From Candidatus Omnitrophota bacterium (GTDB taxonomy: Bacteria; Omnitrophota; Gorgyraeia; Gygaellales; Profunditerraquicolaceae), in contig JBAZKC010000002.1 of assembly GCA_041651035.1 (NCBI GenBank), forward strand, positions 30,884 to 94,883: 64,000 bases of DNA, read 5' to 3'. The notes under the pieces were generated by a model. It saw only the letters and a list, made by a program, of their open reading frames with translations. It had not been told where the DNA came from and ran no database searches. Of the stretch, positions 1-64,000 are shown piece by piece; the first letter of the stretch is position 1; each line of letters starts with the position of its first letter. The position numbers and the translations under genes were made by a program.

Positions 1-2
1 TG

Positions 3-1169
3 ATGTTTAAACTTTCCCAAAAACTAAAAAGCCTACCGCCTTATCTTTTCTTGGAGATCGATAAAGCGAAGAGAAAGGCCAGGCAGGAAGGCCGGGATAT
101 TATTGATCTGGGGATAGGCGACCCGGACAGCCCCACGCCAAAGCATATTATTGAGGCATTATATACGGCAGCACAGGATCCGGCCAATCACCGTTACGCC
201 CTTGATCAAGGTATGCCTGTATTGCGCGAAGCGATCGCGGGCTGGTATAAGAGGCGGTTTAATGTCAGCCTTAACTCCGGCACTGAAATACTGCCTTTGA
301 TCGGCTCTAAAGAAGGTATCGCTCATCTTCCGTTAGCCTTTCTGGATGAGGGAGATTATTCGTTAGTGCCCGATCCATGTTATCCTCCTTATAGATGCGG
401 GACGATCTTAGCAGGCGGTAAGCCGTATCTTATGCCTTTGCGCGGATCAAACGCGTTCTTGCCTGACCTTAAGAAAATACCCGCGGATATCCGCGGGAAA
501 GCAAAATTGATGTATATCAATTATCCTAATAATCCGACTGGAGCAACCGCGGAGGAGGATTTCTATCGTCAGGTGGTAGAGTTCGCGGTTAAAAATAAGA
601 TTATCGTTGTTTCGGATCTGGCATATTCGGAGATGTCTTATGACGGATACAGGCCGGCTAGTTTCCTGGAGACGGAAGGCGCCGGGGATATAGGAATAGA
701 ATTCCATTCTTTGTCTAAAACCTATAACATGACCGGTTGGCGCGTAGGCTGGGCTTGCGGCAAGGCGGAATTGATCCAGGCCTTGGCAAAGGTTAAATCT
801 AATATTGATTCCGGGATATTTTCAGCGCTTCAGTTAGCGGGTGTCGCCGCTTTGGAAGGCCGGCAGGAATACGTTAGGAATATGTCCAATCTTTACCAGG
901 AAAGGCGCGATACCCTAGTTAAAGGTTTGAATTCGCTGGGCTGGCAGGTGAATCCTCCCCGGGCTTCTTTCTATATATGGATAAAGATCCCCCTAAAGAC
1001 AGGTTCTATAGAGTTTGCCAATTTGTTATTAAGGGAAGCGGATATTGTAGTTACTCCCGGAGTCGGATTCGGCAGGTATGGCGAGGGTTACATCCGCATG
1101 GCCTTAACAGTGCCTAAAGAAAGAATAAAAGAAGCGGTCGAAAGAATAAGTAAAGTTGCCAGGTTCTGA
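3..1169 (+). CDS. Class I/II PLP aminotransferase, LL-diaminopimelate aminotransferase-like
   Basis: 388 aa ORF, begins near the window edge but has an ATG. N-terminus LPPYLFLEID..IDLGIGDPD and SLSKTYNMTGWRVGW (PLP-lysine region) are typical of DapL-type fold-I aminotransferases. Confidence 0.75.
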   Translation: MFKLSQKLKSLPPYLFLEIDKAKRKARQEGRDIIDLGIGDPDSPTPKHIIEALYTAAQDPANHRYALDQGMPVLREAIAGWYKRRFNVSLNSGTEILPLIGSKEGIAHLPLAFLDEGDYSLVPDPCYPPYRCGTILAGGKPYLMPLRGSNAFLPDLKKIPADIRGKAKLMYINYPNNPTGATAEEDFYRQVVEFAVKNKIIVVSDLAYSEMSYDGYRPASFLETEGAGDIGIEFHSLSKTYNMTGWRVGWACGKAELIQALAKVKSNIDSGIFSALQLAGVAALEGRQEYVRNMSNLYQERRDTLVKGLNSLGWQVNPPRASFYIWIKIPLKTGSIEFANLLLREADIVVTPGVGFGRYGEGYIRMALTVPKERIKEAVERISKVARF

Positions 1170-1173
1170 GCCG

Positions 1174-1605
1174 ATGCCCATTTGTTATATAGGAATAGGT
1201 TCAAATTTAGGAGATCGCCGGGAAAAGATCGAATTAGCGATAGATAAGATCAGCCGGCTTAAAGACACAAAAGTGGCTAAAGTATCCTCGATCATAGAAA
1301 CTGATCCTGTCAGTACCCTTCCCCAGGGTAAATATTTAAACGCCGCGATAGAAATCAAAACAGGCTTGTCCGCGCGGGAATTATTAACCAACCTGCAAAA
1401 TATCGAAACTGAATTAGGCAGGAAGCGCTCTGTGAAGAACGCTCCGCGCACCATAGACCTGGATATTTTGCTTTTTGATGGCCAGGAAATAAAAGAACAG
1501 GATCTGACCGTGCCGCATCCTAAGATGCTGGAGAGAGAATTTGTCCTTATTCCTTTAAGGGAAATTGCCCCTGAGGTTGTGGAAAGGCTTACTTCATGCG
1601 CGTAA
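1174..1605 (+). CDS. folK: 2-amino-4-hydroxy-6-hydroxymethyldihydropteridine pyrophosphokinase (HPPK)
   Basis: MPICYIGIGSNLGDR..TIDLDILLF..LTVPHP motifs. The track ORF starts at a TTG at 1156, but the internal ATG at 1174 is the likely start. Confidence 0.85.
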   Translation: MPICYIGIGSNLGDRREKIELAIDKISRLKDTKVAKVSSIIETDPVSTLPQGKYLNAAIEIKTGLSARELLTNLQNIETELGRKRSVKNAPRTIDLDILLFDGQEIKEQDLTVPHPKMLEREFVLIPLREIAPEVVERLTSCA

Positions 1606-2456
1606 TCAGGAAAATTAAGAATATAAGAAGAGAAATAAATAAGGTAAAGGCAGGAAAAAAAACTATAGGTTTTGTTCCGACGATGGGAGCGTTGCATGAG
1701 GGGCACCTTAGCCTTATACGCCAGGCGCGCGCGGACAATGATTATGCCATAGTGAGTATATTCGTTAATCCTGTTCAATTCGGGCCGAAGGAAGACTTTA
1801 AGAAGTACCCCAGAAATCTGCCGCGGGATGCCGCTTTATGCAGAAAAGAAGGAGTAGATATTATATTTTATCCAGATATAAAAGAGATGTATACGGGAGA
1901 TTTTAAAGCGTATGTGGATGTCCAGGGCTTAAGCGGAGTTTTATGCGGCTTGTCCCGTCCGGGGCATTTTAAAGGCGTTGCCACGGTAGTAGCAAAGTTG
2001 TTTAATATAATCAGCCCGGATATAGCTTATTTCGGCCGCAAGGATGCTCAACAGGCGGTAATTATCAAGAAGATGACTGAAGATCTGAATTTTCCTGTTA
2101 AGGTTAAAGTTATGCCTATTGTGCGCCAGAAAGACGGCTTAGCGATGAGCTCAAGAAATACCTATCTGAGTAAAAAAGAGAGGAAAGACGCGTTAGTCTT
2201 GCCTGAGTCATTAGGCCTGGCTAAGGATTTGATTTATAGGGGCATAAAGGATCCAGGTAAGGTTATCCGCGGCATGAAGCAGCTTATACAGGGCAAGGGG
2301 TCTATCCGGATTGATTATATATCTATTCTGGATTTTGATACCCTAAAGCCGGTTAAGAAGATAATTGATAATTGCCTGATAGCTTTGGCAGTGCGTATCG
2401 GTAAAACCAGGCTGATAGATAATGCCGTAATATCTAAGGGACGTTTCTTGAGCTGA
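1596..2456 (+). CDS. panC: Pantoate--beta-alanine ligase
   Basis: 286 aa with GFVPTMGALHEGHLSL HIGH-type motif. Overlaps the folK end. Its last 6 codons and stop lie inside a palindromic element. Confidence 0.9.
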   Translation: MRVIRKIKNIRREINKVKAGKKTIGFVPTMGALHEGHLSLIRQARADNDYAIVSIFVNPVQFGPKEDFKKYPRNLPRDAALCRKEGVDIIFYPDIKEMYTGDFKAYVDVQGLSGVLCGLSRPGHFKGVATVVAKLFNIISPDIAYFGRKDAQQAVIIKKMTEDLNFPVKVKVMPIVRQKDGLAMSSRNTYLSKKERKDALVLPESLGLAKDLIYRGIKDPGKVIRGMKQLIQGKGSIRIDYISILDFDTLKPVKKIIDNCLIALAVRIGKTRLIDNAVISKGRFLS

Positions 2457-2496
2457 TCCCTGCCTGCCGGCAGGCAGGGGAGATCTGTCCCTTTTT
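2438..2496. terminator. GGGAC..GTCCC palindromic element acting as an intrinsic-terminator-like hairpin with a T5 tract
   Basis: gggac at 2438-2442, a perfect 22-nt GC palindrome ccctgcctgccggcaggcaggg at 2458-2479, gtccc at 2487-2491, then ttttt. Contains the panC stop codon (2454-2456). Confidence 0.6.
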
Positions 2497-2499
2497 AAA

Positions 2500-3324
2500 A
2501 TGATGAAAAGATTAAAAATCGGAATTGTGGGGTGCGGAGCGATCGGCAGTTCTCTAGCTAAAGCAATAGCTAGTGATTTTAAGAAGGAAGCAGAGCTATC
2601 CGCGTTTTACGATATTGATACTAAGAAATCCCGCGATTTATCAAGAACGGTCTCTAATAAGCGCGATTTAGTGGTCCGGGGGCTTAAACAATTAATTGAT
2701 AGATCTGAATTGGTGATCGAGGCATCTTCTGCCAAGAGTTCCTGGGGAATAACCAAGAATGTCTTAACAAGGCGGCGCGATATTATGGTTATGAGTGTAG
2801 GCGGGGTAGCCGGCCATTTCCGGGAATTAAGCGGGCTGGCAAAGAGGTATGGTTGCAGGGTTTATATTCCCAGTGGAGCCATTGCCGGTATCGACGGTAT
2901 AAAAGCGGCGGGGATCGGAAAGATCAGAAGGGTTACGCTTACTACGCGTAAGAATCCCAAATCTTTTAAAGGCGTTGAGTATATTAAAAAGAAGGGTATC
3001 AATTTAGATAAGATCAAAAAAGATACTACGTTATTTTCCGGCAGCGCCAAAGAAGCGGTTAAGTGTTTTCCTCAAAATATCAATGTTGCCGGGTTATTGA
3101 GTATTGCCGGTGTCGGGGAGGATAAAACCAAGGTTAGGATCATCGCCTCTCCGGATACAAAGAAGAATATCCATGAGGTCAGGATAGAATCGGAAGGTGC
3201 TAAGATATTTACGAGGACCGAGAATATCCTTCATCCCGATAATCCTAAAACAAGCTATCTGGCGGTATTATCGGCAGTAGCGGTTTTAAAACAGATTTTA
3301 GGCCCGGTTAAGGTCGGCACTTAA
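2500..3324 (+). CDS. Aspartate dehydrogenase domain protein (NadX-like)
   Basis: 274 aa, N-terminal Rossmann motif KIGIVGCGAIGSSLAKAI and overall NadX-like layout. Confidence 0.6.
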   Translation: MMKRLKIGIVGCGAIGSSLAKAIASDFKKEAELSAFYDIDTKKSRDLSRTVSNKRDLVVRGLKQLIDRSELVIEASSAKSSWGITKNVLTRRRDIMVMSVGGVAGHFRELSGLAKRYGCRVYIPSGAIAGIDGIKAAGIGKIRRVTLTTRKNPKSFKGVEYIKKKGINLDKIKKDTTLFSGSAKEAVKCFPQNINVAGLLSIAGVGEDKTKVRIIASPDTKKNIHEVRIESEGAKIFTRTENILHPDNPKTSYLAVLSAVAVLKQILGPVKVGT

Positions 3325-3359
3325 TTAAAATAACATAAAGAAAGGGGGTGAATCAAGAT

Positions 3360-3599
3360 ATGGCACAGAAAATAGTAAAGTTGGGTATAAAGCGTCAAAA
3401 AGGCTGCCTCTATTACGTTGACAAGCAGGGTGATGTTTCCTGCGCTACAATGGCCAGAGGCAAGAAAAAAGGAGGAAGCCCTAAAAAAGTAGCGAAAGCA
3501 GGTATAAAGAGAAAAGAAGGGTACCTTTATTTCGTTGACAAACAGGGTGATGTCTCTTGCGCTAAGATGAAAAGGGGCGGTAAGAAGAAAAAGAAATAA
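3360..3599 (+). CDS. Small lysine-rich protein with an internal tandem duplication (two Cys-containing repeats), function unknown
   Basis: Repeat 1 is KLGIKRQKGCLYYVDKQGDVSCATMARGKKKGG and repeat 2 is KAGIKRKEGYLYFVDKQGDVSCAKMKRGGKKKKK. An aagggggtg RBS lies 8 nt before the ATG at 3360; the track start at 3348 is a GTG with no spacing to the RBS. Confidence 0.55.
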   Translation: MAQKIVKLGIKRQKGCLYYVDKQGDVSCATMARGKKKGGSPKKVAKAGIKRKEGYLYFVDKQGDVSCAKMKRGGKKKKK

Positions 3600-3620
3600 G
3601 CGGATAGTAAACAATAACCC

Positions 3621-3670
3621 TATAACCCCGCGCCTTTTAACACATGCATATTAAAGGGCGCGGGGTTATC
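3621..3670. terminator. Perfect 13-bp inverted repeat hairpin (ataaccccgcgcc / ggcgcggggttat) with a 22-nt partly palindromic loop
   Basis: Seen directly in the sequence between the small basic protein gene and the B12 radical SAM gene. There is no clear U-tract, so it may be a terminator or a 5' UTR structure. Confidence 0.4.
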
Positions 3671-3678
3671 TATATTCC

Positions 3679-5037
3679 ATGAATATATTGTTGATCCAGC
3701 CATTCTTTAAAAAAAGCGAAAAAGCATATCCTTTAGGCTTAGGGTATATCAGTTCTGTCCTGAAACAGCGGGGGCATAACGTCTTTGGCGCGGACCTTTC
3801 TTTTTATCATCCCGGAGAGATCTTAGATTTAATAAAAAAAGAGAACATCAACCTCGTCGGGATCTCAGCAATGTCATATAATTTTAGTAATGCCGTCCAT
3901 ATATGTAAAAATATAAAGAGCCGTTATGCTGTCCCCATTGTTGTCGGTGGCCCGCATGCGACTATATTTAAGGAGAGGTTACTGCGCAATTATGGCGGGT
4001 ATTTTGATTATTTAGTCGCCGGAGAAGGTGAATGGGCATTTGCCGAATTGACGGATTGCCTGCAAAAAGGAGTACCGCCTGCGCATGTAGATGGTTTATC
4101 GTATATCAGTAATGGGGAGATTTTCATAAATAAAAAGCGTAAAGAAGAACCCGATATCAATAATTTCCCTTTTCCTGACAGGAATATCTTTCCCATATAT
4201 AAATACAGGGGAATGTTTGCCAGGGAAAAACTATATACCCAGATTATTACCAGCAGAGGCTGTGATCACCGCTGCAACTATTGCCCTGAATCTGCGCTAT
4301 CAAACGGCTGGAGGGGCCGTTTGATAGAAAATGTAATTGCTGAGATCGAATCTATCGTGGCATCGTTTGGGATAAAGGAATTCCATATTGAAGACGCGAA
4401 TTTCCTTGGCGGCGGGGCAAAGAGGATAGAGGAATTATGCAAACGCATCATCGCTTTAAAATTAAATATAAAATGGCAATGCCCTAATGGGATACCCGCT
4501 ATGGATTTTAAAGATGATTCTATCCTGGGATTGATGGCGGAGGCAGGCTGTTACAGCATATCCCTTGGCATAGAATCGCTTGAAGAGGGTATTCTAAATA
4601 GCATGGGCAGGCTTTATAACTTTAATTCAGTCAAGAAGATAGTAAAAAGCGCGCATAAAGCAGGCATAGAAGTTACGGGATATTTTATGATAGGCTTCCC
4701 CGGGCAGAGCCTGAAAAGTATTAAAAATGATGCCTCCTTATCAAGAAGGTTAGGTTTTGATTTCTTGCATTATTCTATTTTTCAGCTGATTCCCGGTTCT
4801 TCTCTTTTTTATAGTTATTCTGACAGTTTAGATATAGAATATACAATAAAACAATACGCCATTTTGCCGGGTATCAATAAGAGATCTTTAGGCAGGCTTC
4901 GAATACTGTTTTCCCTATCAGGCTTTTTAAGCCCGAGGTATTTTTTGTTTATTTTCAGCCTGATAATAAGAAATAATCCGTATAGGATCTTACGCAGGGC
5001 GGCCGTGCATCTCTTGGGGTTAGATCTTAAATTCTAA
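3679..5037 (+). CDS. B12-binding domain radical SAM protein
   Basis: N-terminal cobalamin-binding-like domain (NILLIQPFF..LGLGYISS) followed by RGCDHRCNYCPE (CxxxCxxC). Confidence 0.8.
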   Translation: MNILLIQPFFKKSEKAYPLGLGYISSVLKQRGHNVFGADLSFYHPGEILDLIKKENINLVGISAMSYNFSNAVHICKNIKSRYAVPIVVGGPHATIFKERLLRNYGGYFDYLVAGEGEWAFAELTDCLQKGVPPAHVDGLSYISNGEIFINKKRKEEPDINNFPFPDRNIFPIYKYRGMFAREKLYTQIITSRGCDHRCNYCPESALSNGWRGRLIENVIAEIESIVASFGIKEFHIEDANFLGGGAKRIEELCKRIIALKLNIKWQCPNGIPAMDFKDDSILGLMAEAGCYSISLGIESLEEGILNSMGRLYNFNSVKKIVKSAHKAGIEVTGYFMIGFPGQSLKSIKNDASLSRRLGFDFLHYSIFQLIPGSSLFYSYSDSLDIEYTIKQYAILPGINKRSLGRLRILFSLSGFLSPRYFLFIFSLIIRNNPYRILRRAAVHLLGLDLKF

Positions 5038-5043
5038 CCCCCC
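5017..5043. repeat. Hairpin ggggttaga-N8-tctaacccc overlapping the stop codon of the radical SAM gene
   Basis: 9-bp stem with the TAA stop (5035-5037) inside the 3' arm. Confidence 0.4.
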
Positions 5044-5052
5044 ACTACAATT

Positions 5053-7866
5053 ATGGAAGAAAATATCATTATCAGGGGAGCCAAAGAGCATAATCTAAAA
5101 GATATAGATCTTAAGCTGCCCCGCAATAAATTTATCGTGATCACCGGTTTGTCTGGTTCGGGCAAATCCAGCCTCGCCTTTGATACTATTTACGCGGAAG
5201 GCCAGCGCAGGTATGTCGAGAGCCTTTCCAGTTACGCCCGCCAGTTCTTAGAACAGTTACAGAAACCGGATGTTGAGCACATTGAAGGGCTATCTCCGTC
5301 TATAGCGATAGAACAAAGGGCTGCCGGAGGGAGCCCGCGCTCCACGGTGGCAACGCAAACTGAGATCTATGATTATTTGAGGCTGCTTTTTGCCCGCATT
5401 GGAAAGGTATATTGTTATCAATGCGGACAGCCGATAGAAAAACAAAGTTCACAGGAAATAATAGGTAAAATAATGGCTTTATCTTCCGGGACATCCATTC
5501 AGATATTGGCTCCGGTAGTAAGGGGGAGAAAAGGGGAATACAAAGAAATATTCGGTTCAATTCAGAAGTCAGGGTTTGCGCGCTGCCGGGTTGACGGCAA
5601 AGTTTATGAACTGCCGGCAAAGATAAAACTCGCCAAATATAAGATCCACGATATCGAAGTGGTTGTGGATAGATTGATCATTAAGCCGGAAATAAAAAAG
5701 AGGTTAACCGATTCGGTTGAGACGGCGCTTAAGGCTGGTAAAGGCAGTATAATTGTTTCTTTAACTGGTGCGCGTGCCCAAGAATTGGTTTTTAATGAAC
5801 AATACGCCTGCGCAAAGTGCGGTATAAGCTATTCGGAAGTCGAACCGCGCACATTTTCTTTCAATTCTCCGTATGGGGCTTGTCCTGAATGTAACGGCTT
5901 AGGCACAAAACTGGAGTTCGATCCCGATTTAGTTATTCCGGATAAAGATAAATCTATAAATGAAGGAGCAATAGATCCCTGGAGAAGGGGAGGCCGGGGA
6001 TACATACTTTATTATCGCTGGCTCATCAGGGAGCTTTCTTCCAAGATGGGTTTTGACCTGGGAACGCCGTTTAAGAGATTAAGCAAGGTAGCGCAGAAGG
6101 CGATACTCTATGGTACTGATGAAATTGTGGGAAGCAAGCCCTTTGAAGGCGTAATACCTAATTTGGAAAGGTTATTCCGCGAAACAGACAGCGATTATTT
6201 AAAAGAAGAAATTTCCAGGTTTATGTCCAGCCTGCTGTGCCCTGTGTGTAAAGGTGCCAGGTTACGTAAAGACAGCTTGTCTGTAAGGATCGGCAATAAG
6301 AATATCTGGGAAGTTTCACTGATGTCCATAAAAGAAGCTCAGGATTTTTTTAACAGATTAGAATTGGATGAAAGGCAGAAGATAGTCGCCCAGCATGTAT
6401 TAAAAGGCATAATTCAGAAGATTAGATTCTGCGCTGATGTAGGGTTGGATTATTTAACTTTAGACAGGAAGAGTTCGACTCTTTCAGGAGGGGAGGCGCA
6501 GAGGATCCGTTTAGCCACTCAGGTGGGCTCAGGGCTCGTGGGCGTGTTGTATGTCTTAGATGAGCCCAGTATAGGTTTACATAAAAGGGATATCGATAAG
6601 CTCCTTTTGACTCTTAAGGCTTTAAGGGATTTAGGCAATACTTTGATTGTCGTAGAGCATGATGAATCCATGATCCTGGCCGCGGATCACATCGTAGACC
6701 TGGGCCCGGGCGCGGGCAGGCATGGCGGAGAAGTGATTTTTTCCGGGTCAAAGGAAGCGCTTTTAAAAGATCAAAAATCCCTTACCGCTAAATACCTGCG
6801 GCGGGAATTAAAAATAGATATTCCTCTTAAAAGGAGGCCGTGGCAGGATAAAAAGTTCCTGGAAATAGTCGGGGCCAGGGAACATAACTTAAAATGCATA
6901 GATGTAAAATTCCCTCTAGGTTTGTTTGTTTGCGTTACAGGCGTATCAGGTTCAGGCAAGTCTACTTTAATAGACGGGATATTGTTTAAGGCCTTAGCGC
7001 AAATGCTCTATAGAGATCCCCGGAACAAACCCAAAGAAAAACCCGGTCTTTATGAAAAGATCAAAGGGGCGGAATTTATCGACAAGGTTATAGTAGTTGA
7101 TCAGTCTCCCATAGGCAGGACCCCCCGCTCAAATCCGGTTACATATACCGGTGTTTTTACTCATATCAGGGATATATTCAGCAGGCTTCCCGAGGCCAGG
7201 ATGCGGGGTTTTAAACCGGGGAGGTTTTCTTTTAATGTCAAGGGCGGGCGCTGCGAAGCATGCGCGGGCGACGGTATAAAAAAGATAGAGATGCATTTTC
7301 TTCCCGACGTATATGTAAAATGCGGTGTATGCAAGGGCTTGAGATTTAACGAATCCACCCTGGAAGTAAAATATAAAGGTAAGTCCATCGCTGATTGTTT
7401 GGAAATGACCGTAGAAGAGGCGCGGGAGTTATTCGCTAATATCCCTAAGATAAGCAATACCCTTAACCTTCTTTCCGATGTAGGCTTAAACTATATACAG
7501 CTCGGCCAGCCGGCGACTACTTTATCCGGAGGAGAGGCGCAGCGCCTCAAGCTTTCCTCCGAGCTTAGCAAGCGTTCCACAGGCAAGACCCTGTATATCC
7601 TGGATGAACCCACTACGGGTTTGCATTTTGCTGACGTGGCAAAGCTGCTGTCGGTCCTGCAAAGATTAGTGGATAAAGGCAATACAGTCATTGTGATCGA
7701 GCACAATTTAGAAGTAATAAAATGCGCCGACTATATTGTTGATCTTGGGCTTGAGGGAGGGGATAAGGGTGGAGAGGTTGTAGCTTTTGGAAGCCCCGAA
7801 GAGTTGATCAATAATAAGAGATCATATACTTCCCAATCCTTAAGAAAGGTATTGAAGGGTAAATAA
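5053..7866 (+). CDS. uvrA: Excinuclease ABC subunit A
   Basis: 937 aa, two ABC ATPase modules ([12 protein letters not shown].., LSGGEAQR x2), zinc fingers CxxC. Confidence 0.97.
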
Positions 7867-7909
7867 AGAAGTGGTATAGTTTAAGTATTCCGAGGGGCTC
7901 AAGCGCAAA

Positions 7910-10417
7910 ATGAATAAATCCATAAAAATATTCTTATTATTAGCGGTTGTTACAGGCTGCCTGCTGTGGGCCTCTGCCATAAATATAGGAGGGATCAGCC
8001 ATAAATCTTATGCCCAGGAATCTTCTAAAGAAGAAGAGGCGCTATTCGTCGCGAAAAAAGCATTTGAAGACGGGTTTTATGAAGTAAGCCTGGGCTTATT
8101 GGAGCGGTTCTTGAATAATTACCCTGGTTCATCCAAAGCGGTGGAAGCAAATTTATTAATAGGCAGGTGCTATTTCCAGCAAAATAAGTTCTTAGACGCC
8201 CTGGCTAAATTTGAAGGCCTCTTGGGTCAGCCCCAGGCTTTAAATGTAAGAGATGCTGTTCTTTACTGGATCGCCGAAGCGCATTTTAAAGGGAATGGCT
8301 TTAACGCGGCCGCGACTTATTACCAAAGGATAATCAATGAATTCCCCAGGTCTTCTTATATTCCCGCTGCTTATTATTCTCTGGGCTGGTGTTTATTTCA
8401 GGAACAGAAGTTCCAGCAGGCCCTGGAATACTTTAAGGTTGTGGAGGAAAAATATCCAAGGGAACCGCAGGCAAGAGATGTCCCCTTTAAGATAGCCGAA
8501 TGCCTTTATAACTTAAAAGATTACTCCGGATTAAAATCCAGGCTTAAGGATTATATAAAAATATATTCCCAGGATCCTACCCGCCTGTCTTATCTTTATT
8601 TTTATATGGCGGAAGCCGAGTATTATCTTAATAACTTTTCCGTTGCCGCCGATTGGTACCATAAGGCTTTTAACAGCAGCCGCGACGATAAGATACAGGC
8701 ATTATCTAAGCTGGGCCAGGCTTGGGCGTATCTAAAATTAAAACAATACAAAGATTCCGAAGCGGCGTTGAGGGAGGTTAAGGCCGATAAACTGGAAAAG
8801 AAGAACGTTGATGTTTTATTGCTGGGCAAAGCTATATTAATGACAGAGACCAACCGGGTTAATGAAGCGGAGGGGATATACCAGGAGCTGTTAAACACGA
8901 CCCTTGATCCGCTCGTTTTGATCCAGGCATATCTTGGCAAGGGCGACGCTCTCTATAACCTTGCTGATTATCAAGAAGCTGTAAATGTGTATAAAGAAGC
9001 TATTGTTAAGGCTGGCGCGGGGACTGTCTCCGGAGAAATGGTTGATAAACTGCATTATAATCTGGCTTGGGCTTTCTTGAAACAAGGAGAGTTTAAGGAG
9101 GCTATAAAAGAATTCCAGAAGATCATAAAGACCAGTGATGATAACATTGTTAAGGCCAGCGCCCTTTGCCAGATAGGAGACGCGTATCAAGATTCGGGTG
9201 ATTACAATAAAGCGCAAGAGACCTACGATACCATATTAAAGGATTATCCCGATAATTTCTACGGTGATTATGTACAGTACCAATTGGGTCTTACCTTGCT
9301 TAAGAATTCAAATTACGACGGAGCGGTCTTAAGCTTCTTGACTCTCAAAAATAACTTTCCTAAATCTAAACTTTTAGACGATGCCTCTTACGCTTTGGGG
9401 CTGGCTTATTTTCAGAAGCAGGACTATAACTCAAGCAAGGATGTTTTCGCGAAGTTCCAGGAAGAGTTTAAGGATAGCAGCTTAAGGCCGCAAGCGATGT
9501 ATCTTTTGGGCACCAGCTTGTATAATCTCGGGGATTTTCCGGGGGCCATAGAGGTGTTTAAAAATATCGCCAGGGGCTACGGCCAGGATACGGAATTGAC
9601 CCAGAAGGCCGAATATGAAATAGCGGATTGTTTTTATCAGATGGGCGAGGAAAAAGAAGCCATGGCAAGATTTAAGGCGTTACGCTCTAAATACCCTGAC
9701 TCCAAGCTCACCCCCGAAATTATGTGGTGGTTAGGAGAATACTACTACAGGCATAATGAATTGGAACTGGCGCGCCGGTATTTTACTTCTCTGATACGGG
9801 ATTTTCCCAAGAGTAATTTGATCGCTGATGCTTATTACGCTTTAGGCTCGAGCTTCACAGAGGAATCCCGGTACGAAGAAGCGATAGAGAATTTTAAGAA
9901 GATCGAAGAGCCGGGCAGGTCTGACCTTAGCGGCCAGGCGGCTGTCGCCATAGCCGATATTTATGTAAAACAGGACAAGGCTGATTCAGCTTTAAATACA
10001 TACCAAGAGGTCATTAAAGAATACCCCGGGCTTACGAATTTAGTTTATCCTAAAATGGCAGGTTTGTTCTACAAAATGAATAAATTAGCCCAGGCTTTAG
10101 ATTTTTATCGCCAGAGCCTGGATCTTGTGCCGGCAAAAGAGATGGCGGGTATCCAATTCAAGATAGCCGAAGTCCTAGAGGCGCAGGAGAAGATCCAGGA
10201 GGCTATAGAAGAGTACCTTAAGGTTACCTACCTTTACGCGGAGGATAACAATTTAGCGGTAAAGGCGCTTTTAAGGGTAGCGGAGATTTATGAGGGGAAG
10301 GGGGATCTTAAAGAAGCAGTCAGCATCTACAAAAGAATTATTTCCCTGAATACCGAAGAAGCAAAATACGCTCAAGAGCGGATAGATTGGATAAAAACTA
10401 ACAATAACAGGAGGTAG
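7910..10417 (+). CDS. Tetratricopeptide-repeat protein with N-terminal signal peptide
   Basis: 835 aa. Signal-like N-terminus, then many 34-residue A..Y..G..Y..A TPR units and YbgF-like repeats. Confidence 0.8.
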   Translation: MNKSIKIFLLLAVVTGCLLWASAINIGGISHKSYAQESSKEEEALFVAKKAFEDGFYEVSLGLLERFLNNYPGSSKAVEANLLIGRCYFQQNKFLDALAKFEGLLGQPQALNVRDAVLYWIAEAHFKGNGFNAAATYYQRIINEFPRSSYIPAAYYSLGWCLFQEQKFQQALEYFKVVEEKYPREPQARDVPFKIAECLYNLKDYSGLKSRLKDYIKIYSQDPTRLSYLYFYMAEAEYYLNNFSVAADWYHKAFNSSRDDKIQALSKLGQAWAYLKLKQYKDSEAALREVKADKLEKKNVDVLLLGKAILMTETNRVNEAEGIYQELLNTTLDPLVLIQAYLGKGDALYNLADYQEAVNVYKEAIVKAGAGTVSGEMVDKLHYNLAWAFLKQGEFKEAIKEFQKIIKTSDDNIVKASALCQIGDAYQDSGDYNKAQETYDTILKDYPDNFYGDYVQYQLGLTLLKNSNYDGAVLSFLTLKNNFPKSKLLDDASYALGLAYFQKQDYNSSKDVFAKFQEEFKDSSLRPQAMYLLGTSLYNLGDFPGAIEVFKNIARGYGQDTELTQKAEYEIADCFYQMGEEKEAMARFKALRSKYPDSKLTPEIMWWLGEYYYRHNELELARRYFTSLIRDFPKSNLIADAYYALGSSFTEESRYEEAIENFKKIEEPGRSDLSGQAAVAIADIYVKQDKADSALNTYQEVIKEYPGLTNLVYPKMAGLFYKMNKLAQALDFYRQSLDLVPAKEMAGIQFKIAEVLEAQEKIQEAIEEYLKVTYLYAEDNNLAVKALLRVAEIYEGKGDLKEAVSIYKRIISLNTEEAKYAQERIDWIKTNNNRR

Positions 10418-10420
10418 CAG

Positions 10421-11059
10421 ATGGGTGATATATACAAGATGAATCTATGGCAGATATTCTTAGCCGGCGGCCCGGTGATGTGGCCGATACTATTATGTTC
10501 CATATTCGCTTTGGCGGTGGCTTTGGAGAAATTCTGGCATCTGCATAAGATAGATAGTATAGATACCCAGGGTTTCTTAAGTAAAATATTGGATAAGATG
10601 AAGCGCCACGATACTAAAGAAGCCTTGCAGATCTGCGATAACACCAAGAGCCCTATCGCCAACATATTAAAAGCGGGGATCTTGAAATACGACCGCCCGC
10701 GCCCCCAGATTGTAGAAGCTATTGAAGACGCTTCTCTGTATGAGATACCCCGGATAGAAAAGAATCTTACTACGCTTGCGACTATAGCCCATATTGCCCC
10801 GCTCTTAGGGCTTTTAGGGACAGTTACGGGTATGGTCAGGTGTTTTCAGACCATTCAGGCAAAAACCACGACGTTACATCCGGTATCTCCCGGAGACTTA
10901 GCCGGCGGCATTTGGGAAGCGCTGCTTACGACTGTTGCCGGTTTGATCGTAGCAATACCGACGTTTGTAGCTTATAATTACCTGGTTAACCGTATAAATA
11001 ATTATATCTTAGAGATGGAAAAAGCATCTACGGAATTGGTTAATTTTCTCACGGAGTAA
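10421..11059 (+). CDS. MotA/TolQ/ExbB proton-channel family protein
   Basis: 212 aa, 3 TM segments, conserved C-terminal TM region ..AGGIWEALLTTVAGLIVAIP..; aggagg RBS. Confidence 0.85.
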   Translation: MGDIYKMNLWQIFLAGGPVMWPILLCSIFALAVALEKFWHLHKIDSIDTQGFLSKILDKMKRHDTKEALQICDNTKSPIANILKAGILKYDRPRPQIVEAIEDASLYEIPRIEKNLTTLATIAHIAPLLGLLGTVTGMVRCFQTIQAKTTTLHPVSPGDLAGGIWEALLTTVAGLIVAIPTFVAYNYLVNRINNYILEMEKASTELVNFLTE

Positions 11060-11093
11060 AAATTGATGGCTAGATGTGTGAAGGGAGGCAATA

Positions 11094-11501
11094 ATGCGTT
11101 TTAAGGGCCGCATGGAATTAGAACACGGGCTTAAGCAGATAGATATCGCCCCTCTTATAGATATTGTATTCCAGCTGCTGATATTCTTTATGCTTACCTC
11201 AAGTTTTGTAATACAGCCGGGTATAAAGGTCAATCTGCCAAAGGCGATAACCAGCGAAGCGGTAAAATCCGAGAATATAGAGATACTGGTAACCGGTGAG
11301 AATGTGACTTATTTGAATGGCAGGGTAGTGACCACGCAGGAATTGCAGGCATTGCTTAAGCAGGCAGCCAAGAGGGATCAAACTATCCTGATTAAGGCGG
11401 ACAGGCGCGCGTCTTTAGGCAGGGTAGTAGAGGTTTGGGATCTGGCCCGCGATTTAGGCATAACCCAGATAAACATTGCTACAAATCAATCCTTAGACTA
11501 A
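11094..11501 (+). CDS. ExbD/TolR biopolymer transport protein
   Basis: 135 aa, PLIDIVFQLLIFFM TM helix and ExbD periplasmic domain. Confidence 0.85.
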   Translation: MRFKGRMELEHGLKQIDIAPLIDIVFQLLIFFMLTSSFVIQPGIKVNLPKAITSEAVKSENIEILVTGENVTYLNGRVVTTQELQALLKQAAKRDQTILIKADRRASLGRVVEVWDLARDLGITQINIATNQSLD

Positions 11502-11512
11502 GCCCGCTTCAA

Positions 11513-12145
11513 ATGATAAACCGACTCCTGAAGAAAACAATCTTCATATCTTTATTAGGGCATATAACTGTTTTTAGTGTTTTTGGCCTTTCTTTTGGCA
11601 ACAGGATGCCCCAGGCGAATTATGCCCAGGTTTATTTTTGGGGCCAATTCTTGCGCAGCGCTCAGATTGACCCTCCCGTTGTTTCTGATTTAAGCCGTAT
11701 AAAGAAGATCCTTATTAGAAAACCGGTTACGCCAGAGCTCGATAATATCTCCAGGACCGGGTCTTCCCGGGTATTAAATAATTGGGGGGAAAAACCGCCG
11801 TTTCCCTTGGTGTTTAATAGCCAGAAAGAGCCTTTTATCAAAGAAACTGGAGCCAGGTTCTTACCCCAAAGAAGGCCTGAACCTACGATAATATTCCATC
11901 CTTTACTTCCTTATTGGTTCGCCTTATATTTTAAAGACAGGCAGGTCGCGCATGTTGAGCTCGTATTTAAAACAATCTCCGGGGGCAAGGGGAATTCCAT
12001 ACTAGTCAAGAGGAAGATCTCATCCGGTAATTTAGAGGTTGATCTCTTGAGTTTGCGTTATATAGGGCATTATCTTTCCATAAAACAGGCAAACTCTGCT
12101 TTCGATAGCTGGCAGACGGTAAAAATTGACCTTTCGGCAAAGTAG
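11513..12145 (+). CDS. Hypothetical membrane-anchored protein in the position of TonB/TolA
   Basis: The internal ATG (MINRLLKK) gives a single N-terminal TM helix. There is no recognisable TonB C-terminal domain, and the ORF is trimmed from the track start to avoid overlap with exbD. Confidence 0.4.
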   Translation: MINRLLKKTIFISLLGHITVFSVFGLSFGNRMPQANYAQVYFWGQFLRSAQIDPPVVSDLSRIKKILIRKPVTPELDNISRTGSSRVLNNWGEKPPFPLVFNSQKEPFIKETGARFLPQRRPEPTIIFHPLLPYWFALYFKDRQVAHVELVFKTISGGKGNSILVKRKISSGNLEVDLLSLRYIGHYLSIKQANSAFDSWQTVKIDLSAK

Positions 12146-12166
12146 GGTTAAGGTATCTTTTAACCA

Positions 12167-12388
12167 ATGATAAACATAGATTTTTCTTTAGCCATAGCCC
12201 TGTATACTTCTATTTTATTAAGCGCGGTATTAATTGCCTGGATATTTGCCAAGAAATATAGAGATAAGGATTTAACGCTTGACCCCAAGTTCATATGGTT
12301 TTGTTCCGTATGCGCTTATACCTATATTAATACCAAAGAAGACGTGATTTCGGTCTGTCCCAGGTGCGGGAGCTATACGAAAAAATAA
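12167..12388 (+). CDS. Small membrane protein with C-terminal CxxC..CxxC zinc-ribbon
   Basis: 73 aa, one TM helix, CSVC..CPRC. Confidence 0.4.
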   Translation: MINIDFSLAIALYTSILLSAVLIAWIFAKKYRDKDLTLDPKFIWFCSVCAYTYINTKEDVISVCPRCGSYTKK

Positions 12389-12416
12389 TTGACCAAGGTT
12401 AGTTTATTGCTATAAT
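12389..12416 (+). promoter_or_regulatory. Sigma70-type promoter TTGACC-16-TATAAT
   Basis: TTGACC at 12389-12394 and TATAAT at 12411-12416. A 7-bp stem / GAA loop hairpin (gttacttgaaaagtaac) follows in the leader. Confidence 0.6.
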
Positions 12417-12488
12417 ATATCTTAGGTCTAACTTTAAGGGCGCGAATAAGTTTTGTTACTTGAAAAGTAACCTATGGGGGAGGGCGAA

Positions 12489-12698
12489 ATGATTACAGAG
12501 ATAGGGATAGTAGCCGGGGATATCTGGCACTTTTTAGACCAGCATGGAGAGGTTTCTTTGTCTGTCCTGGTAAAGAGCATAGATAAACCGCGCGATAACG
12601 TGCTTATGAGTTTAGGCTGGTTAGCCAGAGAAGGCCATGTGATTCTCCAGCAGGTGAATAACGGAGAATATAAAATAAACTTGAGGAAAGATGCCTAA
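12489..12698 (+). CDS. Hypothetical small protein (possible winged-helix fold)
   Basis: ATG at 12489 is preceded by a gggggaggg RBS; no family recognised with confidence. Confidence 0.4.
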   Translation: MITEIGIVAGDIWHFLDQHGEVSLSVLVKSIDKPRDNVLMSLGWLAREGHVILQQVNNGEYKINLRKDA

Positions 12699-13119
12699 GC
12701 CCGGGATCCAGGAGAAGGGGATTGTGCTGTTTATAGCTTTAGCGACAATTTTTATGGTTATTCTCCTGGCGAATATTGTGCTGAGTATTGTCTCCAGCCA
12801 GTCACGCCTGACACACCATAGGGTTAGCCGTATTCAGGCTTATTACGCGGCACTAGCAGGGGTAAATTTTAGCCTGGAACAGTTAAGGACCGGCGTTTGG
12901 GCTTTTACTCCTACTAATTCCTGCCCTGATCCAGGTGGCTGCTTACTTACTAATTTTGTCCAAGATTACGCAGGCACATTCCCCACGAGCGTAAGCGAGA
13001 TAAAGATCATTTTTTGTCCTTCAGGCAGCACTTGCACAGGAACATCCGATGCTTGCAGCCCTCCCACTGGCTATACTTTCTGTATAAATTCTACCGCAAC
13101 ATTCACCTACACACCGTAA
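12691..13119 (+). CDS. PilX-N-like minor pilin / pilus assembly protein
   Basis: N-terminal hydrophobic helix GIVLFIALATIFMVILLAN then ..SRIQAYYAALAGV resembling the PilX N-terminal domain; Cys-rich C-terminus. Confidence 0.5.
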   Translation: MPKPGIQEKGIVLFIALATIFMVILLANIVLSIVSSQSRLTHHRVSRIQAYYAALAGVNFSLEQLRTGVWAFTPTNSCPDPGGCLLTNFVQDYAGTFPTSVSEIKIIFCPSGSTCTGTSDACSPPTGYTFCINSTATFTYTP

Positions 13120-13250
13120 CGTAATACCCTATTTATAATCTATATATATCTAAGTAAGTTTATTATGAATTTATATGTTTTAATTTAGGGTCATTTTTAT
13201 AGTATTTTCTTCTAATAAGTAAATCTAAGTAAGAGTATATAAAAAAACAC

Positions 13251-13280
13251 TTGACAAGATAAATACTTTATGATTAAATT
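13251..13280 (+). promoter_or_regulatory. Candidate promoter TTGACA-18-TTAAAT in an AT-rich 200-bp spacer
   Basis: TTGACA at 13251-13256. Direct repeats atctaagtaag at 13148-13158 and 13223-13233 lie upstream. Confidence 0.35.
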
Positions 13281-13319
13281 AAGTCCACAATGATTTATAA
13301 TGTAATAAGGTAAAATCCT

Positions 13320-13520
13320 ATGGCAAGACTTATTGATATTGATGAATTAGCCGAGTATCTAAAATTGAAGAGGCAGACCCTTTATAATTGGCTGCACCAG
13401 GGGAAGATCTCCGGTATTAAAGTGGGGGGAGTCTGGAGATTTGACCGCAGGGAAGTGGATAATTGGTTAAAAAGTAAAAGGCGCTTAACCAGGGAATTAA
13501 AACCCGGAGAAAAGCAATGA
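13320..13520 (+). CDS. Excisionase-family helix-turn-helix DNA-binding protein
   Basis: 66 aa. ELAEYLKLKRQTLYNWLHQGKISGIKVGGVWRFDRREVDNWL matches the Xis/AlpA-type HTH pattern. The stop overlaps the pilM start (ATGA). Confidence 0.75.
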   Translation: MARLIDIDELAEYLKLKRQTLYNWLHQGKISGIKVGGVWRFDRREVDNWLKSKRRLTRELKPGEKQ

Positions 13521-15082
13521 ATTCATCATTAGGTATATATTTCGGGCCGAAAGCAATCAGCCTCGTTGAAGTCAAGGGCAGGAAGCTCATAAATAATATT
13601 CAAATATCCCATTCAGCGGCCTCTTCCGGAGAACTGGAAGAAAAAGTTCCCGCGGAGGCAAAGGTGATCGGGATAATCGCTCTTTTTAAGGAAGAACTGC
13701 GCAGGAACAGGGTTGAGGCGAAAGAGGCGACTCTGTGCCTTTCAGGAAAGGATTTGATCATACGTACCTTTGAAATGCCTGTGCTGCCGCGTGAGGAGCT
13801 GCAAAGCGCCATAAATTTTGAAGTTAAGAAGTATATGCCTTTTAAAACTGAAGAGCTCATCTCGGATTTCCAATTAAAGTTTGATAAAATAAGCCGCACC
13901 AATATCGTCCTGTTTATGGGCATAAAGAAAGAAGCCCTGGATAGTTATCTTTCCATATTAAGCCAGTTAGATATCAAGCTTAACGCGATAGAGTATTCCG
14001 CTTTCAGTATTTTGAGGTGTTTGAAATTGTCGGGCGCCAGTGAAAGCGGTATTATAGGTATTCTTGCCGCTGACCTCCCTGGCAAGGACGAAGTTAATTT
14101 TACGATCCTAGAAAACGGATTCCCGTTATTCAGCCGGGATATTACCTTGCCTGCCTCGCCCGAATATATGGGAAAAGACGCGGAAGCGGAGTCATCAGCG
14201 ACTTTAGAGAAGCTAAAAACAGAGATCCGTATGTCCCTGGATTATTATGATCGTAAATTCTCCAATAAAAACATTAAAAAGATGTATCTCTTGTTTAACC
14301 AGGAGCATCATTTAGAACTGGAGGCGTTTATGGCGGAAATAGGTTTTCCCGCCACATTCATAGATATAAATAAATGTTTAGACAGGACTACACCCTATTC
14401 TCTGGGTTTTGTTAAAAGCTACAGCGCTTCCTTGTCCAAGGTAATAAAAAATAAATTAACGGTCGACTTGCTGGCGGCGCAGGCAAAGATAAAATCCCTG
14501 AAAGAGAAGTCTATACAGAAGGAAATACTATCTTTGTTTGAGGGCATAAAGTTAGATTACAGAATGGCTGCCGCGGCTCTGTTTATAATCATCGCGAGCA
14601 TTGGCTTGGGTTTCTACCGTACCCAGCCTTTACGTAAAGAATTAGAGACTATCCTGGCCGTGCGCCCGCGGGTATCTGTAATAAGCCCGGGTGCTTCTTA
14701 TGGGGAGTTGGCGGGCAAGGATACCGAATACAAGAGAAAGCTGGACGCCTTAGGTAGCCTAGTAAATAAACAAGTATACATTACCGAGCCGCTGGATGTT
14801 TTGCCCCGGGTTTTGCCGAAAGGCGTGTGGTTGACGAGCCTTTCTCTTAATAAGAGAAGCGAAGGCAAGGCAGAGCTTACTTTAGAGGGTACTGCCTATC
14901 TGTCTGACAGTGATAAAGAATTCGCCGCGGTAAATGAATTCCTGCTAAGCTTAAAAAGTACTCCTGCCTTTACCAAGTATTTCAAGGATATAAACGTCAC
15001 GTCTTTGAATAGCGGGAGATCCCAAGAGGTAATGGTAACCAATTTTTTGATATCCTGTAAGACTTATCAAGGAAGAGAATAA
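13517..15082 (+). CDS. pilM: Type IV pilus assembly protein PilM fused to PilN
   Basis: 521 aa. An N-terminal ~350 aa actin-like PilM domain, then a TM segment AAAALFIIIASIGLGFY and a PilN-like periplasmic region. Confidence 0.8.
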   Translation: MNSSLGIYFGPKAISLVEVKGRKLINNIQISHSAASSGELEEKVPAEAKVIGIIALFKEELRRNRVEAKEATLCLSGKDLIIRTFEMPVLPREELQSAINFEVKKYMPFKTEELISDFQLKFDKISRTNIVLFMGIKKEALDSYLSILSQLDIKLNAIEYSAFSILRCLKLSGASESGIIGILAADLPGKDEVNFTILENGFPLFSRDITLPASPEYMGKDAEAESSATLEKLKTEIRMSLDYYDRKFSNKNIKKMYLLFNQEHHLELEAFMAEIGFPATFIDINKCLDRTTPYSLGFVKSYSASLSKVIKNKLTVDLLAAQAKIKSLKEKSIQKEILSLFEGIKLDYRMAAAALFIIIASIGLGFYRTQPLRKELETILAVRPRVSVISPGASYGELAGKDTEYKRKLDALGSLVNKQVYITEPLDVLPRVLPKGVWLTSLSLNKRSEGKAELTLEGTAYLSDSDKEFAAVNEFLLSLKSTPAFTKYFKDINVTSLNSGRSQEVMVTNFLISCKTYQGRE

Positions 15083-15083
15083 T

Positions 15084-15590
15084 ATGAAATTAAGCGGGCT
15101 GATCAACAAAAACAGGGTTTTTAATGCCTCCTTGATCATACTGGCGGTCATAGTAGCCGGAAATATTTATAAGGGCCAGGGCAAGGGGGTAGAGGCGTTG
15201 AAAAAAGAGAACGATATGGAAATAAAAAAGAACACTGTAATGAATAGCCTCAGTAAAGGAGAAAATGATCTTGATGGCTACAAAAACATTTTTGTCAAAA
15301 AAGACGCCGGCTCCATTATAAACACGCTTAGCAATATCGCTAAAGAATCGGGCGTTAAGATCAAGTCTATTAAGCCGGCGCAGGAACAGAAGCTTACATA
15401 CTACATTAAGACCCCTTTTAATCTAGCGCTTAGCGTTCCCGGTTATCATGCTTTAGGCGGCTTTATCAGTAAATTAGAAAATTACCGGGACGCGTATCTG
15501 GTCGTTGAGGCTGTTGATATAAGGTCCGAGACGCAGGGCGAGGGATTGAATGTTAATTTAATGGTGAACTCTATAGTGCTTACGAACTGA
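15084..15590 (+). CDS. pilO: Type IV pilus assembly protein PilO-like
   Basis: 168 aa, N-terminal TM, coiled coil, position between pilMN and pilP/Q. Confidence 0.6.
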   Translation: MKLSGLINKNRVFNASLIILAVIVAGNIYKGQGKGVEALKKENDMEIKKNTVMNSLSKGENDLDGYKNIFVKKDAGSIINTLSNIAKESGVKIKSIKPAQEQKLTYYIKTPFNLALSVPGYHALGGFISKLENYRDAYLVVEAVDIRSETQGEGLNVNLMVNSIVLTN

Positions 15591-15592
15591 CG

Positions 15593-16054
15593 ATGAAAAA
15601 GACAGGAGCCAAGATAATAAATATTTTCTTCTTAACCGTATTTATCCTTGGTTTATTTACATTGGATTCATTCGCGGCGCAGGCGGAAAAGCCTTCTGTC
15701 GCAGGGCGTATTGAAAGGCCGGTTGTAGAATATAAAGCGCAGGGCTTGAGAGACCCTTTCCGCAGTCCCTCTACAGGAGGAGATGATAGTAGGCAGGCTA
15801 AACAGAGTGAAAAGCCCGTGCATCCTGGAGGGGCGGTAGAACAGCAACTCCCTTCTTTGGTTGTGCAGGGTTTGATCTGGGGAGGGGATTTCCCGCAGGC
15901 GATCATTAACAATAAAGTCTTGAAAATAGGGGACGTAATAGGGGGCGCGCGCGTTACCAGCATTGATAAAGACGGCGTAAGCGTGTATTTCGCGGAAAAG
16001 CAATACAAGCTGTCTCCACCGGCGGCAAACGCGAGCCCTTCTAAAAAACATTAA
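15593..16054 (+). CDS. pilP: PilP-like pilus assembly protein
   Basis: 153 aa, signal/TM N-terminus and a C-terminal beta domain (VLKIGDVIGGARVTSIDKDGV), immediately upstream of the secretin. Confidence 0.55.
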   Translation: MKKTGAKIINIFFLTVFILGLFTLDSFAAQAEKPSVAGRIERPVVEYKAQGLRDPFRSPSTGGDDSRQAKQSEKPVHPGGAVEQQLPSLVVQGLIWGGDFPQAIINNKVLKIGDVIGGARVTSIDKDGVSVYFAEKQYKLSPPAANASPSKKH

Positions 16055-16064
16055 GGAGGATAAT

Positions 16065-17609
16065 ATGAAAAAGTTTTCCCAGTTGGGTGTATTTATTCTT
16101 ATACTTTTTTTAATCCTGCCGCCTCCTTACTTATGCGCTGATTCAAAAGTAACATTTTCCGGCTCGGAGCCGGAGGTCTCTATGGATTTTAAAGACGCCA
16201 GCCTGAAAGATATATTGAAAGCCTTATCTATGCAGTCAGGCCTGAATTTTATTGCTTCAGAAGGACTACAGGATAGGAAGGTAACTCTTTATCTGGACCG
16301 GGTCCCTTTAAGGAAGGCGATGGATAGATTGTTTAAAGCGAATAATCTATCTTACGAGCTGGATAAAGATGCCAATATCTTTATTGTTAAAGACTGGGGT
16401 AAGGTCCAGGTTGAGACTATCACCAAGGTCTTTTATCTGAAATACGCCACTGTTTCCTCCTCTTCTTTAAAAGAGGAGATGTCGAATCAAATAAACGGAG
16501 AAAGCAGTTTTGCTACCGGCAGCACATCTTCTTCATCGAGTACTAGCAGTAGCAGCAGCAACGGTAAATGGAACGTAGAAGAAGACGTGGGTATCACTAA
16601 AGCAGTAAAGAAGCTTCTTTCTCCGGCCGGTTCAGTGGTTGAGGATTTTCGCACCAACAGCCTTATTGTTACGGATACTCCCGGCCGTATGGAGGTTGTA
16701 AGCCAGGTGATCGCTTCTTTGGATGTGCGCGTGCCGCAGGTTATGTTAGAAGTAGAGATGTTAGATGTAAGTAAGAACGAGGTGGATAAGTTAGGGTTTA
16801 AATTCGGCCAGACGCCTTTCGCGGTGGCTATAACAGGCGCTACGGCAAGCACCGGTTTCCCTTTTGGCAGCTGGAGCAAGATCTTTAATCCAGCCCTCGG
16901 CACCATATCAATAAATCCGAATGGTTATTCGGCGCAGTTAGATTTTCTAAGGACCCGCACTGATACGAAATACCTAGCCAGGCCCAGGCTCCTTACTTTA
17001 AATAACGAAACCGCGGAGATCAGGATCGCTACTAATGAATCAATAGGCGTAACTTCAACCAGCGTTACCGAAGCAGGCACGACTACAGCCACAGCGGAGA
17101 GGACGGAGACAGGCGTGATCTTAAGGATCACTCCTCAGATAAATCAGGAGACAGGCGAAATTACCATGTTTGTTTTTCCTAAGGTCGCCGAGGCGGTACA
17201 AGGGAATAGTTTAACCAGCGGAGGCAGCCAGAGCCGTTTCAGGGATCCTGAAGAGCGCAGCACTAAAACCTTAGTAAGGGTCAAGGATGGGGAGACGGTA
17301 GTTCTTGGAGGATTGATCCGGAATGAAGTGGTTGATATCGAAACGAAGCTTCCTATTTTAGGGGATCTTCCTATAATAGGGGTTTTCTTCAGGCATAAAG
17401 GCGGTGGCAGCGACGATTCCCCTAAGAACAAGGAACGCGAATTATTGGTATTTATTACTCCTCGTATTATAAAAGATACGGATATTAAACTTGCCCAGGC
17501 CAATAAAACCGTACTTTCCTTAGAGAGAGAGCAGAATACGGCATCGGGGGTTAACCGCGAGACAGCAATAAACGCCAGCTTAAACAATTTTGAGAAGAAG
17601 AAAAGATAA
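16065..17609 (+). CDS. pilQ: Type IV pilus secretin PilQ
   Basis: 514 aa, signal peptide, N0/N1-type domains, secretin domain motif TLVRVKDGETVVLGGLI..LPILGDLPIIGVFF. Confidence 0.9.
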   Translation: MKKFSQLGVFILILFLILPPPYLCADSKVTFSGSEPEVSMDFKDASLKDILKALSMQSGLNFIASEGLQDRKVTLYLDRVPLRKAMDRLFKANNLSYELDKDANIFIVKDWGKVQVETITKVFYLKYATVSSSSLKEEMSNQINGESSFATGSTSSSSSTSSSSSNGKWNVEEDVGITKAVKKLLSPAGSVVEDFRTNSLIVTDTPGRMEVVSQVIASLDVRVPQVMLEVEMLDVSKNEVDKLGFKFGQTPFAVAITGATASTGFPFGSWSKIFNPALGTISINPNGYSAQLDFLRTRTDTKYLARPRLLTLNNETAEIRIATNESIGVTSTSVTEAGTTTATAERTETGVILRITPQINQETGEITMFVFPKVAEAVQGNSLTSGGSQSRFRDPEERSTKTLVRVKDGETVVLGGLIRNEVVDIETKLPILGDLPIIGVFFRHKGGGSDDSPKNKERELLVFITPRIIKDTDIKLAQANKTVLSLEREQNTASGVNRETAINASLNNFEKKKR

Positions 17610-17629
17610 CACCCGCAGGCCCATTAAAA

Positions 17630-19351
17630 ATGTCTAAAGAAAGATACCTAAAATTAGGCGAGCTTCTGGTTAAGGAAGGGCTTATTAATGCCAGCCAGTT
17701 AGAGAACGCGATCAGTGTTCAGAGGCAGGAGGGCGGCCGGCTGGGTGAGATCATTGTTAATCTGGGATTTATTAAGGAAGACCGCGTTGTAGCCGCCTTG
17801 GGCAAACAACTTAATATTCCTTATTTTTCTTTAGGCACGGGGATGTTAAAACCGGCGATTGACCAGGGATTAGAGCGCCTTATTCCCCAGGATTTCGCGC
17901 TGAAGAATTCCATCCTTCCCTTATCGCGCACCTTAAGGTCTATAACCATAGCTATGTCCGATCCTTTAGACATTATCCTTATTGATAACCTAAAGAAACT
18001 GACAAGCTGCGAGATCAATCCTGTAATCGCCACAAAATCCGATATCGCCAAGGCGGTAGAGGAATTCTACGGCAAGTCCGCCATGCTCAGGGAGGCTGTA
18101 GAGGCCAGTTACGATATTACTTCTGTTGAAGCACCTTTGGCGGAAGCCGAGGCTGGCGATCAGGAATTGAGTTTGGATAAATTGATCGCCCGGGCCGAAG
18201 AAGCTCCGGTAGTAAAATTAGTAGACTTAATTGTCCGCCAGGCTATTGATGAGCGCGCCTCGGATATACATATCGAACCGTTCAAGGATAAGATATCTTT
18301 AAGGTACCGTATAGACGGAAAACTTTATGAGATACCACCTCCTGCCAGGCACCTGCATCTTCCGATCATATCCCGCATAAAGATATTGGCAAAATTAGAT
18401 ATCGCGGAAAAACGCCTTCCCCAGGACGGCGGTTTCTCGGTGAGAATAGGGGAAAGGCCTATAGACATAAGAATTTCCACTATACCTACGATATACGGCG
18501 AGAAGTTAGTTTTAAGGATACTGGATAGAATGCAGGTAGTTTTAGACCTTAATCAATTAGGCTTTGACGCCAAGCAGCTTGAGCATATCCGTTGGGCGAC
18601 TAATCAGCCTTACGGGTTGGTATTTTTAACCGGCCCTACCGGCAGCGGAAAGACCACTACCTTATACGCTATATTAAACGAGATAAAAAAACCCACAAAA
18701 AACATTATTACTATCGAAGATCCGGTAGAATACAAATTGGAAGGCATTAATCAGGTCCAGGTAAAGCCTGAGATCGGCCTGACCTTTGCCACCGCGCTGC
18801 GCAGTTTCTTAAGGCAGGACCCGGATATAATGCTGGTAGGGGAGGTAAGAGACTTAGAAACTGCCCAGATCTGCATTCGTTCAGCATTGACCGGCCATTT
18901 GGTATTAAGCACGTTACATACTAATGACGCGCCTTCAGCTGTAAGCCGTATTATGGATATTGGTATTGAATCTTATCTCTTGGCGCCTTCGTTGATAGCG
19001 GTGGTAGCGCAGCGGTTGGTGAGGAAGCTGTGCCTGGATTGCAAAGAGGCCTATGAGCCCACTGCCGAAGAAGTCAATAGGATGAAACTAAAGGCGGAAT
19101 TGATATACAAGCCGAGAGGCTGCGCTAAGTGCAATAATACCGGCTATAAAGGCAGGGCGTGTATCTCTGAAATCATGATCGCGGACGAAAAGGTCAGAGA
19201 ATTGATCAACCAGAGGGTGTCATTCCAGAAAATAAGAGAGGTAGCCAGGGCCAGTGGCATGCAAACTCTTTATGAATCAGCTATAAAAAAGGTTGAGGAA
19301 GGGGTAATTTCTTCCGAAGAAGCGCTTTCTGTTACCTTAGGAGTGGATTAG
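17630..19351 (+). CDS. pilB: Type IV pilus assembly ATPase PilB (GspE family) with N-terminal MshEN/T2SSE_N domain
   Basis: 573 aa; Walker A GPTGSGKTTT, Asp box, His box, tetracysteine CLDC..CAKC. The N-terminus carries two RLG..GLI..QL..A 24-residue motifs. Confidence 0.95.
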   Translation: MSKERYLKLGELLVKEGLINASQLENAISVQRQEGGRLGEIIVNLGFIKEDRVVAALGKQLNIPYFSLGTGMLKPAIDQGLERLIPQDFALKNSILPLSRTLRSITIAMSDPLDIILIDNLKKLTSCEINPVIATKSDIAKAVEEFYGKSAMLREAVEASYDITSVEAPLAEAEAGDQELSLDKLIARAEEAPVVKLVDLIVRQAIDERASDIHIEPFKDKISLRYRIDGKLYEIPPPARHLHLPIISRIKILAKLDIAEKRLPQDGGFSVRIGERPIDIRISTIPTIYGEKLVLRILDRMQVVLDLNQLGFDAKQLEHIRWATNQPYGLVFLTGPTGSGKTTTLYAILNEIKKPTKNIITIEDPVEYKLEGINQVQVKPEIGLTFATALRSFLRQDPDIMLVGEVRDLETAQICIRSALTGHLVLSTLHTNDAPSAVSRIMDIGIESYLLAPSLIAVVAQRLVRKLCLDCKEAYEPTAEEVNRMKLKAELIYKPRGCAKCNNTGYKGRACISEIMIADEKVRELINQRVSFQKIREVARASGMQTLYESAIKKVEEGVISSEEALSVTLGVD

Positions 19352-20586
19352 TGCCGAAATTCTTTTATATCGCCAGGAATAAATCAGGGGATAAAGAAAC
19401 AGGCCTTGAGGACGCGGGTAGTCAAGATGAGGTTATTGTCAAGCTGCAGGCTAAAGGTTTGCTTGTAGTGAGCGTTTCTCCTGAAAATAAGAACGGGCAG
19501 CATCCTGCTGCCCCTGAAATAACGGCAAAGGTAAAATTTAAGCCGAAACGTTCCCGTATCACAAGCGATGATATGGTCCTTTTCTGCCGGCAATTAGCCA
19601 CGCTTTTGGGCGCCGGAGTTACTATTCTTAAGAGTTTAGATATAATCTCACAGCAAGTAGCCAGCCGCAGGCTTTACATCATAATAAAGGAATTACAAAA
19701 AGATATGGAGGGGGGGCTTAGTTTTCACGAAGCAATGGCCAAACATAAGGTTGTGTTTTCGGACTTATGGATTAATTTAGTAGAGAGCGGCGAGGCGTCA
19801 GGGAATTTAGCGATGGTATTAAGCCGTTTAGCAAGCTACCTGGAAAAGGCTGCCGCGTTCAAAAAGAAATTCATCTCGGCGCTTATTTATCCGGCTATAC
19901 TTTTTATCGCCGGCTCCAGCGCGCTGCTGTTTTTGACCATCAAGATCATCCCTACCTTCGTGGAATTATTTAAAGGGTTTAAGATCAAGTTGCCTTTTTT
20001 AACCCAGGTGCTTGTGTCCGTAAGCGGTTTTGTCAGGCACTATATACTTTTTATAATTATCGCGATTGCCTTAGGTATATTCGTGCTGCGCAGGTTTATT
20101 TCCACGAAACCCGGCAGGAGGAGTTTTGAGAAATTTCTTTTTAGCCTGCCGGTATTCGGAGAATTCTTTCGGGTCCTGATCATTGAACGCTTTACTTCTG
20201 AAATGGCTACATTGGTTGAAAGCGGCGTCCCCATCTTGTATTCCCTGGAAATAGCCGAGCACAGCGTGGGTAATTTGACCCTGGGCGATATCATTCATAA
20301 TATCAAAGATGATGTGCGCGGAGGCAAGCCTTTATCACAGCCTTTGGAAAGGAGCGGTTTTTTTGATCCCATGGCGGTGCAGATGATAGCCATCGGGGAA
20401 GAAATAGGCGAGTTATCCAGTATGTTTAAGCGGTTGAACGCGTTTTACCAGGAATACGTGGATACATTCCTGACCAGGTTCGCCAGTATGTTTGAGCCGA
20501 TAATGCTTGTTTTTATGGGACTGGTAGTCGGGATCATGGTTATCGGTATGTTCCTGCCTATATTCCAGATCACCCAGATCCATTAA
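19351..20586 (+). CDS. pilC: Type IV pilus inner-membrane platform protein PilC (GspF family)
   Basis: 411 aa, two T2SSF repeats, GTG start overlapping the pilB stop. Confidence 0.9.
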   Translation: MPKFFYIARNKSGDKETGLEDAGSQDEVIVKLQAKGLLVVSVSPENKNGQHPAAPEITAKVKFKPKRSRITSDDMVLFCRQLATLLGAGVTILKSLDIISQQVASRRLYIIIKELQKDMEGGLSFHEAMAKHKVVFSDLWINLVESGEASGNLAMVLSRLASYLEKAAAFKKKFISALIYPAILFIAGSSALLFLTIKIIPTFVELFKGFKIKLPFLTQVLVSVSGFVRHYILFIIIAIALGIFVLRRFISTKPGRRSFEKFLFSLPVFGEFFRVLIIERFTSEMATLVESGVPILYSLEIAEHSVGNLTLGDIIHNIKDDVRGGKPLSQPLERSGFFDPMAVQMIAIGEEIGELSSMFKRLNAFYQEYVDTFLTRFASMFEPIMLVFMGLVVGIMVIGMFLPIFQITQIH

Positions 20587-20603
20587 CCGGATTATTTAAA
20601 TAT

Positions 20604-20632
20604 TTGACAAAATTGTTTTTAGATGATAAACT
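20604..20632 (+). promoter_or_regulatory. Candidate promoter TTGACA-17-(TGa)TAAACT upstream of the first pilin
   Basis: TTGACA at 20604-20609; extended -10-like TGATAAACT. Confidence 0.35.
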
Positions 20633-20663
20633 GTGTGGCATTAACAATAACAGGAGGTGTCAA

Positions 20664-21092
20664 ATGAGTAGGAAAGGTTTTACGTTGCTGGAGTTGATAG
20701 TAGTAATGGTTATTATCGGTGTACTGGCTACCTTAGGTTTTAATCAATACGGAAGGATGATAGAAAGGGCTCGCGGCGCTGAAGCCAGGTCAATTTTAGG
20801 GGATATCCGCAAGTACTCTGCCGCTTATTATCTGGAAAACGGCGCGGTTACAAATCTTACCGCGACCCTTGTTAATATCGGCACGGATAACGATCAAATC
20901 CCCAGCGCATGCGCTGACTCACATTATTTCAGTTACGCTCTGACTTCCCATGTAGATCCTACTATAGTAGCTACTGCTACGCGTTGCATAGCGGATGGAA
21001 AGACTCCTGATGCGGCTACAGCCTCAACGCTTATCCTTACTTCAAATATGTCTACAGGGGTAGATGCCTGGAGCGGGACTGGCGGTTATTAA
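20664..21092 (+). CDS. Type IV (major-type) pilin, prepilin N-terminal cleavage/methylation domain
   Basis: MSRKGFTLLELIVVMVIIGVLATL has the G|FTLLE class III signal. A caggaggtg RBS precedes it, and its C-terminal domain differs from the next three pilins. Confidence 0.85.
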   Translation: MSRKGFTLLELIVVMVIIGVLATLGFNQYGRMIERARGAEARSILGDIRKYSAAYYLENGAVTNLTATLVNIGTDNDQIPSACADSHYFSYALTSHVDPTIVATATRCIADGKTPDAATASTLILTSNMSTGVDAWSGTGGY

Positions 21093-21125
21093 TTTCTATA
21101 AAGACAAATAACCCGCTGGAGTACA

Positions 21126-21539
21126 ATGAAGGATAAGGGGTTTACTTTAATAGAGCTTATTGTTGTTATTATTGTCATCGGTGTTCTGGTGACTTTGACT
21201 TTTACCCATTATGGCTCATACACGGAACGCGCTTTAAATAAAGAGGCCCAGGCAAACCTAAGGTTGATCATAGCGGCAGAACGCAATACTAGAGTAGAAA
21301 CAGGCGATTACTATGCCAGCGATTCCACTCAACCTACGGCAATAAATAATATAAATACTAATCTAAGGCTATCCCTTTCAGCGGCAACTAACCGAAAGTG
21401 GGATTACGTCACTACGGTTGATAACGCGGCTGATCCTCCTACCTGTTGTGCTCAGGCAACGAGGAATGGCGATGATTCCAGGACTTATAGGATCCGTGAT
21501 ACCGAAGACAACCCGGTCGCAGACGGTACTTGTCCATAG
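21126..21539 (+). CDS. Type IV pilin paralog A
   Basis: MKDKGFTLIELIVV..; C-terminal CCAQATRNGDDSRTYRIRDTEDNPVADGTCP disulfide loop. Confidence 0.85.
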   Translation: MKDKGFTLIELIVVIIVIGVLVTLTFTHYGSYTERALNKEAQANLRLIIAAERNTRVETGDYYASDSTQPTAINNINTNLRLSLSAATNRKWDYVTTVDNAADPPTCCAQATRNGDDSRTYRIRDTEDNPVADGTCP

Positions 21540-21572
21540 ACAGCCGACCTTTCGTAAGGCGCCCAAAATAAA

Positions 21573-22049
21573 ATGCGTAAAAAAAGCCTTACCTTTGCTC
21601 CCATACCCGGAAAACAGAGAATAAATACGCCGGCAGCGCGCGGTTTTACTTTGATGGAGATCCTGGTGGTTATTATTATAGTAGCTATTCTGGCAACTTT
21701 GGCTATAAACCAATACCGTTCATATAAGGAACATGAACTGGATAAAGAGGCGCAGGCAACCCTAAGGTTGATTATGGGGGCAGAAAAGATCTACCGCATG
21801 GAGATAGGCGGTTACTATGCCAGTGGTCCCACTCAACCTACGGCAATAAGCAATATAAATACTAATTTAAGGTTATCTATTTCTACGGCAACTAACCGGA
21901 ACTGGGACTATATCACTACAGCCGATAACGCGTCTCCTATTCCTGTTAGCTGTACTCAGGCTACAAGGAATGAGGATGAAACTGACGCCAGGACTTATAG
22001 GATACGCAATACTGAAGATGATCCTGTCGCGAACAGTATTTGTCCATAA
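21573..22049 (+). CDS. Type IV pilin paralog B with a 19-aa insertion in the leader
   Basis: MRKKSLTFAPIPGKQRINTPAARGFTLMEILVV..; the C-terminal motif CTQATRNEDETDARTYRIRNTEDDPVANSICP is shared with paralogs A and C. Confidence 0.8.
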   Translation: MRKKSLTFAPIPGKQRINTPAARGFTLMEILVVIIIVAILATLAINQYRSYKEHELDKEAQATLRLIMGAEKIYRMEIGGYYASGPTQPTAISNINTNLRLSISTATNRNWDYITTADNASPIPVSCTQATRNEDETDARTYRIRNTEDDPVANSICP

Positions 22050-22063
22050 GGGATACCCACAAA

Positions 22064-22477
22064 ATGCGTAAAAAAGGCCTTACCTTGATGGAACTCCTGG
22101 CGGTTATTGTTATAGTCGGTGTTTTAGCAACTTTGGGTTTAGGCCAATACCGTTTATACAAGGAACGTGAATTAGATAAAGAGGCGCAGGCAAACTTAAG
22201 GTTGATTACGGGGGCAGAAAAGATCTACCGCATGGAGGCAGGCAGTTACTATCCTTATATTGGAGGCACTGTTGACAACATGGCCAGTATTAATACTGAC
22301 TTAGGTTTGCTTTTGCCTACAGGCTCCGGCCGCGCGTGGAATTATCTTACGATAGCTACTGTCAGCCCCGCTGCTTTCTGCGCTCAGGCCACAAGGAATG
22401 AGGATGAGGATGACGCCAGGACTCATAGAATACGCAATACCGAAGACGATCCGGTTGCGGACGCTATTTGTCCATAG
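22064..22477 (+). CDS. Type IV pilin paralog C
   Basis: MRKKGLTLMELLAV.. and the C-terminal CAQATRNEDEDDARTHRIRNTEDDPVADAICP. The junction sequence tgtccata-N-cacaaaatgcgtaaaaaagg is repeated before paralogs B and C. Confidence 0.85.
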   Translation: MRKKGLTLMELLAVIVIVGVLATLGLGQYRLYKERELDKEAQANLRLITGAEKIYRMEAGSYYPYIGGTVDNMASINTDLGLLLPTGSGRAWNYLTIATVSPAAFCAQATRNEDEDDARTHRIRNTEDDPVADAICP

Positions 22478-22491
22478 AGGATATTCACAAA

Positions 22492-22878
22492 ATGCGTAAA
22501 AAAGGCTTTACTTTGATCGAAGTAGTTGTTGCTATGATCATCATATTAATTACATTGACTGGCCTGATACATTTATTTGTCGCCGGGAAGAAATTGATTT
22601 TACATAGCCACGCCAGGATGACCGTAGGGGAGTTAGGAAAGGTTTTTATGGACCCCTTGCAGATGCAGGTGCGCCAGGATACCTGGGATGTGGCAGGCAA
22701 TTCGTTGTTGATTGTTACGGGCGCGGATAGCACAACCTGGACAGGGGCCGCGGAAGGCTTAAATGGGATTGATTTTACTCCTGATTATACTGTAGCCAGA
22801 GTTAAGGATGCCAGCAGTAATGATACGGGTTTGCGCCGCGTAACAGTAACTGTCCAATGGGAGGAACCTTCACCGTAA
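22492..22878 (+). CDS. Minor pilin (prepilin-type N-terminus)
   Basis: MRKKGFTLIEVVVAMIIIL.. class III signal; the C-terminus is unrelated to the major pilins. Confidence 0.75.
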   Translation: MRKKGFTLIEVVVAMIIILITLTGLIHLFVAGKKLILHSHARMTVGELGKVFMDPLQMQVRQDTWDVAGNSLLIVTGADSTTWTGAAEGLNGIDFTPDYTVARVKDASSNDTGLRRVTVTVQWEEPSP

Positions 22879-22886
22879 TTTAGCCT

Positions 22887-23561
22887 ATGAAGCGTATAAT
22901 TAAAGCGGTAACTCTTATGGAACTATTGATCGCCTTGGTTTTACTGGCGATCATTGTTTTAGGTATCGGCCAGATCGATATCTTTAGCAATCTCCATGTG
23001 TTAGGCACAGAGCGCCGGGCAAAGATAGATAACGAGATATCGCTGGCTTTAACCCATATGACTAAAGGTATTTCTAAGGCCATTGGTAATGAGGTATCCG
23101 GCGGAGCCAATTCAGTCGTAAATATCGCTAATGTTGGCGATTATACCGCGATAAGGGCTTATGTGGATACGGCTGACGATTATGTTTCAGCCGGAGACGG
23201 GCAAACAGGCACGCAAGGAGACCACTGGATCGCCTATGAATTTACAGGTACCGTTGCTTCTGATCCCGCTAACCGGTACCAGATCTGGTATTGCCCTCGG
23301 TGCACAGACAGCTCTTGCGTTACTTGCAATACCGCCTGGGGGACCGCAGGTAATACTATAGCCAGGAATATCAGCGCGGTTACTATTACTAAACCGGTGG
23401 ATAGCTCCAGCCAACTCAATAATAATTATGTAACGATAGAGATTACAGGCTGCTGGGATCCTGCAACTGTGGATGTAACGATTAATCATAACGGAACCAG
23501 GCTTAATCCTTGTGTCGATATGAATAGCCGCATTAATATGCCTTCCGTTTCTGTTAATTAA
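22887..23561 (+). CDS. Minor pilin-like protein (prepilin-like N-terminus, AVTLMELL)
   Basis: 224 aa with N-terminus KAVTLMELLIALVLLAIIVLGI (Glu at +5); the C-terminal domain is Cys-containing. Confidence 0.65.
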   Translation: MKRIIKAVTLMELLIALVLLAIIVLGIGQIDIFSNLHVLGTERRAKIDNEISLALTHMTKGISKAIGNEVSGGANSVVNIANVGDYTAIRAYVDTADDYVSAGDGQTGTQGDHWIAYEFTGTVASDPANRYQIWYCPRCTDSSCVTCNTAWGTAGNTIARNISAVTITKPVDSSSQLNNNYVTIEITGCWDPATVDVTINHNGTRLNPCVDMNSRINMPSVSVN

Positions 23562-23562
23562 T

Positions 23563-23590
23563 TTGCCCCGTTAGAAATTAATGGTATAAT
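23563..23590 (+). promoter_or_regulatory. Promoter TTGCCC-16-TGgTATAAT (extended -10) for tRNA-Ala
   Basis: TTGCCC at 23563-23568 and TATAAT at 23585-23590, preceded by TGg. Confidence 0.55.
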
Positions 23591-23614
23591 GTGTGTCCCT
23601 AAAGATAATTTTAC

Positions 23615-23690
23615 GGGGCAGTAGCTCAGTTGGGAGAGCGTCGCGTTCGCATCGCGAAGGCCGTGGGTTCGAATCCCATCTGCTCCACCA
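23615..23690 (+). tRNA. tRNA-Ala (anticodon CGC)
   Basis: 76 nt cloverleaf folded by hand: acceptor GGGGCAG/CUGCUCC with a G3:U70 wobble (the Ala identity element), D-arm GCUCAGUUGGGAGAGC, anticodon loop UUCGCAU, T-loop GUUCGAAUCC, encoded CCA, then a T6 tract. Confidence 0.9.
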
Positions 23691-23700
23691 TTTTTTGAGC

Positions 23701-24834
23701 ATGAAGAATATTTTAAGGTTAAGTTTAGGGCTGTTTTTTCTTCTGGGTTTGATCAGTGTTTGTTTCTATTTTCAAGATATTCCCACGCCGCCTTTTTCAA
23801 TAGCAGCCCAATCTCAAGAATCCGGATCTAAAGAAGCGCTTTTTTATCAACGGCTGGATAACAAAGCTGTCCAATGCCGATTATGCCCGCGGAATTGCTT
23901 CATACCTGAAGGCGGCCGCGGATTTTGCGGGGTAAGGGAAAATCAGGAAGGGGTATTGTATGCTCTTTCTTACGCTAAAGCCGTTGCCATACATATTGAT
24001 CCTATCGAAAAAAAGCCTTTATTCCATTTCTTACCGTCTACTGCCGCCTTTTCTGTTGCCACCGCGGGCTGTAACTTAAGGTGTAAATTCTGCCAGAACT
24101 GGGAGATCTCTCAGAAGCGTCCGGAAGAAGTTGATTATGTGTATCTTGAACCGGAGGAATTAATCAGGAAGGCCCAGGAATCCGGCTCTCCGGTGATAGC
24201 TTATACCTATACCGAACCTACCATATTTTACGAATATATGCTTAAGACCGCTAAGCTTGCGCGCGCCCGGGGAATAAAAAATGTCATACATTCCGCGGGC
24301 TATATTAACGAGGAGCCCTTGAGGCAATTAGTAAAGTATATTGATGCCGCTAATATTGATTTAAAAGGTTTTAGTAATGATTATTATGCCCAGATGTCGG
24401 AGGCGACATTAGAGCCTGTCCTTAGGACCTTAAAGATATTAAAAGACGCGGGCGTGCATCTGGAAATTACCAATTTGGTGCTGGCCGGTTATAATGACAG
24501 CGCGGATGCAATTGCTAAAATGTGCCTGTGGATAAAGGAAAATTTAGGCAGTGACACGCCAATACATTTTTCCCGGTTTTTCCCGATGTATAAAATGCTT
24601 AGCCTTGATCCCACGCCGGTTGAGACTTTAGAGAAGGCAAGGAAGATCGCCCTGGATTCCGGATTAAAATATGTGTATATAGGTAACGTCGCTGGACACA
24701 CCGGAGAGAATACCTATTGCCCTAAATGTAAAAGCATAGTTATCCAGCGCAGGGGCTATTTTATCTTACAGAATAATATTAAAGATGGAAAATGCAGGTT
24801 TTGCGGTGAAAAGATTGACGGGGTTTGGAATTAG
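23701..24834 (+). CDS. amrS: AmmeMemoRadiSam system radical SAM enzyme
   Basis: ATG at 23701 (the track ORF started inside the tRNA). CRLCPRNC and GFCGVREN, then CNLRCKFCQNWEIS (the CxxxCxxC radical SAM cluster), resembling the pyruvate formate-lyase-activase-like AmrS family. Confidence 0.85.
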   Translation: MKNILRLSLGLFFLLGLISVCFYFQDIPTPPFSIAAQSQESGSKEALFYQRLDNKAVQCRLCPRNCFIPEGGRGFCGVRENQEGVLYALSYAKAVAIHIDPIEKKPLFHFLPSTAAFSVATAGCNLRCKFCQNWEISQKRPEEVDYVYLEPEELIRKAQESGSPVIAYTYTEPTIFYEYMLKTAKLARARGIKNVIHSAGYINEEPLRQLVKYIDAANIDLKGFSNDYYAQMSEATLEPVLRTLKILKDAGVHLEITNLVLAGYNDSADAIAKMCLWIKENLGSDTPIHFSRFFPMYKMLSLDPTPVETLEKARKIALDSGLKYVYIGNVAGHTGENTYCPKCKSIVIQRRGYFILQNNIKDGKCRFCGEKIDGVWN

Positions 24835-26287
24835 ATTTATCCCCGCCCTGATTGCTTTTATAGCGCTTATCTCATCCGGCGCCTTGGCCCAGGATGTTAA
24901 ACAGCCCAATGCCGCCGGCACATTCTATCCTGATAACCCCGCGGAATTATCGCGTATGATCCAGGGTTTTCTGGAAACGGCAGATCCTGCTCAACAGGAA
25001 GGCCGGTTATTCGCTTTGATCTTACCACACGCTGGCTATGGTTTTTCCGGGCCAACCGCGGCCGCGGGCTTTAAGCTTATACAAGATAAAGCCTACAAAA
25101 CCGTAATTATAATCGGCACAGGCCACCGTTATAGTTTTAGCGGGGTATCTGTTTATCCTGAAGGGATATTCCGCACGCCTTTAGGCGATTTGGAGGTAGA
25201 TAAGGAATTCACGCGGCAGCTGCTCAATAAAGACAAAGAAATATTCTTCCAGCCCCGGGCCTTTGAAAATGAACATAGTGTTGAAGTTCAGTTGCCGTTT
25301 TTGCAGAAAGTTTTATCAGGTTTTAAGATAGTCCCCATAGTTACGGGAGACTGCACACTTGATGTTTGTAAAAAATTAGCGGAATTATTAAAAATAGCTA
25401 TTGGCAGCCGCAGCGACGTTTTAGTCATTGCCTCAACCGATATGTATCATGGTTATGATTACCAGGAGGCTGACACAGTTGATAACTTAACTTTGTCTTA
25501 TTTAAAGAATATGGACGCGGAAGGCCTGTATTACGGCCTGCGCGAACGTAAATTAGAGCTTTGCGGAGGGTTCGGGGTAGTTTCTACGATTATCTTAGCA
25601 AAAGATTTAGGGCATAAAAAGCTGGATGTCTTAAAGCATACCAATTCCGCTATGGTGACCGGAAAAATGGTTAAAGGCACCTGGACCGTAGGTTATGCCA
25701 GTTGTGCCATAGACAAAGAAGAAGGAGGCGCTGCTTTGTTAAACAAAAATCAGAGAAAAAGGCTGCTGGAGATCGCGCGGGGATCCATTAAAACATATTT
25801 AACTACAGGCAAGAAAACGGAAATTAGTGAAGCAGATCCGGTATTACTTAAAGAAATGGGCGCTTTTGTTACTTTAAACGAAGGCGGCCGGTTACGTGGT
25901 TGTATCGGCAATATTGTGGCAAGAGCTCCGTTGTATCTTACGGTCAGGGATATGGCTGTTGAAGCGGCAGTAGGCGACCCCCGTTTTCCGCAGGTAAATT
26001 TATCCGAACTTAAAGATATTGAAATTGAAATATCAGCGCTTTCTCCTTTAGAAAGGATAGACTCGGCTGAGAAAATAAAATTAGGCACTCACGGAGTTAT
26101 CGTAAAAAAAGGTTTTAACAGCGGCGTATTCCTTCCCCAGGTAGCTACAGAGACCGGCTGGTCAAAAGAAGAGTTCTTGTCTAATCTGTGTTCTCATAAA
26201 GCCGGCCTCTCTGCGGATGCCTGGAAAGATAAGTCTACCGAGGTCTATATATTTACTGCCGAAGTCTTCTCGGAAACTAGTTACTAA
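24785..26287 (+). CDS. amrB: AmmeMemoRadiSam system protein B (Memo-like) fused to protein A (AMMECR1 domain)
   Basis: 500 aa. The N-terminal ~300 aa are Memo-like (LILPHAGYGFSGPTAA.. HxGYxxSG) and the C-terminal ~190 aa are AMMECR1 (GAFVTLNEGGRLRGCIGNI). A hydrophobic segment sits at the extreme N-terminus. The start overlaps the amrS end. Confidence 0.8.
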   Translation: MENAGFAVKRLTGFGIRFIPALIAFIALISSGALAQDVKQPNAAGTFYPDNPAELSRMIQGFLETADPAQQEGRLFALILPHAGYGFSGPTAAAGFKLIQDKAYKTVIIIGTGHRYSFSGVSVYPEGIFRTPLGDLEVDKEFTRQLLNKDKEIFFQPRAFENEHSVEVQLPFLQKVLSGFKIVPIVTGDCTLDVCKKLAELLKIAIGSRSDVLVIASTDMYHGYDYQEADTVDNLTLSYLKNMDAEGLYYGLRERKLELCGGFGVVSTIILAKDLGHKKLDVLKHTNSAMVTGKMVKGTWTVGYASCAIDKEEGGAALLNKNQRKRLLEIARGSIKTYLTTGKKTEISEADPVLLKEMGAFVTLNEGGRLRGCIGNIVARAPLYLTVRDMAVEAAVGDPRFPQVNLSELKDIEIEISALSPLERIDSAEKIKLGTHGVIVKKGFNSGVFLPQVATETGWSKEEFLSNLCSHKAGLSADAWKDKSTEVYIFTAEVFSETSY

Positions 26288-26290
26288 AAT

Positions 26291-26944
26291 ATGACGAAGA
26301 TAATTATCAGCCTGTTTTTAACAGGCTTGTTATTCGGATCAGGCCCTTGTATGGCAAGCTGCGGCCCTTTTCTTATTAGTTATATCGCGGGATCCGGGAA
26401 AAGTATCACCAAGGGGATCATGGCTTATATTTTATTTTCTTTAGCCCGGATACTTGTGTATGTTGCCCTGGCTTTAGCGGTTTTCTTTTTAAGTAGTATC
26501 GCGGTAGAGAACTTATTGGGCGGTTTATATAAATATATCCTTATAGCAGGAGGCGGTTTTATAGCTATTATTGGTTTATTTATGTCTTTTGGAAAAAAGC
26601 TGGAATTCAGGCCGTGGCAGACCTTGTATAAGAATTTATTTGAACGCGATAAAAAAAGTGTTTTTGCTGTTGGGTTAATGATCGGGCTCCTGCCTTGCGC
26701 GCCGCTTTTATCAGTACTTTCTTATGTAGGCTTAGTTTCGCGGACGTGGCAGGCAAGCTTATTATATTCTCTTTCCTTCGGCATAGGCACTTTTGTATCT
26801 CCGTTGCTGTTACTGGTTATTTTCGCAGGCGCGATACCGCGTTTGCTGCCGGACAAGAAAGCAGCTTATCATAAGATATTTACTTTTATTTGCGGTTTAA
26901 TAATTATATTCTTAGGGGTTCAATTAATTCTAAAGGGATTTTAG
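26291..26944 (+). CDS. Integral membrane protein, DsbD_2 / TauE-SafE-like family
   Basis: 217 aa, ~6 TM helices, GSGPCMASCGPF and LLPCAPL Cys motifs within the TM helices. Confidence 0.45.
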   Translation: MTKIIISLFLTGLLFGSGPCMASCGPFLISYIAGSGKSITKGIMAYILFSLARILVYVALALAVFFLSSIAVENLLGGLYKYILIAGGGFIAIIGLFMSFGKKLEFRPWQTLYKNLFERDKKSVFAVGLMIGLLPCAPLLSVLSYVGLVSRTWQASLLYSLSFGIGTFVSPLLLLVIFAGAIPRLLPDKKAAYHKIFTFICGLIIIFLGVQLILKGF

Positions 26945-27685
26945 ATGAACAGACTTTATTCTCCTTCTCAAAGTGTTTCCGGTGATACTATAACCTTTGA
27001 CAATAAAGAGCAGGTCCATCATGCCAGAAATGTTTTAAGGCTTAAAGTAAATGAGGAAGTTATAATATTTGACGATAAGGGCAATGAGTACTTCTGTGCT
27101 GTAGAGAAAATACTTCCGGAAAGTATTATTTTTAAGGTTAAAGAAAGAAAGGTTCCTATCAATACACTATCAAAGGTCAAGATCACAGTTGCCTGCGCTA
27201 TACCCAAAGCTTCTCATATGGATGACATTGTTGATAAGCTTACACAATTAGGGGTAGGCGCGATCATCCCTATGGAGACCGAGCGTGTGATCGTAAAGCT
27301 GGATAAGCGCAAGAAAATCTTACGCCAGGAGCGATGGGAGAAGATCATTCTAAACGCAAGCCAGCAAAGCCAGAGAAATACTTTAGCTGTATTAGAGCCG
27401 GTAAAGAAGATGGAGGGGGTGTTATCCGAATCAGCCGGTTACGATTTAAAACTGATACCCGCCTTGATAGGGGATAGGAAGCCGCTAAAAGAAGTCCTGG
27501 GTAAATATAAGCCAAAGAATATACTGGTATTAATAGGCCCCGAAGGTGATTTTACCGTCGAGGAAGTTGATTTAGCAATAAAATCCGGTTTTATACCGGT
27601 TACATTAGGGGATTCGGTCCTGCGCGTGGAAACCGCCGCTGTTAGTGTTGCGGCTTTTATCCGGCTATATTATGAAAACAGTTAA
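26945..27685 (+). CDS. rsmE: 16S rRNA (uracil1498-N3)-methyltransferase
   Basis: 246 aa, RsmE family layout (PUA-like N-domain, SPOUT C-domain ..LIGPEGDFT..). Confidence 0.8.
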   Translation: MNRLYSPSQSVSGDTITFDNKEQVHHARNVLRLKVNEEVIIFDDKGNEYFCAVEKILPESIIFKVKERKVPINTLSKVKITVACAIPKASHMDDIVDKLTQLGVGAIIPMETERVIVKLDKRKKILRQERWEKIILNASQQSQRNTLAVLEPVKKMEGVLSESAGYDLKLIPALIGDRKPLKEVLGKYKPKNILVLIGPEGDFTVEEVDLAIKSGFIPVTLGDSVLRVETAAVSVAAFIRLYYENS

Positions 27686-28967
27686 ATTCATTACTTTAGG
27701 CTGTAAGGTAAATCAATTTGATACCCAAAGTATAAGAGAGAGGTTCTTAGGGGCAGGGTACTCGGAAATAGATAACGGAAAACCCGCGGATATTTACCTG
27801 ATTAATACCTGCACAGTTACGCATAGGGCGGACTCTGATTCTCTTAATCTTATCCGCAAAGCAAAAAGAGAGAACTCCCGCGCCAAGATCATAGTTACCG
27901 GCTGCCTTACAGAACTTGATGAAGATTTAATAAGGCAGGCTGCAGCCAAGGTGATAATTGTAAAAAATAAGGATAAAGAAAAGCTGCCTTCACAGGGACT
28001 GACCCCGAAATATAACTCCCGAAGAGCTGTTCTTAGGGGTCTGTCCCTAAGAGCCAACAGCATTTCTTACTTCAAAGGCCACACCCGCGCATTCTTAAAA
28101 ATTCAGGACGGCTGCGATAATTTTTGTTCTTACTGCAAAGTCCCGTTAGTAAGAGGGAGATCGCGTAGCCGTGGCTTAGACAAGATTGTAAGCGACGCGC
28201 GGCAGCTGGTAAAAAACGGTTTTAAAGAGATAGTGCTATGTGGTATTTGCCTGGGTTCGTATGGTAAAGGCTTAAGCAGCGGCAAAAATCTTGTTGATGT
28301 GATTGAAGCGCTGGAAAAAATAGACGGGTTATTGCGCATCAGGTTGAGTTCTATAGAAGCAGGTGATGTTTCAGATAAATTGATTGCTAAGATGGCAGGC
28401 TCCGAGAAATTATGCCCGCATCTGCATATTCCTATCCAAAGCGGTGATGACGATATTTTAAAGAAAATGAACCGCCGCTATAGCCGTAAGGATTATCTGG
28501 CGCTTATCAAAAGAATAAAAAAGAATATTCCCGAAGTTGCCATTACTACGGATGTATTAGTAGGTTTTCCCGGAGAATCTGAATGCAACTTTCAAAATAC
28601 CCTGAAATTAATCAAGGAAATTCTGCCTTTAAAAGTGCATATTTTCCCTTATTCTCCGAGAAAAGGCACACTGGCTAGCGCAAAATTCAATCAAAGGATA
28701 GACCCTGGAATAATAAAAGAAAGGATTGCCCGGCTTAAGGACGTCGCCGGCAGTTGTTCGCTTGAATATAAAAAACAATTCTTGAATAGGAATATGCAGG
28801 TGCTTGTTGAAGGCCGTTCCAAAGAAAACCCCGCTTTCTGGCAGGGCCATACAGGAAATTTCCTAGAGGTTCTAATAAGGTTAGATCTTAATCTAAGCAA
28901 TAAAATCGTTACAACTAAATTAAGAAAACTAAAGGACGATTTTGTTTTAGCGGAGATTTTTCATTAG
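27675..28967 (+). CDS. mtaB: tRNA methylthiotransferase, MtaB/MiaB-like (MTTase N-domain, radical SAM, TRAM)
   Basis: MKTVKFITLGCKVNQFDTQ.., CDNFCSYCKVP radical SAM cluster. Carries a 61-bp in-frame palindromic element at 27993-28053 in the inter-domain linker. Confidence 0.85.
   Translation, partial: KTVKFITLGCKVNQFDTQSIRERFLGAGYSEIDNGKPADIYLINTCTVTHRADSDSLNLIRKAKRENSRAKIIVTGCLTELDEDLIRQAAAKVIIVKNKDKEKLPSQGLTPKYNSRRAVLRGLSLRANSISYFKGHTRAFLKIQDGCDNFCSYCKVPLVRGRSRSRGLDKIVSDARQLVKNGFKEIVLCGICLGSYGKGLSSGKNLVDVIEALEKIDGLLRIRLSSIEAGDVSDKLIAKMAGSEKLCPHLHIPIQSGDDDILKKMNRRYSRKDYLALIKRIKKNIPEVAITTDVLVGFPGESECNFQNTLKLIKEILPLKVHIFPYSPRKGTLASAKFNQRIDPGIIKERIARLKDVAGSCSLEYKKQFLNRNMQVLVEGRSKENPAFWQGHTGNFLEVLIRLDLNLSNKIVTTKLRKLKDDFVLAEIFH
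27993..28053. repeat. Type A GGGAC/GTCCC palindromic element, in-frame inside mtaB
   Basis: cagggactgaccccgaaatataactcccgaagagctgttcttaggggtctgtccctaagag; translated as QGLTPKYNSRRAVLRGLSLRA. Confidence 0.8.
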
Positions 28968-28968
28968 A

Positions 28969-29026
28969 CAGGGACTGGGTCCGAAATATAGCACCAGCAT
29001 GGTTGTTCTTAGGAGCCTGTCCCTAT
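28969..29026. repeat. Type A palindromic element, intergenic, directly after the mtaB stop
   Basis: cagggactgggtccgaaatatagcaccagcatggttgttcttaggagcctgtccctat. Confidence 0.8.
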
Positions 29027-29045
29027 TTATTTTAGCAGAATTATC

Positions 29046-29073
29046 TTGATTTTTAGCCTTTTAATTATATAAT
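29046..29073 (+). promoter_or_regulatory. Candidate promoter TTGATT-16-TATAAT upstream of the paralog array
   Basis: TTGATT at 29046-29051 and TATAAT at 29068-29073. Confidence 0.4.
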
Positions 29074-29104
29074 AAAATCAACCAAGCCCTTAGTAAAGGA
29101 ATAT

Positions 29105-29764
29105 ATGTCTAAATTACTTATTAAGATAGGGATCACCTCATTTTTCCTGCTCATCCTCTCCTCTTTTAGTTTTGCCGAAGAAACCCTTACCTTTACCACG
29201 TATTATCCGTCACCCTATGCCAGCTACAACGAGCTCCGCGCTAAGCGTATGGCTATTGGTGATAATTATATTGACAGCACTACTTATACCTGGGAGGTAA
29301 CCGACGGAGATGGAGGAGAGGTTGATTACTTAGCTGACCTGGTAGTTGAAGGCAGGGTAGGCATCGGCACAGTTATTCCTACTGTTCCTCTGCATGTCGC
29401 AGGCGCGGCAACCGGAGCTGTAAGGATAGTAGATGGCAACCAGGCTTTAGGTTATGTCCTGACTTCAGACGCAAACGGCGTAGGCAAATGGCAGGCAAGT
29501 TCAGGTGGTATAGTATATACATACTATTGTTATAACTCTCCCAGAGGCACTCCTGTGTGTACCGACTCCGGAGGCACTCAAGGTTATTGCCCCGCAGGAT
29601 ATACGCAGAAGCTTGCCCTTGGAGCGTGGGGTGTATGCTATTATACTGTAGCAGGCTGCTACGGTGATTCATACTATTATCATTTTCTTCCTCCGAATGG
29701 CAGTTGTGGTTCTACTTATCCCACTACGCAACTTTTTGGTTACGCTTATGTATGCTCTCAGTAA
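29105..29764 (+). CDS. Secreted Cys-rich protein, paralog 1 of a tandem triplet (unknown family)
   Basis: Signal peptide MSKLLIKIGITSFFLLILSSFSFA|EE. Conserved core YYPSPY.SYNELRAKR.AIGDNYI..TTYTWE.TDGDGGEVDYLADLVVEGRVGIGTV.PT.PLHV.G..TGAVRIVDGNQA.GYVLTSDANG.GKWQASSGG, then a variable Cys/Tyr-rich tail ending YVCSQ. Confidence 0.7.
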   Translation: MSKLLIKIGITSFFLLILSSFSFAEETLTFTTYYPSPYASYNELRAKRMAIGDNYIDSTTYTWEVTDGDGGEVDYLADLVVEGRVGIGTVIPTVPLHVAGAATGAVRIVDGNQALGYVLTSDANGVGKWQASSGGIVYTYYCYNSPRGTPVCTDSGGTQGYCPAGYTQKLALGAWGVCYYTVAGCYGDSYYYHFLPPNGSCGSTYPTTQLFGYAYVCSQ

Positions 29765-29772
29765 AGGAATAT

Positions 29773-30405
29773 ATGCCTAGATTATTTATTAAAATAGGGA
29801 TCACCTCATTTTTCCTGCTCATCCTATCCTCTTTTAGTTTTTCCGAAGAAACTCTTACTATCACCTCCTATTATCCTTCACCTTACGGCAGCTACAACGA
29901 GCTCCGCGCCAAGAGAGTGGCTATAGGAGACAACTACATCAACACCACTACCTATACCTGGGAGACAACCGATGGAGACGGAGGAGAGGTTGATTACTTA
30001 GCTGACCTGGTAGTTGAAGGCAGGGTAGGTATCGGTACCGTTACTCCAACTACTCCGTTGCATATCGTAGGCACAACTACTGGAGCTGTAAGGATAGTAG
30101 ATGGCAACCAGGCTTCAGGCTATGTCTTAACATCAGACGCAAATGGCCTAGGCAAATGGCAGGCAAGTTCAGGAGGTACAATGTACATGTATTATTGTTT
30201 TTCTAGCACTACCTATGGCACTCCTGTGTGTACCAACTCCGGAGGCACCCGGCTTTATTGCCCCGCAGGATATACACAAAAACTTGCGCTTGGCGCGTGG
30301 GGTACAAGCAACGGTCTCCAAGACCCGTATTATATTCCTCCGGGCGGCAGTTTCAGTGGTATTGCTGGATATGTTGGTTCAGCCTATGTATGCTCTCAGA
30401 ATTAA
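29773..30405 (+). CDS. Secreted Cys-rich protein, paralog 2
   Basis: The ATG at 29773 is preceded by the same agtaaaggaatat unit as paralog 1, with ~85-90% nt identity to paralog 1 in the first 430 nt. Confidence 0.7.
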   Translation: MPRLFIKIGITSFFLLILSSFSFSEETLTITSYYPSPYGSYNELRAKRVAIGDNYINTTTYTWETTDGDGGEVDYLADLVVEGRVGIGTVTPTTPLHIVGTTTGAVRIVDGNQASGYVLTSDANGLGKWQASSGGTMYMYYCFSSTTYGTPVCTNSGGTRLYCPAGYTQKLALGAWGTSNGLQDPYYIPPGGSFSGIAGYVGSAYVCSQN

Positions 30406-30418
30406 AAAGAGGTGTATA

Positions 30419-31123
30419 GTGTTTAAGAACAAGTTTTTATTCTTTCCGCCACTAATCTTTATTTTATTTCTTATTCCAAATTATTTCCTTTTTGCCGAAG
30501 AAACTCTCACTATCACCTCCTATTATCCGTCACCTTACGGCAGCTACAACGAGCTCCGCGCTAAGCGTATAGCCATAGGAGATAACTATATCAATACCAC
30601 TACCTATACCTGGGAGGCAACCGACGGAGATGGAGGAGAGGTTGATTACTTAGCTGATCTGATAGTTGAAGGCAGGGTAGGCATTGGCACGGTTACTCCT
30701 ACTGTCCCGCTGCATGTTACAGGTACATCAACCGGGGCTGTAAGGATAGTAGACGGCAACCAGGCTTCAGGCTATGTCCTGACTTCAGACGCAAACGGCG
30801 TAGGCAAATGGCAGGCAAGTTCAGGTGGTACAAGTTATACATACTATTGTTATAACTCTACATATACTAGTATGTTTGGAGTCGTGATGGCTTCTACTGG
30901 TACCCCCCAATGTACCGACTCCGGAGGCACTCGAGGTTATTGCCCCGCAGGATATACGCAGAAGCTCGCGCTTGGCTCATGGGGTATATGTGCGGCAGGC
31001 GTTCTTACCTACTATGGATATTTTCTTCCTCCGAGTGGCAGTTGTGGTACCGTGAACATATCAGGTACAGATTTTGCTGCGGCTGCTGTTGTTTACGGCA
31101 CAGCATACGTTTGTTCTCAGTAA
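30419..31123 (+). CDS. Secreted Cys-rich protein, paralog 3 (probable GTG start)
   Basis: The GTG at 30419 is preceded by an aaagagg RBS. Mosaic similarity to paralogs 1 and 2, with the longest C-terminal tail. Confidence 0.6.
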   Translation: MFKNKFLFFPPLIFILFLIPNYFLFAEETLTITSYYPSPYGSYNELRAKRIAIGDNYINTTTYTWEATDGDGGEVDYLADLIVEGRVGIGTVTPTVPLHVTGTSTGAVRIVDGNQASGYVLTSDANGVGKWQASSGGTSYTYYCYNSTYTSMFGVVMASTGTPQCTDSGGTRGYCPAGYTQKLALGSWGICAAGVLTYYGYFLPPSGSCGTVNISGTDFAAAAVVYGTAYVCSQ

Positions 31124-31133
31124 ATAATATAAG

Positions 31134-31298
31134 ATGATTTATGCAAATAGAAAAAGATCATTTACGCTGGTAGAGATCATGATCGTTATCGCGATAATCG
31201 CGTTATTATCCCTTATTGCTATACCTAATTTACTCCGGCAGCGCCTCCAGCAAAATGAATCCGCGGCGCCGGCAGCTTTAAATGGTGTAGTAGCGCCA
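31134..31298 (+). pseudogene. Prepilin-type N-terminal fragment (54 codons), possibly a truncated pilin/pseudopilin
   Basis: MIYANRKRSFTLVEIMIVIAIIALLSLIAIPNLLRQRLQQNESAAPAALNGVVAP stop. Classic FTLVE + hydrophobic helix, but Ser at -1 and no globular domain. It ends where the palindromic element at 31304 begins, and is not in the ORF track (<60 aa). Confidence 0.45.
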
Positions 31299-31303
31299 TA
31301 AAA

Positions 31304-31405
31304 GACAGGGACAGCCCCCAATAGCGGCGGGACACTTTCCATTGAGTTACCTTGTTTTAGCTCTGATGGAAGGTGTCCCGTAACTGTTTTCGGGGACAGT
31401 CCCTT
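31304..31405. repeat. Composite nested palindromic element (gggacagcccc .. gggacactttcc .. ggaaggtgtccc .. ggggacagtccc) followed by a T6 tract
   Basis: Seen directly: outer gggacag arms and inner gggacac/gtgtccc arms. This may act as a terminator. Confidence 0.7.
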
Positions 31406-31459
31406 TTTTAAAATAATTTCCCTTGCTGAAGGCCGTTTTTATGATAGAATTTACATATT

Positions 31460-31876
31460 ATGAATAATACACGGGGCAAAAGTTTTGTGATGATAATGAT
31501 GGTGATAGCAGTTTCCGCCCTCTTTTTGAGGTTTGCCATCGATAAAGTAATAAGATTCAATATATCCCAGAATGAATCCAATGCCCAGGGTACGTTAAAA
31601 TTGATCTCCGCCGCCTTAGAAAATTACGCTAAGGATAACCACGGTGTTTACCCGGCAAGCGCGGATATCCTGACAAAATCCCAGCCGCCTTACCTGGACA
31701 AAGATTATATTTCCCAGTATCCCGCGAAAGGTTATAATTTCACTTGTCCGAAACTCGAACCGTCCGGTTATAACTGCTATGCCAGCCCCGTTAGGTGCAA
31801 ATTGACCGGCATAATGATGTATACCGTTACCACCGGCGGATTATTCGTATCGGAAGGGTGTAAAGTAAAAGAGTAG
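31460..31876 (+). CDS. GspG-like pseudopilin / pilin-like protein with a degenerate N-terminus
   Basis: KSFVMIMMVIAVSALFL (no Glu5) followed by NAQGTLKLISAALENYAKDNHGVYP..SQPPYLDKDY, which resembles the GspG core (A.E.Y..DNG.YP). Confidence 0.55.
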   Translation: MNNTRGKSFVMIMMVIAVSALFLRFAIDKVIRFNISQNESNAQGTLKLISAALENYAKDNHGVYPASADILTKSQPPYLDKDYISQYPAKGYNFTCPKLEPSGYNCYASPVRCKLTGIMMYTVTTGGLFVSEGCKVKE

Positions 31877-31897
31877 CCTGGTAAAGAGAAAGGCTGG

Positions 31898-32203
31898 ATG
31901 TACAAGGTTAAATTTGTTTTCGCCAAAAAAGGCGAAATGAAGTATATATCTCATTTAGACCTGATGCGGCTGTTTACGCGGGCATTGCGCCGGGCGGATC
32001 TGCCGGTTAAGATCACAGAAGGGTTTAGCCCTCATCAAAAGTTTAGTATTAAACGGGCCTTGAAATTAGGCGTAGAAAGCGATAATGAAGAAGCAGCGGT
32101 AGTGTTGGCCGAATTCATGGCTGTTGAAGAATTCCAACGCAGGCTGCAGGAACAATTACCAGAAGGGATAGAAATAAAAAATGCCGAAAGAGATTTTAAT
32201 TAA
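31898..32203 (+). CDS. DUF2344 / TIGR03936-family radical-SAM-associated protein
   Basis: MYKVKFVFAKKGEMKYISHLDLMRLFTRALRRADLPV..GFSPHQKFS signature. Confidence 0.7.
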   Translation: MYKVKFVFAKKGEMKYISHLDLMRLFTRALRRADLPVKITEGFSPHQKFSIKRALKLGVESDNEEAAVVLAEFMAVEEFQRRLQEQLPEGIEIKNAERDFN

Positions 32204-33626
32204 TGTTGAGCCTCAAGAGAGGCGAGTAGCCATAGTTTCCGACGGGCAGCCGGAAGAATTTTATATTGAGCGGCCGCAGGATAAGACTATAGTCGGTAAT
32301 ATATATAAAGGCATAATCGAGGCGGTCTTGCCTTCTATAGGTGCTGCGTTTGTGGATATAGGCATGGCCAAAAAGGGTTTCCTTTATTTATCCGAGATAG
32401 AGTTTGCTTTTGAATCTTTGGATACTCCGGAGCCGTTGGCTCCTCCTCGTGAGATAAAAAAGGGCCAGGAAGTCCTGGTGCAGGTAGTAAAAGAGGGGTT
32501 TGGCACAAAAGGGCCGCGGCTGTCCACGCATATCGGCCTTGCTGGAAGGTATTTAGTGCTTTTACCTTTGGATAATCAGGTAGGCGTGTCCAAAAGGATA
32601 GAGGATGATGAAGAAAGAAGGCGCTTAAGGCATATGCTGGGTGAGCTTAAACTGTCTGAAAAAGTGGGTTTTATCGTGCGCACTGTTGCCAGCGGGAAAA
32701 CAAAACAAGAATTATCCCGGGATGCGCAGTTCCTGCTTAAATTATGGAGCAGACTGCAGAAAATAATAGAGCAAAAGAAAGCTCCCAGCCTTATCTATGA
32801 AGAGTACGACCTGGTATTTCGGGTAATAAGGGATTCTTTCAGCGAGGATGTCTCTAAGCTGATCGTAGATTCAAAACCTGAATACTACAGGATACAGCGT
32901 TTCATGAGGACGTTCATGAGCTACCTGGCAAAGAGGGTAGATTTATACCGGGGCGATGACCTGTTCGGAGATAAGGATATTGAAAAACATACCAATAAGA
33001 TATTCGACAGCCACATTTATTTGAAATCAAAGGCCTATATCATAATCGAGCCTACCGAAGGGCTGGTGGTGATAGACGTAAACAGCGGGGGCTTCAGGAA
33101 GAAGTTGAACCAGGAAGACGCTGCTTTTAAGGTAAATTGTGAAGCCGCGGTTGAGATTGGCCGCCAGTTGATCTTGCGTGATCTGGGGGGTATAATCGTC
33201 ATAGATTTTATTGACATGGAAAAAGAAGCTCACCGCCGCGAACTCCTGAATGTCTTAAAGAAAGCTTTAAGCAAGGACAAGGCAAAATACGATATTTTAG
33301 GTATTTCGAAGTTTGGATTAGTGGAAATGACCAGGGAGCGGGTCCATAAGACTGTGCAGATGCTTTCTTACCAACTCTGTCCGTGCTGTCACGGAAGGGG
33401 AAAGGTCAAGTCTCCTATGACTATAGCTATCTACGCGCTGAAGGAATTAAAGAGGTTTTTAAAAGATAAATCATTAAGGCAGGTTAATCTCACATTGGCC
33501 CCCGCGGTAATTGACGAAATCTTAAAAGATAAGGGTAATTTAAAGGCAATTGAGCAGAAATTCAATACCAAGGTTAACCTTATCTCCAATCCTGCTTCCC
33601 ACACAGAAGAAATAAAAGTATCTTGA
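32181..33626 (+). CDS. rng: Ribonuclease G/E family (Rne/Rng)
   Basis: 481 aa, S1 domain (IVGNIYKGIIEAVLPSIGAAFVDIG), DNase I-like and Zn-link CPCCHGRG motifs. Confidence 0.85.
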   Translation: MPKEILINVEPQERRVAIVSDGQPEEFYIERPQDKTIVGNIYKGIIEAVLPSIGAAFVDIGMAKKGFLYLSEIEFAFESLDTPEPLAPPREIKKGQEVLVQVVKEGFGTKGPRLSTHIGLAGRYLVLLPLDNQVGVSKRIEDDEERRRLRHMLGELKLSEKVGFIVRTVASGKTKQELSRDAQFLLKLWSRLQKIIEQKKAPSLIYEEYDLVFRVIRDSFSEDVSKLIVDSKPEYYRIQRFMRTFMSYLAKRVDLYRGDDLFGDKDIEKHTNKIFDSHIYLKSKAYIIIEPTEGLVVIDVNSGGFRKKLNQEDAAFKVNCEAAVEIGRQLILRDLGGIIVIDFIDMEKEAHRRELLNVLKKALSKDKAKYDILGISKFGLVEMTRERVHKTVQMLSYQLCPCCHGRGKVKSPMTIAIYALKELKRFLKDKSLRQVNLTLAPAVIDEILKDKGNLKAIEQKFNTKVNLISNPASHTEEIKVS

Positions 33627-33666
33627 TTTTCTCTCTCTTGCATGCCTGAAAATCATACCGCCGAGT

Positions 33667-33717
33667 ATGCTAAAATTATCCGAGTTCCTAGAAAAGGAAC
33701 GAGGAAAATTTTAGCAT
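33667..33717. terminator. Imperfect hairpin atgctaaaatt..ttcct / aggaa..aattttagcat after rng
   Basis: 11-bp outer and 5-bp inner complementary arms; T-rich downstream. Confidence 0.35.
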
Positions 33718-33762
33718 ATTTTACGAGGCGGGATTTACTAATTTTTATTCACTAATTTTGGC

Positions 33763-33790
33763 TTGACCTGGTTAGAAATTGTGATAATAT
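33763..33790 (+). promoter_or_regulatory. Promoter TTGACC-16-(TGa)TAATAT upstream of rplU
   Basis: TTGACC at 33763-33768; extended -10 TGATAATAT ending at 33790. Confidence 0.5.
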
Positions 33791-33836
33791 AATAGGTTAT
33801 AATCAACTTTTTTAAGCCATTTAAGGAGGGTAACAA

Positions 33837-34151
33837 ATGTATGCGATAATTGAAGTTGGGGCAAAACAGTATAGTGTCAAGAAAGACGATATTATTGACG
33901 TAGAGTTGATAGCTGCTAAAGAAGGCAAGGTAGTCGATTTAGATAAGGTGCTTTTGGTTTCTAAGGACAAGAAGATAGAAATAGGCCAGCCTTATTTAAA
34001 AGAAGCCAAGGTCAAGGCAACGGTCTTAGGGCAGATAAAAGGCGAAAAATTAATTTCTTTTAAGTACCGCAGGCGCAAGTCTTCGCATTGGACAAAAGGG
34101 CATCGCCAGCAGCTGACGCGGTTAAAAATAAAAGAAATAGAAGCCGCTTAG
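33837..34151 (+). CDS. rplU: 50S ribosomal protein L21
   Basis: MYAIIEVGAKQY.V...D....E bL21 signature, 104 aa, aaggaggg RBS. Confidence 0.92.
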   Translation: MYAIIEVGAKQYSVKKDDIIDVELIAAKEGKVVDLDKVLLVSKDKKIEIGQPYLKEAKVKATVLGQIKGEKLISFKYRRRKSSHWTKGHRQQLTRLKIKEIEAA

Positions 34152-34155
34152 CCCG

Positions 34156-35142
34156 ATGTTTGTTGACAGCGTAAAAATATACGTCAGGGGAGGCAATGGC
34201 TCCAGAGGCTGCCAGAGCTTCTACCGTGATAAATATACGCGCCACCCGATACCTAACGGAGGAGACGGCGGCAAGGGTTCCGACATTATTATAAAAGCGG
34301 ATAGGAATTTATATACCCTTTTAGACTTTAAGTATAACAGTAATTTTCGCGGCCCAAACGGCGGCCGCGCTTCCAGCAATAAGAAAAAGGGCAAGGATGC
34401 CTCTAGTATTATTATCCCTGTCCCTATAGGCACGACCATTAAGGATATAAAAACAAATTGCGTGCTTCGCGATCTGGATAAAGACCAGCAGGAAGTTATA
34501 GTAGCTTATGGCGGTAAAGGCGGCCTGGGTAACCAGCATCATAAAGAAGCTTCTGATGGGGAGCCCGGAGAGGAAAAAGAGCTGCTGCTTGATTTAAAAG
34601 TAATCGCGGATGTGGGCATCGTAGGTTTTCCTAACGCGGGAAAATCCACGTTGATCTCCAGTATCTCTAATGCCCATCCGAAAGTAGCCTCCTATCCTTT
34701 TACTACCAAATCCCCTATTTTAGGCGTGGTTAATTATTCCCGCAAGCCGTTTACAGTAGCTGATATTCCCGGGCTTATCAAAGGTTCATCAGAAGGCCGC
34801 GGCCTGGGGGATAGGTTTTTAAGGCACATCGAACGGACGAGAATTATTATCCATATTGTGGATATCTCGAGCTCTGAAGGCAGGGACCCGGTAGAGGATT
34901 ATAAGACCATAAATGAAGAGTTAAAGAATTATAGCGAGGAAGTTAGCTCCGATGTTAAATATTTTGGCGCCAGGGTTAATAAAAAGCCGCAGATCATCGT
35001 TGCCAATAAAATGGATATAACAGGCGCTGATTCTAATCTCAAGATATTTAAGAAGGCGGTAAAGAAAAAGGTTTATCCGATATCCGCGCTGAAAAAAGAA
35101 GGGCTGGAGGAGTTAATTGAAGCAATCGTCGAAAAACTTTAA
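34156..35142 (+). CDS. obg: GTPase Obg
   Basis: MFVD..KIYVRGGNGSRGC, glycine-rich Obg fold, G1 GFPNAGKST, G3 DIPG. Confidence 0.92.
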   Translation: MFVDSVKIYVRGGNGSRGCQSFYRDKYTRHPIPNGGDGGKGSDIIIKADRNLYTLLDFKYNSNFRGPNGGRASSNKKKGKDASSIIIPVPIGTTIKDIKTNCVLRDLDKDQQEVIVAYGGKGGLGNQHHKEASDGEPGEEKELLLDLKVIADVGIVGFPNAGKSTLISSISNAHPKVASYPFTTKSPILGVVNYSRKPFTVADIPGLIKGSSEGRGLGDRFLRHIERTRIIIHIVDISSSEGRDPVEDYKTINEELKNYSEEVSSDVKYFGARVNKKPQIIVANKMDITGADSNLKIFKKAVKKKVYPISALKKEGLEELIEAIVEKL

Positions 35143-36187
35143 GAGGATCGTTGTAAAAATAGGCTCAAGCCTTCTGTGCCCTGATAAGGGGAAGCTTGAG
35201 CGCGGGCTGCTTAATGAGATCACCGGCCAGATCCAGGATCTGGTTAAAGACGGCAAAGAGATAGTCGTGGTCTCTTCGGGCGCGATCGCCCTGGGGATGG
35301 CTATATTGAAACTGGAATCACGCCCGAAAGAACTGGCGTATCTGCAGGCAGCCGCGGCTATAGGCCAACCAGAGCTGATGGATATCTATAGGGAATCTTT
35401 TAAGCAAAGGCAGTTAAATTGCCCGCAGCTGCTTTTAACCTGGGAAGATTTTAATGACCGCTCGCGTTATCTAAACGCCAAGAATACATTGTTAGCGCTT
35501 TTAAAATTAAACAGCGTGCCGATAATAAATGAAAACGACACAGTCTCCACTGATGAGATAAAATTCGGAGATAATGACCGGCTTTCAGCGCTGGTATCCA
35601 TACTTATCGGCGCGGACCTTTTGGTCATACTCTCTGATGTTGACGGCCTTCTGGAAAAAGATAAAAAGACCCTGGTAAGGTTAGTAGATAAAATTACGCC
35701 CCAGATACATGGCCTGGCTTGCCCTACGGATAAAAAAACCTGCGTGGGCGGGATGGTGACCAAGATAGAAGCAGCCAGGATTGTCGTAGACTCCGGTATT
35801 CCCTGCGTGATCGCCAATGGCAGGCGTAAAGGTATTATTAAATCCTGCGTAGACAATTCTAGTGAGAGCGGCACTTTGTTTTTGCCTAAGAAAGATCATC
35901 TTGCCGCGAAGAAGCGCTGGATCGCTTTTAGCGCCAAGCCAAAAGGAAAAATTATCGTTGATGATGGGGCCCGCCTTGCGCTCCTGAATAAGAAGAGCCT
36001 GCTTTCAGTAGGGATCGTTGGTTGTGAAGGCAGTTTTAATAAAGGGGACATTGTCAGCTTAAGAGATAAGCAAAACCGCGAATTCGCCAGGGGCAAAGCG
36101 GCGCTTTCCAGCGGAGAATTAGACAAAATTAAAGGCAGGCGCTGCGAGAAAGAAGCGGCCCATTGCGATAATATAGTCATATTGTAG
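35117..36187 (+). CDS. proB: Glutamate 5-kinase with C-terminal PUA domain
   Basis: KRIVVKIGSSLL.., amino-acid kinase fold, PUA C-terminus. Confidence 0.9.
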   Translation: MKQSSKNFKRIVVKIGSSLLCPDKGKLERGLLNEITGQIQDLVKDGKEIVVVSSGAIALGMAILKLESRPKELAYLQAAAAIGQPELMDIYRESFKQRQLNCPQLLLTWEDFNDRSRYLNAKNTLLALLKLNSVPIINENDTVSTDEIKFGDNDRLSALVSILIGADLLVILSDVDGLLEKDKKTLVRLVDKITPQIHGLACPTDKKTCVGGMVTKIEAARIVVDSGIPCVIANGRRKGIIKSCVDNSSESGTLFLPKKDHLAAKKRWIAFSAKPKGKIIVDDGARLALLNKKSLLSVGIVGCEGSFNKGDIVSLRDKQNREFARGKAALSSGELDKIKGRRCEKEAAHCDNIVIL

Positions 36188-36192
36188 TTACA

Positions 36193-36254
36193 CAGGGACT
36201 GTCCCCGAAATGTAGCTCCTGATGGGCTGTTCTTAGGGGACTGCCCCTAGAGAG
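36193..36254. repeat. Type A palindromic element between proB and proA
   Basis: cagggactgtccccgaaatgtagctcctgatgggctgttcttaggggactgcccctagagag. Confidence 0.8.
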
Positions 36255-36260
36255 AAGCTA

Positions 36261-37517
36261 ATGGATCTAAAACAAGAGTTGATAAATACGGTAAAGAATA
36301 CTAAAGCAGCTTCAGGTTTTCTGTTAAATATTTCTTCCGCTACGAAGAATAAGATCCTTCGTGATATGGCCTCTAGTTTAAACGCTAGAAGCGGTTTTAT
36401 CCTGAAAGCTAATAGAAAAGATGTAGCGGGAGCCAAAACAGCGGGCCTTTCTCTAGCGCTTATTGACAGGCTTACTCTTAATCCTAAGCGGATAAAAGAG
36501 ATGTCTGATTCTTTGATAGAGATATCCAAGTTAAAAGATCCTGTGGGAGAGGTGATAAAAGCCTGGACCCGGCCAAACGGCTTGCGTATACAGAAGGTGC
36601 GCGTGCCTATTGGAGTCATCGCCATCATCTATGAGTCGCGTCCCAATGTTACTTCTGACTGCGCGGGGCTTTGTTTTAAATCGGGCAACAGTGTAGTCTT
36701 AAGAGGCGGGAGCGAGGCATTAAATTCCAATAAAGCTATCTATCAGGTACTTAAAGATGTGTTGAAGAAATATAAGATCCCTGAATCTGTGATAAATATT
36801 ATTACTACTAGAGACAGGCGCGCGGTAGACGCGCTGCTAAAATTGAATGATTACATTGATCTGGTTATTCCCCGCGGCGGAGAAGGGCTTATAAGAAGAG
36901 TAGTTAAATTATCGCGCATACCGGTAATAAAACATTATAAGGGTATCTGCCATACCTACGTGGATGAATGGGCGGACCTGAATATGGCAGAGAATATTTG
37001 TTTTAATGCCAAGGTCCAGCGCCCCGGGGTATGCAACGCCATGGAAAGCATGCTTGTGCATAAAGATGTCGCGGCAAGATTCTTGCCGGGGATGTTAAGA
37101 AAATTCAAACAGGCAGGGGTAGAGATCCGTGGTTGCGCTGTTACCCAAAGAATAGTTAAAGGCATCTTAAGGGCTAGCGAAAAAGATTACCGCACCGAGT
37201 ACCTGGATCTGGTGCTTTCCGTAAAGGTGGTGGAGGACCTGAAAGAGGCGATAACCCATATAAATAATTATGGCTCGCACCATTCTGATACTATCATTAC
37301 GGAAGACCATAAAAATGCCCTGCAATTTTTAAAAGGCGTTGATTCGGCCTGTGTTTATGTAAATGCCTCCACGCGGTTTACCGACGGCCATCAATTCGGA
37401 TTAGGGGCGGAGATAGGCATATCCACGGATAAATTGCACGCGCGCGGGCCTATGGCGCTTGAAGAATTGACTACTTATAAGTATATGGTATTCGGGAGCG
37501 GCCAGATACGGGCATAG
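36261..37517 (+). CDS. proA: Glutamate-5-semialdehyde dehydrogenase
   Basis: 418 aa, aldehyde dehydrogenase fold, catalytic Cys region ..VCNAMES.. Confidence 0.9.
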   Translation: MDLKQELINTVKNTKAASGFLLNISSATKNKILRDMASSLNARSGFILKANRKDVAGAKTAGLSLALIDRLTLNPKRIKEMSDSLIEISKLKDPVGEVIKAWTRPNGLRIQKVRVPIGVIAIIYESRPNVTSDCAGLCFKSGNSVVLRGGSEALNSNKAIYQVLKDVLKKYKIPESVINIITTRDRRAVDALLKLNDYIDLVIPRGGEGLIRRVVKLSRIPVIKHYKGICHTYVDEWADLNMAENICFNAKVQRPGVCNAMESMLVHKDVAARFLPGMLRKFKQAGVEIRGCAVTQRIVKGILRASEKDYRTEYLDLVLSVKVVEDLKEAITHINNYGSHHSDTIITEDHKNALQFLKGVDSACVYVNASTRFTDGHQFGLGAEIGISTDKLHARGPMALEELTTYKYMVFGSGQIRA

Positions 37518-37519
37518 AG

Positions 37520-38098
37520 ATGAAAATTGGCATCTTAGGCGGGACATTTAATCCCGTGCATATAGGGCATCTTATTTTAGCGGAAGAGGCGAGAGAAAAA
37601 TTAGGCCTGGATAGAGTTGTTTTTGTGCCCGCGTATCTGCCTCCGCACAAAGACAGTTCTGATATTGCTTCCGCCAGGGACAGGTTTTTGATGGTAAAGC
37701 TCGCGATCTCCGGCAATAGATATTTTTCCGCCTCCGATATAGAAATAAAAAGGGACGGCCGTTCTTTTACAATAGACACCATAAAGGAATTTAAAAAAAT
37801 ATACCCGCAGGATGAGTTATATTTTATAATTGGTTCTGACCTGCTTAAATATTTAGATGAATGGAAAAATTTGGACGAGATCATTAAGATGGTAAAATTT
37901 ATCGCGGCAACCCGGCCGGGATACCCTTTAGAAAATCTGCCTGCTTATATCTCTACCGTTGCTATCAGGGCGGTAGATGTTTCAGGGTTCCAGATCCGTC
38001 GTTGCATAGAGGCAGGCAGGTCATTCAGGTATCTTATTCCCGACGCAGTGCGTAAATACATCCTTAAAAAGAAACTATACAGGAAAGCCCCTAATTAA
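37520..38098 (+). CDS. nadD: Nicotinate-nucleotide adenylyltransferase
   Basis: MKIGILGGTFNPVHIGHL (HxGH) motif, 192 aa. Confidence 0.9.
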   Translation: MKIGILGGTFNPVHIGHLILAEEAREKLGLDRVVFVPAYLPPHKDSSDIASARDRFLMVKLAISGNRYFSASDIEIKRDGRSFTIDTIKEFKKIYPQDELYFIIGSDLLKYLDEWKNLDEIIKMVKFIAATRPGYPLENLPAYISTVAIRAVDVSGFQIRRCIEAGRSFRYLIPDAVRKYILKKKLYRKAPN

Positions 38099-38101
38099 TT
38101 T

Positions 38102-38746
38102 ATGAAGATTAAAATCGCTCCCTCGATATTATCAGCAGATTTCAGCTGCCTGGCTTCTGACATGAGAAAGGCCCAGGCCGCCGGAGCCGACATGTTCCAT
38201 GTGGATATTATGGACGGCCATTTTGTGCCTAATATCACCATCGGCCCTGTGGTCGTAAAGCGTATCCGCAAGGTAACAAAATTACCGCTGGATGTGCATC
38301 TGATGATCGAGGAGCCGGAAAAGTTCATTAATGCTTTCGCGGAAGCTGGAAGCGATATGATCACCGTGCACATAGAGACCATAAGCCCTAAACGCTATAC
38401 CCTCTGCGCCAGGCGTTTAAAAGCAAAAGGCATTAAAGCAGGCATTTCTTTAAATCCCTCTACTCCTTTAGCAAAAATTAAACCCGTACTTAATGTGGCA
38501 GATCTTGTTTTAATTATGTCGGTTAACCCGGGCTTTGCCGGCCAGGCGTTCATAAAGGCGGCTTTACCCAGGATAAAACAACTGCGTTCTATTTATGACG
38601 GCGATATCGCCGTGGATGGCGGGATAAATGACAGTAACGCCAGGCAAATAATCAACGCAGGGGCAAATATTTTAGTCGCGGGTTCCTACATATTTGGCGC
38701 CAAAAATATGAAGCTTGCTATGGAAAGGATAAGAAATGCGAAGTAA
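38102..38746 (+). CDS. rpe: Ribulose-phosphate 3-epimerase
   Basis: IAPSILSADF..HVDIMDGHFVPN..MSVNPGFAGQ motifs. Confidence 0.92.
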   Translation: MKIKIAPSILSADFSCLASDMRKAQAAGADMFHVDIMDGHFVPNITIGPVVVKRIRKVTKLPLDVHLMIEEPEKFINAFAEAGSDMITVHIETISPKRYTLCARRLKAKGIKAGISLNPSTPLAKIKPVLNVADLVLIMSVNPGFAGQAFIKAALPRIKQLRSIYDGDIAVDGGINDSNARQIINAGANILVAGSYIFGAKNMKLAMERIRNAK

Positions 38747-40115
38747 TCAGGAAATTAAATTCGGGACCGACGGCTGGAGAGCTGTTATTGGAGATACCTA
38801 TACTTTTTCTAACCTGCGTATTCTTTCACAGGCGGTAGCGGATTATCTAGGTTCTGGTAAAAAGGTGGCCGTGGGTTATGATACGCGTTTTATGTCTGGA
38901 CGTTTCGCCAGGATAGCCGCCGAAGTGCTGGTTAACAATGGTATTGATGTCCTGCTCGCGGACAGCTATATTCCTACTCCCGCTTTAAGCCTTACCGTTA
39001 AAACAAGAAAATTAGATTTAGGCATTATGATCACCGCTTCGCATAATCCCGCGGAATATAACGGGTTTAAGATCAAGGATCCCACCGGAGGCTCAGCCAG
39101 CCCTGAAGTAACCGGCGCCATAGAAAACCTCTTGGGCGCAAACGCGGTAAAAGAGTCCAATAATACACCGGCTAAAATAATAGAGGAAGACTTAATACGT
39201 GATTATGTAGGTTTCTTGCGTTCCTATATTGACTTTAAGAAGATAAAGAACAAGAAATTCAAAGTTTTGGTTGATCCTATGTATGGTGCGGGAAACAGTT
39301 TTATCGCTCGAATACTCAAAGGATCGAGCATAAAGATAGAATTTATGCACAACACTGTTAACCCTTCTTTTGGCGGCAGGCGGCCTGAGCCGGTTGAAGA
39401 AAACCTGGAAGAATTAAAGGGCCGGCTTAAGAAAGAAAAATTCGATTTAGGGATTGTCCTTGATGGGGATGCTGACAGGATCGCCGCTGTGGCTCCGGGA
39501 GGCATATTTATACATCCGCAGAAGATATTAGGCCTCCTGGCCCTGCACCTTAACCAGGACAGGCATATGTCAGGCGGTATCGTAAAGACGATCGCCGGCA
39601 CAGCTATGATCGATAATATCGCTAGATCTTTAGGTGTTAAACTTTATGAAACACCGGTGGGCTTTAAATATATCTCCGAACTTATGGGGAAAGAAGATAT
39701 TGTAGCCGGCGGGGAAGAAGCCGGCGGCATGGGAGTAAAAGGCTACATCCCCGAACGGGACGGTACGTTGGCAGGCCTGTTGCTTTTAGAGATGATGGTT
39801 TATCGTAATAAAAACATTCTAGAGATCTTAAAGGATACCGAGAAGAAATTCGGCAGGTATTATTATCTCCGCAATGACCTGCGCCTGGATAGGAAAATTG
39901 AATTGAAGAAAGAAAACCTGCCGAAAGAGCTGCTGGGCAAGAAAGTGACGCGGGTAAAAGATTACGACGGGATAAAATTGATCTGTGAAGATGAGAGTTG
40001 GCTGATGTTCAGGGCTTCGGGCACCGAACCGATCATGCGTTTATATGCTGAGGCAAAAAGTTTAAGCAGGTCTAAAGGGCTATTAGAGTTAGGCGAAGCA
40101 ATGATCCGTCCTTAA
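38736..40115 (+). CDS. Phosphoglucomutase/phosphomannomutase family protein
   Basis: FGTDGWR.., active-site loop TASHNP, metal loop DGDADR. Confidence 0.88.
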   Translation: MRSNQEIKFGTDGWRAVIGDTYTFSNLRILSQAVADYLGSGKKVAVGYDTRFMSGRFARIAAEVLVNNGIDVLLADSYIPTPALSLTVKTRKLDLGIMITASHNPAEYNGFKIKDPTGGSASPEVTGAIENLLGANAVKESNNTPAKIIEEDLIRDYVGFLRSYIDFKKIKNKKFKVLVDPMYGAGNSFIARILKGSSIKIEFMHNTVNPSFGGRRPEPVEENLEELKGRLKKEKFDLGIVLDGDADRIAAVAPGGIFIHPQKILGLLALHLNQDRHMSGGIVKTIAGTAMIDNIARSLGVKLYETPVGFKYISELMGKEDIVAGGEEAGGMGVKGYIPERDGTLAGLLLLEMMVYRNKNILEILKDTEKKFGRYYYLRNDLRLDRKIELKKENLPKELLGKKVTRVKDYDGIKLICEDESWLMFRASGTEPIMRLYAEAKSLSRSKGLLELGEAMIRP

Positions 40116-40121
40116 GAAGCA

Positions 40122-40745
40122 ATGGTTTATTCTATATCGCGGTTTTTAAGTTTATTGATATTTAAGATCGTGTTTCGGCTGGAGGTACACGGCCAAAAAA
40201 ATATACCTGAAAAAGGAGGTTTTATTTTAGCCGGCAACCATGTCAGTTACTTAGACCCGGTTGCCGTAGGGGTAGCCTGTCCGCGTGAAACTGATTTTAT
40301 GGCGCGGCACGATTTATTCTCGAAGCGTTTTCTCTCCTGGTGGCTGCCCAGAGTGAGGGCTTTTCCGGTAAAAAGGGATTCTCCGGACGCGTCAGCTTTA
40401 AAAGAAGCTATACGGCGCCTAAGGCGCGGCAGGGGGTTGGTTATGTTTCCTGAAGGCAGCCGCCGCGACGGGCCAGACGGCACTTCAGCTGGACCGCAGC
40501 CGGGTATCGGATTTATAGCGGTAAAAGCTGATGTGCCTGTGATACCGGCTTTTGTAAAAGGGACGGAAAGAGCGCTTCCCAGAGGCGCTAAATTCATATT
40601 TCCCGCTAAGGTTTCCGTGTATTTCGGGAAACAAATTCATATAGAAAAGGGGGTATCTTATCAAAGCGTCGCTAAAATAGTAATGGACAATATTAAAATT
40701 ATTGATACGAAGGGAGAAATAAAAAATGACAGAAACAAGATCTGA
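40122..40745 (+). CDS. plsC: 1-acyl-sn-glycerol-3-phosphate acyltransferase
   Basis: AGNHVSYLDP (HX4D) and MFPEGSRR acyltransferase motifs. Confidence 0.85.
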   Translation: MVYSISRFLSLLIFKIVFRLEVHGQKNIPEKGGFILAGNHVSYLDPVAVGVACPRETDFMARHDLFSKRFLSWWLPRVRAFPVKRDSPDASALKEAIRRLRRGRGLVMFPEGSRRDGPDGTSAGPQPGIGFIAVKADVPVIPAFVKGTERALPRGAKFIFPAKVSVYFGKQIHIEKGVSYQSVAKIVMDNIKIIDTKGEIKNDRNKI

Positions 40746-42264
40746 GATGGAGCAGTTTTATAATCAAAGTATAAAGATAATCCGCGAGGGCCAGGTAGTT
40801 ACCGGAAAGATCATTTCCGTGAGGGCTAAAGAGGTACTGGTGGATGTGGGGTTTAAATCCGAAGGCCTTGTCCCGATCATCGAGTTTAGCAAGGATGACC
40901 TAGAACCCGGAAAAGAATTAGAGTTCTACGTCGAATCAATAGAGAACGACGCGGGCAATATTGAGCTGTCCAGGGAAAAGGCAATGCGCATACAGGGGTG
41001 GGACAAGATCGTTAAATTTTCCCAGGATGGAGAGTTTGTCGACGGCAGGCCTGTTAAGAAAGTAAAAGGCGGGTTTCTCGTTGATGTTATGGGTATTGAA
41101 GGGTTCCTGCCTTCGTCTCTTTCCGCTTTTAAGGGTATCATGGAAAGGGATATTATGTATAAGCCTTATAAGTTCAAGATCGTCAAAGTTAATAACCTAA
41201 GGCGGAGCATTATCGTCAGCCGGCGTGAAGCTGTGCAGAAAGACAAGGAAGTAAACAAAACTAAAGTATGGCAGGGATTAAAGATCGGCGATATACATTC
41301 CGGCATGGTCAAGGCCATAACCGATTTCGGCGCCTTTATTGACTTAGGCGGAGTAGACGGGCTCCTGCATATTACGGATATGTCCTGGTCAAAGATCAGC
41401 CATCCTTCAGAAATAGTGGCTTTGGGGGATAAGATCGAAGTAACGATCTTGAATTTGGATAAAGATTCGGGAAAGATCTCTCTGGGATTAAAGCAAAGGC
41501 TGCCGGATCCCTGGCAGGATGTTGAGACAAAATTCAGCGTCGGCTCTAAAGTTAAGGGGAAGGTTGTAAATATTCTTCCATACGGGGTGTTCGCTGAATT
41601 GGATAAAGGGATAGAGGGATTGATCCATATATCAGAGATCTCCTGGATAAAGAGGATCAATAACCCGAGCGAGATGTTCGCTATCGGGGATATGGTAGAG
41701 ACTCAAGTGATAAGTGTGGATAAAGAGTCCCGCAGGATATCCTTAAGCATTAAACAACTGGAGCAGAATCCCTGGTTAGAGGCTGAATCCAAGTATCCTG
41801 TAGGCGCGAAAATCTCAGGTAAAGTAAGGGGATTTACGGAATACGGCGCCTTTGTGGAATTAGACAGCAGCTTGGAAGGAATGATCCATGTTTCTGATAT
41901 CTCTTGGACTAAAAGGATCGCGCATCCTCAGGATGTGTTGAAAAAGGGCCAGAAGGTGGATGTATCTGTTCTTTCCGTGGACAGCCAGAACCGGCGCATT
42001 TCTTTAGGCTTAAAACAATTACAGCCTAATCCTTGGACGGAGATCGCCGCCAAGTATCCCCTGGATACTATTTTAGAAGCAGAAGTAGCCAGCATCACTG
42101 ATTTTGGTGTCTTTGTGAAAATAGAAGAGGATCTGGAGGGTTTGATTTACGCCAGTGAAATAGATAAGGACACGGTTTCTAAATTGAAACCGGGAGATAA
42201 AATACAGAGCAAGGTTATTAAGGTTGATGTTGAGCAGGCCAAGATCGGCCTCGCCCCCGTTTAA
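40726..42264 (+). CDS. rpsA: 30S ribosomal protein S1
   Basis: 512 aa, six S1 (OB-fold) repeats. Confidence 0.92.
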   Translation: MTETRSEMEQFYNQSIKIIREGQVVTGKIISVRAKEVLVDVGFKSEGLVPIIEFSKDDLEPGKELEFYVESIENDAGNIELSREKAMRIQGWDKIVKFSQDGEFVDGRPVKKVKGGFLVDVMGIEGFLPSSLSAFKGIMERDIMYKPYKFKIVKVNNLRRSIIVSRREAVQKDKEVNKTKVWQGLKIGDIHSGMVKAITDFGAFIDLGGVDGLLHITDMSWSKISHPSEIVALGDKIEVTILNLDKDSGKISLGLKQRLPDPWQDVETKFSVGSKVKGKVVNILPYGVFAELDKGIEGLIHISEISWIKRINNPSEMFAIGDMVETQVISVDKESRRISLSIKQLEQNPWLEAESKYPVGAKISGKVRGFTEYGAFVELDSSLEGMIHVSDISWTKRIAHPQDVLKKGQKVDVSVLSVDSQNRRISLGLKQLQPNPWTEIAAKYPLDTILEAEVASITDFGVFVKIEEDLEGLIYASEIDKDTVSKLKPGDKIQSKVIKVDVEQAKIGLAPV

Positions 42265-42271
42265 ACGCTTA

Positions 42272-42339
42272 GGGACACCCTTTTTGCCAATCGAGGGACA
42301 CCCTTTCAGCTAATCGGGAGGGTGTCCCTTCAAGGGACA
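42272..42339. repeat. gggacaccc-type palindromic element (two direct gggacaccctttt copies plus inverted agggtgtccc) between rpsA and tyrS
   Basis: gggacaccctttttgccaatcgagggacaccctttcagctaatcgggagggtgtcccttcaagggacat; can form a 9-10 bp hairpin. Confidence 0.7.
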
Positions 42340-42343
42340 TAAA

Positions 42344-43528
42344 ATGCAAAAACCGGATATAAAAAAACAACTGGAGATAATAAAACGCGGCGCGGTGGAT
42401 ATTATCTCTGAGGATGAGCTTAAGCAGAAATTGGAAGCGAGTATTAAATCCGGCAAACCGCTTAAGATTAAAGCCGGTTTTGATCCTACAGCTCCTGATA
42501 TCCATCTGGGGCATATAGTGCTTTTGCGCAAGCTGCGCCAGTTCCAGGAGCTTGGGCATGAAGTCATCTTTTTGATCGGTGATTTCACCGGTCGTATCGG
42601 AGACCCCAGCGGCCGTTCCGAGATCCGCAAGCAGCTTACTGCCGAAGAAGTGGCTAAGAATGCCGAAACATACCGCAGGCAGATTTCAAAAGTCCTCGAC
42701 ATTAAGAAGATCAAGATCGTTTTTAACAGCTCCTGGTTCGAGAAGCTATCTTTAACCAGTATGCTCCATCTTGCCATGTGCTCTTCAGTCGGCCAGATGC
42801 TTGCCCGCGATGATTTTAAGAAGCGTTATACCAAAGGCGAAAACATCTCCATACTTGAATTTATCTATCCGCTCCTTCAGGGATATGATTCGATTAAGCT
42901 TGAGGCTGATGTTGAGCTCGGCGGGACAGACCAGGTTTTTAATCTTTTGATGGGCAGGGAGCTCCAGAAAGATTTTAACCAGCCTCAACAGGTAGTCATT
43001 ACTATGCCGCTTCTGGAAGGCACTGATGGGGTTAACAAGATGAGTAAGTCTTCGGGTAATTATATCGGCATTAACGAAAGCCCTTCTGAAATGTTCGGAA
43101 AGATCATGTCCATATCCGACGCGTTAATGGTCAAGTATTACGAATTGTTGACGGATGAAGACCTGGCTGCGGTAAAGAGTATGCACCCTAAGGAAGCAAA
43201 GATAAAATTAGCCCGGGAGATCGTCGCGCAGTACCATTCCCCGGAAGACGCAAAGCGGGCCCAGGCGGAATTTGACCGCGTATTCAGCCAGAAAGAATTG
43301 CCGGATGATATTCTAGAATATAAAACAAACGGGACAGAGACGATCCTGGCCATATTATTAAATACCGGATTGGTAAAAAGTGGCAATGAGGCACGCAGGC
43401 TCCTAAAGCAGGGGGCGGTTATCTTCTGTGACGCTAGAATAGAAAAGGATAGTTTTATCCCCCAAGAAAGCGGCATCTTGAAAGTCGGCGCGCGCAGGTT
43501 CTTGAAAATTACATGCCCAATAAAATAG
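42344..43528 (+). CDS. tyrS: Tyrosine--tRNA ligase
   Basis: HLGH (HIGH-class) and KMSKS motifs, C-terminal S4-like domain. Confidence 0.92.
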
Positions 43529-44799
43529 ATTCTTTCCACAAGAATATCCTCATTGTTTTTGCCGGAGCATCGTTAGCCAATTTCTTTAATCTTCTCTACC
43601 AATTACTAATTGCCCACAAGCTTTCAGCCGCGGATTTCGCGGCATTTAACTCCTTACTTGCTATATTCACGGTCATTACATCTCCTTTAGGCACTGTCCA
43701 GATGGCGGTAACCAAATATAGCGCGGAATTTAATGCCCGTAACCAGATCAACAAACTAAAATTCTTACTATCAGGCTTGTTTAAAGCGGCATCTATCCTG
43801 GCGATAGTCATCCTCCTGGTCTTTTGTTTTTTTTCAACTCAGATAACAAATTCCTTGAAGATCCCGTCGGTTTCTGCCGGGTATATTCTAGCCATATTGC
43901 TGGCTTTGACCTGCCTGACCCAGGTTTTCGCGGGTGGAGTACAGGGGCTGGAACTATTTAAATGGCTTGCTTCTGGATCTATCATAGCCGGTGTCTTGAA
44001 GTTAGTCTTTGGTTTTATATTCATTTCTTTAGGATATAATATTGCCGGCGCTTTAGGCGCCTTATTAGTTTCCAGTTTTATCGGGCTGGTTATTTACTAT
44101 TTTCCTTTAAGACAGTATATACGTTTAAATACGGCAGGCCCAATTACCGGCACGCCTGAGCAAGTAACAGCTTCTGGCGGGATAAATTATAAGGAGATGT
44201 TTGTATATTTATTTCCTGTGGCAGCCGCCTATTTTTGTTTTTCGAACCTGGTGAATTCCGATATGGTCCAGGTAAAGTACTTTTTTAACCCTCAAGATTC
44301 AGGTTTTTATTCTTTGGCGCAGATGTTAGGGAAGATTTTTCTGTTTCTTCCCGCGGCGATAAGCTTAGTGATGTTCCCCAAGACCTGCGGCTTAAACGCC
44401 AAGAATATGGATACGAGGGTAATTTTAAAAAAGTCAATGCTGTATGTCCTGGGTTTGTGTATCCTGTCGGTTTTATTCTATAATATTTTTCCATCCTTTG
44501 TGTTAAAGGTTTTAACCGGCAAGGCGTATCCCGAATCTATATTGTTAGGCAGGTTGTTCAGTATATCCATGAGCTTTTTCGCGCTCTTATATGTTTTGAT
44601 CATGTATTTTCTTTCCGTAAAAGACCTGCGCTTCATCAAATATTTAGCTTCTTTTACTATTTTACAATTCTTAGCCGTCGCATTCTTTCATAAAAACCTC
44701 ATTCAAGTCCAACTGGTGCTTTGCGTAAATGCGGTATTGCTTTTTTGTATTCATCTTATTCTGGCTAACTTTACTCCGTCTCTGCGCGAGGAGGCATAG
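43513..44799 (+). CDS. Oligosaccharide/polysaccharide flippase (Wzx/MOP superfamily)
   Basis: 428 aa, ~12 TM helices, polysaccharide biosynthesis protein-type N-terminus. Confidence 0.75.
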
Positions 44800-44802
44800 A
44801 TA

Positions 44803-45600
44803 ATGCGCGACATAAAAGGAAAGGTTTCCATAATCATGCCTGCTTATAATGAAGCAGGCCGCATCGCCGCCAGCATAGAAGAAACAGCCAAAACTTTTAA
44901 CGAGTTTGGGTGCTCTTGGGAGCTCATCGTGATGGATGACGGCTCAAGCGACGATACGTATGAGTTTACCAGAGAAATTTCCAAAAAATACCCCGCCGGC
45001 CGGATTATTATCAAAAAGAACCCTTTTAACATGGGTAAAGGCAGGGCGCTTAAAAAGGCATTACGTTACATAAGCGGGGATTACGCGGTGTTCTTAGACG
45101 CGGATATGGATTTGCACCCCATACAGGTTCAAACGCTTTTTGACATCATGCGCCTGGATAACGCTGATATAGTCATAGGCTCTAAATTGCACCCTAATTC
45201 AATAGTGGATTATTCTTTCCAGCGCAGGCTTTATAGCTGGGTTTATTATTTGTTGGTAAAGATGCTTTTTGGCCTGCCTTGTCATGATACTCAAACCGGC
45301 CTTAAGTTATTTAAGACCGAGGTCTTGCGAAAGGTTTTCCCCCGGATACTGGTAAAGAAATTTGCCTTTGACCTGGAGGTTTTGGTAAACGCGCACCACT
45401 TAGGATATAAAATGGCGGAAGCCCCGATAGTGCTTAGTCCCCAAAGGCGTTATGGCCGTATTGGGCTCAATGCCGTCTTTGTTACTTTATGGGATACCCT
45501 GGCAATATTCTATCGGATGCATATTTTAAAATATTATGACCGTATCCATTATTATCGTCGTAAAAACCTGGCAAAAGAATTTAGAAGAATGCGTAGGTAA
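44803..45600 (+). CDS. Glycosyltransferase family 2 (DPM/undecaprenyl-phosphate sugar transferase-like)
   Basis: VSIIMPAYNE..DDGSSDDT..FLDADMD motifs. Confidence 0.85.
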   Translation: MRDIKGKVSIIMPAYNEAGRIAASIEETAKTFNEFGCSWELIVMDDGSSDDTYEFTREISKKYPAGRIIIKKNPFNMGKGRALKKALRYISGDYAVFLDADMDLHPIQVQTLFDIMRLDNADIVIGSKLHPNSIVDYSFQRRLYSWVYYLLVKMLFGLPCHDTQTGLKLFKTEVLRKVFPRILVKKFAFDLEVLVNAHHLGYKMAEAPIVLSPQRRYGRIGLNAVFVTLWDTLAIFYRMHILKYYDRIHYYRRKNLAKEFRRMRR

Positions 45601-46507
45601 GTGCCTCAAACTCGACTCTGCTGAGTTTGAGATCTTGATCTTGCCTGACGAACCTATTGCCCAAAGGGACAGTCTCTGTTCGGGGACAGTCCCTATTAGA
45701 GTTATTCCCACGGGCCCTGTGTCTCCGGCTGATAAGCGGGACATAGCCATAAAATACGCGAAAGGAGACATCGTTGCTTTTATCGATGACGATGCCTATC
45801 CGGTAAAAGATTGGCTTAAAAACGCGTTAGAGAATTTTAAAGATGAAGAGGTGGCCGCGGTAGGGGGGCCGGCAATAACCAGCCCTCTGGACAGCTTAAG
45901 ACAAAAAGCAAGCGGCGCGATATATTCGTCGTTTTTAGTAAGCGGGGGATTTGTCTATCGTTATCTGCCTAAGGAAAAAAGAGAGATAGATGATTATCCG
46001 AGTTGTAATCTTCTGGTCCGTAAATCCATAATGCGGGAGTTAGGCGGTTTTAATACCAAGTTCTGGCCGGGAGAAGATACTAAGCTTTGCCTGGATATAA
46101 CTGTCAGGCTCGGTAAAAAGATAATTTATGACCCCGGTGTCCTGGTTTATCATCACCGCCGGCCGGTCTTTGTCCCCCATCTTAAGCAGATAGCTAATTA
46201 TGCCCTTCATCGCGGTTATTTCGTAAAGAAATACCCCGAAACCTCTTTAAAGTTGCCTTATTTTATTCCCACGCTATTTCTATTCGCGCTGACAATAGGC
46301 GCTATCTTGTCTATGGTTTCAGCTCCCATTAGAATAATTTATTCTTTAGGGTTGTCGTTATATTTAATTTCAGTTTTTATTTCTAGTATTCGTAATGGCG
46401 CGCGTTTGGCACCTTTTGTATTTTTCGGCATAATATTTACTCATTGCACCTATGGTTTTTATTTCCTGAAAGGCCTTTTTTACCAGAAGCTTTCCGAAGA
46501 AAAATAA
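45536..46507 (+). CDS. Glycosyltransferase family 2 with C-terminal membrane helices
   Basis: VSIIIVVK..IDDDAYP; contains a 28-bp in-frame GGGAC element at 45666-45693 (SLCSGTVP). The start overlaps the upstream GT2 by 65 nt. Confidence 0.75.
   Translation: MTVSIIIVVKTWQKNLEECVGKCLKLDSAEFEILILPDEPIAQRDSLCSGTVPIRVIPTGPVSPADKRDIAIKYAKGDIVAFIDDDAYPVKDWLKNALENFKDEEVAAVGGPAITSPLDSLRQKASGAIYSSFLVSGGFVYRYLPKEKREIDDYPSCNLLVRKSIMRELGGFNTKFWPGEDTKLCLDITVRLGKKIIYDPGVLVYHHRRPVFVPHLKQIANYALHRGYFVKKYPETSLKLPYFIPTLFLFALTIGAILSMVSAPIRIIYSLGLSLYLISVFISSIRNGARLAPFVFFGIIFTHCTYGFYFLKGLFYQKLSEEK
45666..45693. repeat. Short gggacagtc / ggggacagtccc element inside the GT2 CDS
   Basis: gggacagtctctgttcggggacagtccc. 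Confidence 0.6.
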
Positions 46508-46508
46508 T

Positions 46509-46744
46509 GGGGACGGTTCTCTTCGAGAACCGTCCCCAGGTTTCACCAAAACAGGGACTGGTTCCGAAAGCTATTTAAAATCGCGGGGATAATTTGTCAT
46601 TCTGAACTACTACTCTTTTAGTCATTCTGAGCGAAGCGAAGAATCTGTTTTTAGATTCTTCGGCCTGCGGCCTCAGAATGACGACAAGACAGGGACTGGT
46701 CCCGAAAAGTAGCTCAATATAGACTGTTCTTAGGGACCTGTCCC
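46509..46744. repeat. Intergenic nest of palindromic elements: a type B hairpin, a partial type A arm, a long gtcattctgag hairpin and a full type A element
   Basis: 46509-46537 ggggacggttctcTTCGgagaaccgtcccc (13-bp stem, UUCG loop). 46552-46575 cagggactggttccgaaagc. 46621-46682 gtcattctgagcgaagcgaagaatc..gattcttcg..ctcagaatgac, with an extra gtcattctga copy at 46596. 46690-46744 cagggactggtcccgaaaagtagc..ctgttcttagggacctgtccc. Confidence 0.8.
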
Positions 46745-46754
46745 AAAAATAAAT

Positions 46755-48248
46755 ATGAAAATTATAATTTCTTACCCGCCGTTAAAGAACCAAAAAGGCT
46801 GCCCTACGCTTGGCCAAAACCGCCAGTTCCAGTATTTTAAAGACGAAACATTTATTTATCCGGTAGTCCCGGCGCAGGCGGCTACACTGCTAAAACAAGC
46901 AGGGCATGAAGTTATTTGGAATGATTGCCTGGCTCAAGGCTGGGATTACAAAAGGTTCCTTGATTTTATAAAATCTGAGAATCCTGACCTGATCGCTTTT
47001 GAAACAAAAACTCCCGTGATCAAGCAGCACTGGCAGATAATAAACGATATTAAGGGACTGTCTCTGAATGCCCCTAAGATAGCCTTATTCGGCGACCACG
47101 TTACTGCTCTTCCGGAAGAATCATTCCAGAATTCAAAAGTAGACTTTGTATTGACTGGAGGCGACTATGATTTCTTGCTTCTGAATTTATGCAATAACCT
47201 TCAGGGGACGGTTCTCAAAGAGAACCGTCCCCATGTTTTGCCTGCCCCTGAGTTTGAACCCGGCATCTATTATCGCGAAAACAACCAAATTAAAAATACC
47301 GGAAAATTTGAGCTTAACCATGACTTAAATTCACTCCCGTTTATCGATCGTGACTTAACCAAGTGGCAGCTATATGCCCGTAAGAACGGAAATTATAAGA
47401 GGACTCCCGGGACCTACATTATGTCCGGCAGGGATTGTTGGTGGGGAAAATGCACATTTTGCAGCTGGGGGAGTTTCTATCCGTCATTCCGCAGCCGCTC
47501 TGCCAGTAACGTGTTGGATGAGATCGGTGATCTGATAAAACGGTATGGGGTAAGAGAAATAATGGATGATACGGGTAGCCTTCCTACAGGAGGGTGGCTT
47601 AGAGAATTTTGCCGGGGCATGATCTCGCGCGGCTATAATAAAAAAATTTATTTAGACTGCAATATGCGTTTTGGCGCGTTGTCAGCGGAAGAGTACCGGC
47701 TGATGAAGGAAGCCGGGTTTCGTCTGCTTTTATTTGGCTTAGAATCCGCGAATCAGTATACTTTAGACAGGGTAAATAAGAAACTGCGGGTTCAGGATAT
47801 TATTGATTCCTGTAGATCAGCCCGTAAAGCAGGGTTATTCCCGCATATTACGCTTATGTTTGGTTACCCTTGGGAAAGTTATTCCGATGCCTTAAACACC
47901 CTAAAACTGGGGAAATGGTTATTGACTAAGGGTTGCGCTTATACGATGCAGGCAACTGTAGTTATCCCGTATCCCGGCACTCCTCTTTTTGAAGAATGCA
48001 GGAAAGAACGTTGGCTAAAGACCTTAGACTGGGATGATTATGATATGAAGAAGCCTGTGATGACAACCGCCATACCCGATAATAAAATTTTAGGGTTGGT
48101 CCAGGATATGTATAAAGTTTCTTTCCGACCGGATTTTATTTTAAGAAAGATATTTTCCCTAAGGGATATTGAAGATGTAAAATACTCTTTGCGCGCGGCA
48201 AAGAAGGTGTTGGGGCATATTTTTGATTTTAAGAAGGGGGAAAGATGA
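46755..48248 (+). CDS. B12-binding domain radical SAM protein (sugar-modifying candidate)
   Basis: 497 aa, cobalamin-binding N-domain, radical SAM core. Contains an in-frame type B element at 47205-47233 (GTVLKENRPH). Confidence 0.75.
   Translation: MKIIISYPPLKNQKGCPTLGQNRQFQYFKDETFIYPVVPAQAATLLKQAGHEVIWNDCLAQGWDYKRFLDFIKSENPDLIAFETKTPVIKQHWQIINDIKGLSLNAPKIALFGDHVTALPEESFQNSKVDFVLTGGDYDFLLLNLCNNLQGTVLKENRPHVLPAPEFEPGIYYRENNQIKNTGKFELNHDLNSLPFIDRDLTKWQLYARKNGNYKRTPGTYIMSGRDCWWGKCTFCSWGSFYPSFRSRSASNVLDEIGDLIKRYGVREIMDDTGSLPTGGWLREFCRGMISRGYNKKIYLDCNMRFGALSAEEYRLMKEAGFRLLLFGLESANQYTLDRVNKKLRVQDIIDSCRSARKAGLFPHITLMFGYPWESYSDALNTLKLGKWLLTKGCAYTMQATVVIPYPGTPLFEECRKERWLKTLDWDDYDMKKPVMTTAIPDNKILGLVQDMYKVSFRPDFILRKIFSLRDIEDVKYSLRAAKKVLGHIFDFKKGER
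47205..47233. repeat. Type B palindromic element in-frame inside the radical SAM CDS
   Basis: ggggacggttctcaaagagaaccgtcccc (13-bp stem, aaa loop). Confidence 0.75.
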
Positions 48249-49114
48249 AAGGAATAATTTTAGCAGGAGGCAAGGCCAGGAGGCTGTATCCGATCACCAA
48301 GGGGGTCTGTAAGCAAATGCTCCCTATTTACGACAAGCCTATGATTTATTATTCTCTATCTACGTTGATGCTTGCCGGTATAAAGAATATCCTGATAATT
48401 TCTACTCCGGTTGCTCTGCCTAGATTCAAGGATTTATTAGGCGATGGCTCTCTTTTGGGTATTAACATTTCCTATGCCCAACAGCTTGAGCCAAAAGGCA
48501 TAGCCGAAAGTTTTATCGTAGGAGAAAATTTTATCGGGGACGATAAGGTTTGTTTAATATTAGGAGATAATATATTTTACGGGCACAATCTTACCGGGAT
48601 CCTGAAAGAGGCCCGTTCCCTAAAGGAAGGGGCAGCGGTTTTTGGCTATTATGTAAAAGACCCCTCAAGATACGGAGTAATAGGGCTTAACGCTCGGGGC
48701 AGGGTAATCTCAATCCAAGAGAAGCCAAAAAAACCGGCATCCAACTGGGCAATTACTGGATTGTATTTCTATGATAACGAAGTAGTCCGCATCTCAAAGA
48801 GCCTCAAGCCTTCTTACCGCGGAGAATTAGAGATAACCGATGTTAATAACGAATATTTAAAGAAAGGGAAACTTAAAGTCAAACTTTTAAACCGCGGATA
48901 CGCCTGGTTGGATACAGGTACTTGCGATTCTTTAATTGACGCTTCGATGTTCATTAAAACCATAGAAGAGAGGCAAGGGTTAAAGATCGGCTGTATTGAA
49001 GAAGTGGCTTATAGAATGGGGTATATCAACAAAAAACAATTGGCAAATTTGGCGCGGGAAATAGGCACAAATTATGGCGAATACCTAAAGAGCATATTAA
49101 AAGATGAAGAATAA
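48245..49114 (+). CDS. rfbA: Glucose-1-phosphate thymidylyltransferase
   Basis: MKGIILAGGKARRLYPITK..KQMLPIYDKPMIYY signature. Confidence 0.92.
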   Translation: MKGIILAGGKARRLYPITKGVCKQMLPIYDKPMIYYSLSTLMLAGIKNILIISTPVALPRFKDLLGDGSLLGINISYAQQLEPKGIAESFIVGENFIGDDKVCLILGDNIFYGHNLTGILKEARSLKEGAAVFGYYVKDPSRYGVIGLNARGRVISIQEKPKKPASNWAITGLYFYDNEVVRISKSLKPSYRGELEITDVNNEYLKKGKLKVKLLNRGYAWLDTGTCDSLIDASMFIKTIEERQGLKIGCIEEVAYRMGYINKKQLANLAREIGTNYGEYLKSILKDEE

Positions 49115-49952
49115 AATCCTTATTTTAGGCAATGGTTATATCGGTAATAGGCTTTGCGAGGAGCTCGGAGCCGAGCTTGCCGGAGGGAGGATCAGTTCTT
49201 TGCTAGATGCGCAAGAACAGATCCAGATGTATAAGCCTAACATCATTATTAACTGTATCGGGCATACCGGAAGAAACGTTGATGATTGCGAACTGGATAA
49301 GGATAAGACATTAATGGCGAATACATTTGTCCCCGTGATCTTAGGCGAAGCGGCGCTGCGCGATAATATTAAACTCATCCATATCAGCAGCGGATGTATT
49401 TACAAATTTGATTATTCTCAGGATAGTCCTATTAAAGAAGATAAGACGCCCGATTTCTTTAGGCTCTTTTATAGCCGGACCAAGATATACGCCGAACAGG
49501 CGTTAAAGGCATTGTTTAAAGAATGTCCGGCACTGATCGTCAGGATACGCATACCGCTGGACAACCGGCCCCATCCTAAGAATCTGCTTACTAAGCTGCT
49601 GGAGTACAAGAAGATTATCGATATTCCCAATTCAGTTACCTATATCCCAGATTTTATAGAAGCTTTAAAACATTTGATCCATATTAATGCCGAGGGTATT
49701 TACAATGTCGTCAATAGAGATGGCTTGCGCTACCCCGACCTTTTAGATGCATATAAGAAATACATTCCGGATTTTCAATACCGGGTCGTTGACTACAAGG
49801 AATTGAATTTAGTAAGGACTAACCTGATATTGTCTACGGCTAAACTCCAGAGATCCGGCTTTAAGGTGAGAGATATTAATTCTGTTTTAGACGAATGTGT
49901 AAGGGGATATTTGGGATATTCAGGGACTGTCCCCACCAAAGCTATTAGTTAG
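49104..49952 (+). CDS. dTDP-4-dehydrorhamnose reductase-like (RmlD substrate-binding family)
   Basis: ILILGNGYIGNRL Rossmann, HISSGCIY, YSRTKIYAE catalytic YxxxK. The last 10 codons and stop are encoded by the palindromic element at 49921. Confidence 0.65.
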   Translation: MKNKILILGNGYIGNRLCEELGAELAGGRISSLLDAQEQIQMYKPNIIINCIGHTGRNVDDCELDKDKTLMANTFVPVILGEAALRDNIKLIHISSGCIYKFDYSQDSPIKEDKTPDFFRLFYSRTKIYAEQALKALFKECPALIVRIRIPLDNRPHPKNLLTKLLEYKKIIDIPNSVTYIPDFIEALKHLIHINAEGIYNVVNRDGLRYPDLLDAYKKYIPDFQYRVVDYKELNLVRTNLILSTAKLQRSGFKVRDINSVLDECVRGYLGYSGTVPTKAIS

Positions 49953-49981
49953 CCATAACCAAGGGGACTGTCCCTAAAGAG
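49921..49981. repeat. Type A-variant palindromic element spanning the rfbD-like 3' end
   Basis: cagggactgtccccaccaaagctattagttagccataaccaaggggactgtccctaaagag. Confidence 0.75.
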
Positions 49982-49990
49982 GGTGGTATA

Positions 49991-51028
49991 ATGACCAATA
50001 AATCTATCTTGATTACCGGCGGCGCGGGTTTTATCGGCAGCGCCTTTGTAAGATTGTTAAATCAAGGGGACGGTTCTGCCTTTGGTAGAACCGTCCCCGA
50101 GTTTCACAGAACAGGAACTGTCCCTAAGATTATAGTAGTAGACAGCCTTACCTATGCCGGAGATTTAAAGCGTCTTAAAGAAGCAAAGGGCAGATTTAAG
50201 TTCTACAAAGTTGATATTTGCGATAAGAAAAGAATGGAAGCGGTCTTCGCGAAAGAAAAACCGCAAGCCGTAGTGCACTTTGCCGCGGAAAGCCACGTTG
50301 ACCGCAGTATTAATGATGCTACGCCATTTATTGAAACTAATATTAAGGGCACACAAATTCTTCTTGATGCCGGCCGCAAGCACGAGATAAATAAATTTAT
50401 TTTTATTTCCACCGACGAGGTCTACGGAGAGATTGCCAATGGCAAGTTTAACGAAAATTCTCCAATTAGGCCGAACAGCCCTTACGCGGCTTCTAAAGCG
50501 GCAGCAGACCTCCTGGTGCAGGCATATATCAGGACTTACAAATTCCCCGCGATAATTATCCGGCCGTCAAATAATTACGGCCCCTGGCAATACCCGGAAA
50601 AACTCATTCCCTTAGCTGTTTTAAAAATATTGCGCGATAAAAAAGTGCCTGTTTATGCTCAGGGCAAGAATGTCCGGGAGTGGCTTTATGTGGAAGACTG
50701 CGCGAAAGGAATTATGCGGATATTGCAAACGGGAAAGCTTGGGCAGGTTTATAACCTGGGAAGCAATGAAGAAAAACAGAATATAGACGTGGTGAAAATG
50801 ATCTTGAATATTTTCAATAAGCCCGAAAATATGATTGAATTTGTAAAGGACAGGCCCGGGCATGACATACGCTATAGCCTGGATTCCAGGAAGGCCCGTC
50901 GGGAAACTAATTGGAAACCGAAAATAAAGTTCAAAGAAGGCATTAAATTGACCGTATCTTGGTATCTCAAAAACAAGAGTTGGCTTCTTAGTAAATATCC
51001 GTCAGCAGGGACTGGTCCCGAAAAGTAG
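49991..51028 (+). CDS. rfbB: dTDP-glucose 4,6-dehydratase
   Basis: ILITGGAGFIGS.., YAASKAAAD (YxxxK). Has a 62-bp composite element inserted in-frame after the Rossmann motif (50067-50128), and its C-terminus and stop lie inside the element at 51006. Confidence 0.88.
   Translation: MTNKSILITGGAGFIGSAFVRLLNQGDGSAFGRTVPEFHRTGTVPKIIVVDSLTYAGDLKRLKEAKGRFKFYKVDICDKKRMEAVFAKEKPQAVVHFAAESHVDRSINDATPFIETNIKGTQILLDAGRKHEINKFIFISTDEVYGEIANGKFNENSPIRPNSPYAASKAAADLLVQAYIRTYKFPAIIIRPSNNYGPWQYPEKLIPLAVLKILRDKKVPVYAQGKNVREWLYVEDCAKGIMRILQTGKLGQVYNLGSNEEKQNIDVVKMILNIFNKPENMIEFVKDRPGHDIRYSLDSRKARRETNWKPKIKFKEGIKLTVSWYLKNKSWLLSKYPSAGTGPEK
50067..50128. repeat. Composite type B + partial type A element in-frame inside rfbB
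   Basis: ggggacggttctgcctttggtagaaccgtccccgagtttcacagaacaggaactgtccctaag; colinear with the intergenic composite at 46509-46575. Confidence 0.8.
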
Positions 51029-51067
51029 CTTAAGATGAACTGTTCTTAGGGACCTGTCCCTAAAGAG
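51006..51067. repeat. Type A palindromic element overlapping the rfbB stop
   Basis: cagggactggtcccgaaaagtagcttaagatgaactgttcttagggacctgtccctaaagag; the rfbB TAG is the aaaagTAG inside the element. Confidence 0.8.
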
Positions 51068-51078
51068 AGGAAAGTAGT

Positions 51079-52158
51079 ATGTCCATAGTCATAGTTACCG
51101 GTTCTTGCGGTTTGATCGGCTCTGAGGCAGTGAGCTTTTTTTGTGAAAAAGGCTTTAAGGTTATAGGCATAGATAATAATATGCGCGAGGCCTTCTTTGG
51201 CAAAGACGGCAGTACCTTCTGGAACAGGAAACGGCTGGAGAAGAAGCATGAGAACTATAAGCATTATTCAGTTGATATCAGGAATGGATCCGGGATTACG
51301 CGGATTTTTAAGAAATTCCATAAAGATGTTTCTTTGATAATCCACGCCGCTGGCCAACCTTCGCATGATTGGGCTGCGGGTGACCCGAAGACGGATTTTG
51401 GAGTCAATGCCGCCGCTACTTTGTTGCTGCTGGAGGCCTACAGGAAATATTGCCCGGAGTCGGTATTTATTTTTACCTCAACCAACAGAGTTTACGGCGA
51501 TAGGCCTAATTACCTGCCTTTAATAGAGATGGAGAAAAGGTATGAACTTCCTTCAGGCCATGAGTATTATAACGGCATAAACGAGTCCATGAGCATAGAT
51601 AATTGCCTGCACGGTTTATTTGGCGCTTCCAAGGTTAGCGCGGATATATTGACACAGGAGTATGGAAAATATTTCGGCTTAAAAACCGGGGTATTCAGAG
51701 GTGGCTGCCTTACCGGCCCGGCGCATTCCGGGGCAGAGCTTCATGGTTTTTTGTCATATCTGATGAAGTGCTGCGTAACCAAAAAAAAGTATACAATATT
51801 TGGCTATAAAGGCAAACAGGTGCGCGACAATATCCATTCTTATGATCTGGTAAGCGCCTTTTATCATTTTTTTCAGCAGCCGCGCCGCGGGGAAGTTTAT
51901 AATATCGGTGGAGGAAGGTTTGCTAACGTATCGGTTCTGGAGGCAATAGATATATGTGAAAAGGTAACAGGGGCAAAATTAGATTATGAATACGCCGAGA
52001 AAAACAGGATCGGAGACCATATCTGGTGGATAAGCGATGTTTCCAAATTCAGGTCTCATTATCCCGGATGGGCTTATAAATATAACACTGAGGATACCAT
52101 AAAACAGATCTACGAAGTTCAAAAGGGATCAGTAAATTCTAAGAGATTGATCGGTTAA
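51079..52158 (+). CDS. NAD-dependent epimerase/dehydratase (CDP-paratose/tyvelose 2-epimerase-like)
   Basis: [25 protein letters not shown].., SDR-extended fold with a YxxxK. Confidence 0.75.
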
Positions 52159-52908
52159 ATGGGGACAACCCTGAAAGATACCTTCCGTAGGCGTTTTATC
52201 GCCGCTGAATCCGACTCGCTTATCATTGAGACTATCCAGACTCTATCCAAAACCCGCCGCCAGCAGTTGCGCGTATTAAAACTAAAAGGCACTTGGCATG
52301 CCAATGAATATAATGAATTGGTTTTTGAGGTGACAGGCCGCAAAGGCCCTCCTGAAACCTATACCTTCAAAGGGAGCTGGAGATTAAACAAAAACCAGCA
52401 GATTGAGTATAGCCACGGAGATGGCCCGGATGTGCTGGTTTTTAAGGGCTATTGGGATATATCTTCAGCCAGCAGGCTTGTTTATATCTTGGAAGGCAGC
52501 TCAGCTTCGCGTTTTGAATTTAAAGCCCAGCTTGAGTCACCTACGCTGTATCCTAAGGAAGGGCAGATACGCTATCGTATCGGCATAGGGGCGCGCAAAA
52601 GCCGCCTGAACAAGCGCAGACAAATAATTACTCTATACGGAGAATGGAAATTTGGCCGCAACCTGGGTTTGACTTTTGAGATGGATTATGGTCAGGGTAG
52701 GGTAAAATCCATTACTTTCGGGGCAGAGGTAACTTTTGGTAGCAATGAGGTTATTTTCGCGCTGAAGGATGAGATAGGAGAGCCCCTGGGAATAACCTTG
52801 ACTTTTACGCGTAAATTCTTGAAAAGAATGGATGCCGAAGCATTCCTTCGCCTGAAAGCCCTTGGCAAGGAACAAGGGCTTGAGGCTGGATTAAGAATAC
52901 CCTTTTAA
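52159..52908 (+). CDS. Hypothetical protein (beta-rich, no recognised family)
   Basis: 249 aa ORF abutting the epimerase stop; I could not place it. Confidence 0.45.
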   Translation: MGTTLKDTFRRRFIAAESDSLIIETIQTLSKTRRQQLRVLKLKGTWHANEYNELVFEVTGRKGPPETYTFKGSWRLNKNQQIEYSHGDGPDVLVFKGYWDISSASRLVYILEGSSASRFEFKAQLESPTLYPKEGQIRYRIGIGARKSRLNKRRQIITLYGEWKFGRNLGLTFEMDYGQGRVKSITFGAEVTFGSNEVIFALKDEIGEPLGITLTFTRKFLKRMDAEAFLRLKALGKEQGLEAGLRIPF

Positions 52909-52967
52909 TCATCCCCCCCTTCCTATATCTACCTGTAATGAAATAAGTTATGTTCGAAAAAAGTGTT

Positions 52968-52994
52968 TTGCTATAGCCCAATCAGTGTTATAAT
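52968..52994 (+). promoter_or_regulatory. Promoter TTGCTA-15-(TGt)TATAAT, 8 nt before the peptidase ATG (near-leaderless)
   Basis: TATAAT at 52989-52994 preceded by TGt; the ATG is at 53003. Confidence 0.45.
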
Positions 52995-53002
52995 ATACAA
53001 CT

Positions 53003-53791
53003 ATGTTTGCCCTCGGCTGCCATAAAGATCCCGAAGATTTGCGTGATATCCCTATGGGCTTAGTTTTGCCACCCATACCTCTGCCTAAGAGCGTAGATTG
53101 CACTCTTCAAATGTCTCCTGTCAGAAATCAGGGAGATGAAGGGACCTGTGTTGCCTTTGCTTCAGTTGTAGGCGTTAAGGAATATCAGGATAAGAAAGAA
53201 TACAATAAGCTGATAGAATTATCCCCACGGTACCTCTATTACCTTTGCAAAGAATTTGACGGACAGCCTTATCAGGAAGGCACGTATCCCCGGATTGCCA
53301 TGAAGTTGCTTGTAAAATATGGCGTAGCCGAAGAGTCATGCTGGCCCTATAAACCTTTTCAAAAAGATCACCCTTGCGCCGATGCCTCCAGGGAGGCAAA
53401 AAAATACCGTATTAAAGCCTATGCCCGCCTGCATTCGATAGTGGAAATGAAAAGAAGCCTGGCGATAAACGGGCCTTTTCTTGCCGGTGTAGAAGTATTT
53501 GAGAGCTGGTTTAGTAAACGAGCGGTAAAGAGCGGATTAATCCCCATGCCCAGAAAAAGCGAACAGGCGGTAGGAGGGCACGCGGTATGTATCTCCGGTT
53601 TTAATGATGCTAAGCAAATTTTTAAGTTTAAAAACTCCTGGGGCAGAAGCTGGGCAGATAAAGGTTACGGTTATTTAAGCTATGCCTATATGCAGAGGTA
53701 TTGCGTGGATGCCTGGAGCGCTACCGACCTTATTCTTAATCCTAAAGCCCTGGTTAAAAAGAGAGAAGAAATAATAAAGAGGTTTAAATAA
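53003..53791 (+). CDS. Papain-family (C1) cysteine peptidase, no signal peptide or prodomain
   Basis: QGDEGTCVAFAS (catalytic Cys), GGHAVCISGF (catalytic His), NSWG. Confidence 0.75.
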   Translation: MFALGCHKDPEDLRDIPMGLVLPPIPLPKSVDCTLQMSPVRNQGDEGTCVAFASVVGVKEYQDKKEYNKLIELSPRYLYYLCKEFDGQPYQEGTYPRIAMKLLVKYGVAEESCWPYKPFQKDHPCADASREAKKYRIKAYARLHSIVEMKRSLAINGPFLAGVEVFESWFSKRAVKSGLIPMPRKSEQAVGGHAVCISGFNDAKQIFKFKNSWGRSWADKGYGYLSYAYMQRYCVDAWSATDLILNPKALVKKREEIIKRFK

Positions 53792-53794
53792 TAT

Positions 53795-54058
53795 ATGTTC
53801 TGGACTATCGTTGGCTCAACTGCCGCGGCCCTAACCATGTTTTCGTTTGTGCCTCAGATTATCAAAGGATTTACTACGAAATCTGTCAAAGACGTCAGCC
53901 CGGTTACGTTATTTCAACTTTCAAGCGGTGTTTCATTATGGGTTATCTACGGTATATATCTTAAGGATTATGTTATAATAATTGCCAATATAGTAACCCT
54001 GGTTTCTTTAATAATTTTGTTATGCCAGTATTTTAATTACAGAAAAACAAAATGTTAA
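53795..54058 (+). CDS. SemiSWEET / PQ-loop sugar transporter
   Basis: 87 aa, 3 TM helices, PQ motif in FSFVPQIIKG. Confidence 0.7.
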   Translation: MFWTIVGSTAAALTMFSFVPQIIKGFTTKSVKDVSPVTLFQLSSGVSLWVIYGIYLKDYVIIIANIVTLVSLIILLCQYFNYRKTKC

Positions 54059-54075
54059 CGGCTGACGGCTAAAAC

Positions 54076-56055
54076 ATGGAAGAGCGCCCGGTAGTTTCAG
54101 TTATAGTAACAACCAGGAATGAAGAAAATAATATAGCAGGTTGTCTGGAATCCATCAAAAATCAAACCTATCCTCAAGATAGGATTGAAATAATTGTGGT
54201 GGATAACAGCTCTATAGACAAGACTAAGGGAATCGCTTATAAATATACAGATAAAGTATACAATTCTGGCCCTGAGCGCTCAGCCCAGAGAAACTTCGGC
54301 GTAAAACAGGCAGCCGGTAAGTATATTTTGTATTTAGATGCGGATATGGCATTATCTGAAAATGTTATATCTGAATGTGTTCAGAAATGCGAAAAAGAAG
54401 GGTATGTTGCTATATATATACCTGAAAGGATTATTGGTAAAGGGTTTTGGATTAAAGCAAGGGACTTTGAACGGAGTTTTTATAACTCTACCTGTATAGA
54501 TTGTGTAAGATTTATCAGAAAGGATAATTTTCTGGAGATAGACGGTTTTGATGAGACCTTAACAGGACCCGAGGATTGGGATTTTGATAGGAGAATAAAT
54601 AAGAGCGGTAAAGTCGGGATTATAAACTCTGTCTTATATCATAATGAACATAACTTCTGTCTTAGAGAATACCTAAGAACAAAAATCTATTATATTGTAT
54701 CTTTTAATAAATATATACGTAAGTGGGGGAAAGACGACGCAATAATAAAGAAACAACTTGGCTTTTACTATAGGTATTGGGGGGTTTTTATAGAAGACGG
54801 CAGATGGATAAAGCTAATTCTGCATCCTTTGTTAACTATAAGAATTTTTTTATTGAGGTTTCTAGTAGGGGTAGCATATCTATTGAGTAGAATGAAGAAA
54901 AATAGCACAGTTCTTTCCGGAAGAGGAGTGTTGATACTATCTCCATTTTTTTCTCCAAATATGGGAGGAGTTGAAACTCATCTTGATGATCTCTGCGGAT
55001 ACCTTACTTCACATAACTATAGAGTACATGTTATTACTTACCAGCCACTAACTACAAGAGTAAAATGCCCCAAATTTTATAAAAATAATGGCTTGGAAGT
55101 AAAAAGGATTTATTGGTTTAGGGGGAATCTTTTTCACAAATTGGAACCTTATCCTGTTTTGGAAGTTTTATATCTTACGCCCAGACTTCTCTTGAGTACT
55201 TTCTGGTTCTTGGTTTTTAATAAGGATAAGATTGACGTAATACATGCTCACGGATTTAACGCAGTTTTAGTCACTAGACTTGTAAATTTAATATTTAGAA
55301 AAAGATCGGTTATGAGTACTCATGCCATTTACCAGTTAGATAAAAAACCGTTAATGGCAAAATTCATTAAATGGATGTTGGGTGGCATAGATGTAATAAT
55401 GCCTCTTGCAGAGAAATCAAAGAAAGAATTAGTAACAATCGGCGTGCCTGAGAAGAAAATCAGGATTTATACTCAATGGGTTAATCAAGAAATTTTCCGT
55501 CCTTTGTTAAAAAATGAATGTAGAAAGAAATTGAATCTTAAAGGAGAATTCTTTGTGCTTTTTGTCGGCAGGCTGATTGAAAAAAAAGGAGTTTTGGTTT
55601 TATTAGATGTCGCCAGGAAATTACCCGAAATAAATTTTATTTTTGTAGGTAGTGGTCCGGTATTAGGGCGACTCTTGGACGCAAAGACATATTTAAATAA
55701 TATTTTCGTCGCGGGAGAGAAGAACCAAGAAGAAATAAGTATTTTTTATGGGGCTTCCGATGTTGTAGTTGTTCCTTCTCAATATGAAGAAGGCTTTGCT
55801 CGTGTTGTATTGGAAGCGCTTTTCTCGGGGAGACCGGTTATAGCCGTCAACAAAGGGTGTCTTGTCGAAATGTTGAATAAAGACGTTGGGATCTTGGTTG
55901 ATCCTAGTATAGAGAATCTGGCTAAAGCTATTAAATCATTATATCATGATTCGGCATATCTTACTAATATAACCTCCAATACAAGACTATACGCTTTAAA
56001 CCGCTTTAGCGAGAATAATGCTAAAGCCATAATGGGATCCTATGAAAAGAATTAA
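54076..56055 (+). CDS. Bifunctional glycosyltransferase: N-terminal GT2, C-terminal GT4/GT1
   Basis: VSVIVTTRNE..VVDNSS..YLDADM (GT2) and a C-terminal E..FARVVLEALFSGRPVIA (GT4 E-x7-E region). Confidence 0.8.
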   Translation: MEERPVVSVIVTTRNEENNIAGCLESIKNQTYPQDRIEIIVVDNSSIDKTKGIAYKYTDKVYNSGPERSAQRNFGVKQAAGKYILYLDADMALSENVISECVQKCEKEGYVAIYIPERIIGKGFWIKARDFERSFYNSTCIDCVRFIRKDNFLEIDGFDETLTGPEDWDFDRRINKSGKVGIINSVLYHNEHNFCLREYLRTKIYYIVSFNKYIRKWGKDDAIIKKQLGFYYRYWGVFIEDGRWIKLILHPLLTIRIFLLRFLVGVAYLLSRMKKNSTVLSGRGVLILSPFFSPNMGGVETHLDDLCGYLTSHNYRVHVITYQPLTTRVKCPKFYKNNGLEVKRIYWFRGNLFHKLEPYPVLEVLYLTPRLLLSTFWFLVFNKDKIDVIHAHGFNAVLVTRLVNLIFRKRSVMSTHAIYQLDKKPLMAKFIKWMLGGIDVIMPLAEKSKKELVTIGVPEKKIRIYTQWVNQEIFRPLLKNECRKKLNLKGEFFVLFVGRLIEKKGVLVLLDVARKLPEINFIFVGSGPVLGRLLDAKTYLNNIFVAGEKNQEEISIFYGASDVVVVPSQYEEGFARVVLEALFSGRPVIAVNKGCLVEMLNKDVGILVDPSIENLAKAIKSLYHDSAYLTNITSNTRLYALNRFSENNAKAIMGSYEKN

Positions 56056-57064
56056 AGATAAACTTTACGATATTGTAGTCTATAACCGTTCAATTAAGCG
56101 GATGGTGGTCGCCTTTTTTAAAACGCCGATTATCGTGAATAACCCGGCATACAATTTCATTTATGGGCGCTTATTAAAAAAAAAGATGGAGTTATTCAAT
56201 GATATCCCTTTCAGGGTAATGATTGAAAATACGAATAATTGCAATGCAAATTGCGTATTCTGTCCTCATAAAAATATGAAGCGTGAATCCGGCACGATGG
56301 AACTTGCTTTGACACGAAGAATCATAGATGAATGCGCTAATTTCGGGATTACATATTTGACTATTTATGGTTTCGGAGAGCCGCTCCTAGATAAATATTT
56401 TTTTGAGAGGGTAAGATATGCAAAATCAAAGAAGATAGATAGAGTAACCACAAATACAAATGCCATGTATCTGAACAAAAATATCGCTAAAGAGTTTATT
56501 GATTCGGGCATTGACGAAGTATACATAAGTTTTGACGCAGCTACGGCAGATACATTTAAAATGATCAGGCCCAACCTTAATTTTGATACAGTAAAACAAA
56601 ATATACTCGGGTTGATAGAAGAGAAGAAGCGGAGAAAAATCTCCAAACTAAAAGTTTTCTTGAGTTTTGTAGAAGGCAATCATAATATGCATGAAAGAGA
56701 TGCATATATTAAAGAATGGAAGAATAAGGTGGATGGTGTGTCGGTATCATTGATTCATAACTGGACGGGAAGTATCAAGAAAATGGACAAAGAATTGAGC
56801 TGTCTCAGGAGAGATCCTTGTAGGTTGCTTTGGACCGATATGGTCGTAAGCTGGAACGGTGATGTACCTTTATGCTGTAATGATTTTGATAACCGGATAA
56901 TCCTTGGTAATGTCACTTGTTCTTCCATCAAAGAGATATGGTCGGGAGAAAAGCTCAAAAAAATACGGCAATCGCACTTGAATAAAGAATTCTCGGCAAT
57001 AGCCGTTTGTAAAGAATGTGAATATAATCTTCATTTCAAATCACCCTGGTGGATATCAAAATGA
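56042..57064 (+). CDS. Radical SAM/SPASM domain protein
   Basis: CNANCVFC radical SAM cluster. C-terminal Cys cluster C..C..CC..C..CKEC typical of SPASM. Confidence 0.8.
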   Translation: MKRIKDKLYDIVVYNRSIKRMVVAFFKTPIIVNNPAYNFIYGRLLKKKMELFNDIPFRVMIENTNNCNANCVFCPHKNMKRESGTMELALTRRIIDECANFGITYLTIYGFGEPLLDKYFFERVRYAKSKKIDRVTTNTNAMYLNKNIAKEFIDSGIDEVYISFDAATADTFKMIRPNLNFDTVKQNILGLIEEKKRRKISKLKVFLSFVEGNHNMHERDAYIKEWKNKVDGVSVSLIHNWTGSIKKMDKELSCLRRDPCRLLWTDMVVSWNGDVPLCCNDFDNRIILGNVTCSSIKEIWSGEKLKKIRQSHLNKEFSAIAVCKECEYNLHFKSPWWISK

Positions 57065-57870
57065 CGCGTATTAACGACATGGAAGAGGATATCGCTATTA
57101 CAAGAGAAAAATGGCAGAATCGATATTTGGATAGTCAATCTGATAAGTATAAGAGATCCTGCGTACCCTCGACGGTTAAAATAAGCAGTGGGTACGCAAG
57201 AAATTTCCTTTTTGACAATAAACCGGAAAGCGGTATCCTGCTTGAGGCTGGATGTGGGACTGCTAGGACATCATTAGATGTATCCTTTTCAGGAGAGTTG
57301 ACTATAATCTGTGTCGATATATCTATGGGGGCATTAGAACAGGCGCGTAAACTTTTCAAGGAAAATAATCCTTCTGCAAAAGTTTATTTCGTTTGTTGCG
57401 ATTTGAGAACGCTCCCTTTTAAGGGTGCTTCCATAGGGCATATATTCAGTGATGGTGCGATTGAGCATTTCCGGGATACCGGGCTTTCGGTTAAAGAATT
57501 CTACCGTGTGCTTAAATCCGGTGGCAGAGTATTTGCTACTGTTCCATGTGTATCGTTTTCCATGTTTACATACGGACAATTACAGGGTAATATACCCGAT
57601 ATATTCTTACTGAGAAATCTATTTGAAGTGATTCATATAAAAATGCTTAGATCCAAATTAATGACCAATGGTTATGAATTATCATTCATCCCTGGTAAAA
57701 TCAGGGGTATTTTTAAAAATGCTGGCTTTAAGTATCCCCGGATTGGCCTTTTCGATACTTTTAACGAGATTAAATTCGTCAGAAACCAGTTTCTAAAACA
57801 AATATTTAGAAGGCTGACAAAGATGCGCATGTTTTGGCCATTGATTTATATTTTTGCGGAGAAACAATGA
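57061..57870 (+). CDS. Class I SAM-dependent methyltransferase
   Basis: LEAGCGTAR motif I; ATG at 57061 overlapping the upstream stop (ATGA). Confidence 0.75.
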   Translation: MTRINDMEEDIAITREKWQNRYLDSQSDKYKRSCVPSTVKISSGYARNFLFDNKPESGILLEAGCGTARTSLDVSFSGELTIICVDISMGALEQARKLFKENNPSAKVYFVCCDLRTLPFKGASIGHIFSDGAIEHFRDTGLSVKEFYRVLKSGGRVFATVPCVSFSMFTYGQLQGNIPDIFLLRNLFEVIHIKMLRSKLMTNGYELSFIPGKIRGIFKNAGFKYPRIGLFDTFNEIKFVRNQFLKQIFRRLTKMRMFWPLIYIFAEKQ

Positions 57871-58919
57871 GCGGATTGAAAGCCCATCTTGAATTAACCA
57901 ATATATGCAACCTCGAATGTTCGTATTGTCCAAAATATGCGATGAAACGCAAATTGGGGTATATGGACAAAAACCTGGCAATCAGACTGATCGACGAACT
58001 GTCCGGCTATGGAAAAAGTTTGGAAAAGGTGTTCTTTCATTTAATGGGGGAACCTCTGATGCATCCAAATTTCATGGAGCTGGTGCATTATGCAGTAGCG
58101 AAGAAGATTCCCCTTTCACTTTATTCGAATGGTAGCCTTTTAAATGTTGATCGCATAAGGGCGTTGCTTAATTCCAATCTAAAGGAATTAATTGTGAGTT
58201 TTCAGACTCCGGCTAAAGATAGTTTTAAGCTTAGGAAAGACTCCTTAGGTTATGATGACTATCTAGAGAACATCAAGAATCTTATTCTGGAAAAGATAAA
58301 ATCAGAATCAGAAACCAGGATTGAATTAAGGATTTTAAACACAGCAAAAAGGAATATTTTTTCTTTGCGTTTCTGGTTTGTGGATAGAAATCTAGATGTT
58401 TTTTCAGATAAGGGAATCCTTAAAAACTTCCTTGCTGACCTTAATCAGAAGTTAAACAAACACTCTTTGCATATAGATATACAAAAAGTCCTGGGAGGGA
58501 TTTCTATGAGAAGCTCGGTGTTTACAGCGGAACTGTTTAAGGGCATATTTGTAGTAGGGACTACGTATTTTTCCTGGTATAATTTCGAAGACGCTAAGGA
58601 TCCGGTTTTCAAGAAAGCCAGGATAGGGAGTTGTGATGGATTCATGAAACAGGTGGGTATACTGTGGGATGGATCGGTAACTTCCTGTTGTGTTGATTAT
58701 AATGGGGATAATGTTATGGGTTCCGTTGTCAATAAGAGCATTAGAGAAGTATTGAGTAGCCAAAAAGTTATTGATTTCATATCTAAGCTTAAGCATTGTC
58801 TGCTGCCTACGCCATATTGCAGAATATGTCGCGGCGCGAGAAAAATAAGGGTGTTACTTATGAAACAATTAGGTTCAATTATTATTTTTAATCTCGCTAG
58901 AATCGGAGAGGGAAAATGA
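57867..58919 (+). CDS. Radical SAM/SPASM domain protein (second copy, divergent)
   Basis: CNLECSYC cluster; C-terminal C..CC..C..CRIC SPASM-like; ATG at 57867 with a ggag RBS. Confidence 0.8.
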   Translation: MSGLKAHLELTNICNLECSYCPKYAMKRKLGYMDKNLAIRLIDELSGYGKSLEKVFFHLMGEPLMHPNFMELVHYAVAKKIPLSLYSNGSLLNVDRIRALLNSNLKELIVSFQTPAKDSFKLRKDSLGYDDYLENIKNLILEKIKSESETRIELRILNTAKRNIFSLRFWFVDRNLDVFSDKGILKNFLADLNQKLNKHSLHIDIQKVLGGISMRSSVFTAELFKGIFVVGTTYFSWYNFEDAKDPVFKKARIGSCDGFMKQVGILWDGSVTSCCVDYNGDNVMGSVVNKSIREVLSSQKVIDFISKLKHCLLPTPYCRICRGARKIRVLLMKQLGSIIIFNLARIGEGK

Positions 58920-59968
58920 AAAGAGCTCTTATAACGGGCATCACGGGGCAGGACGGTTCTTATCTGGCAAAGTTTCTTCTTGAAAAAGGGTATAAGGTTT
59001 ATGGAATTTATCGACGGTTATCTACGCCTAATTTCTGGCGGCTGCAGCATTTAGATATTTTTGACAAAGTAAACCTTATACCAGCTGATTTGATAGATGC
59101 GGCTTCAATCAGTGAAGCTATTAGGATTGCCGATGCTGAAGAAATATATCATCTCGCCGCGCAAAGCTTCGTAGGGACTTCTTTTGAGCAGCCCATAGGT
59201 ACGGGCGAAATTACTGGTCTCGGAGTGACCAGAATTCTCGAGGAAATACGCCAGATTAACCCAAAGATCAAATTTTATCAGGCATCTACTTCAGAATTGT
59301 TCGGCAACGGCCACAAGAAACCACAGAATGAGATCTCGCGGTTTCAACCTTCAAGTCCATATGCAGCTTCAAAACTGTACGGTTACTGGATTACTGAAAT
59401 TTATAGGAAGGGTTATGGTCTATTCGCGGTTAACGGGATACTGTTTAATCACGAGTCACCCTTAAGAGGCCTGGAATTTGTAACCCGGAAAATATCAAAT
59501 GCAGTTGCAAAGATCTCGTTGGGGTTGGCGAAGGAATTAAGAGTTGGGAATATGACTGCCAAAAGAGATTGGGGTTATGCCCCTGAATACGTAGAAAGTA
59601 TGTGGCTTATGCTCCAGCAGAAGAAAGCAGATGATTTTGTAATATCCACGGGTGAAACTCATTCGGTTGAAGAATTTATGTCTGAGGCGTTCAAAATAGT
59701 AAATTTAAAATGGCAGAAATATGTAAAAAAAGATAAGACTCTAATGCGGCCGCTTGATGTAGATCTACTTTGTGGTGATTGTTCCAAGGCAAAAAACATA
59801 CTGCATTGGCAGCCAAAGACTAAATTTAGGGAGTTAGTGAAAATAATGGTGGAAGCTGACCTAAAGAGATGGAAAAGGTTTCTAAAGGGGGAGCATTTTC
59901 CATGGGATGCGGCGATCTATCCCCATGAGTATATGATATTATCAAGACAATATAAACTCGACCAATAA
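58916..59968 (+). CDS. gmd: GDP-mannose 4,6-dehydratase
   Basis: [28 protein letters not shown]..; GMD family signature. Confidence 0.92.
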
Positions 59969-59987
59969 TACCGCGCTTAAATATTTT

Positions 59988-61214
59988 ATGACGCATTGTA
60001 GAATCTGTAAATCTAGAAATCTATCGAAATTCTTGGATTTGGGTATGATGCCACCCGCAGATGGTTTTCTTAGCAAAGGTGAACTATGCTTGAAAGAAAA
60101 AAGCTATCCCTTGGAGGTATGTATTTGCAAAGATTGTTCCTTAGTTCAACTGGGCTATACAGTTTCTCCCCAGATCCTGTATCAAATGAACTATCCTTAC
60201 GAATCATCCATTACAAAGACAGGAGTAACACATTTTTATTCCTTCGCCAGTCAGATTGTCAGTGACTTTGGGTTATCAAGAAATGATTTGGCGGTAGATA
60301 TAGGATCTAATGTGGGGGTGTTACTTGAAGGTTTTAAGAAATCAGGAATTAAGGTGTTGGGGGTCGAACCGGCGGCAAATATCTGTCAGAAATCGCATCA
60401 AAGGGGGATAGAGGCTATAAATGATTTTTTTAATGCAAAAACAGTCAAGTTAATCATTCGGGAAAAGGGGAAGGCAAAGGTGATAACAGGCACTAATGTC
60501 ATCGCCCATATAGATAACTTGCATTCGCTGGTTAGAAATGTAAAGAATCTGCTCACAGAAAAAGGGATATTTGTTTTTGAGGCCCCCTATTTGGCCGATT
60601 TGATCAATAACCTTGAATATGACACAATCTATCACGAGCATCTTATGTACTTTTCGGTTAAACCCTTAATCACATTATTTGATCAATTTGATATGGAGAT
60701 CTTTGATATAAAAAAACAGCGTATCCATGGGGGTTCTTTAAGATATTTCATTTCTCGGAAATACAATTATCCTGTTTCTGCGGAAGTCAACAAATTTCTG
60801 AAGATTGAAAAAGAACAGAGAATCCACGATATTGCCACATTTAGAAAGTTTTCCAAGAGAGTCAAGAATAACCGTAAAATTCTAGTTACTTTACTTGAAT
60901 CCTTGAAATCTAAGGGTAAGAGAATTGCCGGGGTAGGGGCGCCGGCAAAAGGAATGACTTTGCTTAATTATTGCGGTATAGGTCCCGAAACGCTTGATTT
61001 TGTAACCGAAAAATCAAAGTTAAAAATAAACAAATTCACCCCTGGGCGGCATATACCTATAGTGCCTGATTCACGGTTGATTAAAGCAATGCCTGATTAT
61101 GCCCTTTTACTACCCTGGAATTTTGCGAATGAAATTATGAACAATCTTAAAAATTATACCAAATTAGGCGGTAAATTTATACTTCCCATACCTAGCCCGC
61201 GTATTATCAGCTAG
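59988..61214 (+). CDS. NDP-hexose C-methyltransferase-like (zinc-ribbon N-terminus, class I SAM MTase, C-terminal C-methyltransferase domain)
   Basis: CRICKS..CKDCSLVQL zinc-binding N-terminus, then DIGSNVG motif I; layout of TylCIII-type sugar 3-C-methyltransferases. Confidence 0.7.
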   Translation: MTHCRICKSRNLSKFLDLGMMPPADGFLSKGELCLKEKSYPLEVCICKDCSLVQLGYTVSPQILYQMNYPYESSITKTGVTHFYSFASQIVSDFGLSRNDLAVDIGSNVGVLLEGFKKSGIKVLGVEPAANICQKSHQRGIEAINDFFNAKTVKLIIREKGKAKVITGTNVIAHIDNLHSLVRNVKNLLTEKGIFVFEAPYLADLINNLEYDTIYHEHLMYFSVKPLITLFDQFDMEIFDIKKQRIHGGSLRYFISRKYNYPVSAEVNKFLKIEKEQRIHDIATFRKFSKRVKNNRKILVTLLESLKSKGKRIAGVGAPAKGMTLLNYCGIGPETLDFVTEKSKLKINKFTPGRHIPIVPDSRLIKAMPDYALLLPWNFANEIMNNLKNYTKLGGKFILPIPSPRIIS

Positions 61215-61226
61215 AAAGGCGTCGTC

Positions 61227-61601
61227 ATGAAAATCAAGAAAAAAAAGATATCTTTCCGCGACAAAAGAGGCTGTATCGCAGACATCCTTGGAAAAGAACA
61301 CATTGAGTATATCACTTTAATAACTTCCAAAAAAGGTGCGGTCAGAGGTAATCATTTTCATAGATATTCGGTACAATATAACTTCATTGTTAATGGGAGG
61401 ATGAAACTTTTTAGTCGTATGCCTGGGGAAAAAACCAAAACCGTTGTCTTAAAAAAAGGAGACTTGGCCTTCAACCCGATGAGAGAAGAACATGCTTTAC
61501 TTGCTTTGGAAAACTCGGAATTCTTAGTATTTACAAGAGGGCCGCGAGGCGGGAAAAACTATGAGAACGATACATTCCGTCTGAAAAATAAACTAATCTA
61601 A
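61227..61601 (+). CDS. Cupin-fold sugar isomerase/epimerase-like protein (FdtA/WxcM-like)
   Basis: 124 aa with VRGNHFH (RG.H.H) cupin motif. Confidence 0.5.
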   Translation: MKIKKKKISFRDKRGCIADILGKEHIEYITLITSKKGAVRGNHFHRYSVQYNFIVNGRMKLFSRMPGEKTKTVVLKKGDLAFNPMREEHALLALENSEFLVFTRGPRGGKNYENDTFRLKNKLI

Positions 61602-61607
61602 GAAATT

Positions 61608-62723
61608 ATGAAAATCCCTGTATCAAAACCATTTTTAGGAAAAGGGGAAATACAAAATGTCCTTACTGCGCTAAAGGTAAAGGCAATCTCTGGTTTATAC
61701 GGTGAATACATCAATAAATTCGAGAATGAGTTTGCTAATTATTGCGGATGTAAATACGGTGTATCCACAAATAGCGGAACCACGGCCCTGCATTTAGCTA
61801 TCGCTTCTCTGGGAATAGGTAAAGGGGATGAGGTATTGGTGAGTTCTTTTACAAACATGGCGACATTTTTTGCAGTTCTTTACCAGGGGGCGAAACCAGT
61901 GCCGATAGATATAGAGCCGGATACCTGGAATCTAAACCCGGACCTTTTGGAGAGTAAAATAACGAATAAGACAAAAGCCATCATGGCGGTGCATATCTAT
62001 GGTCATCCGTGCAATATGGGACCGATAATGAAAATTGCAGCTAAGTATGGTTTATTTCTCATCGAGGATTGTGCGGAAGCGCACGGGGCTACCTATCGAG
62101 GACGAAAAGTAGGCTCTTTTGCCGATGTTGCGGCCTTTAGTTTCTATGCCAATAAGATTATCACCACCGGCGAAGGAGGGATGCTTATAACCAATAATAA
62201 GAAGCTTGCAAACAAAATAAGGTCTTTGAAAAGCCTAGCATTCGGCAACAAGCATAGATTTATGCACAAAGACATAGGCTATGGCTATAGGATGACTAAT
62301 ATACAGGCAGCGATAGGGTACGCCCAGTTTAAGAAAATAGAAAAATTGATTAAAATGAAACGAAAGATGGCAGATTATTATACCAAAAACTTTATTGCTA
62401 TTCCTTCTTTGCAGCTACCCATAGAAGAAAAATATGCCAGGAATGTTTACTGGATGTACCACGTAGTGTTAAAGCGGGACTCTGCTCTTTCGCGCAATAA
62501 AATCATGAAAGAACTGTCCGGAAGAGGCATTGAAACTAGGGAATCATTTATTCCGTATAATATGCAGGAAATATTCACTAGAAAAGGATGGACAGCATAC
62601 GGTGATTGTCCAATAGCTAATTTTGTGGCCAAAAATGGGTTTTATCTTCCGAGTTCACCCGATCTCACAGAAAAAGAACAGAATTATGTAATTAAGAATA
62701 TAAAGGAAGTCATAAATGGATAA
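61608..62723 (+). CDS. DegT/DnrJ/EryC1/StrS-family sugar aminotransferase
   Basis: 371 aa, PLP fold type I; FSFYANKIITTGEGG (PLP-lysine region). Confidence 0.88.
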   Translation: MKIPVSKPFLGKGEIQNVLTALKVKAISGLYGEYINKFENEFANYCGCKYGVSTNSGTTALHLAIASLGIGKGDEVLVSSFTNMATFFAVLYQGAKPVPIDIEPDTWNLNPDLLESKITNKTKAIMAVHIYGHPCNMGPIMKIAAKYGLFLIEDCAEAHGATYRGRKVGSFADVAAFSFYANKIITTGEGGMLITNNKKLANKIRSLKSLAFGNKHRFMHKDIGYGYRMTNIQAAIGYAQFKKIEKLIKMKRKMADYYTKNFIAIPSLQLPIEEKYARNVYWMYHVVLKRDSALSRNKIMKELSGRGIETRESFIPYNMQEIFTRKGWTAYGDCPIANFVAKNGFYLPSSPDLTEKEQNYVIKNIKEVING

Positions 62724-63501
62724 AAAAAACAGAGAGGAACTACTGCGCGACAGTAAATTACGAGAACATTTTTTTGCTAATGAAGTAATTGCTTTTTGCA
62801 GGAGAAAAATGGAATTTATACTGCAAAATCTGAAGCCAGGGATAATATTAGATGCGGGCGTCGGTTCAGGCTATATTTCTGCTGAGATTAAGAAATCCAA
62901 TTCTAAGGTATTCTCACTTGATTCCGAATTTGCAGCTATACAGGAATGCCAATTGTTGATGGATCTCAGACAGATAAGGTTTCAATTATTTATTGCCAGA
63001 CTCCCCGATCTGCCATTTAAAGATTCAAATTTTGATTCTATTGTCTGTACCGATGTTATCGAGCATATTCCGGATTTGGAAAAAGCTTTTTATTGCTTTC
63101 ACCGTATTCTGAAACCCGAAGGCAGATTGATACTTTCATTGCCTAATGGTTACGGATTTGATACAATTGCCGGATTATATTCGAAGAGAAATAACTCTGT
63201 AAATAAGCGTCTTAAAGAATTAGGCATCGATATAAACCAAAAATATAGCAAGAGTACATTACGGCATATACATAAATTTACTCCACGTTCGATGAAAAAA
63301 TATCTAGAAAAATCAAGATTTGATATTCTAAAATTTGAGAATACCGCATTTTTGTCCCAGTATATCTCAGCTTTTTTCTCTGGCATCTTAGGTTATGAAA
63401 GAGAATTTTCTTCTAGAATAGAGAATATCGATATCCGTATTGCCAAACACTTGCCGTTATTATTGGGAAGCCATTGGCTGATATCCTGTAAGAAAATATA
63501 A
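62716..63501 (+). CDS. Class I SAM-dependent methyltransferase
   Basis: LDAGVGSGY motif I; acidic motif II DVIEH. Confidence 0.75.
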   Translation: MDKKNREELLRDSKLREHFFANEVIAFCRRKMEFILQNLKPGIILDAGVGSGYISAEIKKSNSKVFSLDSEFAAIQECQLLMDLRQIRFQLFIARLPDLPFKDSNFDSIVCTDVIEHIPDLEKAFYCFHRILKPEGRLILSLPNGYGFDTIAGLYSKRNNSVNKRLKELGIDINQKYSKSTLRHIHKFTPRSMKKYLEKSRFDILKFENTAFLSQYISAFFSGILGYEREFSSRIENIDIRIAKHLPLLLGSHWLISCKKI

Positions 63502-63502
63502 A

Positions 63503-64000
63503 ATGAATAATAATATTTTTGATTCTAAATATGCAAGATATTACGATATAATCTATAAAGATAAAGACTACCCAAAAGAATGCATATACATAGAGAAACT
63601 TTTTAAAAAGTTTATAGGTGGGCATATAGAGATTTTAGATATCGCCTGCGGAACAGGCAATCATTTACTACCATTTATCAATAAAGGATATGCGATCAGC
63701 GGGATAGATTTATCTTCTGCTATGATCGAAGCGGCGAAAAGGAAAATACCGTCAGGCATAAGTTCGAAAATAGATTTACAGGTCGCCAGCATGCAAAACT
63801 TTAGGATGAAAAAAAGATTTGATGTCATAATATTAATGTTTTCCGCGATAAATTATCTTACTGAATATCGTGATTTGAAAAAAACCATAATAAATATCCG
63901 CACTCATCTTAAGCCAGGAGGAGTATTTATTTTCGACTTCTGGAATGGTTTTGCAGTACTTGACCATTATTCTATCAGAAGAGATAAAATAGCGAGAGAA
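63503..64000 (+). CDS. Class I SAM-dependent methyltransferase (3'-truncated by window end)
   Basis: ILDIACGTGNHL motif I; the ORF runs off the window and is not in the track because it has no stop. Confidence 0.65.
   Translation, partial: MNNNIFDSKYARYYDIIYKDKDYPKECIYIEKLFKKFIGGHIEILDIACGTGNHLLPFINKGYAISGIDLSSAMIEAAKRKIPSGISSKIDLQVASMQNFRMKKRFDVIILMFSAINYLTEYRDLKKTIINIRTHLKPGGVFIFDFWNGFAVLDHYSIRRDKIARE

Follow-up and report, generated by a model that had tools for sequence, protein, structure and literature searches.

A segment in frame within the rfbB gene of this Omnitrophota genome is likely to be selfish palindromic DNA of the REP/REPIN kind, carried in a tolerant surface loop of the RfbB protein. 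Occupation of the loop is not a one-off, as related palindromes stand there in 94 of 105 RfbB orthologues (about 90%). The window referred to throughout is the whole 64-kb stretch of DNA that was analysed, and the host gene and its insertion lie in it as follows.

49991..51028, plus strand: rfbB/rmlB, the gene that carries the insertion, for a dTDP-glucose 4,6-dehydratase of 345 aa (from the ORF list)
50059..50105, plus strand: type B element in rfbB, made up of AAATCAA, the 33-nt hairpin 50066-50098 and GAGTTTC
50108..50128, plus strand: single type A arm acaGGAACTGTCCCTAAG in rfbB, encoding part of HRTGTVPK

The RfbB product starts MTNKSILITGGAGFIGSAFVRLLNQGDGSAFGRTVPEFHRTGTVPKIIVVDSLTYAG and, judged by its family model, motifs and fold, is a dTDP-glucose 4,6-dehydratase (RmlB/RfbB) of the extended SDR type. 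It matches TIGR01181 with 415 bits against a cut-off of 365, solved RmlB structures in the PDB match it at E = 1e-90, and its AF2 model (pLDDT 88 overall) gives Foldseek TM-scores of 0.83-0.94 against 1keu, 2hun and 1r66. The motifs GGAGFIG (GxxGxxG), STDEVYG (T-D-E) and YAASK (YxxxK) all fall on invariant columns of the orthologue alignment, and TDE and YxxxK, the catalytic motifs, are intact.

The sequence-only reading had placed a palindromic element within rfbB without a break in the reading frame, and this holds: positions 50066-50128 (GGGGACGGTTCTgcctttggtAGAACCGTCCCCgagtttcacagaacaGGAACTGTCCCTAAG) fall inside ORF 49991..51028, the B hairpin and the A arm are both in frame and stop-free, and the two flanks of the insert continue one gene. 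The type B unit consists of two inverted copies of the 12-mer GGGGACGGTTCT, which in rfbB form the 33-nt hairpin GGGGACGGTTCT-gcctttggt-AGAACCGTCCCC at 50066-50098. Its perfect 12-bp arms lengthen to 15 bp with one G-T pair, the loop is TTT, and the 76-nt stretch that contains the hairpin folds at -35.3 kcal/mol (z = -5.7 against shuffles). In Omnitrophota, 29 copies of B have seven conserved flanking bases on each side, with the consensus TnG[A/T]TTT; the B element of rfbB therefore spans about 50059-50105, where it encodes NQGDGSAFGRTVPEF, and the A arm occupies 50108-50128. The stretch of RfbB peptide translated at the insert is GDGSAFGRTVPEF. Direct reading of the element cores found no stop codon in any reading frame. 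The arms of B begin GGGGAC and end GTCCCC, so that the palindrome ends show neither the terminal GTAG nor the terminal CGTC tetranucleotide of REPs, CGTC being internal to the arm and never terminal. As an intrinsic (Rho-independent) terminator the rfbB hairpin was rejected: the bases directly 3' of it, GAGTTTCACA, contain no T-run, and a scan for hairpins with T-runs, which reports the B copies at 46509 (minus strand) and 47204, does not report the rfbB copy.

In the RfbB model the insert sits in the loop between the first Rossmann helix (residues 14-24) and strand beta2 (46-50). Alignment gives a net insertion of 15-16 residues against the solved RmlB structures and of 16-18 against orthologues with an 'empty' loop, less than the 22-23 residues originally proposed. 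The proposal that the insert is foreign to RmlB of unrelated bacteria fared better: it is missing from the solved structures, which come from unrelated bacteria and thus show no conservation of the segment there, and from the 11 orthologues with short loops of 5-7 residues. The insert loop is predicted to be disordered, with pLDDT below 50 at residues 28-35 and 38-40; the C-terminal residues 339-345 also fall below 50. The loop between helix alpha-A and beta2 belongs, in a Rossmann fold, to the N-terminal edge of the sheet, and the cofactor crevice is on the opposite side. On this textbook topology the insert is probably distant from the NAD site in three dimensions, and the nearness to that site claimed at first is true of the linear sequence but probably not of the folded protein.

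The window holds further copies of both elements, between genes, at gene ends and in frame.

46502..46575, plus strand: intergenic B+A composite, with B hairpin 46509-46537, the flank sequence AGGTTTCAC and a type A left arm that stands alone
47197..47239 (hairpin 47204-47232), plus strand: type B element in frame in the B12-binding/radical-SAM gene 46755..48248, encoding QGTVLKENRPH
49921..49981, plus strand: complete type A element at the rmlD-like/rfbB junction, ending 10 nt before the rfbB start codon
51006..51064, plus strand: complete type A element over the rfbB 3' end, ending 14 nt before the next start codon
46690..46748, plus strand: complete type A element, separated by 6 nt from the radical-SAM start codon downstream of it
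27993..28051, plus strand: complete type A element in frame in the MiaB/RimO-like methylthiotransferase gene 27645..28967, encoding SQGLTPKYNSRRAVLRGLSLR
28969..29027, plus strand: complete type A element starting 2 nt past the methylthiotransferase TAG stop
36193..36251, plus strand: complete type A element where two genes meet, with 6 nt between it and the preceding stop codon and 9 nt between it and the following start codon
45666..45695, minus strand: short type A-like arm pair in frame in the glycosyltransferase gene 45536..46507, with the peptide SLCSGTVPI

The 12-mer arm occurs six times in the window and makes up three hairpins (at 46509, 47204 and 50066), against 0.14 occurrences expected by chance. 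The arm with its GTTTCAC flank pattern has four matches against 0.00 expected, and GGGAC...GTCCC hairpins with a stem of at least 9 bp number ten in 64 kb against 0.02 in shuffles. Elements of type B measure 47 nt in the window and those of type A 59 nt, the latter laid out as inverted ends of about 23 nt around a core of about 30 nt. The earlier statement that a B+A composite also occurs between genes was borne out at 46502-46575, within a 247-nt repeat cluster in the interval between the glycosyltransferase and radical-SAM genes. Aligned with the rfbB copy, it is identical in 57 of 78 columns, in all 12+12 stem bases and in 24 of the 38 columns of the tail after the hairpin. A stem and a similar tail common to two sites of one genome support the derivation of the rfbB segment from an element.

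One third of the element copies in the window lie within or overlap coding sequence, and in-frame palindromes occur in four unrelated genes (rfbB, B12/radical-SAM, MiaB-like and glycosyltransferase). At the 47204 site of the B12/radical-SAM protein a 12-residue insertion is missing in most of 15 homologues, and it amounts to 12 codons only if the B flanks are included. The MiaB/RimO-like peptide lies in the linker preceding the radical-SAM core; a net insertion is not demonstrable there against solved structures, because the solved MiaB linker has a similar length at that point, and the case for a putative repeat copy is made by the identity of its DNA with the type A copies elsewhere. The type A elements on either side of rfbB supply gene ends: the one at 49921..49981 gives the upstream rmlD-like gene its last residues, GTVPTKAIS, and its TAG stop (49952), and the one at 51006..51064 gives RfbB its C-terminus, SAGTGPEK, and its TAG stop (51028). 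The rmlD-like gene and rfbB overlap by 28 nt in four syntenic orthologue loci (L118, L119, L120 and L241). It had been suggested that lengths divisible by three would mark selection for the frame. Two of the B hairpins have 29 nt and two others 30 and 33 nt, and frame preservation is no property of the element. REPs are extragenic by name, so that the cases in coding DNA show selfish hairpins lengthening proteins without destroying them.

The orthologues (n = 105, 63-73% identical, all source-named members being Omnitrophota) have this loop as the sole large indel site of the protein core, the remainder being almost free of indels. The shortest loop has 5 residues and the longest 42, the median being 15. 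The occupants of the loop belong to at least six palindrome families of very different lengths, and the element types are mixed and do not track the tree of the rest of the protein. Folding of the loop DNA gives -17.6 to -50.4 kcal/mol in six orthologues, where the empty one gives -6.3, and in four of six orthologues examined 14-mers from the loop recur elsewhere in their own locus. Many orthologues have GTVP directly N-terminal of strand beta2.

The closest orthologue, L118, has a complete type A element in the loop, its DNA reads GGGGACTGTCCCTAAA immediately 5' of the beta2 codons, and the A arm of our rfbB stands in the position of the right arm of that element. L119 has the identical B hairpin in the same frame of the same loop, the 13-bp arms being identical between two proteins only 66-68% identical, and the DNA of L120 shows an empty site. 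The arm identity of the L119 pair is also compatible with selection on the hairpin instead of recent insertion. Since L119 carries the B hairpin unchanged and L118 a complete A element, the A arm of rfbB is probably what remains of an earlier resident and not half of a single composite insertion. The insertion of B and A as one unit, as first envisaged, thus probably gives way to a different history, and the occupied loops of the wider orthologue set speak against it as well.

The same observations may be read, though we think it unlikely, as the mark of a hairpin co-opted as an RNA or DNA regulator of the rfb operon and kept by selection, whether as a ribosome pause 25 codons into rfbB, as an RNase III target or mRNA stabiliser, or as a partial terminator. 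A very stable 15-bp stem early in the coding sequence, arms unchanged in L119 although the proteins have diverged, and a loop so widely occupied would all fit such a role. So would the two other B copies of the window, which match the pattern of a terminator hairpin with its T-run, and the A elements, which sit exactly at gene junctions in one orientation and provide stops and purine-rich sequence 5' of starts. However, at least six unrelated occupant types of widely varying length suit a tolerant site better than a conserved regulator, 11 orthologues are without any insert, and the rfbB stem has no T-run 3' of it. Rfam recognised no family in 45400-51300 or in six repeat-rich loci, with only sub-threshold matches to microRNA precursors, of the kind that generic hairpins give.

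The exact B hairpin is present in more than 117 genome stretches, and the exact B core in at least eight phyla or groups: Omnitrophota, Bacillota, Bacteroidota, Actinomycetota, Planctomycetota-labelled MAGs, Peregrinibacteria, Atribacteria and Nitrospirales. Of the 144 B copies in the window and in 117 genome stretches taken together, a proxy gene call places 122 (about 85%) between genes, and as many as five stand within 8 kb in Oribacterium and in a Lachnospiraceae MAG. Y1 ORFs were identified by HMM search in L008, L056, L002, L224 and L233; the Y1 genes of L008, L056, L002 and L233 have GGGGACGGTTC(T) on the left and (A)GAACCGTCCCC on the right. The flank evidence comes from seven loci in bacteria other than this genome. 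At five (L008, L056, L002, L233 and L247) the B 12-mer stands on both sides of the Y1_Tnp gene in inverted orientation, and at L224 and L249 there is an upstream copy alone, at L224 because the contig ends 5 nt past the gene, while the downstream copy of L249 is degenerate. The Y1 proteins at B-flanked loci score 57-62 bits with PF01797, for which the cut-off is 23, and JGI labels clade members 'REP element-mobilizing transposase RayT'. RayT homologues picked by protein similarity alone have the same B flanks; in Clostridium aceticum (CP009687) the sole two B cores in 8.7 kb bracket the RayT gene, and at a Maledivibacter locus a B core lies upstream of it. Oribacterium NK2B42 likewise has a B-flanked RayT. 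As the 12-mer flanks Y1 (HUH) RayT genes in inverted orientation, it behaves as the REP of that transposase clade.

Searches nearer home gave a different picture. No Y1 transposase gene was found in the 64-kb window by tblastn with Omnitrophota Y1 protein queries, and none of the best 120 matches of the Omnitrophota RayT search lay on the source contig. Among the best 120 profile matches there was no B-associated RayT from Omnitrophota, the named ones being from Clostridia/Bacillota. The Omnitrophota RayT clade examined is flanked by a different REP, GTAGACAGT[C/T]TACGTAA, which starts with GTAG and is neither A nor B, and three further Omnitrophota members (L244-L246) have a GTAG-type REP or none, never A or B.

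Type A, with its inverted ends and short core, might be taken for a conventional MITE, an internally deleted IS with terminal inverted repeats that a DDE enzyme moves and that leaves target-site duplications, and MITEs, too, are typically found as clusters of small elements nested in one another (PMC10969869). We regard this origin as quite improbable. The copies are without flanking direct repeats (none at the three B sites read in the window), no parent IS with matching ends was found, plasmid and phage collections gave no match (blastn with the 68-nt nested palindrome returned nothing useful), and the B core brackets genes of Y1/HUH transposases, not DDE ones.

It is highly improbable that the loop is an ordinary lineage-specific feature of the protein, inherited vertically and selected as a peptide for partner-binding or localisation, with palindromy secondary. 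Most orthologues do have an extended loop at this exact site, many of them with GTVP before beta2. Yet on direct reading a single DNA word, GGGACTGTCCC, yields GTVP, GLSP and RDCP in its three frames, copies between genes in the same genomes match the loop DNA, the loop types part company with the protein tree, and the loop is predicted to be disordered. The insert peptide is most probably a neutral passenger. An assembly artefact, with repeats giving rise to a chimera in a metagenome-assembled genome, is scarcely credible: although the exact RfbB protein is known from a single contig and repeats attract misassembly, the insert is in frame and stop-free, the gene is continuous on both flanks, and independent assemblies from other samples have a like insert at the identical site.

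We also set aside a CRISPR array (irregular spacing, 12-nt unit only), parS (GTTTCAC is a half-site only and the arrangement is wrong), a LexA box (wrong orientation and spacing) and Tn3-type ends (only the initial GGGG in common). Excision of the hairpin from mRNA or ribosomal bypass is unneeded, because the insert is in frame and stop-free. A metagenome scan for the arm with GTTTCAC returned mainly gut and rumen contigs and one abundant coding sequence matching by chance. A full-text literature search for 10-mer strings gave unrelated papers, none on bacterial repeats, and one for 'Omnitrophica' with 'palindromic' gave nothing relevant.

For a REP/REPIN-like element in a tolerant loop, we propose the following history. 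An early palindrome in the RfbB loop may have served as a landing pad, and later REPs would have inserted beside it or replaced it, by a RayT-type single-strand cut-and-join or by recombination or gene conversion with other genomic copies. The outcome in this genome would be a B element abutting the remnant arm of an A element. Copies that broke the frame or bore stops would have been lost; survivorship explains frame preservation, and the stop-free cores help. We infer the mobility of B and A, since neither an insertion event nor an empty/filled polymorphism was observed.

More tentatively, the loop could be an Omnitrophota-wide landing pad for REPs, with successive insertion, nesting and overwriting, and GGGGACGGTTCT could belong to a RayT-REP pair that is identical in at least eight phyla; we hold this broader reading to be possible rather than probable. 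REP families are usually described as lineage-specific and mostly vertically inherited. A recognition sequence identical in at least eight phyla would imply either horizontal spread or extreme conservation of the partnership between REP and transposase. If the landing-pad reading is true, the locus is a record of single-strand transposition that entered coding DNA many times independently, and is a natural experiment in how a protein absorbs selfish DNA.

Whichever history applies, the 105 orthologues, with at least six families in one loop, form a replicated example in which insertion-site choice, nesting and protein tolerance are open to study, and the 12-nt sequence and the RayT clade form a testable pairing. 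There is also a warning for annotation of Omnitrophota and similar uncultured lineages. GTVP, GLSP, RDCP and GDGS...RTVP are translated repeat DNA and no protein signatures, and it is often such elements that provide the ends of genes and the junctions between them.

Small hairpin repeats that cluster, nest and can resemble terminators or carry expression signals are known from pneumococcus (SPRITE, BOX and RUP) and Neisseria (Correia) (PMC10969869). These differ from A and B in being mostly extragenic and MITE-type, with other ends. To our knowledge none of them repeatedly occupies one protein loop in frame. Of the marks of a DDE-derived MITE, our elements show the inverted ends but not the flanking direct repeats, the parent IS or a plasmid or phage match.

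The REP/REPIN-RAYT systems, which pair repetitive extragenic palindromes with Y1 transposases (Nunvar 2010, PMC2817692; Bertels & Rainey 2011, PMC3116915; Corneloup 2021, PMC8266576), are closer. Like REPs and REPINs, the elements here are short GC-rich hairpin repeats in many copies, mostly intergenic and often clustered; the B unit, as in a REPIN, is two inverted repeats forming one long hairpin; and as in REP-RAYT systems, the B repeat in other genomes brackets a Y1_Tnp gene in inverted orientation and B copies lack target-site duplications. B differs from classical REPs in having no terminal GTAG tag, and a cognate transposase was not found for this genome in the 64-kb window or among the best 120 RayT matches. 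REP families as generally understood are lineage-specific, whereas the 12-mer core of B is identical in at least eight phyla. This cross-phylum REP core appears new. One third of the window copies lie in or overlap coding sequence, unlike extragenic REPs.

Intragenic palindromes have precedents, as far as the available text of the sources describes them. The RPEs stand in frame in many unrelated housekeeping genes at fold-compatible positions (Ogata et al. 2000 via PMC10969869); RPE-1, of about 100-150 bp, has its own conserved peptide, and that text assigns no transposase to RPEs (PMC10969869). Our elements resemble these accounts in being palindromic repeats in frame in unrelated protein-coding genes, and are set apart by size (about 47-60 nt), by host phylum, apparently by sequence, and by the RayT partner of the B core in other genomes. 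Intragenic GTAG/CGTC REPs, again in the available text, reach their highest numbers in Rickettsia conorii and in Opitutus terrae, a member of the Verrucomicrobia (PVC group); they lie in frame in known genes, dimers encoding 20-30 residues, with inserts in loops or linkers and REP ends donating TAG stops to neighbouring genes, and two Xanthomonas species have different REPs at about the same point of their recB genes (Di Nocera et al. 2013, PMC3733652). The elements described here share with those the in-frame position, the placement in loops and linkers and the donated TAG stops (at 49952 and 51028), and belong to another sequence family. As in-frame intragenic REPs have already been described in Opitutus terrae and as the RPEs of Rickettsia, the rfbB case belongs to a known kind and does not reveal a new kind of system. 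What that text reports on no such scale is a single loop that at least six families, nesting included, fill in about nine tenths of 105 orthologues, and this hot spot common to the orthologues appears new beside the published cases.

The palindromic repeat in rfbB is genuine and far above chance. At 50066-50098 the gene reads GGGGACGGTTCT-gcctttggt-AGAACCGTCCCC, a type B hairpin of two inverted 12-mer arms, and continues with gagtttcacagaaca-GGAACTGTCCCTAAG, which ends at 50128. Six copies of the 12-mer arm are present in the window against 0.14 expected; they form three identical-arm hairpins (46509, 47204 and 50066), and the pattern of arm plus GTTTCAC flank has four matches against none expected. 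The rfbB hairpin has a 15-bp stem closed by a 3-nt loop, and the 76-nt stretch folds at -35.3 kcal/mol (z = -5.7). The same order of B hairpin, GTTTCAC and type A arm is found between genes at 46502-46575, where 57 of 78 alignment columns are identical to the rfbB copy. The sequence-only reading was thus right that an element-derived insert lies in frame in rfbB and that the same B+A order recurs intergenically; what it said of the insert's size, three-dimensional position, frame preservation and origin in one composite insertion needs revising. Copies from Omnitrophota (29) share seven extra bases on each side, with the consensus TnG[A/T]TTT, so the type B element in rfbB spans about 50059-50105. 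It encodes NQGDGSAFGRTVPEF.

The host open reading frame, 49991-51028, is a dTDP-glucose 4,6-dehydratase (TIGR01181, 415 bits, cut-off 365) that matches solved RmlB structures with E = 1e-90. The GxxGxxG, T-D-E and YxxxK motifs all align on invariant columns, and the AlphaFold model (pLDDT 88, pTM 0.89) reaches TM-scores of 0.83-0.94 when superposed on RmlB structures. The exact protein has one recorded source, a 385,813-bp contig of an uncultured Candidatus Omnitrophota bacterium. Compared with the solved structures the insert adds 15-16 residues, not 22, between helix alpha-A and strand beta2, which are residues 14-24 and 46-50 of the model. The pLDDT falls below 50 at residues 28-35 and 38-40, and also at the element-encoded C-terminus, 339-345. 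In the Rossmann fold the alpha-A/beta2 loop and the cofactor crevice are on opposite sides of the sheet, so the claimed closeness to the NAD site is true of the linear sequence but probably not of the structure.

We compared this loop in 105 close homologues, which share 63-73% identity with the window RfbB; all those with a named source are Omnitrophota. Its length ranges from 5 to 42 residues (median 15), and only 11 of the 105 have an 'empty' loop of 5-7 residues. Elsewhere the 330-residue core is almost free of indels, with one minor second site at residues 62-69. The loop classes are KGLSPKGTVPE, RDCP...RGLS, [G/R]DGS...RTVP, GDSSPIG.RNV, NKWDRFYFS...KNRNGP, VIARS...KQS and GIHPERSEGPS. 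GTVP, GLSP and RDCP are three reading frames of one DNA word, GGGACTGTCCC, while the GDGS...RTVP class is a translated B hairpin. On a neighbour-joining tree built from RfbB minus the loop, the classes are intermixed.

The orthologue DNA was read in eight syntenic loci. One (L119) has aaaGGGGACGGTTCTCtatcGAGAACCGTCCCCgta at the same rfbB site and in the same frame, with a second B hairpin immediately 3' of the rfbB stop. In L118, the closest orthologue, the loop is occupied by a full type A element whose right arm aligns with the window's arm, which speaks against a single composite B+A insertion. The L241 loop is a hairpin nested within a hairpin (-50.4 kcal/mol) and the L243 loop a 27-bp stem (-46.1 kcal/mol); the empty loop of L120 forms no hairpin (-6.3 kcal/mol). 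Of the six filled loci, four repeat 14-mers from the loop elsewhere in their own 15-21 kb.

Insertions also recur at a second site, the boundary of rmlD and rfbB (L242 9941-9956; window 49921-49981). In L118, L119, L120 and L241 these genes share a 28-nt overlap, whereas a GTAG-type REP lies between them in L242 and a type A element does so in the window. RfbB has a minor third site following DLKRL, where orthologues P0016, P0100, P0103, P0106, P0113 and P0119 carry GLSPKGTVP.

Type A is a 59-nt element, CAGGGACTGnnCCCGAAA...CTGTTCTTAGGGnnCTGTCCCTAAA, whose arms pair mutually and whose inner stem co-varies among copies (ACCCC/GGGGT, TCCCC/GGGGA, GTCCC/GGGAC). All six full copies in the window have the + orientation of the genes (62/62 proxy genes on the + strand, coding share 94%), and five lie exactly at gene junctions:

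28969-29027, + strand, full type A copy at a gene junction
36193-36251, + strand, full type A copy at a gene junction
46690-46748, + strand, full type A copy at a gene junction
49921-49981, + strand, full type A copy at a gene junction
51006-51064, + strand, full type A copy at a gene junction

Two copies contain the TAG stop of the upstream gene (rmlD-like at 49952; rfbB at 51028), and four end 6-14 nt ahead of the next start codon. Type A elements serve as ready-made gene junctions. The junction copies either include the upstream stop as TAG or begin no more than a few bases from it, and their 3' end, CCCTAAAGAG, lies 6-14 nt before the next ATG, the expected position of a ribosome-binding site.

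More widely, 10 GGGAC...GTCCC hairpins with stems of at least 9 bp occur in the 64 kb, against 0.02 in shuffles; three are intragenic, two overlap gene ends and the others are intergenic. Further AGGGAC...GTCCCT-bounded hairpins with differing interiors occupy intergenic gaps at 2437-2492, 42271-42329 and 31306-31405. The hairpin at 31329-31379 is nested between type A-like arms, and the arm AGGGACGTTTCTTGAGC at 2437 resembles AGGGACGTTTCTGAGCC, the outer hairpin of the L241 RfbB loop. The glycosyltransferase/radical-SAM repeat cluster at 46580-46690 holds a third palindrome family, GTCATTCTGAGCGAAGCGAAGAATC...GATTCTTCGGCCTGCGGCCTCAGAATGAC, whose translations (VIARS..KQS, HPERSEG-like) are also present in other Omnitrophota RfbB loops.

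Elsewhere in the window, 29105-31123 holds three tandem paralogues (period about 660 nt, 73-86% DNA identity) with Cys/Tyr/Gly-rich products of about 220 aa, each with an N-terminal hydrophobic stretch resembling a signal peptide. Five small paralogous genes in a row at 20604-22878 have prepilin-type N-termini (GFTLxEL...) and probably encode pseudopilins, either for type II secretion or for a type IV pilus. In the final 10 kb (54000-64000) G+C drops from about 44% to 35-39%; this part continues the gene-dense stretch of the rfb and epimerase genes and may be a separate acquisition.

Other genes also carry in-frame copies. The B12/radical-SAM gene has a B hairpin encoding QGTVLKENRPH, and 12 residues are absent there in most of 15 homologues. 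A MiaB-like methylthiotransferase has a full type A copy in a linker, and a glycosyltransferase gene a short type A pair. Hairpin length in type B varies (29, 29, 30 and 33 nt), so a length divisible by three is not a property of the element. Read directly, the B arms and the type A core have no stop codon in any of the six frames. Intragenic copies that survive are necessarily in frame.

A scan of one genome per species for the exact B hairpin gave more than 117 stretches among the matches listed, whose hosts include Omnitrophota, Lachnospiraceae, Oribacterium, Clostridia, Bacteroidales, Prevotellaceae, Micropruina, Propionicimonas, Planctomycetales-labelled MAGs, Peregrinibacteria, Atribacteria and Nitrospirales; about 85% of these listed copies are intergenic. 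Flanks and centres vary by lineage and stay palindromic, often straight through the centre. In Micropruina and Propionicimonas (L010, L022, L043, L106, L117) and Clostridiales UBA3678 (L002, L040), tandem direct 12-mer arrays with a 21-23-nt period are followed by a mirror-image array, giving very long palindromes rather than single hairpins. In Planctomycetales-labelled MAGs (L048 5910-5946; L059 3247-3283 and 6817-6853) the loop of the B hairpin contains a type A core, GGGACCTGTCCCC or GGGGACAGGTCCC, nesting both families in a single element.

An HMM made from the Y1_Tnp genes of three syntenic Omnitrophota loci identified Y1 ORFs in five loci, all fetched solely for the B core. In four of these loci the ORF has GGGGACGGTTC(T) on one flank and (A)GAACCGTCCCC on the other, and the flanking repeats occur singly, as hairpins or in tandem arrays. 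In the fifth (L224) only the upstream copy is seen, because the contig stops 5 nt past the gene. All the B-associated ORFs are PF01797 above cut-off, their proteins have HUH (NHVHLL) and Tyr (RYIHxNP) motifs, and clade members bear the JGI name 'REP element-mobilizing transposase RayT'. As an unbiased test of the flanks, two RayT members were picked by protein similarity alone. Within 8.7 kb of the complete Clostridium aceticum genome there are only two cores, inverted and on either side of the RayT gene, one 75 nt upstream of it and one 7 nt downstream; the Maledivibacter locus has a core 62 nt upstream. With inverted cores bracketing RayT genes, type B is the REP of a RayT clade, and its hairpin form is a minimal REPIN. 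The C. aceticum locus also has an IS200/IS605-type pair, Y1_Tnp and OrfB/TnpB (L247 5418-6918), about 0.7 kb downstream of the B-flanked gene.

At E <= 1e-10 the Omnitrophota RayT clade comprises 4098 members. The genes examined are flanked by a different REP, TTGTAGACAGTCTACGTAAC, which is dispersed as well (7 copies within 21 kb of L241), and not by types A and B; the 64-kb window has no Y1 gene. We therefore infer, rather than observe, mobility of A or B in this organism. In four Omnitrophota genomes (L241 7314-7997, L242 7246-7821, L243 6598-7284, L244 6001-6687) a RayT-type Y1 gene lies about 2.5 kb upstream of rmlA-rmlD-rfbB, at a conserved site with tyrS on one side and a SWEET/PQ-loop gene on the other; the REPs that flank it are of the GTAG type, GTAGACAGT[C/T]TACGTAA. 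The gene is missing from L120, which retains one GTAG-type REP at the same place. The family cores are similar (GGGACnGTCCC, GGGACGGTTCT, GGGACCGTTTCT, TAGACAGTCTA), a resemblance that hints at one superfamily.

The most likely mechanism is the spread of a REP/REPIN into a tolerant loop already holding a palindrome. Copies would reach the RfbB loop with its resident palindrome through single-strand transposition of the RayT type or through recombination with one another, and selection would afterwards purge those that break the frame. That the hairpin has been co-opted for a regulatory role is less likely.

The rfbB case belongs to a known phenomenon, as intragenic in-frame REPs have already been described. 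A text search of a paper library for the 10-mer strings gave no match in the literature on bacterial repeats. Passages of Di Nocera et al. (PMC3733652) report in-frame intragenic REPs from several species, which are most numerous in Opitutus terrae (PVC group) and Rickettsia conorii, with REP dimers encoding 20-30 residues and REP ends often providing TAG stops. Rickettsia palindromic elements are the classic in-frame case (PMC10969869). The likeness to the O. terrae and R. conorii REPs lies in the in-frame intragenic repeats and in the TAG stops supplied by REP ends. Two features go beyond those passages of PMC3733652: one loop filled in about 90% of orthologues by many families, with nesting, and a REP core that recurs unchanged, along with its transposase clade, in many phyla.

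Follow-up and report, generated by a model that had tools for sequence, protein, structure and literature searches.

Gene content and organization of the locus

The window, by which we mean the whole stretch of 64,000 nucleotides that was analysed, comes from a Candidatus Omnitrophota MAG, and its proteins are MFA5145015 to MFA5145031. It contains a glycan locus that begins at about 43513 with a Wzx gene and continues past position 64000. The genes of the locus are as follows.

43513-44799, + strand: Wzx-type flippase (Polysacc_synt, Pfam E 2.9e-13)
44803-45600, + strand: GT2a, a soluble GT2 glycosyltransferase of 265 aa (Pfam E 1.4e-28)
45536-46507, + strand: GT2b, a GT2 glycosyltransferase with a C-terminal hydrophobic segment (Pfam)
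46755-48248, + strand: B12-rSAM, a B12-binding-domain radical SAM enzyme (Radical_SAM E 1.5e-15)
48245-52158, + strand: dTDP-sugar genes for RmlA, an RmlD-like protein, RmlB and an SDR epimerase/dehydratase (NCBIfam)
53795-54058, + strand: SemiSWEET / PQ-loop small membrane protein of 87 aa (PQ-loop E 2.4e-10)
54076-56055, + strand: GT2 + GT4 fusion (Glycos_transf_2 E 1.8e-25, Glycos_transf_1 E 2.3e-30)
56042-57064, + strand: rSAM-1, 340 aa (Radical_SAM E 9.5e-18, SPASM E 2.7e-15)
57049-57870, + strand: MT_A, a class I SAM methyltransferase (Methyltransf_11 E 7.4e-18)
57867-58919, + strand: rSAM-2, 350 aa from ATG 57867 (Radical_SAM E 6e-18, SPASM E 1.2e-8)
58916-59968, + strand: GDP-mannose 4,6-dehydratase, Gmd (GDP_Man_Dehyd E 1.5e-119)
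59988-61214, + strand: sugar 3-C-methyltransferase of the TylC3 / TcaB9 type (Methyltransf_13 + Methyltransf_14, 1.8e-55)
61227-61601, + strand: small cupin, 124 aa (Cupin_2 E 4.3e-5, weak)
61608-62723, + strand: DegT-family aminotransferase (DegT E 2.4e-117)
62716-63501, + strand: MT_B, a class I SAM methyltransferase (Methyltransf_23 and Methyltransf_11, E 1e-17 to 1e-18)
63503-64000, + strand: MT_C, cut by the window end (Pfam methyltransferase domains)

An earlier note had described 54076-63501 as a glycan locus. This reading is supported, and Pfam confirmed its gene set, as the nine complete ORFs of the interval, all on the + strand, carry the named domains. The B12 radical SAM gene that the note placed at 46755 is likewise present (Pfam). 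The consecutive genes from 56042 to 59968 overlap each other by 4-16 nt, the stop codon of the GT2 + GT4 fusion overlaps the start of rSAM-1, and MT_A overlaps the radical SAM genes on either side. The sole sizeable gap in the locus, 46507-46755, is unconserved among related loci. Neither an initiating phosphoglycosyltransferase nor a GT-C protein was seen within the window. On balance, we take 54076-63501 to be the variable, low-GC half of an Omnitrophota surface-glycan assembly locus, probably made up of two separable units, a radical SAM/glycosyltransferase cassette and a GDP-sugar module.

Wzx is the first gene of both the locus and the conserved cassette, and its homologues occupy the equivalent relative position in the related loci L001, L002, L004, L005 and L007. 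GT2a is kept in the cassette loci; its best matches, the polyprenyl-phosphate sugar synthases AglJ, PpgS and ArnC, are weak (at most 65 bits, far under the NCBIfam cut-offs). GT2b has a hydropathy peak at residues 239-285, is matched best in NCBIfam by MftF (98.8 bits) and next by AglG (52 bits), and was found directly 5' of the B12-rSAM gene in every related locus compared. No protein of the cassette is more conserved than B12-rSAM, which has orthologues of 492-835 bits in ten loci. Its B12-binding domain scores 26.8 bits, below the Pfam cut-off of 32.1. A GenK/Fom3-like enzyme had been suggested at this position, but the best matches, themselves weak, are to HpnJ and BchE. HpnJ is the best NCBIfam model and aligns over the full length, with 126 bits against a cut-off of 578, and B12-rSAM is therefore not an HpnJ orthologue.

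The dTDP-sugar block, in which RmlA (452 bits) and RmlB (415 bits) both exceed the NCBIfam cut-offs, counts as an insertion when compared with L005, the most closely related locus, where it is missing and the SemiSWEET homologue immediately follows B12-rSAM. The SemiSWEET / PQ-loop protein, which scores 78.7 bits with the SemiSWEET_2 model (cut-off 80), may be a flippase or transporter. The GT2 + GT4 fusion has a hydrophobic linker with a hydropathy peak at residues 245-271; in related loci GT2 and GT4 are separate genes, with GT4 abutting the radical SAM gene. The fusion falls within the coordinates of the earlier note and is absent from its title.

rSAM-1 and rSAM-2 are relatives of BtrN with a truncated SPASM domain

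rSAM-1 and rSAM-2 are paralogues (family versus family hhalign E 1.5e-53). Homologue alignment placed the true start of rSAM-2 at ATG 57867 and not at TTG 57834. Both proteins contain a CX3CX2C motif followed by half of a SPASM motif, C-x12-G-x4-CC-x42-44-C-x2-C, and then end, with 5-14 residues after the CxxC and about 30 in rSAM-2. The cysteines of rSAM-1 are C67-x3-C71-x2-C74 and the invariant C260, C278, C279, C323 and C326; the invariant cysteines of rSAM-2 are C256, C274, C275, C318 and C321. The CC doublet is retained in 95 of 100 family members, which were drawn from 84 loci; of the 98 sequences that fit the motif, 91 have no cysteine beyond the CxxC (median tail, 5 residues). Because the second half of the SPASM motif is missing, a single auxiliary cluster is predicted, which defines a Twitch domain. 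Thus the earlier name "SPASM" holds as a Pfam match and fails as a description of the domain, which is of a truncated Twitch type with one auxiliary-cluster motif. rSAM-1 has a conserved basic helical extension of 55 aa at its N terminus (AF2 model pLDDT 89), and rSAM-2 has a C-terminal hydrophobic helix at residues 327-349 (AF2 model pLDDT 86.6). No transmembrane segment was predicted in either protein.

The family profiles of rSAM-1 and rSAM-2 match BtrN, the butirosin 2-deoxy-scyllo-inosamine dehydrogenase (PDB 4M7T/4M7S), with E 2.4e-27 and 1.1e-33, each in two stretches that cover the core and the Twitch domain. All four BtrN Twitch cysteines align with both families (spacing 18 / 44-45 / 3). 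The next-best matches, BlsE, GDGT-MAS and SkfB, lie at 1e-10 to 1e-12; anSME is at 1e-4 or absent. When the AF2 models were compared with the PDB by Foldseek, BtrN was the top hit for rSAM-1 (E 1.8e-15) and rSAM-2. Judged by these searches, rSAM-1 and rSAM-2 are BtrN relatives in a large family that lies beside glycosyltransferases across many phyla, which bears out the earlier suggestion of BtrN-like carbohydrate enzymes. Identity to BtrN is just 16-18% and the substrate-binding middle region is unaligned, so that the reaction type cannot be read from this homology.

BtrN and the window enzymes have in common the CX3CX2C core, a Twitch domain with a single Cys4 auxiliary cluster and a carbohydrate context. 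They differ in length, the window enzymes being about 90 residues longer, with an N-terminal helical extension in rSAM-1, a C-terminal helix in rSAM-2 and an insertion between core and Twitch domain in both. The invariant extra cysteine (CC) is replaced by C-F in BtrN. The setting differs as well: Wzx and glycosyltransferases of glycan assembly here, an aminoglycoside cluster for BtrN. No 2-deoxy-scyllo-inosose synthase was found in the locus (43.5-64 kb).

The cassette is conserved apart from the GDP-sugar module

The order Wzx, GT2, GT2, B12-rSAM, GT2, GT4, rSAM, methyltransferase, GT-C recurs in MAGs whose labels include Omnitrophota, Patescibacteria and Chloroflexi, among other phyla, and nucleotide-sugar genes are often absent. 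In all 16 of the closest loci (L001-L016) the rSAM-1 orthologue lies within a glycosyltransferase-rich glycan cassette, and 14 have a GT2 or GT4 gene at most 150 nt away on the same strand; over all 84 loci, 36 have a glycosyltransferase gene within 150 nt. MT_A, for which a specific PDB or NCBIfam assignment was not found, has orthologues of 235-240 bits beside or near the rSAM-1 orthologues of L001, L002 and L007. Fusions in the family join rSAM to a class I methyltransferase (P0206, P0260), rSAM to rSAM in tandem (P0193) and GNAT to rSAM (P0277). More distant relatives alternate with GT9 LPS heptosyltransferases beside an LpxL-like acyltransferase, or lie 5' of LptF/LptG.

L002 carries the cassette within 21 kb that has no nucleotide-sugar tailoring gene, which indicates that the rSAM is not tied to the GDP module. 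The two occur side by side in two Omnitrophota loci, the window and L005; in the latter the Gmd / C-methyltransferase / cupin / DegT block directly follows the rSAM-1 orthologue. Because the cassette is found without GDP-sugar genes, the earlier picture, in which all enzymes act on one heavily modified sugar, is probably wrong.

We regard Gmd, the 3-C-methyltransferase, the cupin, the Per-like aminotransferase and the methyltransferases as probably a separate, portable GDP-sugar module. Gmd scores 388 bits with TIGR01472, slightly under the cut-off of 415. The C-methyltransferase matches D-mycarose 3-C-methyltransferase 4rv9 with 309 bits and TcaB9 with 278 bits. The aminotransferase scores 318 bits with the LegC model, and 291 bits with the GDP-perosamine synthase 3bn1 against 234 bits with QdtB; these sequence matches place it nearest to Per and LegC, both C4 aminotransferases of GDP-sugars. 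The PDB matches of MT_C are amino-sugar N,N-dimethyltransferases (3bxo DesVI, 72.7 bits; TylM1, 62 bits; CalS10, 59.6 bits). With these matches to the C-methyltransferase, DegT and MT_C, a C-methylated amino-deoxyhexose was a fair prediction. The assignment of the cupin as a 3,4-ketoisomerase is not supportable, as its match to FdtA (E 0.049) is below threshold and a PDB search returned generic cupins only. The cupin is a conserved member of the block, with an orthologue of 185 bits at the equivalent position in L005. A Per/LegC-type C4 aminotransferase would require no 3,4-ketoisomerase.

Proposed function of the radical SAM enzymes

From the observed gene content, domain architecture, cysteine pattern, nearest solved relatives, synteny and fusions, we infer a substrate, its lipid-linked state, a reaction outcome and an order of steps. 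With moderate confidence, we propose that the rSAMs most likely oxidise or epimerise a sugar residue without O2, in a step coupled to glycosyl transfer. A lipid-linked glycan would be built and tailored by the GT2-GT4 fusion, rSAM-1, MT_A and rSAM-2, acting with Wzx, GT2a, GT2b and B12-rSAM, which are encoded upstream. In each rSAM, a 5'-deoxyadenosyl radical would take a hydrogen atom from a carbinol carbon of the residue newly added by the coupled glycosyltransferase, or of its immediate precursor. The product would be either a keto-sugar, the electron leaving through the auxiliary [4Fe-4S] cluster as in BtrN, or an epimer, the hydrogen atom being given back by the extra invariant cysteine. 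MT_A would then methylate the same residue, while the second unit would supply a GDP-linked 3-C-methyl-4-amino-4,6-dideoxyhexose, probably N-methylated. A lipid-linked substrate is suggested by just two features, the gene neighbourhood and the weakly hydrophobic or basic terminal helices.

That both enzymes are sugar epimerases and not dehydrogenases, with the extra cysteine returning the hydrogen to the opposite face, is possible but doubtful. Such a return is proposed for NeoN and the peptide epimerase EpeE/YydG. The fifth cysteine, next to a ligand of the cluster, never varies in either paralogue family and rarely does in the wider family, BtrN carries Phe at this position, and EpeE structures are among the fold neighbours. 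But the second cysteine could also be just an alternative or additional cluster ligand, and the sequence similarity to EpeE/YydG is weak (E 1e-3 to 1e-5). Soluble GDP-sugar intermediates of the adjacent Gmd / C-methyltransferase / cupin / DegT module are, in our view, rather unlikely substrates of the rSAMs. The substrates of BtrN, DesII and BlsE are small soluble carbohydrates, rSAM-2 adjoins and overlaps Gmd (58916/58919), and the arrangement in L005 is of the same kind. However, rSAM-1 orthologues of 50-60% identity retain their GT4 neighbour in L001, L002, L004 and L007, which are entirely without Gmd, DegT and C-methyltransferase; rSAM-2 and MT_A are found again in L001, where the GDP module is absent; and the distant relatives lie beside GT9 or LptFG genes, not sugar-nucleotide genes.

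A lipid target, whether the polyprenyl carrier, a glycolipid anchor or membrane lipids, appears distinctly improbable. Both profiles match the tetraether lipid synthase GDGT-MAS (4e-10 to 4e-11) and Tes is among the NCBIfam matches, but these matches reach no further than the common radical SAM core and fall short of the BtrN match by 17-23 orders of magnitude; BtrN alone also matches the C-terminal domain. An rSAM-2 relative of 30% identity lies in a lipid-type cluster with ketosynthase, MMPL and B12-rSAM genes (L085), and deltaproteobacterial relatives lie close to a lipid A acyltransferase; still, a glycosyltransferase is the tightest and most recurrent neighbour. We give very little credence to RiPP or protein maturation, by a SPASM peptide-modifying enzyme or an anSME-type activator. 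Pfam calls the C terminus SPASM, many NCBIfam matches are peptide maturases, each far under cut-off, and SuiB, CteB, SkfB and anSME are among the fold neighbours. Against this, the proteins have a single auxiliary-cluster motif, and peptide maturases match at 1e-12 or weaker versus 1e-27 and 1e-33 for BtrN. The interval 56000-59000 has no intergenic space or free-standing small ORF: the genes from 56042 to 59968 overlap and leave a precursor peptide no space, and all ORFs shorter than 60 aa sit inside larger genes in a different frame, so that no precursor-peptide gene fits, as the earlier note had also seen. Pfam found no RRE/PqqD domain, and the related locus tables contain no conserved peptide or sulfatase gene.

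Comparison with known systems

Full SPASM proteins (anSME, SuiB, CteB, PqqE, MftC) share with the window rSAMs the radical SAM core and the first motif half, C-x9-15-G-x4-C ... C-x2-C. The window rSAMs differ in lacking the second half of the seven-cysteine motif, an RRE and a peptide substrate gene, and their profile scores with full SPASM proteins are much weaker than with BtrN. The chemistries of other Twitch/SPASM enzymes are far from the one proposed here and include decarboxylation (BlsE), cyclisation (MoaA), thioether formation (SkfB) and C-C coupling (GDGT-MAS). BlsE and DesII, which perform O2-free radical chemistry on sugar/cyclitol carbons, are among the top sequence and fold neighbours of both rSAMs; NeoN, AviX12 and SpeY are further carbohydrate-acting radical SAM enzymes. 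The characterised carbohydrate enzymes of this kind come from antibiotic pathways, where their substrates are soluble small molecules, and in the searchable literature we found none coupled to cell-surface glycan assembly.

HpnI / HpnK / HpnJ of the hopanoid cyclitol ether pathway and the calditol synthase Cds offer precedent for a radical SAM enzyme that acts after a GT2 and remodels a lipid-attached sugar, the HpnJ chemistry itself being unproven (PMC13459092). The B12-rSAM of the locus, always preceded by a membrane-anchored GT2, resembles the HpnJ system in this order; unlike the hopanoid pathway, the window locus has no hopanoid genes, and its context is Wzx with multiple glycosyltransferases. 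The polyprenyl-phosphate systems (Haloferax AglJ/AglG/AglR, Gtr, Arn) resemble the locus in the small AglJ/PpgS/ArnC-like GT2, the membrane AglG/MftF-like GT2, the Wzx-like flippase and the small PQ-loop membrane protein; a large AftD-like GT-C protein is a further element of related loci. All these matches are far under the family cut-offs, and no oligosaccharyltransferase is visible inside the window. To our knowledge, radical SAM enzymes are no part of the known Agl, Gtr and Arn systems.

The GDP-sugar module has strong counterparts in C4 amination of the GDP-perosamine / legionaminic-acid type, 3-C-methylation by TylC3/TcaB9 and N-methylation by DesVI/TylM1. Its predicted product would resemble sibirosamine, with the virenose of Coxiella as a precedent for a GDP-linked 3-C-methyl sugar. 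Most of the C-methyl and N,N-dimethyl amino sugars that have been characterised are dTDP-linked and belong to natural products; as the dehydratase here is Gmd, the sugar of the module would be GDP-linked and bound for a cell-surface glycan.

Organization of the glycan locus

The window belongs to a 385,813-bp contig from a Candidatus Omnitrophota MAG that carries the proteins MFA5145015 to MFA5145031. Nearly all long ORFs and all annotated genes of the window (1-64000) lie on the + strand. GC skew is above zero in each 2-kb bin of the window, so that the cumulative skew climbs steadily over 64 kb. Housekeeping genes (RNase G, L21, Obg, ProB, ProA, NadD, Rpe, PGM, S1 and TyrS) fill the sequence up to 43.5 kb, after which a glycan locus starts that continues beyond the window end. 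The gene content claimed for this locus in the earlier note is borne out by the ordered annotation.

Genes of the glycan locus (start or range, strand, product)
43513, +, Wzx flippase, first gene of the glycan locus
44803, +, glycosyltransferase GT2a
45536, +, glycosyltransferase GT2b, a membrane GT2
46755, +, B12-domain radical SAM enzyme (B12-rSAM)
48245-52158, +, RmlA, RmlD-like protein, RmlB and SDR
52159, +, 249-aa protein with no Pfam or NCBIfam match, labelled hypothetical by NCBI
53003, +, papain-type C1 cysteine peptidase
53795-54058, +, SemiSWEET/PQ-loop membrane protein, 87 aa
54076, +, GT2+GT4 glycosyltransferase fusion
56042, +, radical SAM protein rSAM-1
57049, +, methyltransferase MT_A
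57867, +, radical SAM protein rSAM-2
58916, +, Gmd
59988, +, TylC3-type C-methyltransferase
61227, +, cupin, 124 aa
61608, +, DegT aminotransferase
62716, +, methyltransferase MT_B
63503, +, methyltransferase MT_C, cut by the window end

Alignment of homologues and the NCBI model assign the true start of rSAM-2 to the ATG at 57867. GC content falls at 54 kb, from about 0.44 to 0.35-0.39. The step coincides exactly with the onset of the part carrying the GT2-GT4, rSAM and GDP-sugar genes (54000-64000) and suggests that this stretch of the glycan locus is variable and laterally exchanged. Relative to L005, the closest related locus (also from an Omnitrophota genome), the 249-aa protein and the C1 peptidase (52159-53791) form an insertion together with the dTDP-sugar genes. 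The SemiSWEET/PQ-loop protein is kept in the two Omnitrophota loci (window 53795-54058, L005 4661-4921), its gene coming directly after the B12 radical SAM gene in L005; a possible function is that of a small flippase or transporter acting on a modified carrier-linked sugar.

rSAM-1 and rSAM-2 are radical SAM proteins of the Twitch type

Both proteins were assigned to the radical SAM superfamily by a CX3CX2C triad (C67/C71/C74 in rSAM-1, C14/C18/C21 in rSAM-2), a GGE-like SAM motif (F111-G-E-P and M60-G-E-P, respectively) and a match to Pfam PF04055 at E about 1e-17 for each. The Cys triad is invariant among rSAM-1 homologues and conserved among full-length rSAM-2 homologues, and the GEP motif is invariant in the homologues of both. 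Aligned with hhalign, the families of rSAM-1 and rSAM-2 show homology from end to end (probability 100%, E 1.5e-53).

The C-terminal cysteines were read from alignments of 24 rSAM-1 and 15 rSAM-2 homologues. Those that are invariant are C260, C278, C279, C323 and C326 in rSAM-1 and C256, C274, C275, C318 and C321 in rSAM-2, giving the common pattern C-x12-G-x4-CC-x42-43-C-x2-C. The CC doublet is kept in 95 of 100 family members (from 84 loci), and no Cys follows the CxxC in 91 of the 98 members that match the motif, where the median tail is 5 residues. Enzymes of the SPASM subfamily hold two auxiliary clusters and are recognized by the seven-cysteine motif CX9-15GX4C - gap - CX2CX5CX3C - gap - C. 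The earlier note had called both proteins SPASM enzymes, an assignment that does not stand in full, as the seven cysteines are not present and the conserved part is C-x12-G-x4-C(C) ... C-x2-C alone. The second half of the motif is missing, which leaves one auxiliary-cluster site.

The Twitch domain is an abridged C-terminal Fe-S domain in which four Cys ligate one auxiliary [4Fe-4S] cluster. In HMMER alignments the four Twitch Cys of BtrN align with C260/C278/C323/C326 of rSAM-1 and with C256/C274/C318/C321 of rSAM-2. By this motif and by the top fold match, rSAM-1 and rSAM-2 are classed as BtrN-type Twitch enzymes, each predicted to bind two [4Fe-4S] clusters. The AF2 models have pLDDT values of 89.2 (rSAM-1) and 86.6 (rSAM-2); the N-terminal extension of rSAM-1 (55 residues) is all helix, with no beta-sheet. 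Hydropathy and hydrophobic moment gave weak hints of membrane association, and no transmembrane segment is predicted in either protein.

BtrN is the nearest characterized relative

We searched family profiles of rSAM-1 and rSAM-2 against all PDB sequences. BtrN was the best match by a wide margin (E 2.4e-27 for the rSAM-1 family and 1.1e-33 for the rSAM-2 family), followed by BlsE (1e-10), GDGT-MAS (4e-10), SkfB (2e-5 and 3.5e-12 for the two families), SuiB (1e-4 and 6e-10) and anSME (absent for the rSAM-1 family, 1e-4 for the rSAM-2 family). BtrN is the only match that continues through the C-terminal Fe-S domain, where its four Twitch Cys line up with those of the two families. Foldseek against the PDB also returned BtrN as the top match of both AF2 models (E 1.8e-15 for rSAM-1 and 8e-12 for rSAM-2), with TM-scores of 0.70-0.76 on BtrN length. 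The comparison with anSME, BtrN and peptide maturases proposed in the earlier note thus places the two proteins with BtrN, and not with anSME or the peptide maturases, in profile and fold searches alike. NCBIfam held no specific family name for rSAM-1, rSAM-2, MT_A, MT_B or the cupin, all matches lying far below the cut-offs, and MT_A found generic methyltransferases only in the PDB.

The third radical SAM protein of the locus, B12-rSAM, scored 26.8 bits for the B12-binding domain, below the cut-off of 32.1. Its family matches were likewise far below their cut-offs: HpnJ at 126 bits (cut-off 578), BchE at 97 bits, and PhpK and HpnR at 64-65 bits. PhpK and HpnR are methylases, and GenK/Fom3 represent the class B (cobalamin) type of radical SAM methylase. 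One weak match, to an unnamed protein, was found for B12-rSAM in the PDB.

Peptide maturase or aminoglycoside enzyme?

Genome-mining tools currently group enzymes of the rSAM-1 and rSAM-2 kind and RiPP maturases together as "SPASM", and the peptide enzymes SkfB and SuiB are among the more distant profile matches. We listed the ORFs of at least 20 aa in 55900-59100 and in the gap at 46480-46780. In 55900-59100 no precursor-peptide gene was found, every ORF of 20-60 aa being embedded in a larger gene in another frame, and the successive genes of 56042-59968 overlap by 14, 16, 4 and 4 nt; the earlier note's remark that no precursor-peptide ORF is nearby is confirmed. The sole sizeable intergenic gap of the locus (46507-46755, 247 nt), just upstream of B12-rSAM, contains no convincing, free-standing or conserved ORF. 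This gap is itself not conserved, since in L002 and L005 the genes for GT2b and B12-rSAM touch or overlap; it may represent an internal promoter. The gene tables of related loci (L001, L002/L003, L004) hold no conserved small gene, and no RRE/PqqD domain was matched by Pfam at E 1e-3 or better in rSAM-1 or rSAM-2. The absence of both a precursor gene and an RRE/PqqD domain speaks against a RiPP radical SAM maturase, and we are confident that the locus is not a RiPP system.

Neither protein is an orthologue of BtrN, a 2-deoxy-scyllo-inosamine dehydrogenase. Identity to it is 16-18% and the context is other than that of an aminoglycoside pathway; no DOI-synthase-type gene is present among the Pfam annotations of 32-64 kb.

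A cassette shared by the closest relatives

rSAM-1 has hundreds of homologues, and an HMMER scan of 1.84 billion cluster representatives gave 7,886 matches at E 1e-30 or better (50%-identity clusters). The public names of family members are all generic ("radical SAM/SPASM", even "MoaA"). We assembled 84 related loci, 80 at species level and four by exact protein look-up, and scored their ORFs against the window proteins. The 16 closest loci (at least 260 bits) come from MAGs labelled Omnitrophota, Patescibacteria/Saccharibacteria, Chloroflexi, Auribacterota, Desulfobacteraceae, "Gammaproteobacteria" and archaeal, labels of automated bins that may be unreliable.

These 16 loci have in common a cassette of Wzx, GT2a, GT2b, B12-rSAM, a further GT2, a GT4 and rSAM-1, continued by methyltransferases and a second B12-rSAM. 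In the three gene-table loci (L001, L002/L003, L004) a GT-C (AftD-like) membrane protein of about 800 aa also belongs to the cassette. The most conserved cassette protein is B12-rSAM (492-835 bits), and a GT2 or GT4 gene adjoins the rSAM gene, within 150 nt or overlapping, in 14 of the 16.

Nucleotide-sugar tailoring genes are absent from the 21 kb of L002 that hold the cassette. L001 (Patescibacteria) has rSAM-1, rSAM-2, B12-rSAM and MT_A in a row and lacks the GDP module, that is, Gmd and the sugar genes following it. In L005, rSAM-1 is followed by the same block of Gmd, C-methyltransferase, cupin and DegT as in the window, MT_A and rSAM-2 being absent; an asparagine-synthase-type amidotransferase and a GDSL-like protein stand between the GT4 and the rSAM-1 orthologue (7048-9995). 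From these gene contents we take the rSAM genes, MT_A and the glycosyltransferases as one unit and the GDP-sugar genes as a separate one, present or absent by locus. A second B12 radical SAM gene, a GT4 and a type I phosphodiesterase come after the GDP module of L005. In several loci of L012-L016 the first rSAM is immediately followed by a further set of genes, a GT4, a divergent Twitch-rSAM and a B12-rSAM, which suggests a repeated module of glycosyltransferase and radical SAM tailoring.

Distant relatives and fusions

Deltaproteobacterial loci (L017-L026, e.g. L021 8083-14523) contain the array rSAM, GT9, rSAM, GT9, GT2 and LpxL-type acyltransferase, which implies that radical SAM enzymes tailor an LPS core there. 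In Planctomycetota loci either GT9 lies directly upstream of the rSAM gene or LptF/LptG directly downstream. Family members directly upstream of lptF/lptG, which encode the LPS export permease, were seen in L037, L040 and L041 (around 9900-13700; Phycisphaerae, Pirellulales and Aegiribacteria MAGs), in the last with a DUF7544 protein upstream. Overall, 36 of the 84 loci have a same-strand glycosyltransferase within 150 nt of the rSAM gene (15 of GT2 or GT4 type, 21 of GT9 type), a lower bound because single-sequence queries were used.

Some family members are fusions: rSAM/Twitch with a class I methyltransferase (P0206, P0260), a tandem rSAM/Twitch pair (P0193) and GNAT with rSAM/Twitch (P0277). 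They mirror the window order rSAM-1, MT_A, rSAM-2 and argue for a common substrate of all three. Long ORFs in L042, L049 and L078 were considered as GT-rSAM fusions and rejected, as Pfam gave the rSAM/SPASM part only.

A relative of rSAM-2 with 32% identity lies in L085 (1-17074) inside a lipid-type cluster with ATP-grasp, polysaccharide deacetylase, MMPL, a lipid A acyltransferase-like gene, four ketosynthase genes, AMP-ligase, a second rSAM/SPASM, two B12 radical SAM genes, SDR and FAD oxidase; the cluster may encode an unusual lipid pathway. Another distant relative of rSAM-2 adjoins phosphoglucomutase in L086. The contexts of these two are unrelated and uninformative on function.

The GDP-sugar module

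The assignment of Gmd by sequence is secure. The C-methyltransferase matches Methyltransf_13 (E 1.7e-21) and Methyltransf_14 (E 1.8e-55) in Pfam and, over the full length, D-mycarose 3-C-methyltransferase 4rv9 (309 bits) and TcaB9 (278 bits). Judged by architecture and similarity, it is a sugar 3-C-methyltransferase of the TylC3/TcaB9 kind. GDP-perosamine synthase and LegC are C4 aminotransferases using GDP-sugars, and QdtB is a C3 enzyme. The DegT aminotransferase scored 318 bits with the LegC model (cut-off 420), 291 bits with Per/GDP-perosamine synthase 3bn1 and 234 bits with QdtB, a ranking that favours C4 amination. MT_C resembles the amino-sugar N-methyltransferases DesVI, TylM1 and CalS10. 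The cupin matches the FdtA family PF05523 at E 0.049 and 13.9 bits, below the cut-off of 23, and generic oxalate-decarboxylase-type bicupins only in the PDB. Given what these families are established to do, the module probably makes a GDP-3-C-methyl-4-amino-4,6-dideoxyhexose with N-methylation. Sibirosamine resembles this predicted product, and Coxiella virenose is a precedent for a GDP-linked 3-C-methyl sugar. As a whole, the module adds one more ordinary example to pathways already known.

Proposed function and relation to known systems

Our proposal is based on two paralogous radical SAM proteins, each with one auxiliary-cluster motif and with BtrN as the nearest characterized relative, whose genes are coupled to those of a glycosyltransferase and a methyltransferase in a Wzx-type glycan cassette. 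rSAM-1 and rSAM-2 would each abstract a hydrogen from a carbinol carbon of the sugar residue installed by the partner glycosyltransferase, probably on a polyprenyl-phosphate-linked intermediate. The outcome would be a keto-sugar if the electron leaves, as it does in BtrN, via the auxiliary cluster, or an epimer if the additional invariant Cys donates a hydrogen. Methylation of the same residue by MT_A would come next. That the two proteins act on a sugar in concert with the glycosyltransferase we consider somewhat probable; dehydrogenation as the specific chemistry is a tentative suggestion, and on balance a doubtful one.

A wider reading, including partners, timing and cassette, is speculative and on balance doubtful. 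The large uncharacterized Twitch radical SAM family (about 7,900 50%-identity clusters) would comprise oxygen-independent tailoring enzymes of cell-surface glycoconjugates, each paired with a partner glycosyltransferase, which in Omnitrophota and Patescibacteria would be a GT4 and in Planctomycetota and Deltaproteobacteria a GT9 heptosyltransferase of the LPS core. Sugars would be oxidized, epimerized or otherwise rearranged after or during attachment to the lipid carrier. In ultra-small phyla the family and an HpnJ-like B12 radical SAM enzyme would form a conserved envelope-glycan cassette, which could yield keto, C-methyl or even carbocyclic sugars not yet seen in bacterial surface glycans.

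Antibiotic pathways account for nearly all known cases of radical SAM chemistry on carbohydrates. The accepted view is that NAD-, PLP- and SAM-dependent enzymes tailor surface glycans and LPS cores at the stage of the nucleotide sugar. If the wider reading is true, the coupling of a widespread radical SAM family to glycosyltransferases would bring a new, oxygen-independent layer of glycan diversification, especially relevant to anaerobes and to host-dependent ultra-small bacteria with essentially uncharacterized envelopes. Of practical use is the C-terminal signature C-x12-G-x4-CC-x42-44-C-x2-C, which separates enzymes of the rSAM-1/rSAM-2 type from RiPP maturases. In the literature on Wzx, O-antigen, capsule, heptosyltransferase, CPR and Omnitrophota contexts, most subscription journals lying outside this scope, we found no description of the cassette or the family, nor of radical SAM enzymes coupled to glycosyltransferases of surface glycans or the LPS core. 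We read rSAM-1 and rSAM-2 as putative Twitch radical SAM carbohydrate enzymes recruited to glycoconjugate assembly.

The likeness to BtrN is one of architecture, a radical SAM core with a Twitch domain. At 16-18% identity to BtrN, rSAM-1 and rSAM-2 differ from it by the extra CC doublet and additional segments, and by a gene context of glycosyltransferases, Wzx and methyltransferases. The pair of membrane GT2b and B12-rSAM recalls HpnI/HpnJ, although the HpnJ match is weak. In that system the sugar is remodelled after its attachment to the lipid (PMC13459092).
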